Source: Actinomycetota bacterium (GTDB taxonomy: Bacteria > Actinomycetota > CADDZG01 > JAHWKV01 > JAOPZY01). From it: a stretch of DNA of 64,000 nucleotides. Both the position numbers and the translations under genes were made by a program. The number at the start of each line of letters is the position of its first letter. Position 1 is the first letter of the stretch. Location of the stretch: assembly GCA_035765775.1 (NCBI GenBank), contig DASTWV010000062.1:6887-70886 (forward strand), given 5' to 3'. Below, one piece after another: positions 1 to 64,000 of the stretch. The notes beneath the pieces were generated by a model. It ran no database searches, was not told the DNA's origin, and saw only the letters and a list, made by a program, of their open reading frames with translations.

Positions 1-548
1 GCGACGACGAGGGCCGCCCCGGCTACATCGAGCGCATCGTCGGGCGACCCCGGCGGGTGGCCAAGGTGGTCAAGGGTGGCCGGCGCTTCTCGTTCAGTGC
101 GGTCGTGGTCGTCGGCGACGGCAAGGGCCGGGTCGGTGTGGGCCAGGGCAAGGCCCGTGAGGTGCCCGCCGCCATCGCCAAGGCCTCCGAGGCCGCCAAG
201 AAGGCGATGTTCGACGTGCCCCTGATCACCACCACCATCCCGCACCAGGTGCTGGGCGAGGCGTCGGGCGCGGTGGTCATGCTGAAGCCGGCGTCACCGG
301 GGACCGGCGTCATCGCCGGGGGCCCGGTCCGGGCGGTCGTCGAGGCCGCCGGGATCAAGGACCTGCTGTCCAAGTCGCTCGGCTCGTCCAACGCCATCAA
401 CATCGTCCACGCCACCATCGACGGCCTGCGGTCCCTGCAGCGCCCGGAGGATGTCGCCCGGCGCCGGGGCAAGCCGGTAGAGGAAGTGGCGCCCGCCTAC
501 CTGCTGAAGCCGGTCCCGGCGGTGCACTCGGCCAGCGCCGAGGGATAA
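1..548 (+). CDS. rpsE: 30S ribosomal protein S5 (N-terminus cut by window edge)
   Basis: The frame is open from nt 3. The translation ...[44 protein letters not shown]...[19 protein letters not shown] is typical S5, and rpmD-rplO-secY follow as in the spc operon. The track start at 57 is internal. Confidence 0.95.
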
Positions 549-573
549 TCGAGGAGCGCTCTAGGAGTAAGTC

Positions 574-792
574 ATGGCCAACGTCCGCGTCACCCAGGTG
601 AAGAGTTCCGTCTCCCGTCATGCCGACCAGGGACGGACCCTGCGCGCCCTCGGCATCACCCACATCGGCGCCTCGGTGGTCCACGAGGAGAAGCCCGAGA
701 TCCTGGGCATGATCGCCAAGGTCGCCCACCTGGTGACCGTCGAGCCGACGACCGGGCTCCAGCCCGGCGACCGCAAGAGGAGAGGCCAATGA
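574..792 (+). CDS. rpmD: 50S ribosomal protein L30
   Basis: MANVRVTQVKSSVSRHADQGRTLRALGITHIG... is L30-like, and the gene sits between rpsE and rplO. Its stop overlaps the rplO start (ATGA). Confidence 0.9.
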   Translation: MANVRVTQVKSSVSRHADQGRTLRALGITHIGASVVHEEKPEILGMIAKVAHLVTVEPTTGLQPGDRKRRGQ

Positions 793-1274
793 AGCTGCAC
801 GACCTGGCACCCGCACCGGGCTCCCGCAAGCCGCGCCGGCGGGTCGGCCGCGGCCGGGCGGGCGACGGCGGCAAGACCGCGGGCCGGGGCACCAAGGGTG
901 CCAAGGCCCGGGGGCAGATCCACCGCACGTACGAGGGTGGGCAGATCCCCCTGCAGATGCGGCTGCCGAAGCTGCCCGGGTTCCGCTCGCCGAACCGGGT
1001 GCCGTTCACCGTCGTCAACCTGGGCGCGCTGGCCGACGCCTTCGACGCCGGCGAGTTGATCGATCCCGACACGCTGCGGGGCAAGGGCCTCGTGCGCAAG
1101 AAGGGGCCGGTGAAGGTGCTGGGCAATGGCGAGGTCACGAAGGTGCTCCGGGTGCGGGCGCACGCCTTCAGCGCTTCCGCGGTGGCCAAGATCGAGGCGG
1201 CCGGCGGGGCCACCGAGGTGCTCGAAGGGGCGCGTGGCGCCGCCGGGGTCGGTGGCTCCGGTATCAGCGGATAA
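789..1274 (+). CDS. rplO: 50S ribosomal protein L15
   Basis: MKLHDLAPAPGSRKPRRRVGRGRAGDGGKTAGRGTKGAKARG is a typical L15 N-terminus, and the operon context fits. Confidence 0.95.
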   Translation: MKLHDLAPAPGSRKPRRRVGRGRAGDGGKTAGRGTKGAKARGQIHRTYEGGQIPLQMRLPKLPGFRSPNRVPFTVVNLGALADAFDAGELIDPDTLRGKGLVRKKGPVKVLGNGEVTKVLRVRAHAFSASAVAKIEAAGGATEVLEGARGAAGVGGSGISG

Positions 1275-1301
1275 GGAACGGCACGGGGCTAAGGTGACGA
1301 G

Positions 1302-2588
1302 ATGCTCGACGCCTTCGTAAACGCTGTCAAGGTCCCGGATCTTCGCAAGAAGCTTCTCTTCACGCTGGCCATCATCGCCATCTACCGCCTGGGTTCCCAC
1401 ATCCCGGTGCCGGGCATCGATGTCAAGACCGCCCGCAGCCTGACCAATGTCAACGGCGGGGCGCTGGGGCTCCTCAACCTCTTCTCGGGCGGCGCCCTGA
1501 CCCAGTTGGCGGTGTTCGCCCTGGGGATCATGCCCTACATCAACTCCAGCATCATCATGCAGCTCCTGGCGGTGGTCATCCCGAAGCTCGAGGCCTGGCA
1601 GAAAGAGGGCGAGGTCGGGATGAAGAAGATCACCCAGTGGACCCGCTACCTGACCGTGGGCCTGGCCGTCCTGCAGTCCACCGGGCTGGCGTTCCTCTTC
1701 CACCGGGGTGGCCTGACCAACGCCAGCGGCAACCCGGTGGACCTGATCCCGAAGTTCACCGTCGCCCGGGTGTCGCTCATCGTGTTGACGCTGACCGCGG
1801 GCACCGCCGTGATCATGTGGTTCGGCGAACTCATCACCACCCGCGGCCTGGGCAACGGCATGTCGATCCTGATCTTCGCCGCCATCGTCGCCCAACTCCC
1901 CTCCGAGGGCCTCGGCATCCAGCAGCAGCGGGGCTGGGGCTGGTTCACGCTGATCCTGGCGCTGGGCATCGGCATCATCGTGGCCATCGTCATCGTCGAG
2001 CAGGGCCAGCGCCGCATCCCGGTGCAGTACGCCAAGCGGGTGGTGGGCCGAAAACTCTACGGCGGCACCTCGACCTATATCCCCCTGAAGGTGAACCAGG
2101 CCGGGGTCATCCCCATCATCTTCGCCGCCTCCGTTCTGTACTTCCCGGCCCTGATCTCCACAGTCGTGCCGTGGACGTGGCTGACCAACTTCCTGAACAA
2201 CGACGTGGTCAACCAGGGGGCCGCCTTCCACATCGCGCTCTACGGCCTCCTTATTGTGTTCTTCACCTACTTCTATACGGCCATCACCTTCAACCCCATC
2301 GAGGTGGCGGACAACATGAAGAAGTACGGTGGGTTCATCCCTGGGATCCGGCCCGGGCGGGCCACCGCCGAGCACTTGGACTACATCCTCACCCGCATCA
2401 CGCTGCCCGGGTCCCTGTTCCTGGCGGCGGTCGCCATCCTGCCGTCCATCGCCCTCGCCCTGCTGAAGGTGACCAACTTCCCCTTCGGCGGTACTTCCAT
2501 CCTCATCACCGTCGGTGTGGCGCTCGAGACGATGAAGCAGCTCGAGTCGCAACTCATGATGCGTCACTACGAGGGCTTCCTGACCTGA
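1302..2588 (+). CDS. secY: preprotein translocase subunit SecY
   Basis: 428-aa polytopic protein with LFSGGAL...FALGIMPYINSSIIMQLL and a C-terminal ...ALETMKQLESQLMMRHYEGF. It sits in the spc operon position. Confidence 0.97.
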   Translation: MLDAFVNAVKVPDLRKKLLFTLAIIAIYRLGSHIPVPGIDVKTARSLTNVNGGALGLLNLFSGGALTQLAVFALGIMPYINSSIIMQLLAVVIPKLEAWQKEGEVGMKKITQWTRYLTVGLAVLQSTGLAFLFHRGGLTNASGNPVDLIPKFTVARVSLIVLTLTAGTAVIMWFGELITTRGLGNGMSILIFAAIVAQLPSEGLGIQQQRGWGWFTLILALGIGIIVAIVIVEQGQRRIPVQYAKRVVGRKLYGGTSTYIPLKVNQAGVIPIIFAASVLYFPALISTVVPWTWLTNFLNNDVVNQGAAFHIALYGLLIVFFTYFYTAITFNPIEVADNMKKYGGFIPGIRPGRATAEHLDYILTRITLPGSLFLAAVAILPSIALALLKVTNFPFGGTSILITVGVALETMKQLESQLMMRHYEGFLT

Positions 2589-2592
2589 TGCG

Positions 2593-3276
2593 GTGCGCCT
2601 AGTCATCCTAGGCCCGCCCGGAGCGGGGAAGGGTACCCAGACCAGCCGCCTGGCCTCCGATCTGGGCATTGCCCACATCGCCACCGGCGACATCTTCCGG
2701 GCGATGCGCAGCTCGACGGACACGCAGCAGTCCCCGCTGGCCGACCGGCTGCGGTCCTACATGGACCGGGGCGAGCTGGTCCCCGATGAGCTGACCAACG
2801 AGATCGTCGCCCATCGCCTGGCGGAGCCGGATGCCGAGCCCGGGTTCCTCCTGGACGGCTACCCCCGCACCACCGAGCAGGCCAAGGTGCTGGACGCCGA
2901 GCTGGAAGCCCAGGGCCGCCCCATCGACAAGGCCGTGAAGCTCATGATCACCGGCCCGGAGATCATCGCCCGGCTGGCCGGCCGGCTGGTGTGCCCGGTG
3001 GACGGCGCCACGTACCACCTGCGGTCGAACCCACCCCGGGTGCCCGGCTTGTGCGACCTCGACGGCACCCCCCTGGTGCAGCGCCCCGACGACACCGAAG
3101 AGGCGGTCCTGCGCCGCCTGGAGGTCTACGGCAAGCAGACCAAGCCGCTCTACGACTGGTATGCCGCCCGTGGCATCCTGGACGAGGTCGATGCCATCGG
3201 GACGCCCGACGAGGTCTACGAGCGTCTCGCCAAGGTGGTGGGCCTGCACCGCAACGGGGTGGGAGGTGCTACGTGA
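2593..3276 (+). CDS. adk: adenylate kinase
   Basis: GTG start. It has the P-loop VRLVILGPPGAGKGTQ and a lid region CPVDGATYH...CDLDG, and it follows secY. Confidence 0.95.
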   Translation: MRLVILGPPGAGKGTQTSRLASDLGIAHIATGDIFRAMRSSTDTQQSPLADRLRSYMDRGELVPDELTNEIVAHRLAEPDAEPGFLLDGYPRTTEQAKVLDAELEAQGRPIDKAVKLMITGPEIIARLAGRLVCPVDGATYHLRSNPPRVPGLCDLDGTPLVQRPDDTEEAVLRRLEVYGKQTKPLYDWYAARGILDEVDAIGTPDEVYERLAKVVGLHRNGVGGAT

Positions 3277-4043
3277 TCAGCAAGAAGACGCCAGAACAGC
3301 TTGAGAAGATGCTCTACGCCGGCCAGGCGCTGGCGGAGGTCATCGCTGAACTGGCGAAGGTGCTGGCCCCCGGCATCACGCTGCTCGAAGTGGACGCCCT
3401 GGCCGAGCGCCTCATCCGTGACCGGGGGGCGGTCCCCTCGTTCCTCGGCTACCGGGGCTTCCCGGGGAGTATCTGCGCCTCACCCAACAGCGTCATCGTC
3501 CACGGTATCCCGGACGGGACCGTGCTGCGGGATGGCGACCTGCTGTCGGTGGACGGCGGCCTCATTTTGGACGGCTGGCACGCCGACAGCGCCTACACCT
3601 ACCCCATCGGGACGGTGTCGGCCAAGGCCAAGCGGTTGCTGGACACCACCCAGGCGTCCCTGGAGGCCGGCATCGCCCAGTGCCGGCCCGGGAACCGGCT
3701 GACCGACATCTCCCACGCCGTCCAGCGAGTGGTTGAGAAGGCCGGTTTCAGCGTGGTGAAGGAGTTCGTCGGTCACGGGATCGGCCGTGACCTGCACGAA
3801 GACCCCCAGATCCCGAACTTCGGCCCGCCCGGCCGGGGGCCGCTGATCGAGCCCGGCATGGTGTTCGCCATCGAGCCGATGGTCAACGTGGGCGGCTGGC
3901 GTACCCGCACCCTGGACGACGGGTGGACCGTGGTGACCGCCGATGGCAGCCTGTCGGCGCACTTCGAGCACACGGTGGCCGTCACCCCGGCCGGGCCGCT
4001 GGTGCTCACCCGGCTGCCGGCATCCTCCTCGGTGAGCCGCTAG
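3273..4043 (+). CDS. map: type I methionine aminopeptidase
   Basis: An in-frame GTG at 3273 overlaps the adk stop (GTGA). The translation VISKKTPEQLEKM...SPNSVIVHGIP...DGWHADSAYT...FVGHGIGRDLHE...FAIEPM...HFEHTV carries MetAP metal-ligand motifs. The track ORF start at 2991 lies inside adk. Confidence 0.93.
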   Translation: MISKKTPEQLEKMLYAGQALAEVIAELAKVLAPGITLLEVDALAERLIRDRGAVPSFLGYRGFPGSICASPNSVIVHGIPDGTVLRDGDLLSVDGGLILDGWHADSAYTYPIGTVSAKAKRLLDTTQASLEAGIAQCRPGNRLTDISHAVQRVVEKAGFSVVKEFVGHGIGRDLHEDPQIPNFGPPGRGPLIEPGMVFAIEPMVNVGGWRTRTLDDGWTVVTADGSLSAHFEHTVAVTPAGPLVLTRLPASSSVSR

Positions 4044-4310
4044 CCGCGGCGGGCATGCCAGATATCAATAGATGTTCGCAAACATGACGCCCGTGGGGCG
4101 AGCCGCTTAAGTCGACCGGCTCCGGCGGGCGCCCGGTTCACCACGGCCGAATCGAAGGGCTTTCTCCCGCGCTTGTGGAGCGGCCGCGGCGTCGCGGGCC
4201 TGTCTGCGGGCGCACGGTGGGGCGAACAGGAAATTCGACCTCGCGAAGAGGTAAGCTTCGTGCCCCTGTAATTACGGCCGCAGCACGAGCTTCCCCGAGC
4301 TTCCCCACGT

Positions 4311-5840
4311 GTGATGGACCAAGTCGACGACGTTGACCCGCTGGAGCTGGTCTTCCCTGAGGATCTCGGGGTAGCCGATGCGGTCTCGGGGGCGGCGGCC
4401 CTCGGTGTTAATTCAGCTGTGGCCCGCGAGCCATCCATCCGCCTCGCTCCGGCCATCTTTCCGGTCGATCCACTGTGCGGGCCGGTGTTCCGGGACTTCG
4501 AGCAGGCCGGCGTGCGGTGGTGCCTGCTGGGTCTGCCCGAGGGATCCCGGGACCCCCGGGGTCTGCGGGAGGAAGTGGTGACCGCCCTCGTGGACCCGCC
4601 GGCGCTCGGCAGCGCCAAGCGGATCCTGCGGGCGAACGGCTTCGCCGCCGTGCCGATCTGGGACCAGCCCCGGGAGGGCGCCCAGCGCGCCCCCCAGGGC
4701 GAGGGCACCCACCGCTTCGTGGGCTACAACCCCAAGAGCGACTGCTGGGTCACGCTGCTCCTCGTCACCCGCCTGGCCTACGGCCCGTTCGCCACCCTGG
4801 AGACCGGCGCCGAGCGGGGCTGCCTGGAGCGGCGGCGCTGGGAGGGCGGCGTCTTCCTCCTCAACCAGGACGATGCCTTCTGGACGCTGCTGGTCGGCAT
4901 GCTGCTGGACCACCCACCCGGTGTGCCCCTACCCGCCTCCCCGGACCCGCTGGCCTTCAGCCGGCTTGAGCGCCTCGTGGTGGAGGCCCGCACCGACAGC
5001 CCCATCGCCCGCCTCATCGGCGGCTTCCTCCCGGCGGGCTGGGAGCCCCAGCACCTGGTGGACTGCGTGTGGGAGGGCGAGTGGGACGTCCTGGCCCGCC
5101 TCGCACCCACGGTCGAGTCGGAGTGGCTCGCCTCCCGCACCTGGGCCGCCCGCCGGCGTGGCGCAGGGGCACGCTTCGCCTCCCGGGTGGGGGCACGGCG
5201 GCTGCTGGGGGGGTTGCTGAGCGGCTCCCGGGGCCTGTCCGTGGCACTCCTGGCGCCCGACCCCGCCTTGAAAGGGGTCCTCGCCAGCGAACTCGGGGAG
5301 ACCTTCTACCTGCCGGTGAGCTACATCCGCATGGGCGCGGCTCCCCGCCGGCCAGGGCGGAGCCGGCGCCTCACCCGGGCGGGATTCCTGCGCACCCTGA
5401 CCACCTTCTGGCGTCGCTGGGCGTCAGGCTCGCTCCGGCGGGCCAAGGGGCGCCTGGTCCTGTTCGACCGCTACACCTATGACGCCCGCATCCCGCCCCT
5501 CACCCCGGTGCGGGGTCTGGGCCGGCTCCAGCGCATCGTGCTTGGGCGGGCCTGCCCGGCCCCCGACCTCGCGGTCATCCTGGACGCCCCGGCGGCCCTG
5601 CGGCCCCGGCGCACCCGGGGACCGGGCGGCGTGGAGGTGCCCTTTGCGGTGCGCCGGCGGCAATACCTTGACCTCGCCCTGCGGCTCCCGGACGCCCTGT
5701 GCGTGGAGGCCCGCTCGGGCGAGGACCGCCTGCGCCGGGAGGTCACCGCCCAGGTTTGGCGGGCCTACGCCGCCCTGCCGGCGCCGGTGTGGCTGCGCTG
5801 CGCCCGGCGCCTCCGGCGGCCGTGGAGGTCGGGCCGCTAG
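4311..5840 (+). CDS. degenerate paralogue of the downstream nucleotidyltransferase/P-loop-kinase fusion protein (predicted pseudoenzyme)
   Basis: The 509-aa product is collinear with the 6186-7514 product (AGVRWCLLG, DDAFWTLLVGMLLD, GRLVLFDRYTYDA, VWRAYAA). The NTase motif position reads EEVVTALVD and the Walker A position reads LLAPDPALKGV. A 10-bp tandem duplication gagcttcccc x2 (4287-4306) abuts the GTG/ATG start and no clear RBS is visible. Confidence 0.6.
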   Translation: MMDQVDDVDPLELVFPEDLGVADAVSGAAALGVNSAVAREPSIRLAPAIFPVDPLCGPVFRDFEQAGVRWCLLGLPEGSRDPRGLREEVVTALVDPPALGSAKRILRANGFAAVPIWDQPREGAQRAPQGEGTHRFVGYNPKSDCWVTLLLVTRLAYGPFATLETGAERGCLERRRWEGGVFLLNQDDAFWTLLVGMLLDHPPGVPLPASPDPLAFSRLERLVVEARTDSPIARLIGGFLPAGWEPQHLVDCVWEGEWDVLARLAPTVESEWLASRTWAARRRGAGARFASRVGARRLLGGLLSGSRGLSVALLAPDPALKGVLASELGETFYLPVSYIRMGAAPRRPGRSRRLTRAGFLRTLTTFWRRWASGSLRRAKGRLVLFDRYTYDARIPPLTPVRGLGRLQRIVLGRACPAPDLAVILDAPAALRPRRTRGPGGVEVPFAVRRRQYLDLALRLPDALCVEARSGEDRLRREVTAQVWRAYAALPAPVWLRCARRLRRPWRSGR

Positions 5841-5895
5841 CTCGCCGCCCTTCCGCCCGCCCGGCCCCGGTCCCGCTCCGAGTCCGCTGAGGTCG

Positions 5896-5930
5896 GGGAC
5901 ATTCGTCCCGGGCAGTGGGACAAATGTCCC
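5896..5930. promoter_or_regulatory. two adjacent GGGAC-N4-GTCCC palindromes (candidate operator pair)
   Basis: The sequence is GGGACattcGTCCC (5896-5909), a 7-nt spacer, then GGGACaaatGTCCC (5917-5930). It lies in the 345-bp intergenic region between the two paralogue genes. Confidence 0.35.
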
Positions 5931-6099
5931 TCGAAATGATGTTGACGGCGGCGCCCTTCGCAGCCCTGCTGCCCAAAACCCCGCAACCGGTCGCCCCTGC
6001 GGCTTGACTATCTATAGAAGCATCATTCCCGGTCGCCACGGACGGGTTCATCCCCTTCGAGGGAAACTCGACCGACCCCAGCTCGCCCGGCCCGGGCCC

Positions 6100-6162
6100 G
6101 GGTCCGGCCCGCAGGGCACTGGGTCCGGCCCGCAGGGCGCTGGTTCCGGCCCGCAGGGCGCA
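6100..6162. repeat. 3 x 21-bp tandem direct repeat
   Basis: The copies are gggtccggcccgcagggcact, gggtccggcccgcagggcgct and ggttccggcccgcagggcgca. The array ends 24 nt before the ATG at 6186. Confidence 0.8.
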
Positions 6163-6185
6163 ATGCCGATAACAATGGAATCCCT

Positions 6186-7514
6186 ATGAGCGCGCCCGCA
6201 CCCATCCACCCGCTCCTACGTGCCGCCTTCGGCGCTCTCGACGAGGCCGGGGTGCGCTGGGCCCTCCTCCGGGGTGAGGCCCGCCTCGCCGATCCCTCCG
6301 GCGATGTGGATCTGCTTGTGGCGCCCGAGGATCTCGACCGCATGCAGTCGGCTCTCGCCCCGCTGGCCATCGTCCCCGTGGAGCGCTGGGGGGGCTCCCA
6401 TCGGCTCTTCTTCGGCTACGACCCGGGGACGGACCGCTGGATCGAGCTCGACGCCGAGCCGGACCTCGACTACGGTCCCCAGGCCAGCTTCCTGGTCAAC
6501 TGGCTGCTCCCCGCCCTGCGGACCCACGCCGGCCCGGGGTGCCTCGCTCGGCGCCGGCAGGTGGGCGGGGTCTGGGTGCTGGACCCCGACGACGCCTTCT
6601 GGACGCTCCTCCTGCACTGCATCGTGGACAAGCGGGCCGTGGCCGAACGCCACCGGGGACGCCTGATGGAGCTGGCCGCCGAGGCCACGCCGGGCGGCCA
6701 GATCGGGCGCCGGGTCGGTCTGGCGTGCCCACCCGGCTGGGATGCCGCCCGGGTTATCGGGGCGGCCAGGAACGGGGAGTGGGACGCCCTGGTGGCCCTC
6801 GGGGCCGAGATCCCCCGCCGGGCCGCCGCCCGGCATCCGGTCGCCAGCCGGGCGACGGGCTTCGCCCAGGGGGTCGGCCGCCTGGGGGCCACCGCCGCCC
6901 GCATGCGGCGTGGCCGGGGCTTCAGCGTGGCGCTGCTGGGGCCGGACGGGTCGGGGAAGTCGACGCTGTCGAGCGGCTTGGTCGAGCACCTCGGGGTGCC
7001 TGCCCGGCTGGTGTACATGGGGCTGTGGCAGGGCGAGGAGGGCCAAGAACGGTCGATCGCACAGGCCGGCCTCGCCACCGCCAAGCGCCCGCTCAAAGTC
7101 TGGCGCCGCTACCTGGAGAGCCGCTACCACCGGGCCCGGGGGCGCATCGTGATCTTCGACCGGCACGTGTACGACGCCCTGCTCCCGCCCGAGCCCCCCC
7201 TGGTGGCGGCCAAGCGGGTCTTCTTCGGGTTCCTCGCCCACTCCGCCCCCGGGCCGCAGCTGACCCTGGTGCTCGACGTGCCCTCCGAGGTGGCGGCGCG
7301 CCGGCGCCCGGACGAGGATCCCGGCCGGCTCGGGCGCCTCCGGGACCAGTACCTGGCCCTGGCCGGGCGCCTGCCGCACGCCGAGGTGGTGCCCGCCGAG
7401 GGGACCCCGGACGAGGTGCGCATCGAGGCGACCAACCGGATCTGGCGGGCCTATGCCCGGCGCCGCTCCGGTCGCCCGCTCCGGGGCGCCGACGATGGCC
7501 AAGCCGAAGGCTAG
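6186..7514 (+). CDS. Pol-beta-type nucleotidyltransferase domain fused to a thymidylate-kinase-like P-loop kinase domain
   Basis: The N-terminal half has AGVRWALLRGEARLADPSGDVDLLVAPEDL, a minimal-NTase G-x-D-x-D-type signature. The C-terminal half has the Walker A LLGPDGSGKSTLSSGL and IVIFDRHVYDAL. Confidence 0.7.
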   Translation: MSAPAPIHPLLRAAFGALDEAGVRWALLRGEARLADPSGDVDLLVAPEDLDRMQSALAPLAIVPVERWGGSHRLFFGYDPGTDRWIELDAEPDLDYGPQASFLVNWLLPALRTHAGPGCLARRRQVGGVWVLDPDDAFWTLLLHCIVDKRAVAERHRGRLMELAAEATPGGQIGRRVGLACPPGWDAARVIGAARNGEWDALVALGAEIPRRAAARHPVASRATGFAQGVGRLGATAARMRRGRGFSVALLGPDGSGKSTLSSGLVEHLGVPARLVYMGLWQGEEGQERSIAQAGLATAKRPLKVWRRYLESRYHRARGRIVIFDRHVYDALLPPEPPLVAAKRVFFGFLAHSAPGPQLTLVLDVPSEVAARRRPDEDPGRLGRLRDQYLALAGRLPHAEVVPAEGTPDEVRIEATNRIWRAYARRRSGRPLRGADDGQAEG

Positions 7515-8544
7515 CGTCCCCCTGTCGCGGGGATTCGGGCTCGTCCAGGGCCGCGTGCGCCGGGCCCGGGTGGGGCGGGAAGCCCTGGCATCGGCCCCGG
7601 CGCTCGTCCCGGCCATCCTGACCGAGGTCGCCCGCCAGAGCGGCCTGCCCGCCGAGGGCTGGGTGGTGCTGCGCTCGGCCCTCTCCGGTACCCAGGTGGT
7701 GGTCATGATGGTCGGCCCCCAGGGCGGCGCCCCCGTCGCCGTGCTGAAGGTGCCCGCCACGGCCGATGGCCTCGCCAGCCAAGCCCGGGAGGGGACGGTC
7801 CTGGAGGCACTCGCCGGCCTGCCCGGCCCCTTCCGGATCCCCCGCCGCCTGGCCCAAGGCACGGTCGGCGGGCGCGGCTTTGTGGCCGAGGAGGCCATCC
7901 CCGGGGTGCCCGGCGATGCACTTATGACCGGTGCCGGCGCCAACCAGGCCCTCGCCGGTTCGGCGGCTGCGGTCATCACGGACTGGCACCGGGCGACCGG
8001 TGAGCCGGTGGTTGTCGGCGCCGACCTGCTCGGCCGCTGGGTGGACGAACGGGTCGCGGCGCTGTCCCCGGCGGTGCGCCAGCCGGCGCTCCTGGAGCGC
8101 CTGGGCACGCTGCTCCGGGGAGCCTGGGAGGGCCGCGAGGCGGTGGTCTCCTGGGTGCACGGCGACTTCTGGCCCGCCAACGTGCTCTTCGAACCGGTCA
8201 CCCTGGCGGTGACCGGCATCATCGACTGGGAGTGGGCAGCGCCGCAGGAGCTGCCCGCCCAGGACCTGTGCTACCTGCTGATCCAGGCCCGGATGCGGGC
8301 GACCGGCCGTGAGTTCGGCCCGGTGGTGGCCGCCCTTCTGGAGGGGGCCGCCTGGACCGCACCGGAGACCGCCGTCCTGGAGGCCGGTGGCGTCATCGCC
8401 CCGGGCGAGGCAGGCCCGGGCCGGGATGTCCTGCTGCTGGTGTGGTTGCGCCACGTGGCCTACAACCTGCTGCAGCACCCGGGCGACGCCCGCAACTGGG
8501 TCTGGACCGGGCGCAACCTGGAACCGGTGCTGCGCCGGGTCTGA
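7495..8544 (+). CDS. aminoglycoside/choline-kinase-fold phosphotransferase (APH family)
   Basis: It has VAVLKVP (lysine strand), the catalytic loop WVHGDFWPANVLF and the metal-binding IIDWEWA. The ATG at 7495 overlaps the previous gene by 20 nt, and an alternative start lies at 7453. Confidence 0.7.
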   Translation: MAKPKASVPLSRGFGLVQGRVRRARVGREALASAPALVPAILTEVARQSGLPAEGWVVLRSALSGTQVVVMMVGPQGGAPVAVLKVPATADGLASQAREGTVLEALAGLPGPFRIPRRLAQGTVGGRGFVAEEAIPGVPGDALMTGAGANQALAGSAAAVITDWHRATGEPVVVGADLLGRWVDERVAALSPAVRQPALLERLGTLLRGAWEGREAVVSWVHGDFWPANVLFEPVTLAVTGIIDWEWAAPQELPAQDLCYLLIQARMRATGREFGPVVAALLEGAAWTAPETAVLEAGGVIAPGEAGPGRDVLLLVWLRHVAYNLLQHPGDARNWVWTGRNLEPVLRRV

Positions 8545-8561
8545 CGCGTGCCCCCGGGCGC

Positions 8562-10511
8562 CTACGAGGTGGCCGGGTTCGGCGCCGCCGGCTGGGGCTT
8601 CGCCGCCCTCCCGGTGTTGGGCGACGACGACGGCGGGATCAGCTGCAGGACCATCGAGTCGGCGTTGTGGGTCAACTCGGTGGCCACGCCGCTGTTCACC
8701 ATGGTCTGGCCCAGCTGGTAGGACCAGTTGCTGGGCAGCGAGTCCAGGGCCTCCCCGGCCGCCTCCTGGCCCCGGGTGATGATCACGTACACCGGTACCC
8801 GGCCGAGGCCGTGGTCGGCGGCCACGTCCTCGACGCCCTTGACGCTGGGCGGGTCCACCGTGTTCTGGACCGACTCGTAGTCGTACAGGTTCACCTTCTC
8901 GTACCGCCAGGGGATCTGCGGGAACAGCGAGATGAGCGTGGAGTGTTCGGGGGCCACCTTGTAGAGGTACTGCACGCTGGCGAGGTCGGCGCTCGAGACC
9001 CGGTCGAACCGCTCGTTGCCGTAGCGGGCCACCAGCCACGCGGGGGCGAATGCGGTGGCCACCACGCAGAAGAGGATCGCCGGGCCGATGACCTTGTTCG
9101 GGTCGGAGGACGGCATGAACGCCATCGCCGCCATGATGCACACGAAGGGGAGGGCGAACAGGTAGGCCCGGAGCAGGGCCTCGCCGCCGTAGCTCTGCAC
9201 CACCAGCAGCGGGAAGGGGGCCGCCCCCAGCAGGACCATGCTCCAGTCGCCGTAGCCCAGCCGCCGGCGGCGGATGGCCCCGACGGCCGCGAGGAGGGCG
9301 ATGGCGCCCGCCAGGGCGATGCGGATGTCCAGCACCTCCAGGCGGCCGGCGCTCCCCTGGATCCGGCCGGTGAGGCTGGTGTTCACGTTGGCCCCCAGCT
9401 GGCCGACGCCACCGAAGATGTAGCTCAGGTGCCCGGACCAGAACGGCACTGCTCCCAGGCTGATCCAGGCGACCGTGATGGCGCCGAAGAGCACCGGGAA
9501 CCCCCGCAGGTTGGTGCGCCCGAAGATCGCCAGGGCGATGAGGCCGCCGATCAGCAGGAAGGGGGTCAGCTGGTGGCTGACCGCCATGGCGGTGAAGATC
9601 ACCATGACGGCGGCGATGAGGACGCCGCGCTGGGCAGGCGTGGACCGCACCGTGATCCGCTCCTCGCCCCGCCCCCCGACCACCCGCATGGCCCGGCCCA
9701 GGGCGCGCTGGAGCCGGGTCCCCCGGCCGGGGTCGGGCATCGCCGGGCGGAACCACCGCAGTGCCACGGCGACGATCACCAGGAAGAAGAAGAAGCTGAG
9801 CGCCTGGGGCGAGAAGTAGTCCTGCCCCACCCAGCTGGCCAGGTAGAACAGGGCGAGGCTCATCCACCAGATCCGCTCGTTGCGGGTGATCGCCCGGCAG
9901 ATGGCGTACAGCGGCGCCAGGTACATCAGGTTGAACACCAGGGGAGCCCAGCGCAGGAAGGCCTGCGGTGAGCTGAGCCCGGCGGCTTTCGACAGGAATG
10001 CCGCCAGAGCGAAGAACCCCGGCCAGCTGAACCGGGCGTCCAGGGTGGGCAGCGTGTGGCCGGTGGTGGCGATCTGCTGGGCAAACCCGGCGTGCAGCCA
10101 GGCGGTGGCGAACGAGGCGTGGGGCTCGACCAGCGGCCCGAGACCGTCGAGGAGCAGCACCAAACCGAAGATCTGGAAGGCCAGCAGCGGGCGGCGGAGC
10201 GGGCGCTGCACCAGCGCGAAGCCGAAGCTCAGCATCACCAGGCCGATGGCGACGAAGTAGGTGGGGCCGGCCACGGTGATCAGGCCGAGGTCGCCCAGCT
10301 TGGAGGAGTCCACCCGCAGCAGGGCCAGTGTGGCCATGATCAGTGCGGCGACGGTCATGAGCGCCATCTGGCCGGTGCTCAGCCCGACCCGGCGGGGCGG
10401 GAGCACCTCTAGGGGCTCGTCCTCCAGGACCACGCCTGCCCCGCGGCCGTTGTAGCCCCCGCCGGGCTGCGGTGGGGCGCCGGCCAGGCGCTGGCGCTCG
10501 CCGGTGGCCAT
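8562..10511 (-). CDS. large polytopic membrane protein with C-terminal extracytoplasmic domain (GT-C-like or polymerase-like candidate)
   Basis: 649 aa with many hydrophobic helices in the first ~470 aa, followed by a soluble ~170-aa C-terminal domain. It is the last gene of the GT2-Wzx-X minus-strand unit, 16 nt after the flippase stop. The fold assignment is inference only. Confidence 0.55.
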   Translation of the reverse strand: MATGERQRLAGAPPQPGGGYNGRGAGVVLEDEPLEVLPPRRVGLSTGQMALMTVAALIMATLALLRVDSSKLGDLGLITVAGPTYFVAIGLVMLSFGFALVQRPLRRPLLAFQIFGLVLLLDGLGPLVEPHASFATAWLHAGFAQQIATTGHTLPTLDARFSWPGFFALAAFLSKAAGLSSPQAFLRWAPLVFNLMYLAPLYAICRAITRNERIWWMSLALFYLASWVGQDYFSPQALSFFFFLVIVAVALRWFRPAMPDPGRGTRLQRALGRAMRVVGGRGEERITVRSTPAQRGVLIAAVMVIFTAMAVSHQLTPFLLIGGLIALAIFGRTNLRGFPVLFGAITVAWISLGAVPFWSGHLSYIFGGVGQLGANVNTSLTGRIQGSAGRLEVLDIRIALAGAIALLAAVGAIRRRRLGYGDWSMVLLGAAPFPLLVVQSYGGEALLRAYLFALPFVCIMAAMAFMPSSDPNKVIGPAILFCVVATAFAPAWLVARYGNERFDRVSSADLASVQYLYKVAPEHSTLISLFPQIPWRYEKVNLYDYESVQNTVDPPSVKGVEDVAADHGLGRVPVYVIITRGQEAAGEALDSLPSNWSYQLGQTMVNSGVATELTHNADSMVLQLIPPSSSPNTGRAAKPQPAAPNPATS

Positions 10512-10527
10512 CAGGCCCTCGCCCCGG

Positions 10528-11892
10528 TCATGGCGCGTGCACCCCGGCGGGCGCCGGGGCGGGGTGGGCCAGCATGCGCAGGATCGAGGGGAGGACGGCG
10601 GCGGCCACCACGATCTGGCTGGCGAGGTACGCCACCCCCACGCCGCTCAGGCCCAGGTGGCCCATGAGGATCCAGGAGAAGCCGGTGATCGAGACGAAGA
10701 GCGCCCCCTGGGCCAGGGCGATCCGGCTCACCTTGCGCTCCACCCGCGACAGGGCGATGTACAGCGAGGTCACCGCCTTGAACAGCACCGCCACCGCCAG
10801 CAGCCGCAGCAGGGTGGAGGCGTGGACGGCGTAGGGGCGGGTGTACACCGACAGGATCAGCGGGGCGAAGCCCACCAGGATCACCTCGGCCGGAACGATG
10901 ATGGCCAGGATGCGGCGGACGACCACGGCCGCCTGCTGGCGCAGCGACGCCCGGTCGATGGCCCCCTCCACCATGAGCGCCACCCCCAGGTTCACGGTCA
11001 CCAGGTCCAGGGCGTAGATGATCACGTACACCACGCCGAAGTAGCCGGCGTTGGCGGCGTTGAGCCGGACCGTGATCAGCAGCGGCAGGATGGTCCCCAT
11101 CGCCATGAAGAAGACGGTGCCCAGGTAGTCCCCGCCCATGAACCGGGCCATGGTGGCGAAGGTGACCGGGGCGGTGTGCGCGCTGGCCGAGACCCGCTCC
11201 CGGGCCACGTGACGGGGGAGCAGGTGCCCGAAGATCAACAGGTTGACGGGCACCAGGGCGATGGCTGCCGGGACGATCCATGAGAAGAAGATCCCATAGT
11301 GGCGCAGAACGTGGGCGATGGCCACGAGCATGACGATCTTGCCGATCCCGTACAGGCCGTTCTCGACCGGGATCCACACCGCCTGCCGGATGCCGGTCAG
11401 CACCGCGTCCTGCAGGGCGAACACGCACCACACCGTGACCGACGCACCGAAGAGGAGCCCGAGGCCCCACCCCCGCCCCACCACCGCCGGGAGCCCGAGG
11501 CTCGGGATGTGGAGGCCGATCAGGTAGAGGAGGCTGACCAGCGCGCCCGCCCCCCCGGCGAATCCGTACGAGATGACCGCCAGCCGGCGGGAACCGGTGC
11601 CGGCGTGCGGGATGAAGCGGGTGAGGGCCGCCTGGAAGGTGAGCTGCCCGCCGACCCCGGCCAGCAGCTGCATGAGGTTGATGGCGTCCACGCCCAGGCC
11701 CACGTTGGTCTTGCTGTAGAGGTGGGTGGCCAGGATCCAGTAGGCGAAGCCCAGCACGGACGTGAGACCCACGTTGACCACCAGGGCGTAGCCGTTGCGC
11801 AGCAGCGGGTCCCGCCAGTCGGCCAGCAGCCGGCGCACGGGGTGGCGGAGGAGGCTGACGGGAGGAGCCGGCGGGGCGGCGACTTCGGCCAT
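10528..11892 (-). CDS. MOP/Wzx-type polysaccharide flippase
   Basis: 454-aa protein with roughly 12-14 TM helices. The N-terminus LLRNGYALVVNVGLTSVLGFAYWIL...LTRFIP resembles polysaccharide biosynthesis (Wzx) proteins. It lies 6 nt downstream of a GT2 gene. Confidence 0.75.
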   Translation of the reverse strand: MAEVAAPPAPPVSLLRHPVRRLLADWRDPLLRNGYALVVNVGLTSVLGFAYWILATHLYSKTNVGLGVDAINLMQLLAGVGGQLTFQAALTRFIPHAGTGSRRLAVISYGFAGGAGALVSLLYLIGLHIPSLGLPAVVGRGWGLGLLFGASVTVWCVFALQDAVLTGIRQAVWIPVENGLYGIGKIVMLVAIAHVLRHYGIFFSWIVPAAIALVPVNLLIFGHLLPRHVARERVSASAHTAPVTFATMARFMGGDYLGTVFFMAMGTILPLLITVRLNAANAGYFGVVYVIIYALDLVTVNLGVALMVEGAIDRASLRQQAAVVVRRILAIIVPAEVILVGFAPLILSVYTRPYAVHASTLLRLLAVAVLFKAVTSLYIALSRVERKVSRIALAQGALFVSITGFSWILMGHLGLSGVGVAYLASQIVVAAAVLPSILRMLAHPAPAPAGVHAP

Positions 11893-11898
11893 GGCCGG

Positions 11899-13200
11899 CT
11901 AGCCCCGGCTCCGCTGGGTCCGGCGGGTGCGCACCCGGCTGCGCAGGTAGCACCACGGGCCGAGGAGCACACCCCCCATCTCGGTCAGGGTGAGCTGGCG
12001 GGGGAAGGTGGAGGTCTTCTTGTCGTTCTTGGCCGACCCCGGGTTGAGGAAGTACAGCGCCCCCCGGGGGATCCGGCGCAGCATGTCGAGGCGGTGCCCC
12101 GAGGTGGCCATCGTCTTGGTGAGCACGGAGGCCAGCCCGATGCCGTAGCCGCGGACCGTGCGGCGCAGGTCGTCGTACTCCCGCCGATGGCGGTGGCGGA
12201 CCAGCGAGCGGGGCTCGTAGACCAGCCGGTGCCCGGCCAGCACGATGCGCAGGAAGGCGTCGAGGTCCTCGCCGCCCTTCGCCGGCGTGGCCGGGCCGAG
12301 CGACGTGTCGAACCCCCCCAGCGCACGCAGGATGGCGGGGTCGAAGGCGGCGCTGGCCCCGGAGCCGAAGCGCCCCACCGAGTACGGGTAGAGCGGGTCG
12401 TCGGGCGCGTACTCACCCAGGTCGAACACCTGCTGCTCATACCCCTTGTCGAACCCGCCGAACTCTTCGATCCAGATCTGGGCGGGCGTCTCCAGCTCGG
12501 CGGGCAGGATCATGCCGGTGACGCACGCCACCCCCGGGGCGGCCTGGAAGCCCAGTACCAGGCTGCGCAGCCACAGGCGGTCCACCACCACATCGTCGTC
12601 CAGGAAGGCCACCACGCCACCGGTGGCCTCGCGCAGGCCGCGGTTGCGCCCAGCGGACGCTCCCGGCGTGGTCTCGACCACGTAGGCCACCCGCGGGTCG
12701 TTCCCGAAGCGCTCGGCGATGGCGTCCCGGGTGGCCGAGGAGCTGGGGGCATTGTCCACCACGATCACCTCGAGGGACGGATAGTCGGCCGCCAGGACCG
12801 AGGCGACGCACTCGCAGACCGGGCCGGGGCGCTCATGGGTGGAGATGACCACCGAGGCAAAGGGGAACTCGGCATCGGGGTGGCGCTGGCAGGGGGGCCG
12901 GGTGCCGCCCGCCGTCCCCGTCACCAGTCCGCGGGTGCCGAGTGACTCCACCGGGTCCAGCCCGTCGTGGGCCAGGTGCCCCAGGAGGGGGCCGCGCAGC
13001 TCGGCCCATGCTGCCTCCGCCAGGGCGGCGGGCGGGACCGGGCCTTGGGCGAGATCGATCTCCAGCGTGCCCAGGGGCACGCCGTGCAGCCGGACGAGGA
13101 CCAGGGCGGAGCGGGCGGCGGTGTCACCGGGCGCGCCCGGGTCCAGCGTGGGGAGGGGCTCGGACAGCTCGACGTCGAGCACCCGGGCAGGGGCCTGCAT
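11899..13200 (-). CDS. family 2 glycosyltransferase
   Basis: It has FASVVISTHERP...LEVIVVDNAPSS...GASAGRNRGL...VAFLDDDVVVD (GT-A fold, DxD). The start was chosen at the ATG at 13200 (MQAPARV, GGAAG upstream). The track start at 13305 adds 35 low-GC3 codons and is less likely. Confidence 0.8.
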   Translation of the reverse strand: MQAPARVLDVELSEPLPTLDPGAPGDTAARSALVLVRLHGVPLGTLEIDLAQGPVPPAALAEAAWAELRGPLLGHLAHDGLDPVESLGTRGLVTGTAGGTRPPCQRHPDAEFPFASVVISTHERPGPVCECVASVLAADYPSLEVIVVDNAPSSSATRDAIAERFGNDPRVAYVVETTPGASAGRNRGLREATGGVVAFLDDDVVVDRLWLRSLVLGFQAAPGVACVTGMILPAELETPAQIWIEEFGGFDKGYEQQVFDLGEYAPDDPLYPYSVGRFGSGASAAFDPAILRALGGFDTSLGPATPAKGGEDLDAFLRIVLAGHRLVYEPRSLVRHRHRREYDDLRRTVRGYGIGLASVLTKTMATSGHRLDMLRRIPRGALYFLNPGSAKNDKKTSTFPRQLTLTEMGGVLLGPWCYLRSRVRTRRTQRSRG

Positions 13201-13477
13201 GGACTTCCAACCGGCCTTTCTGGCGAATCGGACAGTGAGGGCGCGATCGACCGCAGCTCCTCCGGCACATTGATTACACCTCGCCAAAGCGAGTGTGTCA
13301 ACCACGGAGTAGACGGCTCTTCGTATAATTGCGATGCACCCTAATTCTTTCCGAGTGGCTATAAAGTTTCGATCCCGGGTTGCCGAAGAAAGGAGTTGGA
13401 ATTAACGGGCAGCGTGCATGCCGGGGGGCAGAGCGGCCCGGGATCGCTACCGTGCCGGACACCCACATGGAGGACGA

Positions 13478-14416
13478 GTGAGTACCGACGCGCTGAGCTT
13501 CTCGGTGGTGGTGTGCGCCTACACCGAGAAACGCTGGGACGAGATCGTGGCGGCCGTGGCGTCGCTCCGGGACCAGACCCACCCCCCCGCCGAAATCGTC
13601 CTGGTGGTTGATCACAACCCCGACCTCTTTGCGCGCGCCCGCGCCGAGCTTGCCGGTGTGATCTGCGTCGAGAACGAGGGCAAGCAAGGCCTCTCCGACG
13701 CGCGCAACGCCGGCCTCCATGCCGCCCACGCCGACATCGTGGCCTTCCTGGACGACGACGCCGTCGCCGAGCCGGGCTGGCTGGCGCTGCTGGCGGAGGG
13801 CTATGCCGATCCCGCCGTCCTGGGCGTCGGCGGCTTCGCCCAGCCCGCCTGGCTGGCCGGGCGCCCGGCGTGGTTCCCCAAGGAGTTCGACTGGGTGGTG
13901 GGCTGCACCTACCTCGGGATGCCCACCACCGCCGCCGCGGTGCGCAACATGGTGGGCTGCAACATGTCGTTCCGCCGGGAGGTGTTCGACGGCCTGGGCG
14001 GGTTCAACGCCGCCATCGGCCGCCTCGGGACCCGACCGGTGGGCTGTGAGGAAACCGAGCTGTGCATCCGCCTCAGCCAGCACAATCCGGGGGCGGTGAT
14101 CCTCTTCGACCCCCGGGCCGTGGTGCACCACAACGTCCCCGCCGGCCGGGGGACCTGGAAGTACTTCCGGGCCCGCTGCTACGCCGAGGGGCTGTCCAAG
14201 GCGGCGGTGGCCGACCTGGTGGGGGCGGACCAGGGCCTCAGCGCCGAGCGGCGCTACAGCACCGTGACCCTTCCCAAAGGGGTGCTGGCCGGTCTGGCGG
14301 CGGGAATCCGGGGCGATCGCTACGGATTTGCCCGGGCGGGCGCTATCGTTGCCGGGGTGAGCATCGCAACCCTCGGCTACGGTCTCGGCCGCCTGGCACC
14401 GAAGAGGTTCCTGTGA
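13478..14416 (+). CDS. family 2 glycosyltransferase
   Basis: It has FSVVVCAYTEKRW...EIVLVVDHNPDL...GLSDARNAGL...VAFLDDDAVAE. The GTG at 13478 is preceded by GGAGGA, and an alternative ATG lies at 13418. It is divergent from the GT2 at 11899-13200. Confidence 0.8.
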   Translation: MSTDALSFSVVVCAYTEKRWDEIVAAVASLRDQTHPPAEIVLVVDHNPDLFARARAELAGVICVENEGKQGLSDARNAGLHAAHADIVAFLDDDAVAEPGWLALLAEGYADPAVLGVGGFAQPAWLAGRPAWFPKEFDWVVGCTYLGMPTTAAAVRNMVGCNMSFRREVFDGLGGFNAAIGRLGTRPVGCEETELCIRLSQHNPGAVILFDPRAVVHHNVPAGRGTWKYFRARCYAEGLSKAAVADLVGADQGLSAERRYSTVTLPKGVLAGLAAGIRGDRYGFARAGAIVAGVSIATLGYGLGRLAPKRFL

Positions 14417-15294
14417 GGCGGCCCGCCCTCGATGCTACGCAGGGCGACACAGCCGGCAACGGAGCCGCCAACGGGCTCCTGCCGGGGACGGCCGTCCCCA
14501 TCCTCCTGTACCACGGTGTCGGCTCCGATGCGTCCAGCGAGCTCCGCCGCTTCACGGTGTCACCGGCGGCCTTCGACCAGCAGATGACGATGCTCGCCGA
14601 GCAGGGCTACACCACCCTGACGGTCTCGGAGTTCCTGCCCGCCCTGCACGGCAACCCCGCCGGACTTCCGGCCCGGCCCGCGCTGATCACCTTCGACGAC
14701 GGGTTCGCCAACACCCTCACCGAGGCGCTCCCCATCCTGGAGCGCCACGGGTTCGCCTCGACGCTGTACGCCACCACCGGCTTCATGGGCGACGGTGGGA
14801 AGGGGGGCAGGCGGGGGGTCAACCGGTCGGGCGACGCCATGCTCTCCTGGGATGAGCTGCGCGAGCTGGCCGAACGGGGCATGGAGATCGGGGCCCACAC
14901 CCACAGCCACCCGATGCTGGACACCCTGCCGGCCGAGGCCGCCCGGGCGGAGATCACCGGGTCCAAGGACCTGATCGAACAGGCCCTCCAGGCCCCGGTG
15001 CGCAGCTTCGCCTACCCGCACGGGTACTCGAGTGCGGCGGTGCGCCGCATGGTGGCCACCGCTGGCTACACCTCGGCGTGCGCCGTGAAGAACGCCCTCA
15101 GCCACCCGGCCGACGACCGGTTCGCCATCGCCCGGCTGACCATCGAGGCAGGCCACAGCCTGGAGAACGTGGACGCCATGATCAGCGGCCGGACCACCCG
15201 GCTGGCGCCCTCCCGGGAGCACCTGCAGACCACCGGCTGGCGCTGGGCACGGCGGGGCATGGCCCTCTACCGGCGGGCCCGGGAACGACCGTGA
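14413..15294 (+). CDS. polysaccharide deacetylase (NodB/CE4 family)
   Basis: The GTG at 14413 overlaps the upstream stop (GTGA). It has ILLYHGV...ALITFDDGFANT...FASTLY...EIGAHTHSHPML...FAYPHGY. Confidence 0.8.
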   Translation: MRRPALDATQGDTAGNGAANGLLPGTAVPILLYHGVGSDASSELRRFTVSPAAFDQQMTMLAEQGYTTLTVSEFLPALHGNPAGLPARPALITFDDGFANTLTEALPILERHGFASTLYATTGFMGDGGKGGRRGVNRSGDAMLSWDELRELAERGMEIGAHTHSHPMLDTLPAEAARAEITGSKDLIEQALQAPVRSFAYPHGYSSAAVRRMVATAGYTSACAVKNALSHPADDRFAIARLTIEAGHSLENVDAMISGRTTRLAPSREHLQTTGWRWARRGMALYRRARERP

Positions 15295-15707
15295 GCACCT
15301 CCCACCGGGCCGCGGCGGGCCTCGGGCCGCTGGGCGGCTACTGGCGGCCGGCCACCGTCGCCATCCTCGTCGCCGGTGCCTTTGCCTTCCACGGGGCGGT
15401 CACGGGCAGCAGCCTGGGCGCCATCCGCGGGACCTTCACGCTGCTGCTCATGGGCTTCGGCCCCGGGTTGGCCATCATGGGGGTGCTGCGGGTGGACGAC
15501 ATGGTCCTGGAGCTGAGCCTGGCGCTGGCGCTCAGCCTCGCCATCGACACCTTGCTGGCCATGGGCATGATCCTGCTGCACCACTGGTCGCCCACCAACG
15601 GCCTGTTCCTGGTGATGGCGGTCAGCGCACTCGGGTGCCTCGTGCAGGCCAGCCAGGTGCGCCGCCTGAAGGCCAGGCCCCGCTACCAGACCGGGGAGCA
15701 GGCGTGA
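15291..15707 (+). CDS. small integral membrane protein (about 4 TM)
   Basis: The GTG at 15291 overlaps the deacetylase stop (GTGA). The 138-aa product is hydrophobic, and no family was recognised. Confidence 0.5.
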   Translation: MSTSHRAAAGLGPLGGYWRPATVAILVAGAFAFHGAVTGSSLGAIRGTFTLLLMGFGPGLAIMGVLRVDDMVLELSLALALSLAIDTLLAMGMILLHHWSPTNGLFLVMAVSALGCLVQASQVRRLKARPRYQTGEQA

Positions 15708-15949
15708 GCTCGGCCCTCACCAAGACCACGCTCACCTTCCTGGGCAGCCACAGCTTTGTCCGGGCCTCGGGGTGGGTGGCCGTCGTCGTGCTCACGCTGC
15801 TCATCATCCTGCTGGTGGAGAAGGAGGCCGTCCGGGCGGTCGTGCGCTCCGGCCCGCCCTCCGCCCGGCGGATCTTCGATGTCGCCGCCCTGCCGCTGCT
15901 CCTCACGCTGGCGATCGTGGTCATCCAGCGGTTCCGGGTGATCGGGTGA
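15704..15949 (+). CDS. small membrane protein (2 TM)
   Basis: The GTG at 15704 overlaps the upstream stop (GTGA). The product is 81 aa: VSSALTKTTLTFLGS...WVAVVVLTLLIILLVEKE...AALPLLLTLAIVVIQRF. Confidence 0.4.
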   Translation: MSSALTKTTLTFLGSHSFVRASGWVAVVVLTLLIILLVEKEAVRAVVRSGPPSARRIFDVAALPLLLTLAIVVIQRFRVIG

Positions 15950-15956
15950 CCGGAAC

Positions 15957-16805
15957 GTGAGCACCGACCTGCTCTCCCCGGAGGGCGACCTGGATCCTGC
16001 CGAGCCGCGCCCCCGGCGCCGCGGGTCCCACGCCATCGAGTTGGGCTACGCCGTCGCCATCATCCTGGCCGAGCTGGTCGGCCTGCGGGACCCGCTGCTC
16101 AGCGGCGTCTGCCAGGGCGTCCTGCTGGTCGTGCTGATCAATCACTACGCCATGTCGGAGCGGGACGAGCGCCAGCCGCTGCTGCTGGCCATGGCGGTGG
16201 TGTGCCTGTACCGCGTCCTGGCCCTCACCCCCCTGTCCGGCGGCCACCTGGCCAACCGCCTGGCGGTCATCGGCGTCCCGGCTCTCCTGGCCGCTGTCCT
16301 GGCGATGCGCCTGCTGGGCTATCCCGGCATCGGGGGGCCGCTGCCCGACAAGCCCTCCTCGGGTGCCGTCCAGCTGGTGATCGGCCTGCTGGGGGTCCCG
16401 CTCTCCTATGCCGCCTACAAGCTCCTGAAGCCCACCACGGTGGTGACCTTCTCGGGCAACGGCCATACGACACTCTCCAATGTCATCACCGCCGTGACCG
16501 CGCTGGTGGTGTTCTCGGGCCTCACCGAGGAGCTCCTGTTCCGCGGCCTGCTCCACAGCGCGGCGAGGGCCACCTTCGGGCCGCTGGGCCTGTACGTGAG
16601 CTCGCTCCTCTTCGCCGCCGCCTACATCGGCACCCGCTCGGCCGCCTTCGTGCTGTTCGCCCTCGCCGTGGGGGCATTCTTCGGGTGGTGCGCCGAGCGC
16701 AGCGACTCCATCATCGGCGTGGTGCTGGCGCACGCGGTGATCAGCGTGGGGGCCTTCGTGGTGTGGCCGTCCCTGGCCAGCTCCATGGCCTCGCTGCACC
16801 TGTAG
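15957..16805 (+). CDS. CPBP (CAAX) family intramembrane glutamic endopeptidase
   Basis: Polytopic protein with the signature LTEELLFRGLL, followed by FAAAY and a C-terminal VVLAHAVISVG histidine motif. Confidence 0.75.
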   Translation: MSTDLLSPEGDLDPAEPRPRRRGSHAIELGYAVAIILAELVGLRDPLLSGVCQGVLLVVLINHYAMSERDERQPLLLAMAVVCLYRVLALTPLSGGHLANRLAVIGVPALLAAVLAMRLLGYPGIGGPLPDKPSSGAVQLVIGLLGVPLSYAAYKLLKPTTVVTFSGNGHTTLSNVITAVTALVVFSGLTEELLFRGLLHSAARATFGPLGLYVSSLLFAAAYIGTRSAAFVLFALAVGAFFGWCAERSDSIIGVVLAHAVISVGAFVVWPSLASSMASLHL

Positions 16806-16893
16806 AACATAGCGGGCGTGCCAGAGGCCGCGTTCATCCGGCTGAGCCCCTGAGCCCGGGCGGCACGGCCCACGGGAGTAGGCTCCCGCCCAT

Positions 16894-18507
16894 ATGAGCC
16901 GGCTCCCGCGCCCGGTGCGCCTGGCGGTCGATGCCGTCGTGATCCTGGCGATCCTCGTGGGGGCCGGGGTGGCCCTGGCCAAGGTCACCGGGGGCCAGGC
17001 CACCCCCCGGACCACGACCCCGCCGCCCCAGAGCCCGGGCGTCAACCCGATCGCGGCCGAGAACCAGAAACTGGGCACCACGGACTGGAGGATCACCAAC
17101 ATCGCCGCCTCGGCGGGGATCGAAGGCTACGCCAGCCAGGTCAGCGCCCAGAAAGGCGACGCCGTCACCCTCTATGTCTCGACGTCCGCCGCCTCCTTTA
17201 CCGTCCAGGCCTACCGTATGGGCTACTACGGCGGCCTCGGCGCCCGGCTCGTGTGGCAGTCCCCGCCGGAGAAGGGCAGCCTCCAGGCTGCCCCGACCGT
17301 CCAGAACGGCACCAAGATGGTGACCGCAGCGTGGCGGGCGTCGCTGACCGTGCACATCGACGCCGCCTGGACGCCGGGTGACTACCTGCTGAAGCTGGTG
17401 GGCAAGGGGGGTCAGCAGCGCTATGTCCCGCTGACGGTGGTGGACTACGCCAGCCGGGCGCCCCTGCTGGTCGTCAACGCCGTGACCACCTGGGAGGCCT
17501 ATAACAACTGGGGGCAGTACAACCTCTACAACGGCCCCGACCAGTCCTTCGCGAGCCGGTCGCGCATCGTGTCCTTCGACCGGCCCTACGCCAGCGCCGG
17601 TTCGGCGTCCGACGCCCAGGACGGGTCGGTGGGTGACGGCTCGGGCGACTTCCTGGGCGACGAGTTCCCCCTCGTCTACTTCGCCGAGTCTTACGGCCTC
17701 AACGTCACCTACTTCACCGACGTGGACCTGGACACCCACGGCGCCCAGCTCGCCAGCCGCCACGCCGGGATCATCACCCTGGGCCACGACGAGTACTGGA
17801 CGGCCGGGATGCGCTCGGCGGTGACCGGGGCGCTGGCCAAAGGGGTGAACCTGGCCTTCCTGGGGGCGAACGCCATGTTCCGCCAGATCCGCCTCCAGGC
17901 GGCGCCGTCCGGCCCCGCCGACCGGGAGATCGTCGACTACAAGGTGGCATCCGAGGACCCCCTGAACGGCAAGGACGACGCCCACGTCACCGTCAACTGG
18001 CGTGACCCGCCGGTCAGCCAGCCCGAGAGCTCGGTGATCGGGCAGCTGTTCGAGTGCAACCCGGCCACGCAGGCGCCCGGGGTCGTGGTGGACGCCGGCG
18101 CCTGGCTCTTCGCCGACACCGGCCTGGCCAACGGCGACGCGCTGCCCAACCTCATCGGTCCCTGGTACGACCGGGTGAACCTGGCCTACCCGACGCCACC
18201 CAACCTGGAGGTGCTCATGCACTCGCCGGTCACCTGCCCGGGGGTGGGGGCTAGTGACTCCGACATGACCTACTACGCCGCCCCCAGCGGTGCCGGGGTG
18301 CTGGCCACGGGCACGACGGGATGGGTCTGCGAGCTGACCGCTTCCTGCGTGCAGGACCCGCGCACGCACCCCGACCCGCGCATCCTGCAGGCAACCAAGA
18401 ATCTATTGATCGCGTTTGGGTCCGGCCCCGCCGGCGAGGCTTATCCCTCTACCTCCAACCTTGCTGCGCTGGGAATCGCAGGGGCACAGCCAGCAAGATC
18501 CCCGTAA
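16894..18507 (+). CDS. membrane-anchored extracytoplasmic protein, N,N-dimethylformamidase beta-subunit-like family (tentative)
   Basis: It has an N-terminal TM anchor (AVDAVVILAILVGAGVALA), then NPIAAENQKLGTTDW, IEGYASQVSAQKGDAV and AVTTWEAYNNWGQYNLY. I remember these motifs from the DMFase-large-subunit-like family, from memory only. Confidence 0.5.
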   Translation: MSRLPRPVRLAVDAVVILAILVGAGVALAKVTGGQATPRTTTPPPQSPGVNPIAAENQKLGTTDWRITNIAASAGIEGYASQVSAQKGDAVTLYVSTSAASFTVQAYRMGYYGGLGARLVWQSPPEKGSLQAAPTVQNGTKMVTAAWRASLTVHIDAAWTPGDYLLKLVGKGGQQRYVPLTVVDYASRAPLLVVNAVTTWEAYNNWGQYNLYNGPDQSFASRSRIVSFDRPYASAGSASDAQDGSVGDGSGDFLGDEFPLVYFAESYGLNVTYFTDVDLDTHGAQLASRHAGIITLGHDEYWTAGMRSAVTGALAKGVNLAFLGANAMFRQIRLQAAPSGPADREIVDYKVASEDPLNGKDDAHVTVNWRDPPVSQPESSVIGQLFECNPATQAPGVVVDAGAWLFADTGLANGDALPNLIGPWYDRVNLAYPTPPNLEVLMHSPVTCPGVGASDSDMTYYAAPSGAGVLATGTTGWVCELTASCVQDPRTHPDPRILQATKNLLIAFGSGPAGEAYPSTSNLAALGIAGAQPARSP

Positions 18508-18537
18508 CAAAACGACCGGGCCCTGGAGGCCCGGTCG
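18508..18537 (-). terminator. rho-independent terminator between convergent genes
   Basis: A perfect 10-bp stem cgaccgggcc/ggcccggtcg (18513-18522 and 18528-18537) with a 5-nt loop. On the minus strand it is followed by UUUUG, 29 nt after the GT2 stop. Confidence 0.55.
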
Positions 18538-18565
18538 CAGTGTTGCCTGGGTTGGTTCTTACCGC

Positions 18566-19567
18566 TCAGGCGCCCGTCTCGGCGGACGCCAGGCGGGTGA
18601 AGCGGGAGTGCAAGATGGTGTTGAGGACCCGCAGGCCGTCCCGCACCGGGTGCAGGTGCGAGGTGCCGTTCAGCCGCTCGGCCTCCTTGGAGGGGATCTC
18701 GGCGATCCGCAGGCCCCGGCGCAGCGAGTTGACCACGATCTGGGTCTCGATCTCGAAGCCGTCGGCGTCGAGGCGCATCGCCGGGATCGACGAGCGCCGC
18801 AGGGCCATGAAGCCGTAGCACAGCTCGGTGAAGTCGGCGGCGAAGAGCAGGTTCACCATGCCCCGGAGGCAGTAGTTGCCCAGCTGCCGGGTGGGGGTCA
18901 GGTCCGTGGAGCCGCCGCCCGGGCAGGCCCGGGAGCCCTTGACCAGGTCGTAGCCGGCGTCCACTGCCCGCACGTAGCTCTCGATCTCCTGGGGGTCCAT
19001 GCTGCCGTCGGCGTCGATCATCACCACGACATCCTTGGTGGCGGCGGCGAACCCGGTGCGCAGCGCCACACCCTTGCCCTTGCGGAGGTCGGTGACGATG
19101 CGTACGTCGGGGCGGACAGCCTGCGCCACCTCGACGGTGCGGTCCCGGGAGCCCCCGTCAATGATGAGGATCTCGTCCACCCAGGTGGGCATGCGCTGCA
19201 GCACCCAGCCGATGTTGGCCTCCTCGTTCAGCGTGGGGATGATCACGCTGACCGTCGGCAGGCTGACCAGCCGGGGGTAACCGTCGAGGTCGCTCCACTC
19301 GGTGTCGAGCGAGTCCACCTGGGGGCCCGGCACCAGGGTGCCGGCGGCCTGCCGCCCACTGGCCTCGGGGCCAGCGTCGAGGGCGATGACCTTGTCGATG
19401 TCCTCCAGGAGCTCCCGCTCCGCCATCAGTTCGGCCATGAGCGTGTGGGCCGAAGTGGTGGTGGTCTCCAGTGCGTGGTCGAGGGCCGCGGTGTCGAAGG
19501 CCTCGGCCTGGACACGGGACCTGCGCTTCGGTGCCAAGAACAGCAGACGATTCGAAATCATAGCCAC
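18566..19567 (-). CDS. family 2 glycosyltransferase (Dpm1/GtrB-like polyprenyl-phosphate glycosyltransferase type)
   Basis: It has VSVIIPTLNEEANI...ILIIDGGSRDRT...KGKGVALRTGF...VVMIDADGSMDP. It also has a ~110-aa N-terminal extension. Confidence 0.8.
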   Translation of the reverse strand: MAMISNRLLFLAPKRRSRVQAEAFDTAALDHALETTTTSAHTLMAELMAERELLEDIDKVIALDAGPEASGRQAAGTLVPGPQVDSLDTEWSDLDGYPRLVSLPTVSVIIPTLNEEANIGWVLQRMPTWVDEILIIDGGSRDRTVEVAQAVRPDVRIVTDLRKGKGVALRTGFAAATKDVVVMIDADGSMDPQEIESYVRAVDAGYDLVKGSRACPGGGSTDLTPTRQLGNYCLRGMVNLLFAADFTELCYGFMALRRSSIPAMRLDADGFEIETQIVVNSLRRGLRIAEIPSKEAERLNGTSHLHPVRDGLRVLNTILHSRFTRLASAETGA

Positions 19568-20074
19568 GAGAACAGTCCCCCCCCGGGTCCTCTGTCAGCG
19601 ATTCGGACCTGCCAAGTGCTTCCCCTCACGGACGTACCTTCCTTCACCCAGCGCGTCGTTGAACGAGCAGTTAGCAACCAACCCGGGGTGCAGCAATCTG
19701 GCGGAATTGCCGGGAAATGAGGCGAGCACGAGTGTCCGACCGTGAGCACGTGTCACCAAGCGGCATCCGAGACCCCCTCGATCCCCAGTGCCGACCCGCC
19801 GACCAGGCCCCCCCGGTCTGCGGGTCGCCAACCCCCCTACACTTGATCCAGCACCACGTGCCCCCGGCTCCTCCACTCCGGGGGATGACCTAGTCCCCAT
19901 GGGTGAGCCCGAAGTACGTAGTTGGTACCCTCACTCAGTCGGGGAAAGCGGCCGCGAACTTGAGTTAAAATTTTCTAAGGGGCTCAACCGGACCGGCGTG
20001 ACCCGGCCCGCACGATCGTTTTGGGGCACGCCTGGGCAAAGCCAGCACGGCGCCTACCTGCCCGGGGTGGGCTT

Positions 20075-20083
20075 TGGTATAGT
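20075..20083 (+). promoter_or_regulatory. candidate extended -10 promoter element for infA
   Basis: TGgTATAGT lies ~100 nt upstream of the infA ATG. The -35 at the canonical spacing (tacctg) is poor. Confidence 0.3.
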
Positions 20084-20181
20084 GGCCGTTCGCCCTGCTT
20101 CCGGGATGGTTGTCGCGCGTGGTACCGGGAACACGGCTGGCGCGCGCATGGGGGGTGGGCCTAGAGGAGCACGGGGAGCGT

Positions 20182-20415
20182 ATGGCGAAGGGGAAGTCGA
20201 CCAAAGAGGACGTCATTGAGGTCGAGGGCTCGGTCATCGAGACCCTCCCCAACGCGATGTTCCGGGTCGAGATCCCGGGGGGCCACAGAGTCCTCGCCCA
20301 CATCGGCGGCAAGATGCGGATGAACTACATCCGGGTCCTGCCCGGGGACCGGGTTCTCGTCGAGCTCTCCCCGTATGACCTCACCCGTGGCCGCATCATC
20401 TTCCGCTACCGCTAG
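20182..20415 (+). CDS. infA: translation initiation factor IF-1
   Basis: [77 protein letters not shown] is IF-1, and GGAG lies upstream. The track ORF start at 20110 is upstream of the true start. Confidence 0.96.
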
Positions 20416-20475
20416 CCCCGCCCGACCACCCGCACCCGACCCGCACCGCCCGACCACGCACCACCAGGAGAAACC

Positions 20476-20589
20476 ATGAAAGTGAAGCCCAGCGTCAAGC
20501 GCATGTGCGAGAAGTGCAAGATCGTGCGCCGCCACGGGCGGGTCATCGTGATCTGCTCCAACCCCCGCCACAAGCAGAGGCAGGGCTAG
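20476..20589 (+). CDS. rpmJ: 50S ribosomal protein L36
   Basis: Too short to appear in the ORF track. My translation is [37 protein letters not shown], with the RBS aggag upstream. Confidence 0.95.
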
Positions 20590-20967
20590 ATGGCGCGCAT
20601 CGCCGGTGTCGACCTCCCCCGGGAGAAGCGGCTGGAGATCGGCCTCACCTATATCTATGGGATCGGCCCTACCCGGGCCAAGGAAGTGGCCCGGGGAGCG
20701 ATGGTCAGCCCGGATACCCGCGTGCGGGACCTGTCCGAGGACGAGATCGTGCGCCTCCGGGGCTTCATCGACGCACACTTCAAAGTCGAGGGCGACCTCC
20801 GCCGCGAGGAGAGCCAGCACATCAAGCGCAAGGTCGAGATCGGCTGCTACCAGGGCCTCCGCCACCGCCGCAGCCTCCCGGTCCACGGCCAGCGCACCCA
20901 CACGAACGCCCGCACCCGCAAGGGCCCCAAGAAGACCGTCGGCGTGAAGCGCAAGAAGGGAAAGTAG
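20590..20967 (+). CDS. rpsM: 30S ribosomal protein S13
   Basis: [30 protein letters not shown] is a typical S13 N-terminus, and the gene abuts the rpmJ stop. Confidence 0.97.
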
Positions 20968-20976
20968 AGACCACCG

Positions 20977-21363
20977 ATGCCAAAGGCCAAGAAGCCCAAG
21001 CGCAAAGAGAAAAAGAACATCGTCCATGGGCAGGCGCATATCAAGTCGACGTTCAACAACACCATCGTCACCATCACCGACGGTGCGGGCAACGCGCTGT
21101 CATGGGCGTCGGCGGGCAACGTCGGCTTCAAGGGCTCCCGCAAGTCCACGCCGTTCGCCGCCCAGCTCGCCGCCGAGGCGGCCAGCCGCCGGGCGCAGGA
21201 GCACGGGGTGCGCAAGGTGGACGTGTTCGTGAAGGGGCCGGGCGCCGGCCGGGAGACCGCCATCCGGTCGCTGCAGGCCTCCGGGCTCGAGATCCTGGGC
21301 ATCATGGACGCCACGCCGGTTCCACACAACGGGTGCCGCCCCCGCAAGCGGCGGAGGGTCTAG
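20977..21363 (+). CDS. rpsK: 30S ribosomal protein S11
   Basis: It has ...[43 protein letters not shown]... Confidence 0.97.
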
Positions 21364-21365
21364 CC

Positions 21366-21992
21366 ATGGCGCGTTACACCGGCCCCGTCTGCCGGCTCTG
21401 CCGGCGGGAGCGCATGAAGCTGTTCCTGAAGGGCACCCGCTGCATGGGCCCCAAGTGCGGCATCGAGCGGCGCCCCTACCCACCCGGCCAGCACGGCCGC
21501 GGGCGCATCAAGGAGAGCGAGTACCTGGTCCAGCTGCGTGAGAAGCAGAAGGCGCGCCGCATCTACGGCGTGCTGGAGAAGCAGTTCCGCCGCTACTACG
21601 AGGAGGCCGCCCGCTCCAAGGGCGTCACCGGCACCCGGCTGCTGCAGATCCTCGAGCTGCGCCTGGACAACGTCGTGTACCGGGGTGGTCTCGGCATGAG
21701 CCGGGACCAGGCCCGCCAGTTCGTCACCCACGGCCACTTCCAGGTCAACGGCAAGAAGGTGGACATCCCCTCGTACCGGGTGAAGTCCGGCGACGTGGTG
21801 GAGGTCCGGGAAAGGTCCCGCTCGGTCGGTCGTATCGTGGAGGCAGCGGCATTCGCCGCCGGCCGCCACATCCCGGACTGGCTGCTCCTGGAGGCGGGCG
21901 AGCTCAAGATCTCCGTCATGTCCGAGCCCGCCCGGGAGCTCATCGACATCCCTGTGCAGGAGCAGATGATCGTCGAGCTCTACAGCAAGTAA
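21366..21992 (+). CDS. rpsD: 30S ribosomal protein S4
   Basis: The ATG at 21366 is in frame inside the long track ORF 20505-21992. The translation is [26 protein letters not shown]...[13 protein letters not shown]. Confidence 0.96.
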
Positions 21993-22058
21993 GCCAGCTC
22001 GCCAACAAGAGGCCGACCAGGCCCACCCAGAGCAGGAAGAGGAGAGGAGAGGTCCGCA

Positions 22059-23018
22059 GTGTCGATGGAATCCAGCCTGTTGATCGTGCAGCGCCCCCAG
22101 ATCACCGTCGAGGAGGTCTCCGACCGCCGCGGCCGATTCGCCATCGAGCCCCTGGAGCCCGGCTTCGGGTACACGCTGGGCAACTCGCTGCGGCGCACGC
22201 TCATCTCCTCGATCCCGGGAGCAGCGGTGACCACCGTCCGCATCGAGGGTGTCGCCCACGAGTTCTCCGCCATTCCGGGCTGCAAGGAGGATGTCACCGA
22301 CATCATCCTGAACATCAAGGACCTGGTCCTGCGCTCCGAGACCGACGACACCGTGACCATGCGGGTGTCGATCTCCGGGCCGAAGGAGGTCCGGGCCGCC
22401 GACATCCAGGTGCCCCCGGAGATCACGATCCTGAACCCGGACCTGCTGATCTGCACGCTGAACAAGCGGGGCCGGCTGGACCTGGAGATGACCGTCGAGC
22501 GGGGCCGCGGCTACGTGCAGGCGGACCGCAACAAGCCGGTGGGCGCCGCGATCGGCGTCATCCCCATCGACTCGATCTTCTCGCCGGTGCGCCGGGTGAC
22601 CTTCACTGTGGAGTCCACCCGGGTGGAGCAGAAGACCGACTACGACCGCCTGGTGGTGGACATCACCACCAACGGCAGCCTGGATCCCAAGGAGGCCCTG
22701 TCGGCCGCCGGTGGGACCCTGGTCGAGTTGTTCCAGCTCTTCGCCGAGCTGGCCCAGGGCCCGGGCCTGCGCCTGGGTCCCGAGCCGAGCGAGGGGGGCC
22801 GCAGCGCCGACCTCCTCACCCCCATCGAGGACCTGGACCTCTCGGTGCGTTCGTACAACTGCCTGAAGCGGGAGGGCGTCACGACCGTGGGGCAGCTCAT
22901 CGAGCGCTCGGAGGAGGACCTGCTGGACATCCGCAACTTCGGCCAGAAGTCCATCGAGGAGGTCAAGCAGAAGCTTGCCGAGATGAACCTGGGCCTGAAG
23001 CAGCGGGACTGGTCCTGA
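22059..23018 (+). CDS. rpoA: DNA-directed RNA polymerase subunit alpha
   Basis: It has ...[35 protein letters not shown]... and the C-terminal domain [22 protein letters not shown]. The start is GTG 22059 or ATG 22065. Confidence 0.97.
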
Positions 23019-23022
23019 TCTG

Positions 23023-23631
23023 ATGCCGAAGCCCCCCAAGGGTTCCCGCCTGGGAGCGGGGCCCGCCCACGAGAGACTCATGCTGGCCGGGCTGGCGGCC
23101 GCCCTCTTCCGGGAGGAGCGGATCCGCACTACCGAGACGAAGGCCCGCCGGCTGCGGCCGGTCGCCGAGAAGCTGATCACCACCGCCAAGGAAGGCACGG
23201 TCGCCTCCCGCCGGCGGGCGCTGGCGGTGGTCGAGGACCGGGACGTCATCCACAAGCTGTACGCCGACATCGCACCCCGCTTCGCCGACCGCAACGGGGG
23301 CTACACCCGCATCATCAAGCTGGCACCCCGCAAGGGCGATGCGGCCCCCCTGGTGCTCATCGAGCTGGTGGAGGGCGCGGCACCCGAAGCGGCACCCACC
23401 GAGGAGGAACGCCGGCGCCGCCTGCTGCGCCGCCGTTCCCGCGCCGCCGGCGAGTCGAAGGAGGCCGAGGAGAAGCCCGCCCGCCGGGCCCGGGGGGCCA
23501 CGGCTGCCGGGGCGGAGGACGCCGAGGACGTGGAGATCGAGGCGGCCGACGACGATGCCGACGAGGGCGAGGTCGAGGCAGCGGCTGCGGCCGACGAGAC
23601 TGAGGACACCGGGGACTCGACGGACGGGTAG
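23023..23631 (+). CDS. rplQ: 50S ribosomal protein L17 (with acidic/Ala-rich C-terminal extension)
   Basis: It has [53 protein letters not shown], followed by a low-complexity tail of ~80 aa. Confidence 0.95.
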
Positions 23632-24405
23632 CTGCCCACCTACCGGCTGCTGATCGCCTACGACGGGCGCCCGTACCACGGTTTCGCCCGCCAGCCTGAC
23701 CTCCGCACTGTGCAGGGCTCCCTGGAGGACGCCCTGTCTGCCGTGCTGCGCGTCCCGGTCACCACGACCGGAGCCGGGCGCACCGACGCCGGGGTGCACG
23801 CCCTGGCGCAGGTGGTGTCGTTTGCCACCCCGGAGCCGGCGGAGCCCTCCGAGGTCGTCCTGCGGCGGGTGAACGCCATGTGCGGGCCTGCCCTGGCCGT
23901 GCTGGCCCTCGAGGAGGCGCCCGAGGGCTTCGACGCCCGCTTCTCGGCGCTGGCGCGCAGCTACGAGTACGCCATCTTCACCCGAGAGGTCGTCGACCCC
24001 TTCTCCCGGTTCGTCACCTGGCACCACCCTGGCCCCCTGGACGAGTCGGCGATGCACGAGGGCGCCCAGGCGCTCGTGGGAGCGCACGACTTCTCGTCCT
24101 TCGGGCGCGTCCCCGAGGGCGGCAGCCCGGTGCGGGACCTGCGCTCGATCGCCGTGGAGCGCACCGGGGACCTGGTCACCGTGGCGGTGACCGCCAACGC
24201 ATTCATCCAGCAGATGGTCCGCTCCATCGTCGGCACGCTGGTGCGGGTGGGCGACGGGGCGCGCCCGGCATCGTGGGTCGGCGAGGTGCTGGAGGCTCGG
24301 GACCGGGCGGCGGCGGGCCCGGTGGCGCCCCCCCACGGGCTGTTCCTGGTGGGGGTCGAGTATCCCCCCGAGGGCGACGAACCGGTCGACTGGGAGCGGG
24401 AATGA
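23632..24405 (+). CDS. truA: tRNA pseudouridine(38-40) synthase TruA (start codon unresolved, non-canonical)
   Basis: GAGRTDAGVHALAQV is the catalytic Asp motif. The conserved N-terminal strand YRLLIAYDGRPYHGFARQ is encoded at 23641-23694, upstream of the first GTG (23710), and no ATG, GTG or TTG lies after the rplQ UAG. CTG codons at 23632, 23647 and 23650 are the only candidate starts. Confidence 0.85.
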   Translation: MPTYRLLIAYDGRPYHGFARQPDLRTVQGSLEDALSAVLRVPVTTTGAGRTDAGVHALAQVVSFATPEPAEPSEVVLRRVNAMCGPALAVLALEEAPEGFDARFSALARSYEYAIFTREVVDPFSRFVTWHHPGPLDESAMHEGAQALVGAHDFSSFGRVPEGGSPVRDLRSIAVERTGDLVTVAVTANAFIQQMVRSIVGTLVRVGDGARPASWVGEVLEARDRAAAGPVAPPHGLFLVGVEYPPEGDEPVDWERE

Positions 24406-24467
24406 GGTCACTTTGCCCGCTTTTCGGGGGCGAATCGACCGCGATGCCTGCCCCGGCCGCCCACTGG

Positions 24468-24496
24468 TTGACGCTTCGGCCCATCCCCACTAGGCT
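24468..24496 (+). promoter_or_regulatory. candidate sigma-A promoter for rplM-rpsI-glmM
   Basis: TTGACG (24468-24473), a 17-nt spacer, then TAGGCT (24491-24496, TANNNT type). This is the same architecture as the groES promoter in this window. Confidence 0.45.
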
Positions 24497-24505
24497 GTCT
24501 CAGCT

Positions 24506-25006
24506 TTGACTACGTCTGCGGGCGAGCTCGCTTCGCCCCCTGTGGGACCAGTCCCCGTGACAGCCTCTCCCGAGGAGCGCGTCTGGTGGGTGGTCGACGC
24601 CGAGAACCAGGTTCTCGGCCGTCTCGCCGCGCAGGTTGCCCATGTGCTCCGGGGCAAACACAAGCCGTCCTGGGCGCCGCACCACGACGTCGGTGACTTC
24701 GTGGTGATCGTCAACGCCGCCAAGGTGCGGATGACCGGCAACAAGGTCAACCAGAAGGTGTGGTACCGCCACTCCGGGTACCCGGGCGGCCTGAAGGCCA
24801 TCGGCTACAGCAAACTGCTCGGCGAGCGGGCCGACGTGGCCGTCGAGAAGGCGGTCAAGGGCATGCTGCCGCACAACCGCCTCGGCCGGGCGATGGGGCG
24901 CAAGCTGCATGTCTACACCGGCCCCACCCACCCCCACGCCGCCCAGCAGCCGCAGCCGCTGGCGATCAAGCCCACCAAGCCGGCGTCCGGCAAGCACAAG
25001 GGATAG
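24506..25006 (+). CDS. rplM: 50S ribosomal protein L13
   Basis: It has [45 protein letters not shown].... The track start at 24506 is TTG, and the GTG at 24557 ([15 protein letters not shown]) is an equally plausible start. Confidence 0.93.
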
Positions 25007-25013
25007 AGCGACC

Positions 25014-25412
25014 ATGGCGGTAAGCGAACTGGCCCGGGCGACCGGGCGACGCAAGGAAGCGGTGGCCCGGGTGCGCCTGGCGCCCGGCGACGGCAACTTC
25101 GACATCAACCGTGGTCGCAGCCTCGAGGACTACTTCCCCAACCTGGCGGTGCGCATGACCATCCTGGAGCCGTTGCGGGTGGTCGGCCGGGAGAAGGCCT
25201 ACACCGTGTTCGCGCTCCTCGAGGGCGGCGGCACCACCGGCCAGGCGGGCGCCATCCGCCACGGGATCGCCCGGGCGCTGGTGGAGCTGGACCCGGAGCT
25301 GCGGGTGCCGCTCAAGCGGGCCGGCATGCTGACCCGGGACGCACGGGCCAAGGAACGGCGCAAGTACGGTCTGAAGAAGGCGCGCAAGGCCCCGCAGTAC
25401 TCCAAGCGCTAG
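25014..25412 (+). CDS. rpsI: 30S ribosomal protein S9
   Basis: The ATG at 25014 is in frame in track ORF 24909-25412. The translation is ...[12 protein letters not shown]...[19 protein letters not shown]...[25 protein letters not shown]. Confidence 0.96.
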
Positions 25413-25418
25413 CCCGCC

Positions 25419-26765
25419 ATGGGCCGGCTGTTCGGGACCGACGGCGTCCGGGGCATCGCCAACGTCGAGCTGACCCCGGAGATCGCCTTGGCGCTCGGCC
25501 GGGCGGCGGCCGCCGCGCTGGGCGCCCGCCACCAGCGCCCCAGCGTGCTGATCGTGCGGGACACCCGGCGCTCGGGTGACCTCCTGGAGGCTGCCCTGTC
25601 CGCCGGACTGCTCTCCGCCGGGGCGGATGTCACCCTGTGCGGCGTACTCCCCACCCCGGCGGCCGCCTTCCTGGCCACCGACCTCCGGGCCGATGCCGGG
25701 GCGGTGGTGTCGGCCTCCCACAACCCGGCGGAGCACAACGGGATCAAGTTCTTCGGCCGGGACGGCTACAAGCTGACCGATGCCGAGGAAGATGCCATCG
25801 AGGCCCTCGTGGGCCAGGAGGGCGAGGGGGTCATCGGCGGGGCGATCGGCCGGGTCACCACCGAGCCCGATGCCCAGGACCGCTACGTGGCACATGCGCT
25901 GCGCTCGCTCGAGGGACGGCGCCTGGAGGGCCTGAAGGTGGTGGTGGACTGCGCCCACGGGGCGGCCTACCAGACCAGCCCGCGGGCGCTCGCCGAGGCG
26001 GGGGCGGAGGTCATCGCGATCAACGTCCAGCCGGATGGCATGAACATCAACGTCGAGTGCGGCTCCACCTACCTGGAGGCGGTGGCCGAGGCCGTGGTGC
26101 GCCACCAGGCCGATGTGGGCCTGGCCCACGACGGCGACGCCGACCGGGTGCTGGCGGTGGATGCCCGGGGCAATGCCGTGGACGGCGACGCCATCATCGC
26201 CATCCTCGCCCTGGAGCTGCGGGAGCAGGGCCGCCTGCCGGGCAACGCCGTCGTCACCACGGTGATGGCCAACCTGGGCTTCCGGCTGGCGATGACCAAC
26301 GCCGGGATGGACCTGGTGGAGACTGCGGTGGGCGACCGCTACGTGATCGAGGCGATGCGCCGCCACGGCGCCGGCATCGGCGGGGAGCAGTCCGGCCACG
26401 TGATCCTCGCCGACTGCTCCACCACCGGCGACGGGCTGATCACCGGCCTCCGGCTGCTGGGGCGGATGGCGTCCAGCGGCGCCCCGCTGGCCGAGCTGGC
26501 CAAGGTGGTGGAGCGCTACCCGCAGGTGCTGGTCAACGTGCCGGTGAAGGACCGGGACGCGCTGCCCGAGGCCATCGGCGTGTGGGAGGCCGTCGCCCAG
26601 ATCCGCCTCGAGCTGGGCGACCTGGGCCGGGTGCTGGTGCGCCCGTCGGGGACCGAGGCCCTGGTGCGGGTCATGGTGGAGGCGGCCGACTCGGTCACCG
26701 CCAACGAGGCGGCGTCCACCATCGTCAACGTCGTCCTCCGGGAGCTGGGGGAGCCGGGGGCGTAA
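25419..26765 (+). CDS. glmM: phosphoglucosamine mutase
   Basis: It has MGRLFGTDGVRGIAN..., the phosphoserine loop VVSASHNPAEHNGIKFF, and HDGDADR. Confidence 0.95.
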   Translation: MGRLFGTDGVRGIANVELTPEIALALGRAAAAALGARHQRPSVLIVRDTRRSGDLLEAALSAGLLSAGADVTLCGVLPTPAAAFLATDLRADAGAVVSASHNPAEHNGIKFFGRDGYKLTDAEEDAIEALVGQEGEGVIGGAIGRVTTEPDAQDRYVAHALRSLEGRRLEGLKVVVDCAHGAAYQTSPRALAEAGAEVIAINVQPDGMNINVECGSTYLEAVAEAVVRHQADVGLAHDGDADRVLAVDARGNAVDGDAIIAILALELREQGRLPGNAVVTTVMANLGFRLAMTNAGMDLVETAVGDRYVIEAMRRHGAGIGGEQSGHVILADCSTTGDGLITGLRLLGRMASSGAPLAELAKVVERYPQVLVNVPVKDRDALPEAIGVWEAVAQIRLELGDLGRVLVRPSGTEALVRVMVEAADSVTANEAASTIVNVVLRELGEPGA

Positions 26766-26877
26766 GCTCAAGTTTCAGCCCTCGTATCCGATACTTAGCA
26801 GGTAGCAAGGAAGGGGGGATGCGACTGGGGGACTCTGACCCGGAACCAGCGGCGAGCGTTGCTGGAGCAACACAACC

Positions 26878-27030
26878 AGCGCCTGGACTCGGCCGGCCGG
26901 TAGCACAGCGGCCCCGAGTTGACGAGGAGAGGGATCTCGAAACATTCGGCGGGTGACCTCCGGCTGGCTACGGTCGTAACGGTGCCGACAAACCGTGGGA
27001 GCGATCCCACGTGACAAACCGGCACCGACG
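26878..27030 (+). ncRNA. glmS ribozyme: glmS glucosamine-6-phosphate-activated ribozyme
   Basis: A^GCGCCUGGACU... at 26878-26889 is the cleavage-site consensus AGCGCC. The core GUUGACGAGGAGAGGGAUCUCGAAACAUUCGGCGGGUGACCUCCGG closely matches the Bacillus/Thermoanaerobacter core GUUGACGAGG...AUCGA...UUCGGCGG(A/G)UGAC(U/C)CCCGG. The P4/P4.1 region is cggugccgACAAAccguggga...ucccacgUGACAAAccggcaccg. It ends ~65 nt before the glmS ATG. The boundaries are approximate. Confidence 0.85.
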
Positions 27031-27096
27031 TAGCGCAACTTCGCCGCGCGGACCCACGTGTGCTCTCTTGCGTAGGTAAAGGAGTGTGTCTCCGCT

Positions 27097-28938
<1,842 letters not shown>

Positions 28939-29082
28939 CCGCTCATCGGCGACGGCGAGGCCCTCGCCTCGGCCCTGGCCAAGATCGAGCATGGCATGCG
29001 GGCGGTGCCGATGAACGTGCCGCCGGCCCCGCCCAGAGTGGGTGCGGAGATTGGGCCACCAGCCGCATTCTTGGGAGCATGA
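28939..29082 (+). pseudogene. remnant of the C-terminal part of an HtpX/M48-type protease gene
   Basis: The 47 codons directly after, and in frame with, the glmS TAA read PLIGDGEALASALAKIEHGMRAVPMNVPPAPP.... This resembles the HtpX segment ...[27 protein letters not shown] as I recall it from M. tuberculosis HtpX. There is no start codon and no HExxH part. Confidence 0.4.
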
Positions 29083-29241
29083 ACCACCGTATATAGGTGG
29101 CTCAGCGTCACAGGAAGCTCCGGAAGTGGCGGCGATGGCATCCAGGCGGGGTTCCACAGGCAGATCACAGGGAATGCTGATGTTGACCTCAGGCCGCCCT
29201 GCGACGATCCCTCTGGGGGTACGCTCGGGCGCGGTGGACGC

Positions 29242-30474
29242 ATGACCGGCGCGGAGACCTGGGCTGCCGACCTGGCGGGCGGCGCGCTCATCGTGCTGAC
29301 CTCCCGCAGCGTGGCCCGCACGCTGTTGATGCCGGGCAGCCGGGCGGGGCTGCTGCTGCGTTGGATCGACGACGCCACCGACCGGATCTTCCGTGGCATC
29401 GCCCACTTCGTGGAAGGCCACGAGCGGCGCAGCCGGTTCCGGGCCGTCCATGCCCCCCTGATCCTGGCCACCCAGCTGTGGACCTGGCTGGCGCTCTATG
29501 GCCTCGCCTTCGCCCTGCTGCTCTGGCCGGTCCTCCACGGGTTTGGTGCGGCGCTGCGCGAGTCGGGGTCATCGTTGCTCACGATGGGGTTCGCCGCCAG
29601 CCGGGGCGGGCCGGCGACGACGCTGGACCTGGCGGCCGGGGCCACCGGGCTGATCGTCATCGCCCTGCAGATCGCCTACCTGCCCACGCTGTACACCGCC
29701 TTCAACCGCCGGGAGGCCGAGGTGACCCTGCTCGCCGTGCGGGCGGGCTCGCCGGCCTGGGGTCCCGAGCTCCTTGCCCGGGCGCAGCTCATGGGGGGGC
29801 TGCCCGAGCTCCCCGCCCTGTACGCCACCTGGGAGCGCTGGGCGGCCGAGCTGTCCGAGAGCCACTCCAGCTACCCCGTCCTCATGCGTTTCCAGTCCCC
29901 CAGGCCGCTCACCTCCTGGCTGATCGCCCTGCTGGCCACCCTGGATGCCGCCGCCCTGCAGGCCGCCATCTCGGGCGAGGTGGCCCTGCAGGCCCGCCTC
30001 TTCCTGCGCATGGGGTTCGGCTGCCTGCAGCAGCTGGCTTCGACGGTCGGGATCCCCTACAACCCCGACCCCCGGCCTGACGACGGCATCCGGCTGACCC
30101 GGGAGGAGTTCGATGTGGGCATCGCCCGCATGCAGGCCTACGGGTACCCGATCAACCGGCCGGTGGACGAGGTGTGGGTCCATTTCCAGGGGTGGCGGGT
30201 GAACTACGAGTCCATTGTCTACGCCCTCGCCTACGGGATCGATGCCCCCCCGTCCCTGTGGTCGGGGCCCCGCCGCTACCCCACCGATCCCATCCCGCCG
30301 GTCCGCCTGCTGGACCGGACCCCGGATGACCCCGACGGGGCCCGCCGGGTGCCGTGGGGCGGGTCGTTGAAGGACACGCGGGCCCGGACGCCCCGGGCGG
30401 CAGTCCGGGAGGTGGAGCGGGCCGAGCAGCGGGCCGATGAGCCCGCCGAGACCGGCGGACCGGCGGCCGAGTAA
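29242..30474 (+). CDS. conserved hypothetical membrane protein
   Basis: 410 aa with several TM helices (PLILATQLWTWLALYGLAFALLLWPVL, GATGLIVIALQIAYLPTLY). It occupies the position taken by uncharacterised TM proteins between glmS and nnr in mycobacteria. Confidence 0.6.
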   Translation: MTGAETWAADLAGGALIVLTSRSVARTLLMPGSRAGLLLRWIDDATDRIFRGIAHFVEGHERRSRFRAVHAPLILATQLWTWLALYGLAFALLLWPVLHGFGAALRESGSSLLTMGFAASRGGPATTLDLAAGATGLIVIALQIAYLPTLYTAFNRREAEVTLLAVRAGSPAWGPELLARAQLMGGLPELPALYATWERWAAELSESHSSYPVLMRFQSPRPLTSWLIALLATLDAAALQAAISGEVALQARLFLRMGFGCLQQLASTVGIPYNPDPRPDDGIRLTREEFDVGIARMQAYGYPINRPVDEVWVHFQGWRVNYESIVYALAYGIDAPPSLWSGPRRYPTDPIPPVRLLDRTPDDPDGARRVPWGGSLKDTRARTPRAAVREVERAEQRADEPAETGGPAAE

Positions 30475-30542
30475 GGCCAGGACCGCTCGGCTCGGCGCGG
30501 GCTGGGGGCTGGCGCCAGCCGTGCGGCGCCTAGAATGGCCCG

Positions 30543-32072
30543 GTGCAGCCTGTCCTGACCCCGGAAGAGATGGGGGCGGCCGACCGGGCCACGATTGCCG
30601 CCGGTACCCCTTCCCATTCCCTCATGGAGCGCGCCGGGCGGGCAGTGGCCCAGGTGGCCGTGGGGATGGCCGGTGGAGCCTACGGGCGCCGCATCCTCGT
30701 GGTCTGCGGGCGGGGCAACAACGCCGGGGACGGCTTCGTGTCCGCCCGCCTGCTGGCGGACTGGGGGGCCTATCCCGTGGTCGCCTGCCTCCACGGCCCC
30801 GACGAGCTCTCGGGCGACGCCCTCACCAACTTCCACAAGCTCAAGAACATCCGCCGCTTCCGCTCCGAGCCCATCAGGTTCGCCCGTGAGCTGGCCCAGT
30901 GCGATCTCGTGGTCGATGCCCTCTTCGGGACCGGCTTCCGGGGGTCGCTGACCGGGCCGGCCGCCGACGCCGTCAACGCCATCAACGCCCGACGCCGCCC
31001 CGTCCTGGCGGTCGATATCCCCAGCGGCGTGAACGGCGCCACCGGCGAGATCGCCGGCCCCGCGATCCACGCCGATGTCACCGTCACCATGGCGGCCCGC
31101 AAGCTGGGCCTGCTCTTGTACCCGGGATCGGCTGCTGCGGGGCGGATCGAGGTGGTGGACATCGGCATCGCCATGCCGTCCCCGCCCGCGGTGGCGGGCA
31201 TGCCGGAGGAGGGCGACGTGGCCGCCGCCCTCGGCCCCCGCCCGCTCGACGCCCACAAGCGCAGCGTGGGCACCGTCTTGGTGGTAGCCGGGTCCCGGGG
31301 CATGATGGGCGCCGCCGCGCTCGCCACCCGGGCAGCCCTGCGGGCGGGGGCCGGGCTGGCGGCGCTGGCGACGATCCGCTCGGTGGCCTCGGCTCAGGAC
31401 CTCGGTGTGCTGGAGGCCACCACCCTCGGCCTGCCCGAGACCGCAGAAGGGACGCTGGGGGCGGGGTCCGTCGCACCGGTGCTGGCCCGGGCAGAGGGGG
31501 TGTCGGCCGTGGCCATCGGCCCCGGGCTCACCGCCGCACCGCAGACGGCGGAGGCCGTCCGGGCGCTGGCGCAGCAGCTCGGCCGCCCGCTCGTCCTCGA
31601 CGCCGACGGGCTCAATGCGATTGCCGGCGACACCGACATCCTCGCCGCCCGCCTGGCCCCCACCGTCGTGACCCCGCACCCCGGGGAGCTCAGCCGCCTC
31701 CTGCAGACCTCCACCGCCGCCATCCAGGCCGACCGCCTCGGCTCGGCCACCACGGCGGCCCGCCTCCTGCATGCGGTCGTGGTGCTGAAGGGCTACCGCA
31801 GCATCGTGGCCTCCCCGGGGGGCGAGGTGGCGGTGGTGACCACCGGCGGCCCGGCCCTCGCCACCGGCGGGACCGGCGATGTGCTGACCGGCGTGACCGT
31901 GGCCTTCCTCGCCGCCGGGCTCGCCCCGTTCACTGCGGCCTGGGCGGCGGCCTGGGTGCACGGCCGGGCGGGCGACGTCCTCGCCCAGCGCATCGGCGTC
32001 CGGGGTACGCTCGCCGGCGACCTGCCCGACGCGGTGGCAGGGGTGCTGCGCGAGCTGGAGGGGGCATGGTGA
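30543..32072 (+). CDS. nnr: bifunctional NAD(P)H-hydrate repair enzyme (epimerase/ADP-dependent dehydratase)
   Basis: It has the YjeF_N motif VVCGRGNNAGDGFV and a C-terminal carbohydrate-kinase-like domain ...TTGGPALATGGTGDVLTG. Confidence 0.9.
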   Translation: MQPVLTPEEMGAADRATIAAGTPSHSLMERAGRAVAQVAVGMAGGAYGRRILVVCGRGNNAGDGFVSARLLADWGAYPVVACLHGPDELSGDALTNFHKLKNIRRFRSEPIRFARELAQCDLVVDALFGTGFRGSLTGPAADAVNAINARRRPVLAVDIPSGVNGATGEIAGPAIHADVTVTMAARKLGLLLYPGSAAAGRIEVVDIGIAMPSPPAVAGMPEEGDVAAALGPRPLDAHKRSVGTVLVVAGSRGMMGAAALATRAALRAGAGLAALATIRSVASAQDLGVLEATTLGLPETAEGTLGAGSVAPVLARAEGVSAVAIGPGLTAAPQTAEAVRALAQQLGRPLVLDADGLNAIAGDTDILAARLAPTVVTPHPGELSRLLQTSTAAIQADRLGSATTAARLLHAVVVLKGYRSIVASPGGEVAVVTTGGPALATGGTGDVLTGVTVAFLAAGLAPFTAAWAAAWVHGRAGDVLAQRIGVRGTLAGDLPDAVAGVLRELEGAW

Positions 32073-32202
32073 CCAGGGAGGGGAATGCTGTGTGCATGCG
32101 CTATGACCGCCCCGCCGGCTGGGCCTGCGGCGAGTCTGTGAGTGCTGAGGCCCGCATGGCACCCCCAGGCACTCACAGACAACTTCCGAGGGGGAGGCGG
32201 CC

Positions 32203-33330
32203 GTGAACCTGGACCGCGACGAGCTCACCGTCTGGGCCGAGGTGGACGTCGGCGCCATCCGGCGCAACACCGAGCGCCTGCGCGGCCTGCTCAGCCCGGG
32301 CACCGAACTGTTGGCGGTGGTCAAGGCGGACGGCTACGGCCACGGAGCGATCGCGGTCGCCCGCGCTGCCCTGGCCGGGGGTGCCGGCTGGCTGGGCGTC
32401 GCCCGGGTCCACGAGGGTGAGGCCCTGCGGGAAGCCGGGATCACCGCTCCCATCCTGCTGCTGGCCGAGCCGGTGGCGGGCGCCACCGCCAAGGCGGTGG
32501 CACTGGGGCTGACGCCCACGCTGTACACCGCGGAAAGTGCCCGCCGGATCGCCGCCGCCGCCCGCCAGGCCGGGACGAAGCTGCCTGTGCACGTGAAGGT
32601 GGACACCGGCATGCACCGCTACGGAGTGCCGCCCCACGCCGTCCCCGGGTTCCTGGAGGGCCTCCGGGATGAGCCCGCTCTCGATCTACAGGGGATCTGG
32701 TCGCACTTCGCTGTGGCCGAGGATGTCCTCAACCCCTACACCAAGGCCCAGTTCGAGGCCTTCTCCGATGTCCTCGAGGGCCTGGGGCGCCGGGCTGACG
32801 GGCTGATCCGCCACATGGCCAACTCGGCCGCCACGCTGAGCTTCCCCGAGGCGCACCTCGACATGGTGCGCTCCGGCATCGCGGTGTACGGCATCCACCC
32901 GGACCCCGGCCTCGCCGACCGCCTGGAGCTGGAGCCGGCGATGTCGTTCCGTACCCGGGTGGGGTTCACCAAGACCCTGGCCGCCGGGGAGTCCGTGTCC
33001 TATGGCCAGCGCTACGTGATGCCGGCCGAGGGCCACGTGGCCAGCATCCCGTGCGGCTACGCCGACGGGTTCCGCCGGGCACTCACCAATCAGGGCGAGG
33101 TGCTGATCCGGGGGCGGCGCTACCGGGTGGCGGGCACCGTGACCATGGACCACCTGATGGTGGACGCCGGTGAGGACGAGCTGGCCCCGGGGGACGAGGT
33201 CACCATTCTGGGCCGGCAGGAGGGCGACGCGATCACCGCCCAGGAGGTGGCCACCCGGCTGGGGACCATCCCCTATGAGGTGGTCTGCGGCCTCAGCGCC
33301 CGGGTTCCGCGGCTTTACGTGGACTCCTAG
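32203..33330 (+). CDS. alr: alanine racemase
   Basis: It has the PLP-lysine motif AVVKADGYGHGA and the C-terminal ...GTIPYEVVCGLSARVPRLY. Confidence 0.95.
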   Translation: MNLDRDELTVWAEVDVGAIRRNTERLRGLLSPGTELLAVVKADGYGHGAIAVARAALAGGAGWLGVARVHEGEALREAGITAPILLLAEPVAGATAKAVALGLTPTLYTAESARRIAAAARQAGTKLPVHVKVDTGMHRYGVPPHAVPGFLEGLRDEPALDLQGIWSHFAVAEDVLNPYTKAQFEAFSDVLEGLGRRADGLIRHMANSAATLSFPEAHLDMVRSGIAVYGIHPDPGLADRLELEPAMSFRTRVGFTKTLAAGESVSYGQRYVMPAEGHVASIPCGYADGFRRALTNQGEVLIRGRRYRVAGTVTMDHLMVDAGEDELAPGDEVTILGRQEGDAITAQEVATRLGTIPYEVVCGLSARVPRLYVDS

Positions 33331-33502
33331 AGCCCGTCCCCGCACTGGGTTCGTCAACCCCCCCCGCCGGTATCATGACCGTGAGGAAGCACCACAGGGA
33401 CTGCCCGCGCGTGCCGCCCAGAGCCGGGTGGGGCGAGCGGTGCACGGGCTCGGCAAACGGCGGAGCCGGAGGCGGAGCGCCATCTCGGCGAGGGGAGGGG
33501 CG

Positions 33503-34177
33503 GTGACCTGGGAGACGCTGGCCGAGGTTCGCGCCGAGGCGCTCGGCTGCACCCGGTGCCGCCTGTCAGCCGGCCGCACCCAGGTGGTCTGGATGGACGG
33601 CAACCCTGACTCGTCGCTCATGTTCGTCGGGGAGGCCCCCGGGTTCCATGAGGACCGCCAGGGGCTGCCCTTCGTCGGCGCCGCCGGGCAGCTGCTGGAC
33701 AGCATGCTCGCCACCATCGGCCTGGACCGCACCGGGTGCTGCATCTGCAATGTCCTCAAGTGCCGGCCGCCGGGTAACCGGGACCCGATGCCGGACGAGA
33801 TCGACGCCTGCCGCCCCTACCTTTCGGCGCAGCTGGGCTTCATCAAGCCCCGGGTGATCGTCACGCTGGGCAACTTCGCCACCCGGTTCGTCCTGGACCG
33901 CCAGGTGTCGATCTCCCGGGTGCGCGGGCAGCGCTTCACCATCGGCGGAGCCACCGTCGTGCCCACGTTCCACCCCGCCGCCGTGTTGCACGGGGGCGGC
34001 GGCGCCTCCCCGCAGATGACCGCCCTGCGGGACGACTTCGCCCTGATCGCAGCCATCCTGGCCGAGCCGCCCCCCGCCCCGCCCGCCCCGCCTGAGCCCC
34101 CCGAGGCGCCCGCCCGGCGGGCCGACGGGAGTGAGGCGGCGGAGCTCGAGCCCTACGAGCAGGACGCCCTCTTCTGA
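33503..34177 (+). CDS. uracil-DNA glycosylase, family 4
   Basis: It has CTRCRLS...[26 protein letters not shown]...[14 protein letters not shown]...HPAAVL. The start is uncertain, with in-frame GTGs at 33428, 33440 and 33503. Confidence 0.85.
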
Positions 34178-34797
34178 TGCCGCCCTTCCCACCCGGGCAT
34201 CTCCCGGGCCGCTTCCCCGGCGCCTCGTCCAACCACCGGTCTCTGGAGCTGGAGTCCGGGTCGCCTGAGCAGACCCGGCGCCTGGCGATGTCGCTCAGCC
34301 CGCTGCTGCACCCGGGCGACGTTGTGGCGCTGGGTGGGGACCTGGGCGCCGGCAAGACCACCTTCGTCCAGGGCCTGGCGGCCGGGCTGGGGATCCCGGA
34401 CCGGGTGACGAGCCCGACCTTCATCCTGATGCGCGAGTACCTTGGGGGCCGGTACCCATTGATCCACATGGATGTCTACCGCCTGGAGCGGATGCAGGAG
34501 GTGGTGGACCTGGGCTACGACGAATTCCTGGACCCGGGCCACATCGTCGTGGTCGAGTGGGGGGACATGGTGGAGCCGCTGCTGCCCAAGGAGCACCTCA
34601 GCATCCACATGCGCTACGGCGCGGCGGGCGATCCGTTCGGCCCGTCCCGGGACACCGTGCGCCAGATCTCGCTCCGGCCCCACGGGGCGCTGTGGGAGAA
34701 GCGCATGCAGACCGCCCAGGTGCTCGTCGAGGGCGTGGTCTCACCCAGTCCGGGCCCCGATGACGGCCCCGACCACCCGCGCGGGGAGGGCCGCTAG
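34177..34797 (+). CDS. tsaE: tRNA t6A37 biosynthesis ATPase TsaE
   Basis: It has [14 protein letters not shown]...[12 protein letters not shown]...HMDVYRL. The ATG overlaps the UDG stop (TGATG). It carries a ~50-aa C-terminal extension. Confidence 0.9.
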
Positions 34798-35496
34798 ATG
34801 CTGGTGCTGGGCATCGAGACCTCCACCCCCCAGGCGTCGGTCACCATCGGCTCCGAGCAGGGCATCATCGGCTCCTGCACGATCTCCCGAGGGGCGGCCT
34901 ACGGCGAGTTCCTGCTGCCCGCGGTCGAGTTCCTCATGCGCCAGTCGGGGCTCACCTACCGCCAGCTCTCCGCCCTGGCGATCGGCCTGGGGCCGGGGCT
35001 CTTCACCGGCATGCGGGTGGGCGTCGCCACCGCCAAGACCCTGGCCCAGGCGCTCTCGGTGCCCATCGTCGGGGTGCCCTCCCTTGATCTGCTCGCCTTC
35101 GACGCCCGCTACACCGCCAAGGTGATCTGCCCGGTGCTGGACGCCAAGCGGGGCGAGGTGTTCTTCGCCTTCTACCGCCAGGTCCCGGGAGGCATCACCC
35201 GGGTCAGCGAGTACCAGGTCGGCTCGCCCGAGCGCCTCGCCGCCGAGTTCGACGCCCAGGGGTCCGAGGTCCTCGCCATCGGGAATGGGGCCCTGCTGTA
35301 CCGGGCTAAGCTGGAGGTGGCGGAGAGAGTGGAGTTGGGCACGATGACGCATGCATTCCCCCGGTCGGCCGCACTGATCGATCTCGCCCTGCCCCGCCTC
35401 GTCCGGGAGGACTTCGACCGCCTGTTCGATATCGAGCCCATGTACATGCGGCGCACCCAGGCCGAAATCAACTGGGACGCCCGCAGCCTCCGGTGA
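34798..35496 (+). CDS. tsaB: tRNA t6A37 biosynthesis protein TsaB
   Basis: It has MLVLGIETSTPQASVTIG...GPGLFTGMRVGVATAKTLA. Confidence 0.9.
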   Translation: MLVLGIETSTPQASVTIGSEQGIIGSCTISRGAAYGEFLLPAVEFLMRQSGLTYRQLSALAIGLGPGLFTGMRVGVATAKTLAQALSVPIVGVPSLDLLAFDARYTAKVICPVLDAKRGEVFFAFYRQVPGGITRVSEYQVGSPERLAAEFDAQGSEVLAIGNGALLYRAKLEVAERVELGTMTHAFPRSAALIDLALPRLVREDFDRLFDIEPMYMRRTQAEINWDARSLR

Positions 35497-35503
35497 CCTC
35501 CCG

Positions 35504-36067
35504 ATGAGCGCCCTTCCCCACCCGCCCCAGATCGACCCGCAGGCCGTCGAGCTGGTGGTCATGCGCCGCCGCCACCTGCGCCAGGTGCTGCGCATCGAGT
35601 CACAGGTGTACCCCCGGCCGTGGAGCGCAGCCCTCTTCCTGCAGGAGATGAGCCGCAAGACCGACCGGGCCTACCTGGTAGCCCGTTACGACGCCCAGGT
35701 GATCGGGTACGGGGGCGTCATGATCGCCCCGCCGGAAGCCCACATCACCACGATCGCGGTCGATCCCGGCTACCACCGCAACCACATCGGGACCAAGCTC
35801 ATGCTGGGCCTCATCGACTCCGCCACGAACCGGGGGTGCCGCTCGGTGTCGCTCGAGGTCCGCAAGTCCAATCTCGGGGCCCAGAAGATGTACGAAGCCT
35901 TCGGGTTCCGCCCGGTGGGCGTGCGCCGGGGCTACTACGTCGAGACCGGCGAGGACGCCATTGTCATGTGGGTGGAAGGGGTGGACCTGCCGAAGTACGG
36001 CGAGGTCCTCGACCGCCACCGGGCCACGATCACCCACGTCGGCGGGGGTGATGCCGGTGCCTCCTAG
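35504..36067 (+). CDS. rimI: ribosomal-protein-alanine N-acetyltransferase
   Basis: GNAT fold with ITTIAVDPGYHRNHIGTKLM...LEVRKSNLGAQKMYEAFGF. It sits in the position between tsaB and tsaD. Confidence 0.88.
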   Translation: MSALPHPPQIDPQAVELVVMRRRHLRQVLRIESQVYPRPWSAALFLQEMSRKTDRAYLVARYDAQVIGYGGVMIAPPEAHITTIAVDPGYHRNHIGTKLMLGLIDSATNRGCRSVSLEVRKSNLGAQKMYEAFGFRPVGVRRGYYVETGEDAIVMWVEGVDLPKYGEVLDRHRATITHVGGGDAGAS

Positions 36068-37220
36068 CCGCTCCTCCGAGTCCGCGGTGGCCGGGATCGT
36101 CGAGGTCCCGGTGCGGGAGGATCTGCGCAGCGACCTCGACCTGGGGCCGGATGACCCCGAAGGCCTGGGGGTCGAGCCCCTGCCCGAGCGCCAGGTATTG
36201 GGCGACCTCCAACAGGAGACCCTGATCCTGGCCATCGAGACCTCGTGCGACGAAACCTCGGTGGCGGTGCTCCAGGGCGAGAGCAAGCTCCTGGCCAATG
36301 TCGTGTCCTCGCAGTCGGCTCTCCACGAGCGCTACGGCGGCATCGTGCCCGAGCTGGCCTCCCGGGCGCACGTCCAGGCGATCAACCCGGCCCTGGCCGA
36401 GGCGTTGCGCCAGGCCGATGTCACCTTCTGGGACCTCGACGCCGTCGCGGTCACCATAGGCCCCGGCCTCATCGGGTCCCTGGTGGTCGGTGTGGCGGCG
36501 GCCAAGTCGCTCGCCGCCCTCCTGGAGGTGCCTCTCGTCGGGGTCAACCACCTGGAGGCCCACATCTACGCCAACTTCCTGGAGCACCCGGCGTGCGAGC
36601 CGCCGCTCATCGCCCTCATCGTCTCCGGGGGCCACACCATGCTGGTCCACATGCCCGCCCACGGCGAGTACGAGCTGCTGGGCGAGACGCTGGACGATGC
36701 CGCCGGCGAGGCCTTCGACAAGGTGGCCCGCTACCTGGCCCTCGGCTACCCGGGCGGGCCGGTGGTGGACAAGATGGCGGCCAGCGGGAACCCGATCGCC
36801 ATCGCCTTCCCCCGCCCGATGCTCCGGGAGGGCTACGACTTCTCCTTCTCCGGCCTCAAGACTGCGGTGCTCACCTACGTCGAGGGCCAGCGCCGGGCGG
36901 GCAACGAGCCCGACACCGCCGACCTGTGCGCCTCGTTCCAGGAGGCCCTGGTGGACTGCCTGGTCACCAAGACCCTGAAGGCGGCCCGGGAGCGGGAGGT
37001 CCCCACGGTGGTGATCGCCGGCGGCGTGGCGGCCAACTCCCGGCTGCGGGAGGCCATCGGCGTGGGCTGCGAGCAGGCCAACCTGCGCCTGTTCTACCCG
37101 TCGCCCGGGCTCTGCACGGACAACGCCGCCATGGTGGCCGGCTGCGGGTACCATCGCTACCGCCGGGGGGTGCGGGCCTCGCTGGACGTCAGCCCGGACC
37201 CCAACCTGCCCATCGTCTGA
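36051..37220 (+). CDS. tsaD: tRNA N6-adenosine threonylcarbamoyltransferase TsaD
   Basis: It has ILAIETSCDETSVAV...GGIVPELASRAHV...VNHLEAHI...SGGHT. The ATG at 36051 (GTG at 36048) overlaps the rimI end and gives a ~60-aa N-terminal extension. A later TTG near 36198 is possible. Confidence 0.92.
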   Translation: MPVPPSRSSESAVAGIVEVPVREDLRSDLDLGPDDPEGLGVEPLPERQVLGDLQQETLILAIETSCDETSVAVLQGESKLLANVVSSQSALHERYGGIVPELASRAHVQAINPALAEALRQADVTFWDLDAVAVTIGPGLIGSLVVGVAAAKSLAALLEVPLVGVNHLEAHIYANFLEHPACEPPLIALIVSGGHTMLVHMPAHGEYELLGETLDDAAGEAFDKVARYLALGYPGGPVVDKMAASGNPIAIAFPRPMLREGYDFSFSGLKTAVLTYVEGQRRAGNEPDTADLCASFQEALVDCLVTKTLKAAREREVPTVVIAGGVAANSRLREAIGVGCEQANLRLFYPSPGLCTDNAAMVAGCGYHRYRRGVRASLDVSPDPNLPIV

Positions 37221-37256
37221 GCTCCGCTCGCGCTCCGCGCCCTTCTGAGGTCGGGT

Positions 37257-37285
37257 TTGACGCTCGGGGGTGCCTCCGGTAGCAT
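37257..37285 (+). promoter_or_regulatory. groES promoter
   Basis: TTGACG (37257-37262), a 17-nt spacer, then TAGCAT (37280-37285), immediately upstream of the CIRCE element. Confidence 0.65.
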
Positions 37286-37289
37286 GCCA

Positions 37290-37316
37290 TTAGCACTCTG
37301 GAGGTTTGAGTGCTAA
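37290..37316 (+). promoter_or_regulatory. CIRCE operator (HrcA binding site)
   Basis: TTAGCACTC-tggaggttt-GAGTGCTAA is a perfect match to the consensus TTAGCACTC-N9-GAGTGCTAA. It lies 40 nt upstream of groES. Confidence 0.92.
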
Positions 37317-37355
37317 CCGACACCACAGGGTTCGAATACCAAGAGGAGGTACGGA

Positions 37356-37640
37356 ATGAAGCTGCGGCCACTAGGCGACCGGGTACTGGTCCGGGTCGAG
37401 GACACCGAGCAGGCCTTGCCCTCCGGGCTGGTCATCCCAGACACCGCCAAGGAGAAGCCCCAGGAGGGCGTCATCGTCGCGGCCGGTCCGGGCGCCTACC
37501 ACGAGGGCACGCGGATCCCGCTGGACGTCAAGGAAGGCGACAAGGTCATCTTCTCCAAGTACGGCGGCACCGAGGTGAAAGTGGATGGCGAGGACCTGCT
37601 GATCCTGTCCGAGCGGGACATCCTCGGGGTGATCAGCTAA
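37356..37640 (+). CDS. groES: co-chaperonin GroES
   Basis: It has [46 protein letters not shown]... Confidence 0.97.
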
Positions 37641-37665
37641 CCGTCACGACCCAGCTGCTCGGTTG

Positions 37666-37692
37666 AAGGCCCCGCTCCGGCGGGGCCTTTTC
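37666..37692 (+). terminator. rho-independent terminator after groES
   Basis: An 8-bp stem ggccccgc/gcggggcc (37668-37675 and 37680-37687) with a 4-nt loop, followed by TTTTC. Confidence 0.7.
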
Positions 37693-37852
37693 GCGTCTCC
37701 GGTGCGGCCCGGTCTGCCTCGCCCGCGCAATGCGCCGAGATTGAACTCTTCAGCGGATGGGAATATCGCTCATCAGGCGTGGTCGCGCGCGAGCACAGCC
37801 ACGCCGCAACGGAGGGGCCGGGTCGCGGCCCCCGGGTGAAAGGAGTGGGCCT

Positions 37853-38866
37853 GTGCGGCATCGTCTGGTGCTCTTCGTGGTGGTGGGGATGGTACTGGCT
37901 GGCTGTTCGAAGTCCACGACCTCGACGAACAATTCACCGGGGAGTTCCAGCGCCCCGCCCCCGAGCCCGACGCCCACCGCCGCCTCGCTCACGCTACAGC
38001 AGATGCCCACCGGCACCGCCACCCTGACCTGGGACCCGACCACCAAGGTGATCAGCGCAACGGTCAACATGGTCGGCTTCACGCCCGGCAGCGCCCACGC
38101 CATGCACATCCACACCGGGAGCTGCCTCAACCAGGTGAACCCGCCGGTGATCCCCTTCCCCGACCTGACGGCGAATGCAGCCGGGGCAGTGAGCGAGACG
38201 GTGAAGTCCACCGCGGTGGCCGGCGGGATCCCCGCCAGCGGCTACCTGAACGTCCACCTGGCGCCCGGCGCCCAGTTGGGGAGCCCGGGCTCGACGAGCT
38301 TCACGCCCATCGCCTGCGCCGACCTGCCGACCAGCACCGCCACAGGGGCCACAGGGGCCACGGGGGCCACGGGGGCCACGGGCACGGCGACCCCGACCTC
38401 CACCTCGTCCTCGACCTCCACGGCCACGCCTACCAGCACGGCCAGGCCTACCAGCACGGCGTCGACCAGCTCCAAGACCGGACCCATCACGCTCACGATG
38501 CAGGCCCTCCCCCAGCCCGGCCAGCACCCCCAGGGCACCGTCAGTGACCACTACGACGCCACTGCCCACACGCTCACCGTGAACATCAACGCCACCGGGC
38601 TGCCCACCAGCACGGCCCACGCCGCCCACGTCCACTCCGGATCGTGCGCCGCCCAGGGCCCGGTGGTCTACATGCTGAGTGACCTGATGGCGGACGCCAC
38701 GGGCAACGCCACGGGCAGCTCCACGGTGACCGGCGTCATGACCGCCCCGCCGGCCACCGGCTGGTACGTCAACGTGCACATGGGGTCGGGCGCCGCCATA
38801 ACCACGCCCAACGGGCAGCCGACGCTGGTGTTCCAGCCCATCCTCTGCGTGGATCTGCCCGGGTAG
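37853..38866 (+). CDS. lipoprotein with two CHRD-like domains joined by a Thr/Ser/Ala/Gly linker
   Basis: The GTG at 37853 lies 8 nt after AAAGGAG. It has a signal peptide plus lipobox VVVGMVLAGC|S. The two homologous halves contain GSAHAMHIHTGSC...GYLNVHLAPG...PIACADLP and TAHAAHVHSGSC...GWYVNVHMGSG...PILCVDLPG. A SodC-like fold cannot be excluded. Confidence 0.6.
   Translation: MRHRLVLFVVVGMVLAGCSKSTTSTNNSPGSSSAPPPSPTPTAASLTLQQMPTGTATLTWDPTTKVISATVNMVGFTPGSAHAMHIHTGSCLNQVNPPVIPFPDLTANAAGAVSETVKSTAVAGGIPASGYLNVHLAPGAQLGSPGSTSFTPIACADLPTSTATGATGATGATGATGTATPTSTSSSTSTATPTSTARPTSTASTSSKTGPITLTMQALPQPGQHPQGTVSDHYDATAHTLTVNINATGLPTSTAHAAHVHSGSCAAQGPVVYMLSDLMADATGNATGSSTVTGVMTAPPATGWYVNVHMGSGAAITTPNGQPTLVFQPILCVDLPG
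38342..38383. repeat. 9-bp tandem repeat (about 4.5 copies) inside the lipoprotein linker
   Basis: The copies are acaggggcc, acaggggcc, acgggggcc, acgggggcc and acgggc, encoding (TGA)n. Confidence 0.85.
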
Positions 38867-38882
38867 CGCACGGGCGGTCGCC

Positions 38883-38913
38883 GGCCGGCCCCGGAGCGTC
38901 GGTGGGGCCGGCC
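38883..38913. terminator. GC-rich hairpin between convergent genes (possible bidirectional terminator)
   Basis: A 10-bp stem ggccggcccc/ggggccggcc (38883-38892 and 38904-38913) with an 11-nt loop. There is no U-tract on either side. Confidence 0.3.
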
Positions 38914-38929
38914 CGGCGGCCGGGCCGCC

Positions 38930-40141
38930 TTACGGCAGGTAGTTCATCGGGTTGTTGGGCACGCCGTTGATGCGGACCTCGAAGTGGAGGTGCGGCCCGG
39001 TGCAGTAGCCGGTGCAGCCCACGTCGCCGATCACCTCGCCCTGGCTGACGTGGCCACCGTCGATGATCTTGCGGCTCATGTGGGCGTACAGGGTCGATAC
39101 CCCATTGCCGTTGTCGATGATCGAGCAGATCCCGTATCCGGTCCCGCACGAGATGCTCAGCACCGTCCCGTCCTTGGCCGCATGGATGGGCGTGCCGGTG
39201 GACGCGCCGATGTCGATCCCGTAGTGGAAGCCGCCCCGGCGGGGGCCGAAGGGCGAGGTGATCGGCCCGTGCACCGGCCAGGCCAGGCCGGCCCCGGAGA
39301 CGGCGCCCGAGCCGTGCGAGAGCGAGGCGTCGTTCTCCAGGGCGTTGGTCAGGTCGACCGACTCCTGGGTGAGCTCCTGCTCGTCCTTCAACTCCTGGGT
39401 GATCTCGGCGTTGACCGCGTCCAGGGCGGCCTGGCGCTGGGCCTTGGCACCGTTCAACAGGTCGCCCCGGGCACTGAGGGCGCCCTCCTTCGCCTGCAGG
39501 GCGCTCTCGGATGCCTGCAGATCGGCCTGCTCCACGCCGATGGCGTCCTTCAGGCGCCGGGTCTGGATCATCACCTTGGCATCGATCTGCGAGGCGATCT
39601 GCCACACCACGGTCTGGCGCTCCAGCTGGCCGATCGAGCGGGCGGACAGCAATGAGGTGAGCGTCTGGGCCGGGCCCGCCTCGTAGATGCTGCGGGCACG
39701 CGTGTCAGCCGCCGCCTGCGCGCTCTGCTCCTGGGACTGGAGCTGGGCGATCTGGGCGTTGTCAGTGGCGATGTCGCTTTTCAGGTTGTACACCGACTGG
39801 GTGTTGACCCCCAGCTGGCGGTTCAGGGTGTCGATCTGCTTGTTCAGGGCCGCGACCTGCGACTGGATCACCGACTGCTTGCCTTTGGACGCCGCCAGCT
39901 TCTTTTCGATCGCGGCGAGCTGCGCCCGAGTCTGGTCCAGCTGGCTCTGGTCACTGCCGCTGCTGGCGCCCGCGGGCGCAGCCACCACAACCAGGCCGAG
40001 CAGGGCAATGGCGACCGACCAGGTCGTCAACGTCCGGAGGAATGCCCGCGTGGGCCCGGGAAGGCGCCCAGATGGGCGCGCGAAAACGCCGTGGGGCTGC
40101 ATGCGGGAGCCACGGTAGCGGCGCGCCGCGAGCCCTGTCAA
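38930..40141 (-). CDS. M23 family peptidoglycan metalloendopeptidase with N-terminal coiled coil
   Basis: The C-terminus GIDIGASTGTPIHAAKDGTV...STLYAHMS...GCTGYCTGPHLHFEVRING carries M23 HxxxD/HxH motifs. It has a long Q/A-rich coiled-coil region and a signal/TM segment WSVAIALLGLVVVAAPAGA. An alternative start lies at 40102 (MQPHG). Confidence 0.88.
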   Translation of the reverse strand: MTGLAARRYRGSRMQPHGVFARPSGRLPGPTRAFLRTLTTWSVAIALLGLVVVAAPAGASSGSDQSQLDQTRAQLAAIEKKLAASKGKQSVIQSQVAALNKQIDTLNRQLGVNTQSVYNLKSDIATDNAQIAQLQSQEQSAQAAADTRARSIYEAGPAQTLTSLLSARSIGQLERQTVVWQIASQIDAKVMIQTRRLKDAIGVEQADLQASESALQAKEGALSARGDLLNGAKAQRQAALDAVNAEITQELKDEQELTQESVDLTNALENDASLSHGSGAVSGAGLAWPVHGPITSPFGPRRGGFHYGIDIGASTGTPIHAAKDGTVLSISCGTGYGICSIIDNGNGVSTLYAHMSRKIIDGGHVSQGEVIGDVGCTGYCTGPHLHFEVRINGVPNNPMNYLP

Positions 40142-40192
40142 GGTGATAGCCTCCCCGGCCTCAGTCAGCGCTTCCCGTCAGGTGGTCTGCGC

Positions 40193-40555
40193 GTGCCCAC
40201 ATTCCACAAGCTGATCGGCGGGGCCCTCATTGCGATCTTCTTCGTTCTGTTCGTGTGGGGCACCCTGTTCTGGATCCGCAACAAGGACCCCGGCCCCGGC
40301 TTCTGGGGCCTGCTGGCGGTGGGCCAGGTGGCCATCGGGATCCAGGTGGTGGCCGGGATCATTCTGCTGCTCCTGGGCAACCGCCGGCCCTGGCTGCACT
40401 ACTCCTACGGCGGCTTCACGGTGCTGGTGCTCTATGTCGCCCACCGGGTGGCCAAGAGGTTCACCGGCGTCGAGTGGGCGGTGTTCGGCGTCGCGTCCCT
40501 CTTCGTCACCGGCTTGCTGATCCGGGGCTACATGACGGGCATCGGCATGGGGTAG
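40193..40555 (+). CDS. small integral membrane protein (4 TM)
   Basis: The GTG at 40193 is in frame in track ORF 40091-40555. The translation is VPTFHKLIGGALIAIFFVLFVWGTLFW..., and no family was recognised. Confidence 0.5.
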   Translation: MPTFHKLIGGALIAIFFVLFVWGTLFWIRNKDPGPGFWGLLAVGQVAIGIQVVAGIILLLLGNRRPWLHYSYGGFTVLVLYVAHRVAKRFTGVEWAVFGVASLFVTGLLIRGYMTGIGMG

Positions 40556-40635
40556 GGCGCAGTCCGGTAAGGCGCAGTCTGACCTACCACACCTGGTATA
40601 AAAGAGCCCACCGACCACTACAGGAGCCACCACAC

Positions 40636-41796
40636 ATGGATCTCGAGATCGGCATTGGCAAGACGGCCCGGCGGGCCTACGGATTCGACGACATCGCCAT
40701 CGTGCCCTCACGGCGGACCCGGGATCCCGACGACGTGGACCTGAGCTGGGAGATCGACGCCTACCGCTTCACCCTCCCGCTCATGGCCGCCGCCATGGAC
40801 GCCGTCGTGTCGCCCTCCTCGGCCGCCGAGATCGGCCGGCTGGGCGGGCTCGCCGTGCTGAACCTCGAGGGCCTGCAGACCCGCTACGAGGACGTGGACA
40901 CCGTCCTGGAAGAGATCGCCGCCGCCCCCAAGGAAACGGCGACTGCCCGCATGCAGGAGCTCTACACCGAGCCGATCAAGCCTGAGCTGATCCACAAGCG
41001 CATCGGCCAGATCAAAGAGGCGGGCGTCATCGCCGCCGCCAGCCTCACGCCCCAGGCGGTGACGAAGTACGCCTCGCTGGTGACCGAGGCCGACCTGGAC
41101 ATCCTCATCATCCAGGGCACCGTGGTGTCGGCCGAGCACCTCTCGGCGCACACCGAGCCCCTGGACCTGAAGAAGTTCATCGCCACCTACGACCTGCCGG
41201 TGATCGTCGGCGGATGCGCCTCGTACCAGGCCGGGCTGCACCTGATGCGCACCGGAGCGGTCGGCGTCCTCGTGGGCGTCGGCCCCGGTGCCGCGTGCAC
41301 CTCCCGCCAGGTCCTGGGCATCGGGGTACCGCAGGCCACCGCCATCGCCGACGTGGCCGCCGCCCGGATGCGCCACCTGGACGAGAGCGGACGCTACGTG
41401 CAGGTGATCGCCGACGGCGGCATGCGCACCGGCGGCGACATCGCCAAAGCCATCGCGTGCGGCGCCGATGCGGTCATGATCGGCTCCCCGCTCACCCGGG
41501 CCGCCGAGGCCCCGGGGCGCGGCTACCACTGGGGGATGGCGAGCTTCCACTCCTCGCTACCCCGCGGGGTGCGGGTGGAGTCGGGCATGGCGGGGAGCCT
41601 CGAGGAGATCCTCTACGGCCCGGCCAAGGTCAATGACGGCACCATGAACCTCTTCGGCGCCCTCAAGTTCTCCATGGCCACCTGCGGCTACGCCTCCATC
41701 AAGGAGTTCCAGAAGGCCGAGATCGTGATCGCCCCGGCCATCACCAGCGAGGGCAAGTTCCTGCAGCGCCAGCAGGGAGTGGGCCAGGGCGCCTGA
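40636..41796 (+). CDS. guaB3: GuaB3-type IMP dehydrogenase family protein (no CBS insert)
   Basis: The ATG at 40636 is in frame in track ORF 40255-41796. It has [28 protein letters not shown]...[12 protein letters not shown]...[27 protein letters not shown]. Confidence 0.88.
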
Positions 41797-41797
41797 G

Positions 41798-43354
41798 ATG
41801 GCGCCCGAAGCCTTCGACACCGTCCTGGTCGTCGATTTCGGCGCGCAGTACGCCCAGCTCATCGCCCGCCGGGTGCGGGAGTGCCGGGTGCGCTCCGAGA
41901 TCGTGCCCGCCTCGATCTCCCCCGCCGAGGTCCGCCGCCGGGCGCCCAAGGGCCTGATCTTCTCCGGGGGGCCCAAGAGCGTCTACGAGCCCGGTGCCTA
42001 CCAGGCCGACCCCGGCCTCTTCGACCTGGGCATCCCGGTCCTGGGCATCTGCTACGGGCACCAGCTGATGGCCGCCACCCTGGGCGGCGAGGTGGCCCGG
42101 GGCCAGGCGGGCGAGTACGGCCGGACGTCGGTGTCGCTCACCGGCGGTCTGCTGTTCGAGGGCCTGGCGGAGGCCCAGACCGCATGGATGAGCCACAACG
42201 ACGGCGTGGTCACCCCGCCGGAGGGATTCCGGGCCACCGCTTCCAGCCCGGGCGCGGCCGTGGCGGCCATGGAGGACCCGGCCCGGGGCCTCTTCGGCGT
42301 GCAGTTCCATCCCGAGGTGGCCCACACGCCCAACGGCACCGAGGTGCTGAAGAACTTCCTCTACAAGGCGTGCGACTGCCTGCCCTCGTGGACCGCCACC
42401 GGCGTGATCGAGGCGCAGCTGGAAGCGGTGCGGGCCCGGGTCGGGGACCACCGGGTGGTGTGCGGCCTGTCCGGCGGGGTGGACTCCGCCGTGGCCGCCG
42501 CCCTGGTCCACCGGGCGGTGGGCGATCGCCTCACCTGCATCTTCGTGGACCACGGCCTGCTCCGGGCGGGCGAGGCCGAGCAGGTGGTGGACACTTTCGG
42601 CGGCCACCTCAACATCGACCTGGTGCACGTGAAGGCGGCCGACCGTTTCCAGGAGCGCCTCGCCGGGGTCACCGATCCCGAACAGAAACGCAAGGTGATC
42701 GGTGTCGAGTTCATCCGGGTCTTCGAGGAGGCGGCCCGCGACATTGCCGGCTCCGAGGCCGCTGCCCCGTTCCTGGTCCAGGGCACGCTGTACCCCGACG
42801 TGATCGAGTCCGGTGGTGCCAGCGGTGTGGCCGCCCGGATCAAGACCCACCACAATGTCGGGGGCCTGCCCGACGACATGGCCTTCGAGCTGGTCGAACC
42901 GCTGCGGGACCTGTTCAAGGACGAGGTCCGCAAGGTGGGCGAGGAGCTGGGCCTCCCGGAGGAGATCGTGTGGCGCCAGCCCTTCCCCGGGCCGGGCCTG
43001 GCGGTGCGCATCCTGGGCGAGGTCACCCCCGAACGCCTGGCGATGGTGCGGGCGGCGGACGCCATCGTGGTGGGCGAGCTGCACCGGGCGGGGCTGTCCC
43101 GCCAGATCTGGCAGTCCTTCGCCGTGCTGCTGCCGGTGCGGACGGTGGGCGTGATGGGCGACGAGCGCACCTACGGCAACGTGGTGGCGGTGCGGGCGGT
43201 GGAGTCCGAGGACGCCATGACCGCCGACTGGGCCCGGGTCCCCCCCGAGGTGCTCGACGTCATCGCGGGCCGGATCGTGGCCGAGGTGCCGGGGGTGAAC
43301 CGGGTGGTGTACGACATCTCGTCGAAGCCCCCGGCCACCATCGAGTGGGAGTAG
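41798..43354 (+). CDS. guaA: GMP synthase (glutamine-hydrolysing)
   Basis: It has GATase motifs ICYGHQLM...FHPEV, the PP-loop [10 protein letters not shown] and the C-terminal ...[14 protein letters not shown]. Confidence 0.97.
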
Positions 43355-43580
43355 GCGCCCGCCGGGAGAGGCCTCGGTTTCTGTCTACACCCAGGGGTCC
43401 TAGGTGGCGGCCGATGTACACAGAATCGCGGTGACACTCGCAGGCGGGGCCGCAATCCCCGTGAACATCCAAACGATCCCGGGTGAGGTCCGCCACGGCA
43501 TCGGCGTGGGAGTCCACGGTCGCCCCCGCGGCCCCCGTCTCGGGCTCCGGCTGTCACACCCCCGCGGCATAATTCCATAG

Positions 43581-45791
43581 ATGGAATCCGCCCAGCTCGG
43601 GCTCGCCCTCGACGCCGGCCATCCGGACCGCCCGGACCGACCGGACCTCCTGGCCGGGCTCAACCCCGCCCAGCGGGAGGCGGCCGCCCATGGAGACGGC
43701 CCGCTGCTCATCGTGGCCGGGGCGGGGAGCGGCAAGACCGCAGTCCTCACCCGGCGCATCGCCCATCTGGTCCGGGACCGGGACGTCCACCCGTTCGCCA
43801 TCCTGGCCATCACGTTCACCAACAAGGCCGCCGGGCAGATGCGGGAGCGGGTGGAGGGGCTCATCGGCCCGGTGGTGAAGACGATGTGGGTGGGCACGTT
43901 CCACGCCATGTGCGCCCGGCTGCTGCGCCGGGAGGCGCCCCGGCTGGGCTATGCCTCCTCCTTCACGATCTACGACTCGGCGGACTCCGACCGCCTGGTC
44001 ACCCACATCCTGAAGGAGTCCGCCCTGGGGGCCGGGCGCTTCAAGCCCTCCCAGATCCGCCATCGGATCTCCCGGGCCAAAGACCAGCTCCTGGGCCCGG
44101 ACGACTGGGAGGCCAGCTCCGAGTGGCAGCTCCAGGTGATGGCGCCGGTGTTCCGGGAGTACCAGCGCCAGCTGGCCCAGGCCAGTGCGATGGACTTCGA
44201 CGACCTCATCGGCAACGCCGTGCGGGTCCTGCGCATGGACGACGTCCGGACGGTGTACCGCTCCCGCTGGGCGCACGTGCTGGTGGACGAGTTCCAGGAC
44301 ACCAACGCCGCCCAGTTCGAGCTGGTGTCGCTACTCAAGGCGCCGGACGGCAACATCTGCGTCGTCGGGGACATGGACCAGTCCATCTACGCCTTCCGGG
44401 GGGCCGACTACCGCAACCTGCTGGCCTTCGAGCAGGCCTTCCCCACGGCCCGCATCATCACGCTGGACCGCAACTACCGCTCCACGCAGAATATCCTCTC
44501 GGCCGCCAACGCCCTCATCGAGAACAACCGCCAGCGCAAACCCAAGAACCTGTGGACCGACCTGGGCGCCGGGGACCTGATCGGGCAGTACCTGGCCACC
44601 GACGAGCACGATGAGGCCGCTTTTGTGGCGGTCGAGGTGGACCGCCTCCGGGAGACCGAGGGGTACCGCTACCGGGACATGGCGGTTTTCTACCGGACCA
44701 ATGCCCAGTCCCGGGTCATCGAGGAGGTGTTCACCCGGTTCGGCATCCCGTACCGGGTGCTCGGCGGGCTGCGCTTCTACGAGCGCCGGGAGATCAAGGA
44801 CATCCTGGCCTACCTGCGGGTGGCGGTGAACACGGCGGACTCGGCCAGCATCCGGCGGGTGATCAACGTGCCCCGCCGGGGGGTGGGGGACAAGACCGTG
44901 CAGGCGGTGGACGCCCACGCCACCTTCCAGGGCATCACCCTGTACGAGGCCCTCGAGGACGCCGCCAACGGGGCCATCGAGGGGCTGTCCACCCGGGCCC
45001 TGGGGGGCCTGCGGGATTTCCTGGCGGTGATCGGCGAGGTGCGCGACCTGATCCACGAGGGGGCCGGGGCGACCCGGGTGATCGAGGCCGCCTGGGCGCG
45101 CAGCGGGTACCTGGCCGAACTGGAGGCCGACCGCTCCATCGAGGCCCTCGGCCGGGTGGAGAACCTCAAGGAGCTGGCCGTCGCCGCCGGGCAGTACGAG
45201 CTGACCGTCCCGGAGGCGACCCTGGCCGACTTCCTGGCCTCGGTGAGCCTGGTGAGCGAGCAGGACGAGTACGACGACGAGTCGTCCACTGTGTCGCTGA
45301 TGACGCTGCACAACGCCAAGGGGCTGGAGTTCCCCGTCGTGTTCATCACCGGGCTCGAGGAGGGCGTCTTCCCGCACATGCGCTCACTCGGCAGCCCCGA
45401 CGAGCTGGAGGAGGAGCGCCGTCTGGCCTACGTGGGCATCACCCGGGCCAAGGAGCGCCTCTACCTGGTTTACGCCCGGCAGCGCAACCTGTCGGGGCAC
45501 TTCGGCTACAACACGCCGTCGAAGTTCCTGGGCGAAATCCCGCCCGAGGTGATACGGGTGCTGGGCGACGCAGTGGTGTCGTCCTCCTCCCGCAACCCGC
45601 AGTTCCCCGATGTCGTGCGGGCGCAGGCGGGCTGGCGGGTGGGCCAGGCCGTCGAGCACGAGCGCTGGGGGGCCGGCGTCATTACGGCCCTGGCCGGGGC
45701 AGGCGCCAAGGCCGAGGCGAGCATCTGGTTCTCCGGGATCGGGGAGAAGCGCCTCCTGTTGGCGTATGCCCCTATCAAGGCGGCAGACTGA
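43581..45791 (+). CDS. pcrA: ATP-dependent DNA helicase PcrA/UvrD
   Basis: It has [35 protein letters not shown] and [15 protein letters not shown], plus other SF1 helicase motifs. Confidence 0.95.
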
Positions 45792-45891
45792 TCCCCCCGC
45801 TCGGTCCGGCCCGGGTACCGCCTGCGCCCAGCGGCGCCCCAACCTTGATTCGACTACCCTAGCGGTCTCGGCAGGGAGGGGCTGGGCAGCC

Positions 45892-46323
45892 GTGCCAGGA
45901 GTGGAGGATCGGATCCGCATCGTTCTGGCCAAGCCGGGGCTAGACGGGCACGACCGGGGGGTGAAGGTGGTCGCCAGGGCGTTGCGGGATGCGGGCATCG
46001 AGGTCATCTACACCGGGCTGCACCAAACGCCTGAGCAGATCGCCGAGGCGGCCATTCAGGAGGATGCTGACGCTGTGGGCCTTTCCTGCCTGTCCGGTGC
46101 CCACATGGTGCTGTTCCCCCGGGTGGTGGAGCTCCTCAAGGAGAAGGGATTCGGTGACGTGCCGGTGTTCGGCGGAGGCATCATCCCGCGGGAGGACGTC
46201 GAGCCGCTCAAGGCGGCGGGGATTGCCGAGATCTTCACCCCGGGGACCAACACCGCCGAAATCATTGCGTGGATCGACCGCACGCTGGGGCCGGACCGGC
46301 GCGGCACCTCGCGGGTCAACTGA
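45892..46323 (+). CDS. stand-alone cobalamin(B12)-binding domain protein (methylmalonyl-CoA mutase C-terminal-domain type)
   Basis: The GTG at 45892 is in frame in track ORF 45610-46323. It has [35 protein letters not shown]...[11 protein letters not shown], including the DxHxxG B12 motif. Its stop abuts the sucC GTG. Confidence 0.85.
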
Positions 46324-47469
46324 GTGGACCTCTTGGAGCACCAAGGCAAGGAGCTATTTGCCCGAGCCGGGATCCCCGTCCCGGCGGGCCGCGTGGTGAC
46401 GTCGCCCGACGAGGCGGCAGAAGCGGCGGAGGTTCTCGGGGGCCGGGTGGCGATCAAGGCCCAGGTTCGCACCGGCGGCCGGGGCAAGGCGGGCGGGGTC
46501 AAGGTGGTGTCAGGCGGCCCCGACGCCCGGGCGGCGGCGGGCACGATCCTCGGGATGACGATCGGCTCTGAGGTGGTGGAGCGCCTGCTCATCGAACCCG
46601 CCGCCACGATCGAGGCCGAGTACTACACCGCTATCACGTTCGACCGGCGCTCGGGAGGCGCCCTGTTCCTCCTCTCGGCCCGCGGTGGCGTGGAGGTGGA
46701 GGCCGGCGGCGAGGCGTCGATGGCTGGGGCCCGCATCGACCCCCTGCTGGGCCTCGCGGACTTCCAGGTGCGCGCCCTGGTGTTCGGCGCCGGGATCGAT
46801 CCTCGGGCCCGGGGGGGCGCCCTGGCGCTGCTGCCCAAGCTCTACCGGGTGTTCGCCGAGAGCGACGCCACCCTGGTGGAGGTCAACCCCCTGGCGCTGA
46901 CGCCCGGCGGGCTGGTGGCGCTGGACGCCAAGGTCACCATCGACGACTCGGCGCTCTTCCGCCACCCGGACCTTGCCGCCTACCAGGGGGACCGCCCGGA
47001 CCGGCAGGAGGCGCTGGCCGCTGAGGCGGGCCTCAACTTCGTCAAGCTGGACGGCGACGTCGGCATCATCGGCAACGGCGCCGGGCTGGTGATGTCCACC
47101 CTGGACGTGGTGGCGCAGGCGGGCGGGGCACCGGCCAACTTCCTCGATGTCGGCGGTGGGGCCAGCGCCGAACAACTCGCCCGGGCACTCGGGGTGGTGC
47201 TGGCGGGGCCCCCGGGGGCGGTGCATGCCGTGCTGGTCAACATCTTCGGCGGTATCACCCGCTGCGACCTCGTCGCCCGGGGGATCCTCGAGGCGCTGGC
47301 CCGCACGCCCACCGAGGTCCCCATCGTGATCCGGCTGGAAGGCACCAACGCCGCCGAGGGGCGGGCCATCCTGGCGGAGGCCAACCACCCCCGGATCCGC
47401 ACGGCCGCCGGGATGATGGAGGCGGCGGCGGGCGCGGTGCAGGCGGCCCGGGAGCGGGCGGCGGCATGA
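46324..47469 (+). CDS. sucC: succinyl-CoA synthetase beta subunit
   Basis: It has VDLLEHQGKELFARAGIPVP...AIKAQVRTGGRGKAGGVKV...GNGAGLVMSTLD. Confidence 0.95.
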   Translation: MDLLEHQGKELFARAGIPVPAGRVVTSPDEAAEAAEVLGGRVAIKAQVRTGGRGKAGGVKVVSGGPDARAAAGTILGMTIGSEVVERLLIEPAATIEAEYYTAITFDRRSGGALFLLSARGGVEVEAGGEASMAGARIDPLLGLADFQVRALVFGAGIDPRARGGALALLPKLYRVFAESDATLVEVNPLALTPGGLVALDAKVTIDDSALFRHPDLAAYQGDRPDRQEALAAEAGLNFVKLDGDVGIIGNGAGLVMSTLDVVAQAGGAPANFLDVGGGASAEQLARALGVVLAGPPGAVHAVLVNIFGGITRCDLVARGILEALARTPTEVPIVIRLEGTNAAEGRAILAEANHPRIRTAAGMMEAAAGAVQAARERAAA

Positions 47470-48443
47470 GGCTCTTCCTGGGTGGGGCAGACGGCCTGGC
47501 GCTCTATGAGGACGGCGACGTTACCCGGCTCGACATCGCCGGCGTGCTGTGCCTGGTGCGGGCCGCCGACGGGGACGTCCTGGCCGGGACCCAGTCGGGC
47601 ACCATCGTGTCGTGGTCGGGCTCGGGCGAGGCCAAGGTACTGGCCAAGGACCTGGGCGAGTCGGTGACCGCGTTGGCGCTGGCCCGCAACGGCCGGCTGC
47701 TGGCCGGGTGCCTGCCGGTGGCGGCGTGGCGGGCCAAGGACCTGGGCGAATCGTGGACCGAGTTCCGGAGCCTGGCGACGAGCCCGGGCGCAGAGACCTG
47801 GTGGGGCGCCCCCGAGCGCGATGGTGCCCAGGCCGGCAAGCTCCCGGCCTCGGTCAGCGCCGTCGGGGCGCATCACAAAGACGCCAAGACGCTCTACGTC
47901 GGGATCAACATCGGCGGTGTGTACCGCTCCCGGGACGGGGGCAAGAGCTGGTTCAACCTCGGCATCCCCAGCGCCGACGTCCACTCGATCCAGCTCTCCA
48001 CCGCCCGCCCGGAGAGGGTGTACATCACCACCGGGGGTTGCCAGCCCACCGGGTGCGGGGCCTTCTGCTCGGACGACGAGGGGATCTCCTGGCGGGCGAT
48101 GGGGGAGGCGAACCGGCGGCAGTACACCATGGGCCTCGCCGCCCATCCCACGGAGCCCGACCGGGTGATCATCTCGGCCACCGGGGGCCCGCCGGGGACC
48201 TGGAAGGCGCACGCCCACTGCGACGTCTACCTGTCCACCGATGCCGGCCGGCGCTTCCGGACCGTCGTCAAGGACCTCAAGGGGGCGGTGCGCCGCCGGG
48301 CGCTGGTGATCAACCCCCGGGTGCCCTCCGAGGCGGCCTTCGGCACCACCACCGGCGAGCTGTGGTACTCCAACGACGGCGGCGAGTCCTTCGACCGGGT
48401 GGCTGAGGGCCTGGACGACCTGGCGAGCGTCGCCTTCGCCTGA
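47466..48443 (+). CDS. BNR/Asp-box repeat beta-propeller protein
   Basis: It has five SxDxGxxW/F-type Asp boxes: AKDLGESW, SRDGGKSW, SDDEGISW, STDAGRRF and SNDGGESF. No signal peptide is visible. The ATG overlaps the sucC stop (ATGA). Confidence 0.75.
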   Translation: MRLFLGGADGLALYEDGDVTRLDIAGVLCLVRAADGDVLAGTQSGTIVSWSGSGEAKVLAKDLGESVTALALARNGRLLAGCLPVAAWRAKDLGESWTEFRSLATSPGAETWWGAPERDGAQAGKLPASVSAVGAHHKDAKTLYVGINIGGVYRSRDGGKSWFNLGIPSADVHSIQLSTARPERVYITTGGCQPTGCGAFCSDDEGISWRAMGEANRRQYTMGLAAHPTEPDRVIISATGGPPGTWKAHAHCDVYLSTDAGRRFRTVVKDLKGAVRRRALVINPRVPSEAAFGTTTGELWYSNDGGESFDRVAEGLDDLASVAFA

Positions 48444-48467
48444 GCGGCGCCACCCGCCACCCCACCG

Positions 48468-49352
48468 ATGCCCATCTTCGCCGACCGCTCCACCCAGGTC
48501 CTCGTCCAGGGCCTGACCGGCCGGGAGGGGTCCTTCCACGCCCTGCGCAACCGGGCCTACGGGACCTCGGTGGTGGCCGGGGTGACGCCGGGCAAGGGGG
48601 GCAGTGCCGTGGAGGGGATCCCGGTCTTCGACACCGTGGCCGAGGCGGTCGCCGCCACCCGGGCCGGCGCCTCCGTGATCTTCGTGCCCGCCCGGGGGGC
48701 CGCCGACGCCATCCTGGAGGCGGCCGACGCCGGGGTGACGCTCATCGTGTGCATCACCGAGGGCATCCCCATCGCCGACACCGCCCGGGTGCGCGCCCAG
48801 CTCCGCCGGAGTACCGGCGTGCGGCTCATCGGACCCAACTGCCCGGGGCTCATCACCCCCGGCCAGACCAACCTGGGCATCATCCCGGGCGAGATCTGCA
48901 CCCCCGGCCCGGTGGGCCTCGTCTCCCGCTCGGGCACCCTCACGTACCAGATCGTCCACGAGCTCACCGCGATCGGCATCGGGCAGTCCACCTGCGTGGG
49001 CATCGGCGGCGACCCGGTACCCGGCACCAGCTTCATCGACTGCCTGAGCGCCTTCGAGGCCGACCCCGAGACCCGGGCGGTGGTGCTGATCGGTGAGATC
49101 GGCGGCGACGAGGAGGAGCGGGCGGCGGCGTTCATCGCCGGGGGCATGCGCACCCCGGTGGTGGCCTACATCGCCGGCTTCACCGCCCCACCCGGCAAGC
49201 GGATGGGCCACGCCGGGGCGCTGATCTCCGGGTCGGGGGCGGGGTCGAAGGGCACCGCCCAGACCAAGGCGGAGGCCTTCCGGGCTGCCGGCGTGCCGGT
49301 GGCCACCGATCCCCACGAGGTGGCCGGCCTGGTCGCGCGGGCGCTCGGATAG
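48468..49352 (+). CDS. sucD: succinyl-CoA synthetase alpha subunit
   Basis: It has [14 protein letters not shown]...GPNCPGLI...SRSGTLTY and the phosphohistidine loop MGHAGALI. Confidence 0.96.
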
Positions 49353-49425
49353 GGCTCGGGGAGGACCCGCCGTAGGCTTCGGAATCACCCGCCCTGAAGC
49401 GCAAACCGGCTATCCTCACGGTCCA

Positions 49426-50064
49426 GTGACGACCGCCCTCGCCATCCTCGCCTCGGGTTCGGGCACCAACGCCCGGGCCCTCCTCGACGCAGCCGACCAG
49501 GGAGCCCTCGGCGACGCCGCCATCGCGGTGGTGGTGAGCGATCGGAGGGACTGCGGCGCCCTGGCAGCCGCAGCCGCCCACGGGATCCAGACCCTCTTGG
49601 TGGACCCGGCCGCCACGCCCGGCCGGCAGGCGTACAGCGCCGCCCTGCTGGCGGAGCTTCAGGGCCGCGGGGTGGACCTGGTGTGCCTGGCGGGGTTCAT
49701 GCGGGTTCTCTCGGCCGGATTCATCGCGGCCTTCCCCGGGCGGGTGCTGAACATCCACCCTGCCCTGCTGCCGGCCTTCCCGGGCGCCCACGCGGTGGCC
49801 GACGCGCTGGCCTGGGGGGTCAAGGTGACCGGCACCACCGTGCACTTCGCCGACGAGGCGGTGGACCACGGGCCGATCATCGCCCAGGAGGCGGTGCCGG
49901 TGCGGGAGGGCGACGACGAGGCTTCCCTGCACGAGCGCATCAAGGCGGTGGAGCACCGCCTCTACCCCGAGGTCGTGCGCCTGGTGGTGGAGGGCCGCAC
50001 CCGGATCGCCGGGCGGCGGGTGCTCATCGACGGCGTCCCGGCTGGCCTGTGGGGGGCGGCGTGA
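49426..50064 (+). CDS. purN: phosphoribosylglycinamide formyltransferase
   Basis: It has ILASGSGTNARAL...NIHPALLPAFPG...GTTVHFADEAVDHGPII. Confidence 0.93.
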   Translation: MTTALAILASGSGTNARALLDAADQGALGDAAIAVVVSDRRDCGALAAAAAHGIQTLLVDPAATPGRQAYSAALLAELQGRGVDLVCLAGFMRVLSAGFIAAFPGRVLNIHPALLPAFPGAHAVADALAWGVKVTGTTVHFADEAVDHGPIIAQEAVPVREGDDEASLHERIKAVEHRLYPEVVRLVVEGRTRIAGRRVLIDGVPAGLWGAA

Positions 50065-51572
50065 GGATCCGGCGGGCGCTCATCTCGGTCAGCGACAAGA
50101 CCGGCCTCGACACCTTCGCCGCCGGGCTGGCCGCGATGGGGGTGACCATCGTCTCCACCGGGCGCACCGCCCACCACCTCAGCCGGGCGGGCGTGCCCGT
50201 GACCCCGGTGGCCGACGTGACCGGCGTGCCCGAGCTGCTGGAAGGCCGGGTGAAGACGCTGCACCCGCACATCCACGCCGGCATCCTGGCCGACCGGCGC
50301 AAGCCCCAGCATCTTGCCCAGCTCAAGGCGATGAACGTCCCCCTGATCGACCTGGTGGTCTGCAACCTGTACCCCTTCCGGGAGACGGTGGCCGCCGGGG
50401 CAGCGGAGGACTCGGTCCTGGAGCAGATCGACATCGGGGGCCCGGCCATGGTCCGGGCGGCGGCGAAGAACTATCACGGCGTCGCGGTGATCGTGAACCC
50501 GGACCGCTACCCCACCGTCCTGGCGGAGATGCAGGCCTCCCGGGGCTCACTTGCCGAGGAGACCCTGGTGGCGCTGGCCGCCGAGGCGTTCTCCCACACC
50601 GCCGAGTACGACTTCGCCGTGGCCAGTTGGCTGAGCGGCCACAGCACCCTGCCCGACATCCTGCACCTGGCCCTGAAGAAGCAGTTCGGGCTGCGCTACG
50701 GCGAGAACCCGCACCAGAACGGGGCCTTCTACTCCGCCGGCGACCCCGGCTGGGTCCGGCTCCAGGGCAAGGACCTGTCCTACACCAACCTGCTGGACCT
50801 GGATGCCGCCTGGCGGCTGGTCACCGAGTTCGAGCGGCCGGCGGTGGCGATCGTCAAGCACACCAATGCCTGCGGCTGTGCGCTGGGGAGCGGCGTGGAG
50901 GACGCCTACCGGCGGGCCCTGGAGGCGGACCGGCGCTCGGCGTTCGGCGGCATCGTGGCCGCCAACCGGGAGGTGGACGGCCCCACCGCCGGGCGAATCA
51001 CCGAGATCATGACCGAGATTGTCATCGCCCCCTCGTTCACGCCCGAGGCGCTGGCCACCTTCGCCGAGCGCAAGAACCTGCGGGTGGTGCACACCCGCAA
51101 GCCGCCCGCCCGGGGCGCCGCCGAGTTGCGTACCACCGCGGGCGGCGTGCTGGTGCAGGACCTCGACACCTCGATCGAGGCCCGGGGGGCCATGAAGGTG
51201 GCGGGGCGGGTGCAGCCCGCCGAGGAGGACTGGGACGACCTGATCTTCGCCTGGACGGTGTGCAAGCACCTGAAGTCCAACGCCGTCGCCCTGGCCAACC
51301 GGGGCCAGCTGGTGGGGATGGGGGCAGGCCAGACCAGCCGGGTGGAGGCGGTCGAGATGGCCGCCCGCCGGGCCGGGGAGCGGACCATCGGCGCGGTGTG
51401 CGCCTCGGACGGCTTCTTCCCGTTCCGGGACAACGTGGACGCCGCCGCGGCCGCCGGGGTGCGGGCGATCATCGAACCGGGCGGGTCGGTGCGCGACGCC
51501 GAGGTGATCGCCGCCGCCGACGAGCACGGCATCCCCATCGTCCTGACCGGCGTGCGCCACTTCCGCCACTAG
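50061..51572 (+). CDS. purH: bifunctional AICAR transformylase/IMP cyclohydrolase
   Basis: The GTG at 50061 overlaps the purN stop (GTGA). It has RRALISVSDKTGL...GRVKTLHPHIHAGIL...IEPGGSVRD...RHFRH. Confidence 0.95.
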   Translation: MRIRRALISVSDKTGLDTFAAGLAAMGVTIVSTGRTAHHLSRAGVPVTPVADVTGVPELLEGRVKTLHPHIHAGILADRRKPQHLAQLKAMNVPLIDLVVCNLYPFRETVAAGAAEDSVLEQIDIGGPAMVRAAAKNYHGVAVIVNPDRYPTVLAEMQASRGSLAEETLVALAAEAFSHTAEYDFAVASWLSGHSTLPDILHLALKKQFGLRYGENPHQNGAFYSAGDPGWVRLQGKDLSYTNLLDLDAAWRLVTEFERPAVAIVKHTNACGCALGSGVEDAYRRALEADRRSAFGGIVAANREVDGPTAGRITEIMTEIVIAPSFTPEALATFAERKNLRVVHTRKPPARGAAELRTTAGGVLVQDLDTSIEARGAMKVAGRVQPAEEDWDDLIFAWTVCKHLKSNAVALANRGQLVGMGAGQTSRVEAVEMAARRAGERTIGAVCASDGFFPFRDNVDAAAAAGVRAIIEPGGSVRDAEVIAAADEHGIPIVLTGVRHFRH

Positions 51573-51608
51573 GCCGCCACCAACCCTGCCCGCCGGAGCC
51601 GCTGCGCC

Positions 51609-52499
51609 GTGACCGCCGCCCTGATCGACGGCAAGGCGACCGCCGCCGCGGTCCGCCAGGAGCTGGCCGGCAAGGTGGCCGCCCTGGCCTCGGACGGGAT
51701 CGTGCCCGGCTTGGCCGCGGTGCTGGTGGGCGAGGACCCGGCGTCGGCGGTCTACGTCGCCGGCAAGGAGCGCGACGCCACGGCAGTGGGCATGGCCTCC
51801 TTCGTCCACCGCCTGCCCGCCGGGACCGTGCAGGCGGAGCTCCTGGACCTGCTGGCCCGCCTGAACGCCGACCCGGCGGTGCACGGCATCATCGTGCAGA
51901 TGCCGCTGCCCGGCCATCTGGACACCGCGGCCGCCCAGGAGGCGGTGGACCCGGCCAAGGACGTGGACGGGCTGCACCCGGACAATGCCGGGCTGCTGGC
52001 GCTGGGGCGGCCGCGGTTCATCCCGTGCACGCCTCTCGGGATCCTGGTGCTGCTGGAGCGCGCCGGGGTGCAGGTGTCGGGGGCGCACGCGGTCGTGGTG
52101 GGCCGTTCGGCCCTGGTGGGCCGTCCCATTGCCACCCTGCTGTCCGCCAAGGGCTTCCCCACCCTCTTCACCGAGGGCCGGGCGCACAACGCCACCGTCA
52201 CGCTGTGCCACACCGGCACCCGGGACCTGGCCGGCTTCACCCGCAGCGCCGACATCCTGGTGGCGGCATCGGGGGTTGCCGGCGGCATTACCGGCGCGAT
52301 GTTGCGCCCGGGGGTGACGGTCATCGACGTCGGCATCACCCGCACAGCCAGCGGCGCACTGGTGGGTGACGTGGACTTCGCATCGGCGTCGGAAGTGGCG
52401 GGCAAGATCACACCCGTGCCCGGCGGTGTGGGCCCGATGACGAGGGCGATGTTGTTGGCCAACACGGTGCAAGCCGCGGCGAAATCCCCTGTCCTTTGA
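51609..52499 (+). CDS. folD: bifunctional methylenetetrahydrofolate dehydrogenase/cyclohydrolase
   Basis: It has [11 protein letters not shown]...[12 protein letters not shown]..., [12 protein letters not shown] and [10 protein letters not shown]. Confidence 0.94.
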
Positions 52500-52564
52500 T
52501 GCGCCGTCTTCCTGGTATATCATGGCCTCCGGCGGCCCAGAGACGGCCCGAGAAAGGACATGAC

Positions 52565-52783
52565 ATGGGTGTCATCCTGAAGGAAGAATACGTGTGCGAT
52601 TACTGCGGCAAGACCATTTCGGGGGGAGACGTCCTCGTCGGGAAGCTCGCCGTCCGCAAGCAGGGAGCCCGTGGCCTCGGCCGTGAGTTCGGCCTCGCTT
52701 TTCATGGCGCCTGTTCCGCCAAGCTGATCGCCCACGCATCGCCGGTCACGCGGCCGCGCCGCTCCCGCACTGCCTCGGCGTAA
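52565..52783 (+). CDS. small hypothetical protein with N-terminal CxxC
   Basis: The ATG at 52565 follows GAAAGGA. The 72-aa product is MGVILKEEYVCDYCGKTISGGDV...FHGACSAKL. The gene lies in a locally lower-GC patch, and no family was recognised. Confidence 0.35.
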   Translation: MGVILKEEYVCDYCGKTISGGDVLVGKLAVRKQGARGLGREFGLAFHGACSAKLIAHASPVTRPRRSRTASA

Positions 52784-52835
52784 CCGCCGGCTTCGCACCA
52801 CGACCTGCCGTCTGCGGGCACAGTAAGCTCACGCC

Positions 52836-53915
52836 ATGCCCCACCGTGTAACGCTGATCCCGGGTGACGGGACCGGCCCGGAGATCTCCGCGGCCACCCG
52901 GCGCGTCCTGGAGGCCACCGGCGTCGCCTTCGACTGGGATATCCAGCAGGCAGGCGAGGCGACGATGGCGGAGCACGGCACGCCGCTGCCCGACCAGGTG
53001 CTGGCTTCCATCCGCACCAACCGGGTGGCCATCAAAGGACCCATCACCACGCCGGTCGGGCACGGATTTCGCAGCGTCAACGTCGCGCTTCGCAAGGAAT
53101 TGGACCTCTATGCCTGCCTCCGGCCGTGCAAGACATACCCCGGGGTACGGTCGCGCTATGAGCACATCGATCTCGTCATTGTCCGAGAAAATCACGAAGA
53201 CCTCTATGCCGGAATCGAGTTTCAGGAAGGCTCAGATGCCGCCCTCAAGTTGATCGACGTGCTCGGCGATCTGTCGGGGCGCACCATCGCCCGGGACTCC
53301 GGCATTTCCATCAAGCCCATCTCCATCACCGGCAGCCGGCGCATCGTGCGGTTCGCCTTCGAATACGCCCGCCGATACGGCCGCCGCAAGGTGACCGCGG
53401 TGCACAAGTCCAACATCATGAAGTTCTCCGACGGTCTCTTCCTGAGCGTCGCCCGGGAAGTGGCTGAGGACTATCCGGACGTCGCCTTCGAGGACCGCAT
53501 CGTCGACAACTGCGCCCAGCAGCTGGTGATGCGGCCGGAGGAGTACGACGTGCTGGTCCTGCCCAACCTCTACGGCGACATCATCAGCGACCTGGGCGCC
53601 GGGCTGGTGGGCGGCCTGGGCGTGGCGCCGGGGGCCAACTTCGGCGACCAGGTGGCCGTGTTCGAGCCCACCCACGGCTCCGCCCCCAAATACGCCGGGT
53701 TGAACCGGGTGAACCCCATGGCGATGATGCTCTCCGGCGTCCTCATGCTGCGCCACCTCGGCGAGGAGAACGCCGCCGGCCGGCTGGAGGCGGCCATCGC
53801 CTCGGTGGTGGCCAAGGGCGAGTCGGTGACCGCCGACCTGAAGCCCAGCCGGAACGACCCCACGGCGGTGGGCACGGCCCAGGTGGCCGACGCGGTCATC
53901 GCGGCGCTGGACTAA
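52836..53915 (+). CDS. isocitrate/isopropylmalate dehydrogenase family enzyme, NAD-IDH (IDH3)-like
   Basis: It has LIPGDGTGPEI..., RSVNVALRKELDLYACLRPCK, IVRENHEDLYAG and NLYGDIISDL. It lies next to mdh and the sucCD neighbourhood. Substrate specificity has not been established. Confidence 0.8.
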   Translation: MPHRVTLIPGDGTGPEISAATRRVLEATGVAFDWDIQQAGEATMAEHGTPLPDQVLASIRTNRVAIKGPITTPVGHGFRSVNVALRKELDLYACLRPCKTYPGVRSRYEHIDLVIVRENHEDLYAGIEFQEGSDAALKLIDVLGDLSGRTIARDSGISIKPISITGSRRIVRFAFEYARRYGRRKVTAVHKSNIMKFSDGLFLSVAREVAEDYPDVAFEDRIVDNCAQQLVMRPEEYDVLVLPNLYGDIISDLGAGLVGGLGVAPGANFGDQVAVFEPTHGSAPKYAGLNRVNPMAMMLSGVLMLRHLGEENAAGRLEAAIASVVAKGESVTADLKPSRNDPTAVGTAQVADAVIAALD

Positions 53916-53968
53916 CTAGCGGCGGCCTGGACTAGGCACGGCCTGGGCGGGGTAGTCTGGCGCCCGTC

Positions 53969-54895
53969 ATGGCCAAGGTCACCGTTGTCGGCGCAGGCTT
54001 CGTCGGGTCCACCACGGCACTCCGCATCCTCCAGCGCGGCCTGGCGGACGTCTGCCTGATCGACATCGTCGAGGGCCTGCCCCAGGGCCTCGCCCTGGAC
54101 CTGGCCCAGTCGGCCCCCGTCGAGCGCTTCGAGGTGTCGATCGTGGGCACCAACGACTACGCCGACACCGCCGGCTCCCATGTTGTGGTCATCACCGCCG
54201 GCTTCCCCCGGGGGCCGGGGATGAGCCGGATGGACCTGCTGGCCAAAAACGCAGCCGTGGTGTCTGAGGTGACCAGGCGGGTCGCCGAGCAGTCGCCCGG
54301 CGCCGCGCTGATCGTGGTCACCAACCCCCTCGATGAGATGACCTTCCTGGCGTCGGAGGTCTCCGGGTTCCCCAAGTCCCGGGTGATGGGGATGGCGGGG
54401 ATCCTGGACTCGGCCCGGCTCGCCGCCTTCATTGCCGCCCAGCTCAAGGTGTCGCCGCTGTCGGTGGACGCCATGACGCTGGGCTCGCACGGCGAGCAGA
54501 TGGTGCCGCTGGCCCGCCAGGCGACAGTCGATGGCCGGCCGCTCACCGAGCTGGCCGACGCCGCCACCCTGGACGCCCTGTTCAAGCGCACGATGAACGC
54601 CGGTGCCGAGATCGTCGGCCTGCTGAAGAAGGGGAGCGCCTACTTCGCCCCGTCCTCGGCGGTGGCGCAGATGGCCAACGCCATCCTGGGCGACACCAAG
54701 CAGGTGCTGCCGGTCTCCGCCTGGGTGAGCGGCGAGTACGGCGTCACCGACACCTACCTGGGCGTGCCCGCCCGCCTGGGGCGCAAGGGTGTGGAGGAGA
54801 TCGTGACCCTGGACCTGTCCCCCTCCGAGCTCGACGCCGTGCGGGCGGCAGCGGCAGCCATCAAAGCCCGGTGCGCCGACCTGGGGAGCGTGTAG
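53969..54895 (+). CDS. mdh: malate dehydrogenase (LDH-like type)
   Basis: It has MAKVTVVGAGFVGSTTA...ITAGFPRGPGMSRMDL...VVTNPLD...LGSHGEQMVP. Confidence 0.93.
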   Translation: MAKVTVVGAGFVGSTTALRILQRGLADVCLIDIVEGLPQGLALDLAQSAPVERFEVSIVGTNDYADTAGSHVVVITAGFPRGPGMSRMDLLAKNAAVVSEVTRRVAEQSPGAALIVVTNPLDEMTFLASEVSGFPKSRVMGMAGILDSARLAAFIAAQLKVSPLSVDAMTLGSHGEQMVPLARQATVDGRPLTELADAATLDALFKRTMNAGAEIVGLLKKGSAYFAPSSAVAQMANAILGDTKQVLPVSAWVSGEYGVTDTYLGVPARLGRKGVEEIVTLDLSPSELDAVRAAAAAIKARCADLGSV

Positions 54896-55201
54896 GGGGT
54901 TACTCCCCGCCTCGGCTGTGCTCGACTCTGGATCCCTTTTACGGATCATAGGTGAAGTTTGCACCCAGACTCGCACATCAATGGGCATGCGTTTCCATGG
55001 CCTCTTCCAGACCGACACTTCTGCATCGCAGATGATATGAAGTAGGTGGCCGAGCACAGAGGAGAAGGCCGTCGTGGTCCTGAGAAGACCGCCGAAGCCA
55101 GAGGAAAGTGCATCGAACGGTAGAGCCCGCCGGCGGCTCCTCCTGCTCTTGGTGGTAGTGGCTTTGCCCGTCTTTATTGTGTTGCTTACCCGGATTCGTC
55201 C

Positions 55202-56029
55202 CTAAGGTCTTGAGTTCTTCGTTCGAACATTCTGAAGGAGAGATGTCTTGCCCGTGCCATAGCATGCGATTGTCGCATCGCTATTGGATCCTAGGGCGAC
55301 CAAGACGGCTTGCTCCGACGCACTAACGTCGTCAATGGAAATCACTTCTCCGTCGGCCGTTCTGCTCGCGCCGGAAGCATGAGCGGCTCTGCACAGAGGG
55401 TCAGATCCGAAGTCCGCACCTCCTGAGAAAGACACTGTTGCGGTCACTCCGGGAGCCAGATCCAGCTGCAGGGCCTCAGCTGCCGAGACGTGAACCGGCA
55501 CGAACCGTTTTGGGCGGGCTCTCCATGGCAACTACATCGCCCACAGTCAGAATGGTATTTGCTTTTATGGAGCGGATCGAGATTAGCGGCGCTCCCACAA
55601 GACTGATAGGAAGTGGTGAGCTAGGCAGGCGCCGGTCGTACCGACGCTGTACGAAAGATACTTTGAACCCTGAGTAGGCGGGCACGTCATCTCTTGTAAC
55701 CATGTATTCCGCATGGCGGCTGTAAACGAGCGCAAGCCCGAGGATCCAGATGCAGAAACAAGCTATCCCAAACGTGACGCGAAGGCGGGGCCGCCAGCGA
55801 CTTTGGCCATCAGGCGGAGATGATTGCTCCTTGGACAGGCTCGCGCTTTCCCAAGCGGAGTCGACCGAATGGCTAGGCCATATTCCTGCGCTGATCGCAA
55901 CGACATACGATACCCACCGTAGCAGACGGATGCCCCGCCCCACAGCGCACCGGAGAAGAGCAGCGGGTGACCTGCCCAGGCCGCGGCGAGGGAGCAGAGG
56001 GCTACAACCAGGCCCCACGCAGCGATCAT
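55202..56029 (-). pseudogene. disrupted membrane-anchored SAF/CpaB-like gene (at least one frameshift) in a low-GC islet
   Basis: Three overlapping minus-strand ORFs sit in different frames (55763-56029, 55476-56018 and 55202-55531). The middle one has a TM helix (FGIACFCIWILGLALVYS), then a SAF-like stretch (...IRSIKANTILTVGDVVA). The last continues with an RcpC-like pattern (RFVPVHVSAAEALQLDLAPGVTATVS...EQAVLVALGSNSDATI). The similarity is judged by eye only. Confidence 0.35.
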
Positions 56030-56715
56030 AAGCGGGAGTTGATATTGGCTAATGAGTGTCTATCTGTGCCAATATGCCTTCCGGCATGACCATTGTCCCA
56101 GAACACTATGCTGTTCACGCCGTATCTGTGTTCGGGGTAATTCTCCGCGGCATTCAGGATGTTGCCAAGCGAAGTCGGCAGAACCCGCGGGTTCTGTGTA
56201 TCGAAGGCCATATCGAATTGGAACTCAAAGAATGGGATCTTCGGGTATTTCTTAGCCTGGTCGTGCAATTGTTGACGCCGACGCTCCCGTGAGACTACAC
56301 CCGGCACCCGGGCACCCTTACTCCCCTCGTGCGCAATCCATCGGGTCCAAAAATTCCTTAGAAGACCCCCTTCGAAAATCTGCAGGATGAACGTCGCCTG
56401 ACCTAGGACGAGTGACGCTACCAACCACACTATCGCTAGCGACCCCGCGCCGACCAGGCAAAGCCCATTGATACGTGGCGTCCCCACCCGACGGGCGTAT
56501 GTGGTCGCTGTTGCCGCCGGCTGAGCGACAGGAGCGAGCATCTCAGGCTTAAGGTGCGGGTGGGGGAGGACATGGGACTTACTACAAGCTATGGGGCCCG
56601 GATCAAAGAGGTCGAACACCGGAAACAGTATTGGACCACGGGTCGTGGCGCCTGCGGACATACCGTCCAGAGGAGACGGCACCTCGCACGCCAGTGGCGG
56701 CGACACGATAGGCAT
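56026..56715 (-). CDS. hypothetical membrane-anchored protein (low-GC islet)
   Basis: It has one TM (INGLCLVGAGSLAIVWLVASLVLG), then a soluble domain with no motif I recognise. The stop overlaps the next ORF start (ATGA at 56026-56029). The true start may be an internal Met (MSAGAT or MLAPVAQ). Confidence 0.45.
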   Translation of the reverse strand: MPIVSPPLACEVPSPLDGMSAGATTRGPILFPVFDLFDPGPIACSKSHVLPHPHLKPEMLAPVAQPAATATTYARRVGTPRINGLCLVGAGSLAIVWLVASLVLGQATFILQIFEGGLLRNFWTRWIAHEGSKGARVPGVVSRERRRQQLHDQAKKYPKIPFFEFQFDMAFDTQNPRVLPTSLGNILNAAENYPEHRYGVNSIVFWDNGHAGRHIGTDRHSLANINSRL

Positions 56716-56791
56716 CGGGCTTGCGCCACACAGGCATGGGGCGGCTGGCGGGGGTCTGCCAGATGGATTCCGCCAAATGGCGTGCGTGCGC

Positions 56792-58108
56792 CTACAACCG
56801 GATGATGCGGGCCCCCGCTCCTTCGGGCAGCGACACGTGCGCCAGGGCGTTGCGGGTGTCCAGGATCAGCGGCGCGTGCCGTGCGACATGGTCCCAGTCG
56901 TACGCCGAATGGTTGGTCACCACCAGCACCAGATCGGCGTAGGCCAGGCGCCCCTCGTCCAGCACTACGGTCTCCATGCGGGTGTCGCCGACCGTGATCG
57001 AGGCGATGTGGGGGTCGTGGAAGCTCACCGCGGAGCCGGCCTTGCGCAGCCGGGCGATGATGTCCAGGGCCGGGGATTCCCGCATGTCGGAGACGTCGGG
57101 CTTGTAGGCCACGCCCAGAACCAGCACCTTCGACCCGCGCAGGGCCTTGCCGTCGGTGTTCAGGGCGTCGCCCACCCGCTCCACCACGTAGGCCGGCATC
57201 CGGTGGTTGATGTCCCGGGACAGCTCCACGAAGTGGGCGGTCTTGCCCAGCTGGCGCACCCGCCAGGACAGGTAGGCCGGGTCCACCGGGATGCAGTGCC
57301 CACCCCAGCCCGGTCCCGGGTAGAAGGCCTGGAACCCGAAGGGCTTGGAGGCGGCGGCGTCGATGACCTCCCAGACGTCGATGCCGAGATCGTGGCTCAG
57401 CATGGCGATCTCGTTCACCAGTGCGATGTTCACATGGCGGTAGGTGTTCTCCAGCAACTTCGCCATCTCCGCGGTCTTGGGGGACGAGACCTTGACGATG
57501 CTGTGCACGAACCCGGAGTAGAACGCCGCCATCAGCTCGGTCGATGCCGCGTCGATGCCCCCGACGATCTTCGGCACGTTGGCCAGCTGGTAGGTCGGGT
57601 TGCCCGGGTCGATGCGCTCGGGGGAGAAGCCCAGGGCGAAGTCCTCGCCCGCCTGCAGGCCGCCTTTCTCGAGGATCGCCCGCAGGAACTCCTCGGTGGT
57701 TCCCGGGTAGGTGGTGGACTCCAGGATGACCAGGGTCCCGGGGCGCAGGCCGGCCCCCACCACGGTGGCGGCCTCCTCGATGTAGGACATGTCGGGTAGC
57801 TCGTTGCGCAGCGGCGTGGGGACGCAGATCACGCTGACATCGGCCTCGCCCAGGGCGGCGGGGTCGGTGGTGGCCCGGAACTTCCCGGCCTGGACCTGGG
57901 CGGCCACCTCCTCGCCGGTCACGTCCAGCACGTAGGACTCGCCCCGCGAGAGTTGCTGGACGCGGGCGGCCTCGGTGTCGAACCCGATCACGGTGAACCC
58001 CGCCACCGCGGCCCCGATGGCCACCGGGAGCCCCACGTAGCCGAGGCCCACCACGGCCACGGTGGCGCTGCGGTCGGTGAGGCGGCGCAGCAGGGCGTCG
58101 GTGTCCAT
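56792..58108 (-). CDS. nucleotide-sugar dehydrogenase (UDP-N-acetyl-hexosamine/UDP-glucose 6-dehydrogenase family)
   Basis: It has the Rossmann motif VAVVGLGYVGLPVA, then VICVPTP, ENTYRHVNIALVNE and the catalytic Cys in GPGWGGHCIPVDP. Confidence 0.9.
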   Translation of the reverse strand: MDTDALLRRLTDRSATVAVVGLGYVGLPVAIGAAVAGFTVIGFDTEAARVQQLSRGESYVLDVTGEEVAAQVQAGKFRATTDPAALGEADVSVICVPTPLRNELPDMSYIEEAATVVGAGLRPGTLVILESTTYPGTTEEFLRAILEKGGLQAGEDFALGFSPERIDPGNPTYQLANVPKIVGGIDAASTELMAAFYSGFVHSIVKVSSPKTAEMAKLLENTYRHVNIALVNEIAMLSHDLGIDVWEVIDAAASKPFGFQAFYPGPGWGGHCIPVDPAYLSWRVRQLGKTAHFVELSRDINHRMPAYVVERVGDALNTDGKALRGSKVLVLGVAYKPDVSDMRESPALDIIARLRKAGSAVSFHDPHIASITVGDTRMETVVLDEGRLAYADLVLVVTNHSAYDWDHVARHAPLILDTRNALAHVSLPEGAGARIIRL

Positions 58109-58127
58109 GGCTTGTGCGACCAGACTA

Positions 58128-58164
58128 CCGGTTACCGCCCCGGTTACCGCTCCGGGTTACCGCC
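58128..58164. repeat. three tandem copies of CCGG(G)TTACCGC(C/T), each with a CGGT-N-ACCG palindromic core
   Basis: The copies lie at 58128-58139, 58140-58151 and 58152-58164. They span the M48 stop codon (58157-58159) and end 20 nt upstream of the dehydrogenase ATG (58108). Confidence 0.8.
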
Positions 58165-59041
58165 CGGTGCCCTCCTGGAGCCGGTCGATGCGCTGCTCGG
58201 CGTAGGGATGGCTGCGCCCCTGCCACCAGGGGGCGGCGACGTCCACCATCTGCCAGTCGGCCAGGGCCTCGATGAGGGCGGGGGCCTGGCCCACCGAGGC
58301 GGCGAAGCGGTCGGCGGCGTACTCCCGGCTGCGCCGGTACGGGATCCAGGCGGGGCGCAGCAGGGCGGGCAGGAGGCCTCCGGACACCGCCAGCAGGCAC
58401 ACCCCTGCGATGCGGGCGGGCAGCCGGACCAGGGCGCCCAGCGGGCCGCGGCCGGCGCCCCCGCCCGGCTGGCGGACCGGCCCGGGCAGTGCCCGCCCGA
58501 TATTGGCCCGGGGCACCCCGGCCCCGGTGCCCAGGAGGGCGAGTCCCAGGCGGGCGATGGAGCGGATCGGCAGCCACCAGGCGGCCAGGGCGATGCGGCC
58601 GTCGCCGGCCCGCAGATGCCCGGCCTCGTGGGCGACCACGGCGTCCAGGTGGGGGCTGGCGAACAGGCCCCGGGTGACGAACAGCGTGGCGCCCAGGACC
58701 CAGGCGTTCTCGTCCGGGCTGTCCACCACCAGGACCGGGCCGGTCGGTAGCCATGCCCGGGAGCGCTCCAGCTCGGCGCGCTCGCGCTCGGAGGGCTGCC
58801 GGGCGCCCAGGGCCGCCCGGTACAGCGGCCCGGCGGGGATGGGCAGCGCCACCGCCGCCAGCGAGCGCACCAGCGGTCCGGCCGCGGCCAGCGCGGCCAG
58901 GGCATCGGTCCACACCCCCAGCGGGGCGAAAAGGCCCAGGACCACGGAGGCCAGCACCAGGCGGAGGAGGGCCGAGGGGATGTCGAGGAGCAGCGAGACA
59001 AGGAGGAGGGCCCACCCGCCTCCCGACGCCCGGCGGATCAC
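58157..59041 (-). CDS. M48 family (HtpX/Ste24-like) membrane zinc metallopeptidase
   Basis: The GTG at 59041 overlaps the upstream stop (GTGA). It has N-terminal TM helices, the HExxH motif AVVAHEAGHL, then SREYAADRFAA...SHPYAEQRIDRL. The rest of the 960-aa track ORF upstream is an out-of-context read-through. Confidence 0.85.
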   Translation of the reverse strand: MIRRASGGGWALLLVSLLLDIPSALLRLVLASVVLGLFAPLGVWTDALAALAAAGPLVRSLAAVALPIPAGPLYRAALGARQPSERERAELERSRAWLPTGPVLVVDSPDENAWVLGATLFVTRGLFASPHLDAVVAHEAGHLRAGDGRIALAAWWLPIRSIARLGLALLGTGAGVPRANIGRALPGPVRQPGGGAGRGPLGALVRLPARIAGVCLLAVSGGLLPALLRPAWIPYRRSREYAADRFAASVGQAPALIEALADWQMVDVAAPWWQGRSHPYAEQRIDRLQEGTGR

Positions 59042-60423
59042 AGGCCGGGCACGGTGGGAGGCGGCGAGGGGATGAAGGTGGCCGGCGCCCGGGGGGCGGC
59101 CCCCGGCGGCGGGGGTGGCGGAGAACCCCCCTCGGCCGGCGCTGCCGGGGCGCCCGGTGGCGGGGGTCCCGGTGGCGGGGGTCCTTGTGCACTGTCCCCC
59201 ACGTCCACCATCGCCACCTGCACCCGGGCCGCCCGCCCGCCGGCGATCACCACCGCTTCGCCCACCGGGAGCTGGCGCACGTCGTTGGGCCGCACCCGCC
59301 AGTCGTCCTTGCGCCGCACGGCCCCCTGGCGCCCGACCTCCGGGCCGGTGCCGGCGTCCAGGTAGCGGGTGTGGTCCACCCGGGACACCGTGCCCGCCCG
59401 GGCGATCAGCGGTTCGGGCTCGGCGCACCGATGCAGGATCAGGGTCTCGGCGGCATCGAGGATGCGGTCCCCCGCCACCCCCAGCCCGGCGTAGCCCTGC
59501 GAGGACACCATCACCGCCGCCCCGAAGGAGCGCAGCCGCTCGAACAGGTGGGCGGCGTCGGTGGTGGACTCCAGGGCGGAGAACTCGTCCACCACCAGCA
59601 GCACGGGGGTGCCCGGCGGCTTGCGCACGCCGGCGTAGTGGGCGAAGTCCTCGAGGAAGAAGCGGCCCAGCCGGGCGGCCTCGGCTTTCAGGGCGAGGCC
59701 CTCCAGGAGCACGTAGCACGCCCGGGTGTCCTCGAAGGCCCAGCCGCCGTCCAGGCCACCCCCCAGCGAGGCGAAGAAAGCCCGGTACCGGTTGGCGACA
59801 CCGGCCACGTCCCGTTCGGCCAGCTCCTCGATCTCGGCGGCCTGTGGGCGGCGCCGGTAGGCCGCGCGGAGCATCGGCTTGCTCAGGCGGCCCAGCAGAT
59901 CCCCGGACGAGCCGGGCACGCCCCCGGGGGAGGTGATGGCCAGGTGGAGGACGCGCAGCGCCATCTCCCGGTAGTAGGGCTCGCTGAAGTCGGAGACCTC
60001 CATGAGGCGGTTGAGCAGCGCCCGGTCCCCACCCCGCCAGCCGTCGTAGGGCTGGGCCGGGAAGGTGCGCAGCGCGGGGGGCGGCACGCCCGCCGCCGCC
60101 ATCGCCCGGGCGAAGCGCGCCTGGGTGGCGGCGTCCCCCTTGGCGTCCAGGAAGACCACCTGCCAGCCGTACACCCGGGCTGCCAGGTAGGCCACCCGCA
60201 GCAGCGTCTCGGTCTTGCCCGAGCCCGCCGAACCCACCACGACGCCGTGGCGGGCCAGGTCCGCCGCCGGGTAGGCCAGCCACAGGCGGTCGGTGCGCCG
60301 CGCCCACTCGGTGAGGTCCCCCGAGGTCATCGCGCCCAGGATGGCGTCGCCCCCGACCACCTCCGGCGCCGTGGTCAACGCCGGGCCGGGCTCGGGCGGC
60401 CGGGCCGGCCGCTTGGGTGTCAC
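59038..60423 (-). CDS. soluble TraD/VirD4-like (type IV coupling protein family) P-loop ATPase with Pro-rich C-terminal tail
   Basis: The GTG at 60423 overlaps the upstream stop (GTGA). It has the Walker A HGVVVGSAGSGKTE, the Walker B PVLLVVDEFSAL and a TraG/TraD C-terminal-like RPNDVRQLPVGEAVVIAGG. No N-terminal TM helices are present. Confidence 0.7.
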   Translation of the reverse strand: MTPKRPARPPEPGPALTTAPEVVGGDAILGAMTSGDLTEWARRTDRLWLAYPAADLARHGVVVGSAGSGKTETLLRVAYLAARVYGWQVVFLDAKGDAATQARFARAMAAAGVPPPALRTFPAQPYDGWRGGDRALLNRLMEVSDFSEPYYREMALRVLHLAITSPGGVPGSSGDLLGRLSKPMLRAAYRRRPQAAEIEELAERDVAGVANRYRAFFASLGGGLDGGWAFEDTRACYVLLEGLALKAEAARLGRFFLEDFAHYAGVRKPPGTPVLLVVDEFSALESTTDAAHLFERLRSFGAAVMVSSQGYAGLGVAGDRILDAAETLILHRCAEPEPLIARAGTVSRVDHTRYLDAGTGPEVGRQGAVRRKDDWRVRPNDVRQLPVGEAVVIAGGRAARVQVAMVDVGDSAQGPPPPGPPPPGAPAAPAEGGSPPPPPPGAAPRAPATFIPSPPPTVPGL

Positions 60424-61070
60424 AGGTCCTCCAGGGCGTAGATCCGCACGAGGTCGCCCAGCTGCGGGGGCACGGTGCAGGCGGCATCGTGGACTGCGGC
60501 CCAGCAATCGGCTGAGGCGAAGTACCAGATCGCCTCGTAGTGGGCCACCAGCGCCTGCATGGCCCGGCGCCGGGCGGTGATGGACTTGGGCGACAGCTCC
60601 ACCTCGATGGCGATGACGTTGCCCCCGGCGTCCAGCAGCTCGCCGTCCGGGATGGGCGAGGCGTCGGCCAGCCGGCGGTCCGGGCGGGTGGCGCGCAGCT
60701 CCCGCTCCGGGCGCCAGCGGGCTCCCGGCCGGCGGGGCTCGATGAATAGCCGCACCCGGTTGACCGCACCCATGTGGCGCACGGTCCACGCCTTCGGTTC
60801 CCAGGGGCCGAAGGGCAACTCGGCGGCCCGAAGCCCCTTGGTGGTGAGCCACACCCACTCCGGCTCGCCCACCAGCAGGCGGGCCCGCCCGGCCAGCGAG
60901 AGGCCCACCCAGCGCCCGACCACCGCCCGGGTGGCGGAGAGTGACAGGGGTTCCCGCCCGCCGATGCGGCCCAGCACCTCGGCGAACTGGTCCAGCCGGC
61001 AGGTGTACTGCTCGCCCACCCAGCGCAATGCCTGCGCATCCCGGGGGGTCAGCCGGAGGGGCGGGTCCAT
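60420..61070 (-). CDS. Replic_Relax-like protein: N-terminal winged-helix plus C-terminal PD-(D/E)xK-like domain
   Basis: It has LTPRDAQALRWVGEQYTCRLDQFAEVL (wHTH-like) and HMGAVNRVRLF...IPDGELLD...VIAIEVELSPKS (D...E-x-E/K nuclease-type motif). This resembles the replication-relaxation family (PF13814) as I recall it. Confidence 0.55.
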   Translation of the reverse strand: MDPPLRLTPRDAQALRWVGEQYTCRLDQFAEVLGRIGGREPLSLSATRAVVGRWVGLSLAGRARLLVGEPEWVWLTTKGLRAAELPFGPWEPKAWTVRHMGAVNRVRLFIEPRRPGARWRPERELRATRPDRRLADASPIPDGELLDAGGNVIAIEVELSPKSITARRRAMQALVAHYEAIWYFASADCWAAVHDAACTVPPQLGDLVRIYALEDL

Positions 61071-61077
61071 GGCAGAA

Positions 61078-61851
61078 CTACTGGCGGGGCTCCCACGTGA
61101 AGAAGCGGGCGGCGACGAGCAGCGCGCCCACGCCCCACGCCGCCACGATGAGCAGGTCCGTGCCCTGGAATCCCGAGCCGGTCTGGAAGGGGTTGAAGGC
61201 GTGCTGCATGGCCCAGCTGAAGTGGTAGATCGGGAAGATCTTGGCCACGGTCGTCAGCCACTTGGGGGCGTTCTGCAGCGGGATGAAGATGTCGGAGATG
61301 AACAGCAGCGGGAAGATCACGGCGTTGACCACCGCCGGAGCGGCGTCGGCATTGGGGACGGCGGCGGTGATGGCCAGGCCCATGGCGCAGAACGACAGGG
61401 CGCCGACGAGCAGGCTGACCAGGAACGCCGGCCAGGTGTGGTGCGGCAGGCTGACGCCGTAGAAGAGCCTGCCGAACACGATGATGATGGCCACCAGCAG
61501 CAGCGACATCAGCCCGGAGTGCAGGATCTTGGCGCTCAGGAAGGCCAGCGGGGGCATCGGCGTGCCCCGCTTGCGTTTCAGCACGCCCTGCTCCCGGGCG
61601 AAGGTCACGTTCATGGCCAGGTTGGTGAACGTGGCCGTGATCACCGAGAAGGCGGCAATCGCGGGCACGTAGAACGTCGATGTGTTCACCCGGTGGCCGA
61701 AATAGCTGATCTTGCCGTGTCCGAACAGCAGGTTGAACAGCACCAGGAACAGCAGCGGGAAGGCGAACGTGAAGAAGGCGGCAGGCGGGTTGCGCCAGAA
61801 GGACTTGTTCTCGTAGCGCACCTGGCGCAGCAGCATGGCGGTGTCGTTCAT
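61078..61851 (-). CDS. ABC-2 type transporter permease
   Basis: The ATG at 61851 (MNDTAMLLRQVRYENKSFWRNP...) overlaps the ATPase stop (ATGA). It has six hydrophobic helices, which is the typical ABC-2/DrrB-like layout. Confidence 0.8.
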   Translation of the reverse strand: MNDTAMLLRQVRYENKSFWRNPPAAFFTFAFPLLFLVLFNLLFGHGKISYFGHRVNTSTFYVPAIAAFSVITATFTNLAMNVTFAREQGVLKRKRGTPMPPLAFLSAKILHSGLMSLLLVAIIIVFGRLFYGVSLPHHTWPAFLVSLLVGALSFCAMGLAITAAVPNADAAPAVVNAVIFPLLFISDIFIPLQNAPKWLTTVAKIFPIYHFSWAMQHAFNPFQTGSGFQGTDLLIVAAWGVGALLVAARFFTWEPRQ

Positions 61852-62801
61852 TCCTTGGTCACCGCCCCGTCGGTGAGCTGCAGGTAGACCTCCTCCAGGG
61901 ATGGCTTCGCCACCGCCAGTTCGGATAGCTCCACGCCGCTGCCGATCGCCCAACCGGTCAGCTCATGCACCGCCCGCATGGCATCGAGGGTCTCGATCTG
62001 GTGTGACCCGTCACTGGCGGGCACCGAGCCGAAGGCCGGAGGTGGCGCCGGCGCCCCAGGCGGCAGGGTGAAGGTGATCCGGGTCATCACCGGGCCGGAC
62101 CCCGCCAAGGTCCTCGGCGGCCCCTCGGCGACGATCCTGCCCGCCACGAGGATCGCCGCCCGGTCGGCCAGCTCCTGAGCCTCGTCCATGTAGTGCGTGG
62201 TCAGCATCACCGTCTTGCCCAGGGCGGCGAGGTTCTTCACCAGCCCCCAGGCGTTGCGCCGGGCCGAGGGGTCGAAGCCGGTGGTGGGCTCGTCCAGGAA
62301 GAGCACCTCCGGGTCGCCCGCCAGGCCCAGGGCGACGTCTAGGCGCCGGCGCTGCCCGCCGGAGAGCTTGTTGACCCGGGAGGCGCGCTTCTCCTGGAGC
62401 CCGACCAGCTCGAGGATCTCCTCGGTGGGTCGGGGCCTCGGGTAGTAGGAGCGGTAGAGCGTGACCGCCTCCTCGACCGTGAGGAAGGGCTCGATGCCGG
62501 TCTCCTGCAGCACGATGCCGATGCGCTCCTTCAGCGCCCGCTGGCGGCGGGCGGGGTCGTAGCCCAGGACCCGGATCTCACCGGCGTCGGCGGTGCGGTA
62601 GCCCTCCAGGATCTCCACGGTGGTGGTCTTGCCGGCACCGTTGGGGCCCAGCATGGCGAAGACCTCGCCCCGGGCCACCTCGAGATCGATGCCGCGCACG
62701 GCCTCGACCGATCCGTAGGACTTCTTCAGGCCTTTGACGCTGATGGCCGGCGACCCGTTTGCCGCCGGGTGGCCTCGTGCGTGGCCGTTTGGATGGCCCA
62801 T
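61848..62801 (-). CDS. ABC transporter ATP-binding protein (DrrA-like)
   Basis: The ATG at 62801 is in frame in track ORF 61848-63005. It has the Walker A GPNGAGKTT, the signature LSGGQRRRL and the Walker B VLFLDEPTTGFD. Confidence 0.9.
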   Translation of the reverse strand: MGHPNGHARGHPAANGSPAISVKGLKKSYGSVEAVRGIDLEVARGEVFAMLGPNGAGKTTTVEILEGYRTADAGEIRVLGYDPARRQRALKERIGIVLQETGIEPFLTVEEAVTLYRSYYPRPRPTEEILELVGLQEKRASRVNKLSGGQRRRLDVALGLAGDPEVLFLDEPTTGFDPSARRNAWGLVKNLAALGKTVMLTTHYMDEAQELADRAAILVAGRIVAEGPPRTLAGSGPVMTRITFTLPPGAPAPPPAFGSVPASDGSHQIETLDAMRAVHELTGWAIGSGVELSELAVAKPSLEEVYLQLTDGAVTKE

Positions 62802-63007
62802 TTGCCGGGAGCATACTCGACGGGTCCCGCCGCCCTGGTGTCGAGGGCCTGCTGTGGACCCCGCCTCGTGACCGCCCAGGATCGGTCGCTCGCCCTCCGG
62901 CCGTCGTCGGCGGGGGCGGCGGCCCGCACGCATTCCGGCGGCGGGCCGGTCCGGGCCGGGAGGATCGGCGGCGCGTACAACGCGGCCTGGGCCAGCTCCC
63001 GGCAAAG

Positions 63008-63056
63008 GTTCTGGGGACTATTTGCCGTCATTTTGGCGGAAAAAGGTCCCCAGAAC
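63008..63056. promoter_or_regulatory. 11-bp perfect inverted repeat flanking an AT-rich 27-nt spacer (candidate operator or promoter region)
   Basis: The sequence is GTTCTGGGGAC (63008-63018), then tatttgccgtcattttggcggaaaaag, then GTCCCCAGAAC (63046-63056). It lies ~210 nt upstream of the ABC ATPase start, and the spacer is the only AT-rich patch of this intergenic region. Confidence 0.35.
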
Positions 63057-63257
63057 TCCACGGCCCGTGGCGTAACGGGCACCCCGAACGCGGTCGAGCC
63101 CAGCGCCATGACGGCGCCGGGCTCGGCAAGCACCGGGCTGGCCGGCGGGACGGTTCCCAGGGCCTGTCCCGCCGGCCGCTCCGGGCCGGCCACCCGCCCC
63201 GACGGGGCTCCGGGCGGGTGGCACCTCTGTCGAACTGCGGGTCGAACTGCGGGTGGG

Positions 63258-63950
63258 TTACAGGTGCCCGCCGCTGAAGGCGTGCATGATCCCGATCACG
63301 GCCGGGCCGGCCACGATCAGCATCAGGGCCGGGAAGATCCCCAGCAACAGGGGGAACAGCAGGGTGACCGGGGTCTTGGCCCCCTGCTCCCGGGCCCGCT
63401 GCCGGCGCAGGGCACGCATCTCGGCGGCCTGGCTGCGCAGCACCAGGGTGAGCGGCGTCCCCAGGGCGTCCGCCTGGGTGATGATCAGGGCGAAGGTGGA
63501 CAGCTCGTCAACCTCCGTCCGCTCCCGCAGGTTGCCGAACGCCTCCCGGCGGGAGACGCCCAGGGCCAGCTCCTGCAGCAGCCGGTGGAACTCATCGCCC
63601 AGCGGGCCGGGCAGGCGCTGGATGACCAGCTCGATGGCGGCCTCGAGGCCCATGCCGGCGCCGACCGCGATGGCCAGCAGGTCCAGGGTTTCGGGCAGCG
63701 TCTTGCGGATCTTGGCCTGCCGGTCCTCCGCCTGGTGGGCAATGATGATGTCCGGGACCATGAAGCCGAAGATCCCGCCCAGCAGGCCCCACAGCAGGAG
63801 CTTGCCCAGGTGGACGCCCAGCAGCGCCATGACCGCTGGTACGCCGAGGGCCATCAGCACCCCGGCGGCGGCCTTCATCGCCAGGATGCCCTCGACGCCG
63901 ATCCCGCCCAGGCCGGCCAGGGCGATGTTGCGCCGCAGCCGGGTGACCAT
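63258..63950 (-). CDS. type II secretion system F family protein (TadB/TadC-like pilus platform protein)
   Basis: It has KIRKTLPETLDLLAIAVGAGMGLEAAIELV...REAFGNLRERT...LSTFALIITQADALGTPL...LRRQRAREQGAKTPVTLLFPLLLGIFPALML, which is a T2SSF domain pattern. Confidence 0.8.
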   Translation of the reverse strand: MVTRLRRNIALAGLGGIGVEGILAMKAAAGVLMALGVPAVMALLGVHLGKLLLWGLLGGIFGFMVPDIIIAHQAEDRQAKIRKTLPETLDLLAIAVGAGMGLEAAIELVIQRLPGPLGDEFHRLLQELALGVSRREAFGNLRERTEVDELSTFALIITQADALGTPLTLVLRSQAAEMRALRRQRAREQGAKTPVTLLFPLLLGIFPALMLIVAGPAVIGIMHAFSGGHL

Positions 63951-64000
63951 GGTGGTCGGGGTTACCGCCCGCGCACCCTTGGCGAACGACTCCCAGGCCG

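Follow-up and report, generated by a model that had tools for sequence, protein, structure and literature searches.

The window analysed here is a 64,000-nt stretch of an Actinomycetota bacterium genome (assembly GCA_035765775.1, contig DASTWV010000062.1). Near its start lie two adjacent genes, ORF1 and ORF2, whose coordinates and lengths (509 aa and 442 aa) we confirmed, followed by a series of polysaccharide-related genes (Table 1). Both genes show coding-type composition, with GC3 of 0.91 (ORF1) and 0.93 (ORF2) against GC2 of 0.55-0.56. Translation of ORF1 probably starts at ATG 4314 rather than at the GTG one codon earlier, because its orthologues begin with MDQ or MEP. BLASTP with composition adjustment aligned the two proteins at 34% identity over 451 columns (E 1e-59), collinearly from ORF1 residue 51 and ORF2 residue 6 to near both C-termini. 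The initial annotation had described them as two-domain, collinear tandem paralogues, and all the matching blocks it quoted were present in the pairwise and multiple alignments. No third copy was detected within the window by tblastn. In a neighbor-joining tree, each of 100 bootstraps separated ORF1 from the ORF2 clade, and ORF1 was never the sister of ORF2. The genes are therefore adjacent paralogues and not a recent tandem duplicate; the term "tandem" held for adjacency and homology but not for a fresh duplication.

Table 1. Features of the ORF1-ORF2 locus and the downstream cluster (positions within the window).
Feature	Position	Strand	Basis or remark
ORF1, catalytically degenerate NTase-like/TMK-like fusion paralogue, pseudoenzyme candidate, 509 aa	4311..5840	+	alignments, homologues, model, dN/dS
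ORF1 N-terminal extension, ~aa 1-50	4311..4460	+	conserved acidic motif MxxxDDxDPLxxVFPED, then variable linker
ORF1 aa 87-94 EEVVTALV, position of NTase GDVDLLV strand	4569..4592	+	both Asp gone
ORF1 aa 315-323 APDPALKGV, degenerate Walker A	5253..5279	+	glycines and Ser/Thr gone; Lys321 stays
ORF1 aa 385-391 FDRYTYD, TMK-type DR(Y) motif	5463..5483	+	retained
ORF1-ORF2 spacer	5841..6185		345 nt, locally AT-richer patch
ORF2, NTP_transf_5-like NTase (~aa 1-235) + thymidylate-kinase-like P-loop domain (~aa 240-430), 442 aa	6186..7514	+	profiles, fold
ORF2 aa 39-45 GDVDLLV, NTase DxD	6300..6320	+	predicted beta-strand 40-45; G30 precedes
ORF2 aa 252-260 GPDGSGKST, Walker A	6939..6965	+	alignment
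ORF2 aa 324-330 FDRHVYD, DR(H) motif	7155..7175	+	alignment
APH-family phosphotransferase, protein-kinase-like fold	7453..8544	+	overlaps/abuts ORF2 stop; most constant neighbour of NK genes
Polytopic membrane protein, 649 aa; candidate polymerase or GT-C-like enzyme	8562..10511	-	conserved cluster member; no Pfam or NCBIfam family
Wzx/MOP-type flippase-like protein, 454 aa	10528..11892	-	six orthologues match Polysacc_synt
GT2 glycosyltransferase, 468 aa	11899..13305	-	profile, synteny
GT2 glycosyltransferase, 332 aa	13418..14416	+	profile, synteny
Polysaccharide deacetylase (PF01522)	14413..15294	+	start inferred: 4-nt overlap in orthologous loci
Two small conserved membrane proteins	15300..15949	+	lengths at orthologous loci ~135 aa and ~82 aa
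CPBP/Rce1-like intramembrane protease family protein	15957..16805	+	synteny
Third GT2 glycosyltransferase	18566..19567	-	also a few kb from NK gene in Micromonosporaceae and Chloroflexia loci

The spacer between the two genes far exceeds its counterparts of 33-125 nt in loci L001, L002, L007, L008 and L088. It carries a 21-bp unit repeated three times in tandem (6100-6161), immediately 5′ of the ORF2 start, and matched neither Rfam nor sigma-70 promoters. Given the length of this spacer and the whole genes found between the pair members in two other loci (L006, L007), we saw no sign of translational coupling.

We then considered the domains of ORF2, for which the Pol-beta-type NTase signature and the thymidylate-kinase-like Walker A reported earlier were both confirmed. 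Strand 84-91 bears a third carboxylate, D89 (nt 6450-6452), which gives the Pol-beta-type arrangement G...DxD...D. The AlphaFold model of ORF2 had a pLDDT of 92.7 and a pTM of 0.90. When searched with Foldseek, its best 50 PDB matches were all thymidylate kinases (probability 1.0, TM 0.67-0.69 on the target), and those of ORF1 comprised 49 thymidylate kinases and one deoxyadenosine kinase. The matches listed for both C-terminal halves were thus all thymidylate or deoxynucleoside kinases, as the proposed kinase assignment requires. Because these 50 best matches were kinases only, they gave no confirmation that the N-domain has an NTase fold, and a PDB profile search with this domain returned nothing. 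Its assignment comes from Pfam, where 27 of 40 family members matched PF14907 (NTP_transf_5; best E 1.7e-9) and no other family, with ORF2 itself remaining sub-threshold (18.8 vs 31.2 bits). Judged by sequence, the N-terminal half of ORF2 is within the PF14907 neighbourhood, which agrees with the NTase type first suggested.

ORF2 as a whole does not reach the Pfam or NCBIfam threshold for either domain, including the thymidylate kinase models (18.2 vs 27 bits in Pfam; 17.5 vs 83.25 for TIGR00041). With thymidylate kinases (PF02223/TIGR00041; dNK/NMP-kinase fold) it shares the fold, the Walker A and the DR(Y/H) motif. It differs from them in that a long helix (291-317 in the model) replaces the NMP-binding segment, an NTase domain is fused to it, its scores are far under threshold, and its context is glycan-related rather than nucleotide metabolism.

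ORF1 reads PSGDVDLLVAPEDL where ORF2 reads REEVVTALVDPPAL, and LLGPDGSGKSTL where ORF2 reads LLAPDPALKGVL, in pairwise and multiple alignments alike. In the window ORF1, none of the three NTase carboxylates stands at its canonical position, and both the P-loop glycines and the Mg-binding Ser/Thr are missing. The initial view that both catalytic motifs had been erased was therefore correct for the DxD and for the glycine-rich and Ser/Thr parts of Walker A, but too strong for the kinase site as a whole, as K321 and D386-R387 were present in every ORF1-type sequence covering those sites. Residues invariant in live and dead clades alike include Walker K321, D386-R387, D391, R449 and R475. We found 28 ORF1 homologues (26 full length) at 49-88% identity, all of which share the same losses, and 100 columns were invariant across 27 ORF1-type sequences. 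Some ORF1-type proteins retain AxxxxGKA and may still bind nucleotide; about half of the clade keeps the third carboxylate of the NTase site (VILDIA) as well as an acidic first position. ORF1 had no Pfam or NCBIfam match, and its AlphaFold model (pLDDT 69.4) showed the same order of secondary-structure elements as that of ORF2.

The dN/dS of ORF1 was 0.12-0.16 (0.107 in the NTase-like part, 0.156 in the kinase-like part), similar to adk (0.16) and map (0.10); that of ORF2 was 0.215. Together with the shared losses among the homologues, these values indicate that the gene is retained rather than decaying, as had been proposed. The N-terminal extension of about 45 aa is likewise real and is kept in orthologues (MEPLDELDPLAxVFPEDD...). 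It is predicted to be disordered and has a dN/dS of 0.25; no intact family member has it. ORF1-type genes were confined to one uncultured Actinomycetota lineage.

The wider family of NTP_transf_5-like NTases fused to thymidylate-kinase-like kinases, here called NK, comprised 391 intact representatives at E<=1e-30 from Actinomycetota, Chloroflexota and other phyla. Its taxonomy is patchy, with 203 confirmed matching stretches in 185,579 species genomes scanned. In a motif census of 334 members, 315 were scorable; both motifs were intact in 275 and both dead in 28, every one of the latter being ORF1-type. A further state, a dead NTase motif with a live kinase, was found in 11 family members, so NTase chemistry may be dispensable in some. 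Like the initial annotation, we found no characterised member of this architecture.

An APH-like gene occurred within 8 kb of NK in 40 of the 46 loci with at least 5 kb of flank on each side. NK domains were also fused to a Wzx flippase, GT4, GT9 (heptosyltransferase family; P0197, P0206), the PF01522 deacetylase and APH (P0114, P0229, P0283). Other contexts were Wzx/Wzy clusters with Wzz-plus-P-loop proteins, GT4, GT2 and Wzy_C. The gene directly upstream of NK encoded a Wzz-plus-P-loop (BY-kinase-like) protein in 31 loci, and HprK-related-kinase-like neighbours (weak matches) were found in 13. Elsewhere, one phosphonate cluster offers a precedent: Ppm is flanked there by a PF14907 protein and a thymidylate kinase.

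Around the window pair the gene order map-ORF1-ORF2-APH-membrane protein-flippase-GT2-GT2-deacetylase-CPBP is conserved. ORF1 lies upstream of ORF2 in the same cluster on at least six other contigs (L001, L002/L003, L006, L007, L008, L088), so the pair recurs. One MAG (L009) has its ORF1 orthologue directly next to the membrane-protein gene, with ORF2 and APH missing in between, and in Micromonospora, Dactylosporangium and Chloroflexia the cluster occurs without ORF1. This conserved synteny and the domain fusions strengthened the earlier suggestion of a glycan modification module.

We consider it somewhat probable (about 0.55) that ORF2, which looks catalytically competent, and the APH protein form a phosphate-based glycan-tailoring module and that ORF1 is its selected, ligand-binding, non-catalytic partner, serving as a scaffold or regulator. 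The homology, the state of each motif and the kinase-half fold are directly supported, as are the fusions, the synteny and the purifying selection; we infer the substrate, the chemistry and any physical contact between ORF1 and ORF2. The NK family would act with an APH-type kinase during the assembly of envelope polysaccharide or exopolysaccharide, on the cytoplasmic side, where a lipid-linked glycan intermediate would receive a phosphate from one kinase or from both. The NTase domain would next esterify or cap this phosphate with a glycosyl or nucleotidyl group, and a Wzx-like flippase would export the unit after capping. ORF1 has lost key catalytic residues and gained a conserved acidic tail, yet its fold, Walker lysine and DR motif persist, as do other phosphate-binding arginines, and on this combination it is best read as a non-catalytic, ligand-binding partner. 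Enzyme/pseudoenzyme pairs such as those involving pseudokinases likewise combine lost catalytic residues with retained ligand binding, purifying selection and an adjoining active paralogue. ORF1 differs from such pairs in that two different catalytic centres are inactivated in one protein and in that the tree does not join it to its live neighbour as a sister.

Known systems offer partial parallels. In the phosphocholine decoration by LicA/LicC/LicD, a choline/APH-superfamily kinase and the NTase-fold LicD together attach a substituent to a surface glycan through a phosphodiester. The likeness is an APH-type kinase alongside an NTase-type transferase at a glycan, whereas the NK system includes a P-loop kinase domain in addition and lacks a transporter, and profile searches gave no match to LicD, Choline_kinase or LicC-type models. 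The LPS-core heptose kinases WaaP/WaaY, which have a protein-kinase-like fold and phosphorylate lipid-linked glycan sugars at the cytoplasmic face, are an analogy for the APH partner only and are unrelated to NK in sequence. In the biosynthesis of pseudomycoidin, a lasso peptide of Bacillus pseudomycoides, PsmN adds one or more hexoses onto a phosphate and requires the phosphate made by the kinase PsmK; PsmN belongs to an "uncharacterized nucleotidyltransferase" family, and its DxD mutant is inactive (PMC6993621). The chemistry proposed for NK mirrors this pair, with the same two activities predicted in a single polypeptide. PsmK is an HPrK-like P-loop kinase, as against the TMK-like domain plus APH of NK clusters, and the acceptor is a ribosomal peptide, whereas no lasso genes occur here. 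PsmN is stand-alone; judged by its description it would belong to PF14907, and it may be related to the ORF2 N-domain.

A possible but rather unlikely alternative is precursor activation, in which APH would be an anomeric sugar or small-alcohol kinase, the NTase would turn the sugar-1-phosphate into an NDP-sugar, the TMK-like domain would recycle NMP/NDP, the cluster glycosyltransferases would be supplied with an unusual activated donor and ORF1 would be non-catalytic. Kinase plus nucleotidyltransferase is the usual logic of sugar salvage, as in AmgK/MurU and the bifunctional Fkp, and NK and APH are linked and at times fused. The TMK-like fold fits a nucleotide substrate, and the donor in the Ppm-containing phosphonate cluster needs activating. 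PAPS synthase (ATP sulfurylase and APS kinase) and Fkp (fucokinase/GDP-fucose pyrophosphorylase) also fuse a nucleotidyl-transfer domain to a kinase for an activated donor; their folds and families are unrelated to NK, and they are a model for donor activation only. However, known sugar-1-phosphate nucleotidylyltransferases have another fold, and Pol-beta NTases mostly use hydroxyl acceptors. The Wzx and deacetylase fusions indicate action on an assembled lipid-linked unit at the membrane, and PsmN works after phosphorylation of its acceptor (PMC6993621).

It is unlikely that ORF1 is still an enzyme, with sites re-tooled (e.g. E87/E88, K321, D386/R387) for another reaction so that two active paralogues stand side by side. 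The strong purifying selection on both halves, the invariant K321, DR motif and two arginines, the AxxxxGKA of a subclade and the acidic residues kept in about half of the clade would fit this. Against it, the catalytic residues missing from the window ORF1 belong to both sites, their loss is fixed in 28/28 ORF1-type sequences, and no compensating conserved acidic or glycine-rich motif appeared in the alignment.

Still less probable is a regulatory role, in which NK and APH would modify assembly-machinery proteins by phosphorylation or nucleotidylylation and leave the glycan itself alone, comparable to BY-kinase control of Wzx/Wzy, with ORF1 as a decoy or adaptor. Points in its favour are the protein AMPylators among Pol-beta NTases, the protein-kinase-like fold of APH and the BY-kinase-like gene directly upstream of NK in 31 loci. 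However, the window cluster has no BY-kinase, the GT4, GT9 and deacetylase fusions resemble biosynthetic assembly lines rather than signalling, and the one "uncharacterized nucleotidyltransferase" relative that has been studied acts in tailoring (PMC6993621).

That ORF1 is a decaying duplicate (a young open pseudogene) or a chance compositional similarity in a 73% GC region is very improbable: long spurious ORFs are frequent at such GC and ORF1 lacks database families, but the composition-adjusted BLASTP match, the GC3/GC2 contrast, homologues down to 49% identity, the low dN/dS and the family's secondary-structure order in the model refute it. Hardly credible at all is that ORF2 is an ordinary cellular thymidylate kinase, a label that JGI gives to homologues and to which the fold and weak sequence matches point, given its scores well under the cut-offs, the attached 235-aa NTase domain, the invariable polysaccharide-cluster context and the patchy distribution. 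The locus lies in a conserved cluster of cell-envelope polysaccharide genes, within which a pair of apparently live and dead paralogues has been kept by selection.

The window, at about 70–75% GC, begins with rpsE–rplO–secY–adk–map, followed on the plus strand by ORF1, the degenerate paralogue, and ORF2, the intact one. By codon position, the GC content of both is that shown by genuine genes of this genome (GC3 0.91 for ORF1 and 0.93 for ORF2; GC2 0.55–0.56). Their products aligned end to end from residue 51 of ORF1 and residue 6 of ORF2 at 34% identity (E = 1e-59), and the matching blocks quoted in the initial annotation were all recovered in these alignments. No third copy was present within the window; another 509-aa ORF, considered as a second copy of the cassette, was rejected because it encodes an unrelated YjeF_N/Carb_kinase NAD(P)HX repair enzyme and has alanine racemase after it. 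PADLOC defence-system models gave no match for ORF1, ORF2 or the neighbouring gene for an APH-family phosphotransferase (APH).

Coordinates and identifiers of the features described in the text (L numbers, related loci from other genomes; P numbers, individual NK family proteins)
Feature	Source	Position	Strand	Size
ORF1	window	4311-5840	+	509 aa
ORF2	window	6186-7514	+	442 aa
APH, longest ORF	window	7453-8544	+	
APH overlap with ORF2	window	7453-7514		62 nt
21-bp repeat, three copies	window	6100-6161		
Polysaccharide cluster	window	4311-19567		~15 kb
map	window	end 4043		
infA	window	20110-20415		
DMFA2_C protein gene	window	16894-18507	+	537 aa
glmS ribozyme/riboswitch	window	26867-27037	+	
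Presumed glmS	window	27097-28938		613 aa
NAD(P)HX repair enzyme	window	30543-32072		509 aa
Stand-alone kinase half	L025	18752-19492		
Stand-alone kinase half	L032	1041-1688		
Stand-alone kinase half	L034	1422-2177		
Stand-alone kinase half	L049	1868-2554		
Stand-alone kinase half, further loci	L052, L063, L066, L076, L080, L082			
P-loop neighbour of NK	L062	13858-15033		~390 aa
ORF1 orthologue	L009	18-1256		
Divergent NK and APH pair	L041	9983-12291		
Secreted protein gene	L006	5821-7233		470 aa
TnpB/IS605-OrfB-like gene	L007	8403-10145		
NK multidomain fusions	P0195, P0197, P0205, P0206, P0229, P0283, P0290, P0307			
NK with NTase DxD lost, Walker A kept	P0048, P0058, P0074, P0208, P0225, P0228, P0235, P0240, P0284, P0288, P0314			

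ORF2 belongs to a fusion family, here termed NK, that joins an NTP_transf_5-like nucleotidyltransferase (NTase) half to a thymidylate-kinase-like P-loop half. Searched alone, it gave sub-threshold matches to AAA_18/28, Thymidylate_kin and NTP_transf_5 in Pfam and to nucleoside/nucleotide-kinase and dTMP-kinase models in NCBIfam, together with a PDB sequence match to the thymidylate kinase (TMK) of Aquifex (E = 0.0095). Its N-domain scored 18.8 bits (E = 0.0013) against PF14907 (NTP_transf_5), below the gathering threshold of 31.2 bits. When 40 NK members were scanned one by one, PF14907 was the only family matched by the N-domains (N-terminal 235 residues), in 27 of 40 with a best E of 1.7e-9, and precomputed PF14907 matches are present on many homologues. 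This family, an "uncharacterised nucleotidyltransferase", belongs to the clan of Pol-beta nucleotidyltransferases. The NTase signature, hG[GS]-x9-13-DxD followed on a later strand by a third carboxylate, was found in ORF2 as G30, D40-V-D42 (strand 40–45) and D89 (strand 84–91), and in the predicted structure these residues sit on the strands expected of a Pol-beta NTase core. A PDB profile search with the N-domain alignment returned chance matches only, to designed helical (repeat) proteins.

The kinase half of ORF2 carries the Walker A motif [AG]xxxxGK[ST] as GPDGSGKST and the DR(Y/H/F) motif as FDRHVYD. Its AlphaFold model, based on a 102-sequence alignment, reached a pLDDT of 92.7 and a pTM of 0.90, and its best 50 PDB matches in Foldseek were all TMKs, aligned with its C-terminal half (E down to 7.8e-7, probability 1.0, target TM 0.67–0.69). 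The ORF1 model was weaker (pLDDT 69.4), with the same order of secondary-structure elements as ORF2, and its best 50 PDB matches comprised 49 TMKs and one deoxyadenosine kinase (E down to 3.1e-5). For both models the best 50 PDB matches fell on the kinase domain throughout, with none to the N-domain among the matches listed, and the best 50 matches of the ORF2 model in the viral library BFVD were likewise to the kinase domain. Both models point to a P-loop NMP-kinase fold. ORF2 did not reach the thymidylate kinase cut-offs, scoring 18.2 against 27 bits for PF02223 and 17.5 against 83.25 bits for TIGR00041.

ORF1 had no match in Pfam (including PF14907 and PF02223) or NCBIfam (including TIGR00041). 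At the sites of the NTase signature it reads EEVVTALV, in place of GDVDLLV in ORF2, and VTLLLV; its Walker A has changed from GPDGSGKST to APDPALKGV, reduced to the lysine, and its DR motif is kept as FDRYTYD. Both of the substitutions that the initial annotation had pointed out are thus present. Close homologues of ORF1 numbered 28 (49–88% identity), of which 26 are full length. DxD is absent from all 28, and their Walker A is degenerate, [AG]P[DE]xxxK[AGS], with one subclade keeping AxxxxGKA; the Walker lysine is kept in every case and DR(Y) wherever the site is covered. Live and dead proteins alike keep a set of unchanged residues that includes K321, D386-R387, D391, R449 and R475, the phosphate-binding set of a TMK-like site, and the NTase-domain motifs CLxRR and DDAFW are also common to both. 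This conservation suggests that ORF1 still binds a ligand. The ORF1 clade also has a conserved acidic N-terminal motif of its own, MEPLDELDPLAxVFPEDD, followed by a variable linker predicted to be disordered.

Selection on ORF1 was estimated as dN/dS by the Nei-Gojobori method against orthologues of 85–88% identity (L086 and L088). The ratio was 0.12–0.16 (0.107 for the NTase-like part, 0.156 for the kinase-like part and 0.25 for the N-terminal extension), and on the same contigs it was 0.215 for ORF2, 0.16 for adk and 0.10 for map; YN00 ratios were lower still, but with a sign of dS saturation. Purifying selection on ORF1 is as strong as on its housekeeping neighbours adk and map, and for this reason the possibility that ORF1 is a decaying duplicate is excluded. 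The view of the initial annotation that the gene is retained is borne out by these ratios and by the predominance of full-length homologues. ORF1 combines what is expected of a pseudoenzyme: it is clearly homologous to an active family but has lost residues essential for catalysis, and it is under purifying selection, with orthologues that are intact elsewhere. Over longer distances ORF1 has changed more quickly than ORF2, being 52–56% identical to its counterparts in the same MAGs to which ORF2 is 65–69% identical, a rate resembling that of APH (53–54%).

When a library holding 1.84 billion representatives was searched, the ORF1 clade collapsed to one cluster at 50% identity (758 bits; next match 352 bits), which marks it as a narrow invention of a single lineage. 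A neighbor-joining tree recovered the ORF1 clade in 100 of 100 bootstraps, placed it as sister to the ORF2 clade in 0 of 100, and joined it, with weak support (54/100), to an intact subgroup of actinobacterial members. Since ORF1 is never sister to ORF2, the two are adjacent paralogues rather than products of a fresh tandem duplication, a result to be read with caution given that the tree is distance-based only and that the long ORF1 stem may introduce long-branch effects.

The intact NK family is far broader, with 425 matches in an indexed search, 391 representatives (50% identity) at E <= 1e-30, and 203 confirmed matching stretches across 185,579 species genomes scanned. Its hosts include Actinomycetota (among them the cultured genera Micromonospora and Dactylosporangium), Chloroflexota, Gemmatimonadota, Myxococcota and others. 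A motif census of 334 members, of which 315 were scorable, found both motifs intact in 275, a dead NTase with a live kinase in 11, the reverse in 1, and both lost in 28, all belonging to the ORF1 clade. Because the 11 members without DxD lie outside the ORF1 clade and keep a canonical Walker A, they suggest that the NTase half alone has been inactivated repeatedly and independently.

When we examined the surroundings of the pair, the order map–ORF1–ORF2–APH–(membrane protein, flippase-like, GT2)–GT2–deacetylase–two small membrane proteins–CPBP recurred in L001, L002/L003 and L008, and in part in L006, L007 and L088. As the idea of an enzyme–pseudoenzyme pair implied, ORF1 and ORF2 occur together again in all of these loci. 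In the window, the polysaccharide cluster interrupts the ribosomal-protein/secY/adk/map ... infA/rpsM array between map and infA, and the related MAG contigs L001, L002 and L086 share the upstream junction directly after map. The two small proteins, considered as modified peptide precursors, were rejected as such, both being hydrophobic membrane proteins. The CPBP gene and the third GT2 are separated by the gene for a protein that strongly matches DMFA2_C (N,N-dimethylformamidase beta-subunit-like; E = 2.9e-106). None of the related loci has such a gene, so it appears to be specific to the window. Further downstream is a full-length glmS ribozyme/riboswitch (RF00234, 85.3 bits, E = 3.5e-18), upstream of an ORF that is presumably glmS.

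Local rearrangements were also seen. In L006 a gene for a secreted protein lies between ORF1 and ORF2, and in L007 ORF2 is separated from APH by a TnpB/IS605-OrfB-like gene carrying a zinc-finger motif. In the MAG CTOTU39051, the ORF1 orthologue (Walker A APGITGKAA; L009) directly abuts the membrane-protein gene, with no ORF2 or APH between, and a more divergent NK and APH pair (48% and 40% identity) is found on another contig (L041). The ORF1–ORF2 spacer of the window is unusually long (345 nt), with a locally AT-richer patch and, directly upstream of the ORF2 start, three copies of the 21-bp unit GGGTCCGGCCCGCAGGGCGCT (95% matches); this spacer could hold an operator or promoter giving ORF2 and APH separate control. 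Scans of 3900–8700, spacer included, found no Rfam family and no sigma-70-like site by promoter/terminator consensus. The longest APH ORF overlaps the 3′ end of ORF2; because its orthologues overlap the ORF2-type gene by 14 nt or begin 4 nt past its stop, the true APH start is probably later. ORF2 and APH are likely co-transcribed.

Across the family, NK genes were found in two main contexts. The first is the cluster of the window minus ORF1, in Micromonosporaceae and Chloroflexia, with Dactylosporangium salmoneum JCM 3272 and Micromonospora yasonensis DSM 45980 as cultured carriers. The second comprises Wzx/Wzy-type clusters that also encode a Wzz-plus-P-loop protein, GT4, GT2, Wzx, Wzy_C and a 564-aa APH. 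Of 86 loci, 60 have an APH-like gene no more than 8 kb from NK; among the 46 whose two flanks each reach 5 kb or more, 40 do. These counts are corrected for shadow ORFs, which in high-GC DNA contaminated an all-vs-all clustering of neighbouring ORFs. NK is also fused to other domains, as Wzx flippase–NK, Wzx–GT9–NK, GT4–NK, GT9–NK, NK–APH, NK–GT4 and deacetylase (PF01522)–NK. These contexts, APH neighbours and fusions place NK on the cytoplasmic side of polysaccharide assembly, in close physical proximity to glycosyltransferases and the flippase. The same contexts and fusions argue against the database name "thymidylate kinase", and phosphorylation of dTMP by ORF2-type proteins seems unlikely on these grounds.

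Other kinase-like genes accompany NK. Kinase-half-only proteins of ~230 aa with intact GPDGxGKTT P-loops occur in the same polysaccharide clusters as a full NK gene, in L049 immediately downstream of it. At 13 loci, including L062, NK has a ~390-aa neighbour with a GxxKGGKT P-loop that weakly resembles HprK-related kinase A/B and the phosphonate kinase FomB (E about 7e-4, far under cut-offs). An unclassified phosphonate cluster has PEP mutase flanked by a PF14907 protein and a thymidylate kinase.

The only studied relative of NK, likened to it by family description rather than by sequence, is PsmN, from the pseudomycoidin lasso-peptide cluster of Bacillus pseudomycoides. PsmN, a member of an "uncharacterized NTP transferase / nucleotidyltransferase" family in which the DxD residues D134/D136 are essential, adds one or two hexoses onto the phosphate put on the lasso peptide by the kinase PsmK (PMC6993621). 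Unlike that cluster, neither the cluster of the window nor the related loci contain RiPP genes (lasso cyclase, B1/B2, precursor); they hold glycosyltransferases, a flippase and a deacetylase instead. By analogy, the kinase domain and/or APH would phosphorylate a sugar of a lipid-linked unit, the NTase domain would cap that phosphate, and ORF1, with both centres dead and its binding residues intact, would act as a non-catalytic partner.

We tentatively propose, at a probability of roughly one in four, that NK is an unrecognised class of glycan-tailoring enzymes that would install a phosphodiester or pyrophosphate substituent, by kinase action and then Pol-beta-NTase capping, on lipid-linked repeat units just before Wzx flipping, and that one actinobacterial lineage would have gained a dedicated, doubly dead paralogue that binds this intermediate too and, through its acidic N-terminal tail, docks onto the active enzyme or gates it, as a substrate-presenting pseudoenzyme of polysaccharide assembly. 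The main rival is donor activation, in which the activities would run from sugar-1-kinase through nucleotidyltransferase to NMP kinase.

Neither Pfam nor NCBIfam holds a curated family spanning the full NTase–kinase architecture, and our literature search found no characterised member. The folds of the two domains are familiar, as are pseudoenzymes in general and live/dead paralogue pairs, and the ORF1-type pseudoenzyme is confined to one narrow uncultured lineage; what is new is the combination of these features in an inferred glycan-assembly role, plus a doubly inactivated paralogue under selection. The NK family, large, multi-phylum and inclusive of cultured genera, represents a sizeable gap in knowledge, its members being annotated as "hypothetical" or, misleadingly, as "thymidylate kinase" despite sitting in, and in some cases being fused with, the core apparatus that assembles surface polysaccharides. 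The ORF1/ORF2 pair offers a clean natural experiment, with two catalytic centres inactivated in one protein and selection at the strength seen in housekeeping neighbours, and a useful case for the origin and role of pseudoenzymes in biosynthetic assembly lines. Solving the NK reaction would probably bring to light a new phosphate-linked modification of glycans in soil phyla that have been little studied, and would put right a systematic mis-annotation.

Follow-up and report, generated by a model that had tools for sequence, protein, structure and literature searches.

The DNA examined here, a window of 64,000 nucleotides from an actinomycetotal contig, carries a three-gene unit that encodes a relaxase-like protein of 216 aa (p216), an ATPase related to type IV coupling proteins (T4CPs) and an M48 metalloprotease. 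We consider it probable that this trio is the DNA-processing and coupling core of small integrative mobile elements, of which one soil clade retains a fixed and still constrained derivative. The folds, family relationships, gene neighbourhoods and selection on which this reading draws are observed. The combination of a MOBC relaxase with a T4CP is known; the variant with an ATPase that lacks the membrane domain (TMD) and with an M48 protease as the third gene is new.

The trio lies on the minus strand, with p216 at 60420..61070, the 461-aa ATPase at 59038..60423 and the 294-aa M48 protease at 58157..59041, each gene overlapping the next by GTGA (60420-60423 and 59038-59041). Upstream on the same strand are genes for a DrrA-like ABC transporter ATPase (61848..62801; Pfam ABC_tran, NCBIfam drrA 1e-70) and a DrrB-like ABC-2 permease (61078..61851; Pfam ABC2_membrane), which share an ATGA overlap at 61848-61851, and the permease stop codon is followed after 7 nt by the p216 start. 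When re-derived, all five genes and their junctions agreed with the preliminary description, the motifs it had quoted (GSAGSGKT, LLVVDEFSAL, HEAGH and IPDG...IAIEVELSPK) are present, and its assignments of the ABC-2 pair and of the protease accord with Pfam (Peptidase_M48 for the latter). The coding signature is strong in all five genes (GC3 0.92-0.97). The remark that composition does not shift is correct for GC3, which is native, but not for total GC, which reaches 74-78% in the trio versus approximately 66-71% in the flanks, the excess being accounted for by GC1 and GC2; furthermore, a low-GC (58-60%) insertion of 1.9 kb lies just downstream of the trio at 54.9-56.8 kb. The spacer of 48 nt between the M48 gene and ugd holds a tandem repeat of about three copies of (G)GGCGGTAACC (58125..58165, not assigned to a strand), which runs from the M48 stop codon and varies in copy number. 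One extra 11-nt copy is present in a soil DNA run, in the closest relative the equivalent spot is taken by another repeat, and the window repeat is probably not functional. No conserved oriT-like repeat was recognised, this variable one being the sole repeat nearby.

All five genes had initially been taken for one exporter-coupled operon, i.e., a single export-linked machine of ABC-2 exporter, nuclease, ATPase and protease. In the window and in loci L004 and L031, a gap of 7-50 nt on one strand lies between the permease stop and the start of p216, which is compatible with co-transcription. However, an opposite-strand MFS gene is inserted between permease and p216 in four relatives of about 70% identity (L001-L003 and L030), no locus outside the clade has the ABC pair with the trio, including all element-borne trios, and the pair itself is an ordinary DrrAB-type exporter. 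The five-gene machine is largely refuted by this synteny, and we regard it as extremely improbable. The real unit comprises three genes, p216, ATPase and M48, and the ABC-2 pair is an unrelated host neighbour that in the window genome happens to be co-oriented and abutting.

MOBC relaxases, e.g., TraX of pAD1 and MobC of CloDF13, are proteins with a winged helix-turn-helix (wHTH) and a PD-(D/E)xK domain (PMC12857230, PMC7431656, PMC3424549). The AF2 model of p216 (pLDDT 93) and its Foldseek matches bear out the wHTH/nuclease fold that had been proposed from sequence. The N-terminal half (residues ~9-82) is a wHTH that matches MarR, RosR and ZitR over approximately 80 residues (probability 1.0, rmsd 2-3 Å), and the C-terminal half has weak matches to SfsA, EcoO109I and YaeQ (E 0.014-0.05), all E-values for this nuclease half being above 0.007. 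In the model, the nuclease core has the order alpha-beta-beta-beta-alpha-beta, with helices at 94-113 and 164-177 and strands at 118-121, 143-146, 152-158 and 180-185. In the family alignment, D142 (60645-60647, minus strand), E156 and E158 show no variation, and P141 and K162 almost none (E156, E158 and K162 within 60585-60605, minus strand).

p216 is a divergent member of the MobC/Replic_Relax group, i.e., MOBC relaxase-like, and would act by nicking DNA. Its family comprises 3090 clusters at 50% identity; MobC profile NF041423 is matched by 22 of 23 members at E<=0.01 (best 5e-13) and PF13814 by 7/23 at E<=0.1. The earlier label "Replic_Relax-like" needs correction in that the window protein falls below every curated family threshold: there is no Pfam Replic_Relax match even at E=10, and the match to NCBIfam MobC is weak (1.4e-4, 21 bits versus a cutoff of 200), as is the profile-profile alignment with Chloroflexales Replic_Relax proteins (hhalign probability 2.4%, E 0.019). 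A gene of this kind lies directly upstream of the ATPase in 34 of the 38 loci with upstream sequence, and in Chloroflexales the slot of p216 before the orthologous ATPase is occupied by PF13814 genes that pass the Pfam cutoff.

The ATPase model (pLDDT 88) indicates a type IV coupling protein with a TrwB/VirD4-like nucleotide-binding domain and an all-alpha domain, but without the TMD, as had been described. Its best Foldseek match is TrwB (1e9s, E 1.2e-12, TM ~0.6, ~400-450 columns including the all-alpha domain, which corresponds to helices 133-220), followed by HerA, Cag-beta, DotL and VirB4. A PDB profile search places DotL first (1.1e-7), and the Pfam TrwB_AAD_bind match is marginal (21.5 bits versus a cutoff of 20.5). 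Walker A (GSAGSGKT, aa 64-71, 60211-60234) and Walker B (LLVVDEFSAL, aa 275-284, 59572-59601), both on the minus strand, contain the invariant G64, G67, G69, K70 and D279 and the nearly invariant E280. The "TraG/TraD-C-like end" attributed to the protein lacks Pfam support; the tail (aa ~405-461), disordered and with many prolines, terminates in a clade-conserved F-I-P-S-P-P-P-x-V-P-G-L. Distant relatives of the ATPase are found on a MOBC-typed Microbacterium plasmid and beside VirB4 on the Herpetosiphon plasmid pHAU02, and it is only in Chloroflexales and Herpetosiphon contexts that a VirB4-like ATPase accompanies the family.

CloDF13 MobC is paired with its own T4CP, MobB, and T4CPs lose function without the TMD (PMC12857230, PMC7431656, PMC3424549). 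Hydropathy gave no hydrophobic segment in the window ATPase. A TMD of about 150-190 aa is present on orthologues from Chloroflexales, Thermoleophilaceae and locus L005, and in three other loci (L029, L038 and L045) it is a separate ORF. Among 30 phylogenetically related loci, 12 have M48 alone, 15 have the TMD alone and none has both; one locus (L028) combines an ATPase lacking the TMD with no M48, and the next gene after that ATPase encodes a 98-aa protein with a single TM.

The M48 protein is an intact HtpX-like membrane protease. It matches PF01435 with 52.1 bits (cutoff 20.3), its best PDB profile match is Ste24p (2.5e-6), it falls short of the HtpX equivalog cutoffs, and hydropathy shows four hydrophobic regions, about two N-terminal and two central. 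The HEAGH motif (aa 138-142, 58616-58630, minus strand) is accompanied by a third zinc ligand within E240-x-x-A-D244, and H138, E139, H142, E240 and D244 are invariant in both core-genome and element-borne copies. Judging from the locus counts, M48 probably tethers the ATPase to the membrane, and it probably also processes a component, because the catalytic site is strictly conserved. We could find no account of an M48 protease that partners a coupling protein. In the mechanism that we propose, the N-terminal winged helix of p216 would recognise a specific DNA site and the PD-(D/E)xK domain (D142, E156, E158, K162) would cut or nick the DNA. A hexameric TrwB-like ATPase would then take up the nucleoprotein and pump the DNA; this subfamily would have lost the N-terminal membrane domain needed by T4CPs, with the co-translated M48 as its putative anchor and processing enzyme. 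In the soil Actinomycetota clade, the module would have lost integrase and excisionase and passed to vertical inheritance under purifying selection.

The three genes were expected to co-occur beyond the window genome, and they do so in 12 loci with sufficient flanks, from Actinomycetota, Acidimicrobiia and Chloroflexota. On contigs from Acidimicrobiia and Chloroflexota and on further metagenomic ones, integrase and excisionase genes adjoin the trio: five loci (L006, L007, L025, L027 and L037) have integrase, HTH_17 excisionase, p216, ATPase and M48, and another (L008) has the trio with an integrase and no HTH_17 match. Three loci (L005, L018 and L019) combine int/xis and p216 with an ATPase that carries the TMD. 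The element-borne trios take the invariant core slot right after int/xis, and the defence genes vary; the cargo nearby includes type I/II R-M, GmrSD and ArdC. Of the two readings first suggested, the one that fits the evidence, these contexts included, is that of a conjugative module of which an old, domesticated remainder survives.

The same contexts could be read as those of a self-sufficient, T4SS-independent, AICE-like transfer module, which would make the small int/xis elements conjugative and not mobilizable. p216 would then provide site recognition together with cleavage or replication initiation, and a T4CP-like hexamer, with M48 or its own TMD keeping it at the membrane, would be the sole pump. 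In actinomycete AICEs and in Streptomyces, a single TraB translocase moves DNA in conjugation. The hosts are Actinomycetota, in which such single-ATPase conjugation is established, and the actinobacterial elements at loci L005, L018, L019, L006 and L027 have just integrase, excisionase, p216 and the ATPase in common, some with M48 and some not; further transfer genes are absent within ±8 kb but could lie beyond this range. On the other hand, the ATPase is structurally a T4CP of the TrwB/VirD4 type and not of the FtsK/TraB type, and in Chloroflexales the membrane-anchored ATPase comes after a bona fide Replic_Relax gene and a VirB4-like ATPase, and the linkage to the latter points to an ancestry that depended on a T4SS. 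A T4SS-independent module seems unlikely.

A defence-like architecture had also been suggested. On a reading of this kind, the trio would be an anti-mobile-element defence or exclusion system, carried as element cargo and kept by the clade for immunity, with a sequence-guided nuclease, a HerA/FtsK-type translocase and a protease as effector or regulator. The pairing of a nuclease with a HerA-superfamily ATPase resembles known defence pairs, the ATPase also has Foldseek matches to DndH-C, SIR2-HerA and HerA-DUF4297 (E 1e-9 to 1e-8) and matches PADLOC mad8 (1e-14), element-borne copies adjoin R-M and GmrSD cargo, and some benefit to the host is needed if purifying selection has kept the trio in the chromosome for long. 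Nevertheless, the mad8 profile derives from heterogeneous HHpred/PDB hits and is generic, as the ABC ATPase matches it too. In PADLOC-DB 2.0, only the ATPase has matches (generic mad8, weak HerA) and the locus yields no multi-component system; p216 and M48 have none, and this holds for the window copies as well as for those of two distant trios. It is the defence genes around the trio that vary and not its slot after int/xis, the best structural match of the ATPase is a coupling protein, and its partner belongs to a relaxase family. We judge the trio to be neither a defence system nor an exporter-coupled machine, and a role in defence to be unlikely.

The clade presents a different setting from the element-borne copies. 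Core synteny is kept in at least eight contigs of 55-85% identity, all without an integrase, in the order tad pilus, ABC/ABC-2, trio, ugd, mdh/icd, and the ATPase tree recovers the clade as monophyletic. As noted previously, the 64-kb window has no tRNA, integrase or VirB4 gene; this was confirmed and extends to the excisionase (HMM and tblastn searches for integrase and excisionase ORFs). Neither the window nor the ±10-kb flanks of the clade relatives, which consist of housekeeping genes, contain a T4SS, VirB4 or integrase, so that no ICE surrounds the locus in these flanks and a classical transfer function has no visible partner. Versus the closest relative, dN/dS is 0.11, 0.24 and 0.19 for the three genes, rates that resemble those of the flanking housekeeping genes. 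The trio thus looks fixed and maintained in the clade, because an integrase is lacking, the synteny is that of the core genome, GC3 is native and dN/dS is 0.11-0.24. From its core position, vertical inheritance and purifying selection, the module is therefore taken to be a fixed, constrained derivative and not an active element.

A further reading, by which an integrated element left the trio behind as a decaying relic without function, is disfavoured and very improbable. The lack of integrase, excisionase, oriT and T4SS nearby would suit such a remnant, but all three ORFs are intact in every clade member, translational coupling is preserved, the catalytic motifs are invariant and the dN/dS values are low for all three genes. 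Moreover, near-identical metatranscriptome contigs, which are of low depth and may include DNA, cover all three genes, one of them spanning the p216/ATPase junction. It is also conceivable, if rather unlikely, that in one branch of the T4CP family a separately encoded, active HtpX-like M48 has replaced the membrane domain, giving a coupling complex of two components in which the protease is both tether and regulator, e.g., by cleaving the proline-rich tail or the relaxase, and that the unit was domesticated in the soil clade for a host role unrelated to transfer, e.g., moving DNA out of or into the cell near the Tad pilus locus, or keeping incoming elements out.

The large p216 family is not modelled by Pfam, so that many small integrative elements of Actinomycetota and Chloroflexota will escape standard relaxase and T4CP screens. 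The strict complementarity of M48 and TMD across loci raises the possibility of a membrane protease as a substitute for the T4CP anchor, and of proteolysis that regulates coupling. The fixed chromosomal copy under purifying selection is a candidate domesticated conjugation module.

Compared with known systems, the trio is closest in plan to CloDF13 MobC/MobB and pAD1 TraX, in which a small (~220-260 aa) wHTH and PD-(D/E)xK protein is encoded beside a VirD4/TrwB-type ATPase on mobilizable or integrative elements (PMC12857230, PMC7431656). In contrast to these, p216 lies far under the MobC and Replic_Relax thresholds, M48 is an obligatory third gene, and the window trio is chromosomally fixed with no integrase, oriT or helper T4SS in view; furthermore, its T4CP has no TMD, whereas MobB is non-functional without one (PMC7431656). 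IMEs, which carry a relaxase with or without a T4CP, share with the element-borne trios an adjoining tyrosine recombinase and HTH_17 excisionase and variable cargo, but the window copy lies in conserved core synteny without integration genes. SIR2-HerA, HerA-DUF4297, DndFGH and MADS mad8 likewise combine an ATPase of the FtsK-HerA superfamily with a nuclease-fold partner; however, the best structural match of our ATPase is a T4CP and not HerA, and the remaining components of those systems are absent. With TrwB (R388), VirD4, Cag-beta and DotL, the ATPase shares the fold of nucleotide-binding and all-alpha domains and the Walker A and B motifs, and it differs in the missing N-terminal TMD, an identity of about 15% and a proline-rich tail with a clade-specific motif. 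The protease resembles HtpX and Ste24 in its HExxH...ExxAD zinc site, in the hydrophobic segments that flank the catalytic domain and in a Pfam M48 score above the cutoff, but it is far below the HtpX equivalog cutoffs and, unlike them, it has a gene that is linked to that of a T4CP and translationally coupled with it.

The five genes lie on the minus strand of soil-metagenome DNA of high GC content (~71%), and the preliminary description of them was accurate in its coordinates, overlaps and motifs. An ABC ATPase (61848-62801, Pfam ABC_tran) and an ABC-2 permease (61078-61851, Pfam ABC2_membrane) share an ATGA overlap, and the gene for the 216-aa protein p216 (60420-61070) starts 7 nt past the permease stop. 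GTGA overlaps chain the next gene, for a 461-aa ATPase resembling type IV coupling proteins (T4CPs; 59038-60423), to p216 and to a 294-aa M48 peptidase (58157-59041, Pfam Peptidase_M48). GC3 is 0.92-0.97 across all five genes, and the motifs GSAGSGKT, LLVVDEFSAL, HEAGH and IPDG…IAIEVELSPK are found in the encoded proteins. The window contains no tRNA and no sigma-70-like promoters, and its terminator-like sites are no more frequent than expected by chance. At 26867-27037 (+), upstream of the ORF 27076-28938, lies a glmS ribozyme/riboswitch (Rfam RF00234, 85 bits).

The unit to be explained is the trio of p216, ATPase and M48, rather than the claimed five-gene operon. Hundreds of metagenomic relatives were found for the ATPase and dozens for p216 by word search, and we examined 24 genome loci, 14 metagenome loci (the whole yield of the metagenome contig scan, most of them short) as well as 9 loci found through protein identity, using tblastn and custom HMMs. 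The trio co-occurs beyond this genome and is a real module, and a gene resembling Replic_Relax (RR) proteins lies directly upstream of the ATPase in 34 of the 38 loci having upstream sequence. The close relatives (~55-85% identity; L001-L004, L030-L032, L035, L036) share the order tad pilus, ABC, ABC-2, trio, ugd, mdh, icd, folD, purH, purN, sucDC. In L001-L003 and L030 an opposite-strand MFS transporter gene (413-416 aa) is inserted between permease and p216, and the presence of a DUF2269 or NUDIX gene downstream varies, therefore the ABC pair merely adjoins the trio, which is a constant cassette within a locally variable region. Outside this clade, the trio was never accompanied by ABC genes in the loci examined, and its proposed coupling to the exporter is incidental. 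A TadB/TadC-type T2SSF gene is found at 63258-63950 (-) and past the window end; relatives carry a full tad/Flp pilus locus (CpaE, CpaF, TadB, TadC, Flp) directly upstream of the ABC pair, and its adjacency to the trio is kept within the clade.

The label "Replic_Relax-like" for p216 is not self-evident from standard searches, since Pfam gives no match even at E=10, NCBIfam gives a single weak one ("MobC family replication-relaxation", 1.4e-4) and a PDB sequence search gives one spurious match. The assignment rests instead on family-wide NCBIfam matches, fold and gene position. NF041423 MobC is matched by 22 of 23 family members (best 5e-13) and PF13814, which is MobC (PMC5357655), by 7 of 23, all below curated cutoffs. 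The AF2 model (pLDDT 93) shows a winged helix in the N-terminal half, which Foldseek matches to MarR/RosR/ZitR-type domains (probability 1.0). Its C-terminal half follows the alpha-beta-beta-beta-alpha-beta order known from PD-(D/E)xK nucleases, with weak Foldseek matches to SfsA, EcoO109I and YaeQ. H99, E122, P141-D142, E156-V-E158 and K162 are invariant or near-invariant and lie on the expected elements. Steczkiewicz et al. placed Replic_Relax in the PD-(D/E)xK superfamily (PMC3424549), and Replic_Relax corresponds to the MOBC relaxase class, including TraX of pAD1 and MobC of CloDF13, relaxases that combine a wHTH with an endonuclease-like domain and for which a covalent DNA intermediate was not seen (PMC12857230). 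The exhaustive p216 profile search returned 3090 clusters at 50% identity, 475 of them at E<=1e-30, and the family is a large, unmodelled branch. Many members are 430-940 aa long with two or three tandem wHTH-nuclease modules (P0183, P0185, P0186, P0188, P0240, P0277) and degenerate catalytic motifs in the later copies, and P0185 and P0240 terminate in repeats similar to the N-terminal HTH domains of IS5-type transposases.

The ATPase has only weak P-loop matches in Pfam (TrwB_AAD_bind at 21.5 bits, HerA_C). The best structural match of its AF2 model (pLDDT 88) is TrwBΔN70 (E 1.2e-12, TM ~0.6, ~400-450 columns), the alignment including the all-alpha domain (helices 133-220); HerA, Cag-beta, DndH-C, SIR2-HerA, DotL and VirB4 follow, and DotL ranks first in a PDB profile search. 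The ATPase contains no hydrophobic segment. Its C-terminus (window 59038-59210) is a disordered proline-rich tail ending in FIPSPPPTVPGL, of which the final 12 residues (FIPSPPPxVPGL) show conservation in the clade relatives P0011 and P0029 and are absent from element-borne homologues. This terminal motif may be a partner-binding peptide.

T4CPs devoid of their N-terminal membrane domain (TMD) are non-functional in the systems studied (PMC7431656). Long members of the ATPase family carry a fused TMD, and an HMM built from it matches every long ATPase. The coupling protein is split in L029 (7451-7996), L038 (1125-1688) and L045 (1707-2429), where a separate ORF between the p216-like gene and a soluble ATPase encodes a homologous domain (E 6.6e-14). 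Flanking sequence was sufficient in 30 loci, of which 15 have the TMD only, 12 M48 only, none both and 3 neither; the last are L022 and L023, with partial matches to ATPases that may be truncated or decayed, and L017, with a near-full-length match. One M48 locus, L008, has in addition a single non-homologous N-terminal helix, and in L028 an ATPase without TMD is followed by a 98-aa single-TM protein. M48 is an HtpX-like protein with about four hydrophobic regions; Ste24p is its nearest solved relative, and a PDB search with the single sequence gave no match. Its N-terminus was considered as a homologue of the T4CP TMD and rejected, the two not being homologous. The M48-linked ATPases fall into two groups in a rough NJ tree. 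The simplest inference, drawn from phylogenetically related loci, is that M48 would supply the membrane attachment of the ATPase. The protease may also cleave something, as suggested by its conserved active site: H138-E-x-x-H142 and E240-x-x-A-D244 are invariant in core-genome and element-borne copies alike.

The genomic contexts of the distant relatives point to a conjugative ancestry. In L006, L007 and L027 (Acidimicrobiia-type), L025/L026 and L037 the trio directly adjoins genes for a tyrosine recombinase and for an HTH_17 excisionase-like protein, and L008 (Chloroflexota) has an integrase downstream. Cargo varies from element to element, comprising a type I R-M system and ArdC in L025, and GmrSD, an XhoI R-M system and DUF4365 in L027. 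L005, L018 and L019 encode p216 and an ATPase with a multi-pass N-terminal TMD of ~150-190 aa, without M48, beside an integrase only, an excisionase only and both, respectively. In Chloroflexales the order is a VirB4-like 775-aa ATPase, a 218-260-aa protein, a 316-352-aa protein above the Pfam Replic_Relax cutoff and a TMD-ATPase. A full-length hhalign comparison of p216 with these Replic_Relax proteins aligned the motifs but was not significant (probability 2.4%). The four-gene array is conserved (L013, 3057-5384 and 5892-6548; also L009, L011, L012, L015, L016); its VirB4-like ATPase has no Pfam match, and the array has the look of a conjugation-type system of Chloroflexota that is poorly annotated. 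The Herpetosiphon plasmid pHAU02 shows a comparable VirB4…T4CP arrangement, and a Microbacterium plasmid bearing a distant homologue is typed as MOBC.

Within the 64-kb window, tblastn and custom HMMs found no integrase, excisionase or VirB4, and the oriT-directed repeat search yielded only pairs at chance level plus a single, variable tandem repeat. The latter, ~3 copies of (G)GGCGGTAACC starting from the M48 stop codon (58125-58165, M48-ugd spacer), is small and variable in number, with one extra 11-nt copy in a soil DNA run; at this position another tandem repeat occurs in L032, the closest relative. Between ugd and mdh (54900-56790) lies a ~1.9-kb stretch of low GC (58-60% vs ~71%) without GC3 coding signal. 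L002 lacks this stretch (gap ~100 nt), and in L003 it is shorter (~830 nt). Pfam matches none of its ORFs, it contains no Rfam family or tRNA, and it resembles foreign or non-coding DNA inserted in this lineage specifically.

On the relatives' 83-116-kb contigs, the 10 kb on either side of the trio are housekeeping. The trio does not differ from its neighbours in GC3 (0.94-0.95); its total GC is higher owing to GC1/GC2, i.e., amino-acid composition. Against the closest relative (85-91% identity), dN/dS values are 0.11 (p216), 0.24 (ATPase) and 0.19 (M48), and at larger distances the trio has rates similar to the ABC, permease and ugd genes. In the ATPase tree the clade is monophyletic, and root-metatranscriptome contigs of 97-99% identity, at low depth and with possible DNA carry-over, cover parts of all three genes, one crossing the p216/ATPase junction. 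In this clade, therefore, the trio is fixed, is inherited vertically and is under constraint; it is not an active element, and it is not a pseudogenised relic either.

Purifying selection in an integrase-less clade must have some explanation, and a defence or exclusion system is a minority reading that would offer one. PADLOC matches no known system: p216 and M48 are unmatched and the ATPase matches only mad8 (1e-14, robust in low-GC homologues). This match is generic, since the model is also hit by the ABC ATPase and HHpred matches to PDB sequences were the source of the MADS HMMs; with the other Mad components absent, a MADS system was rejected. On the elements, moreover, the trio is the invariant core beside the integration genes, whereas defence genes are the variable cargo. 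From the suggestion of a conjugative remnant or a defence- or export-linked system, the conjugative ancestry is real, while the exporter link and a known defence system fall away.

The closest known system is the mobilization module of the CloDF13 type, a MOBC relaxase with its own T4CP, on integrative mobilizable elements. The trio differs from it in that the relaxase-like protein is very divergent, the T4CP lacks a TMD, an obligatory M48 membrane protease is added that is mutually exclusive with the TMD, and the copy in this clade is chromosomally fixed.
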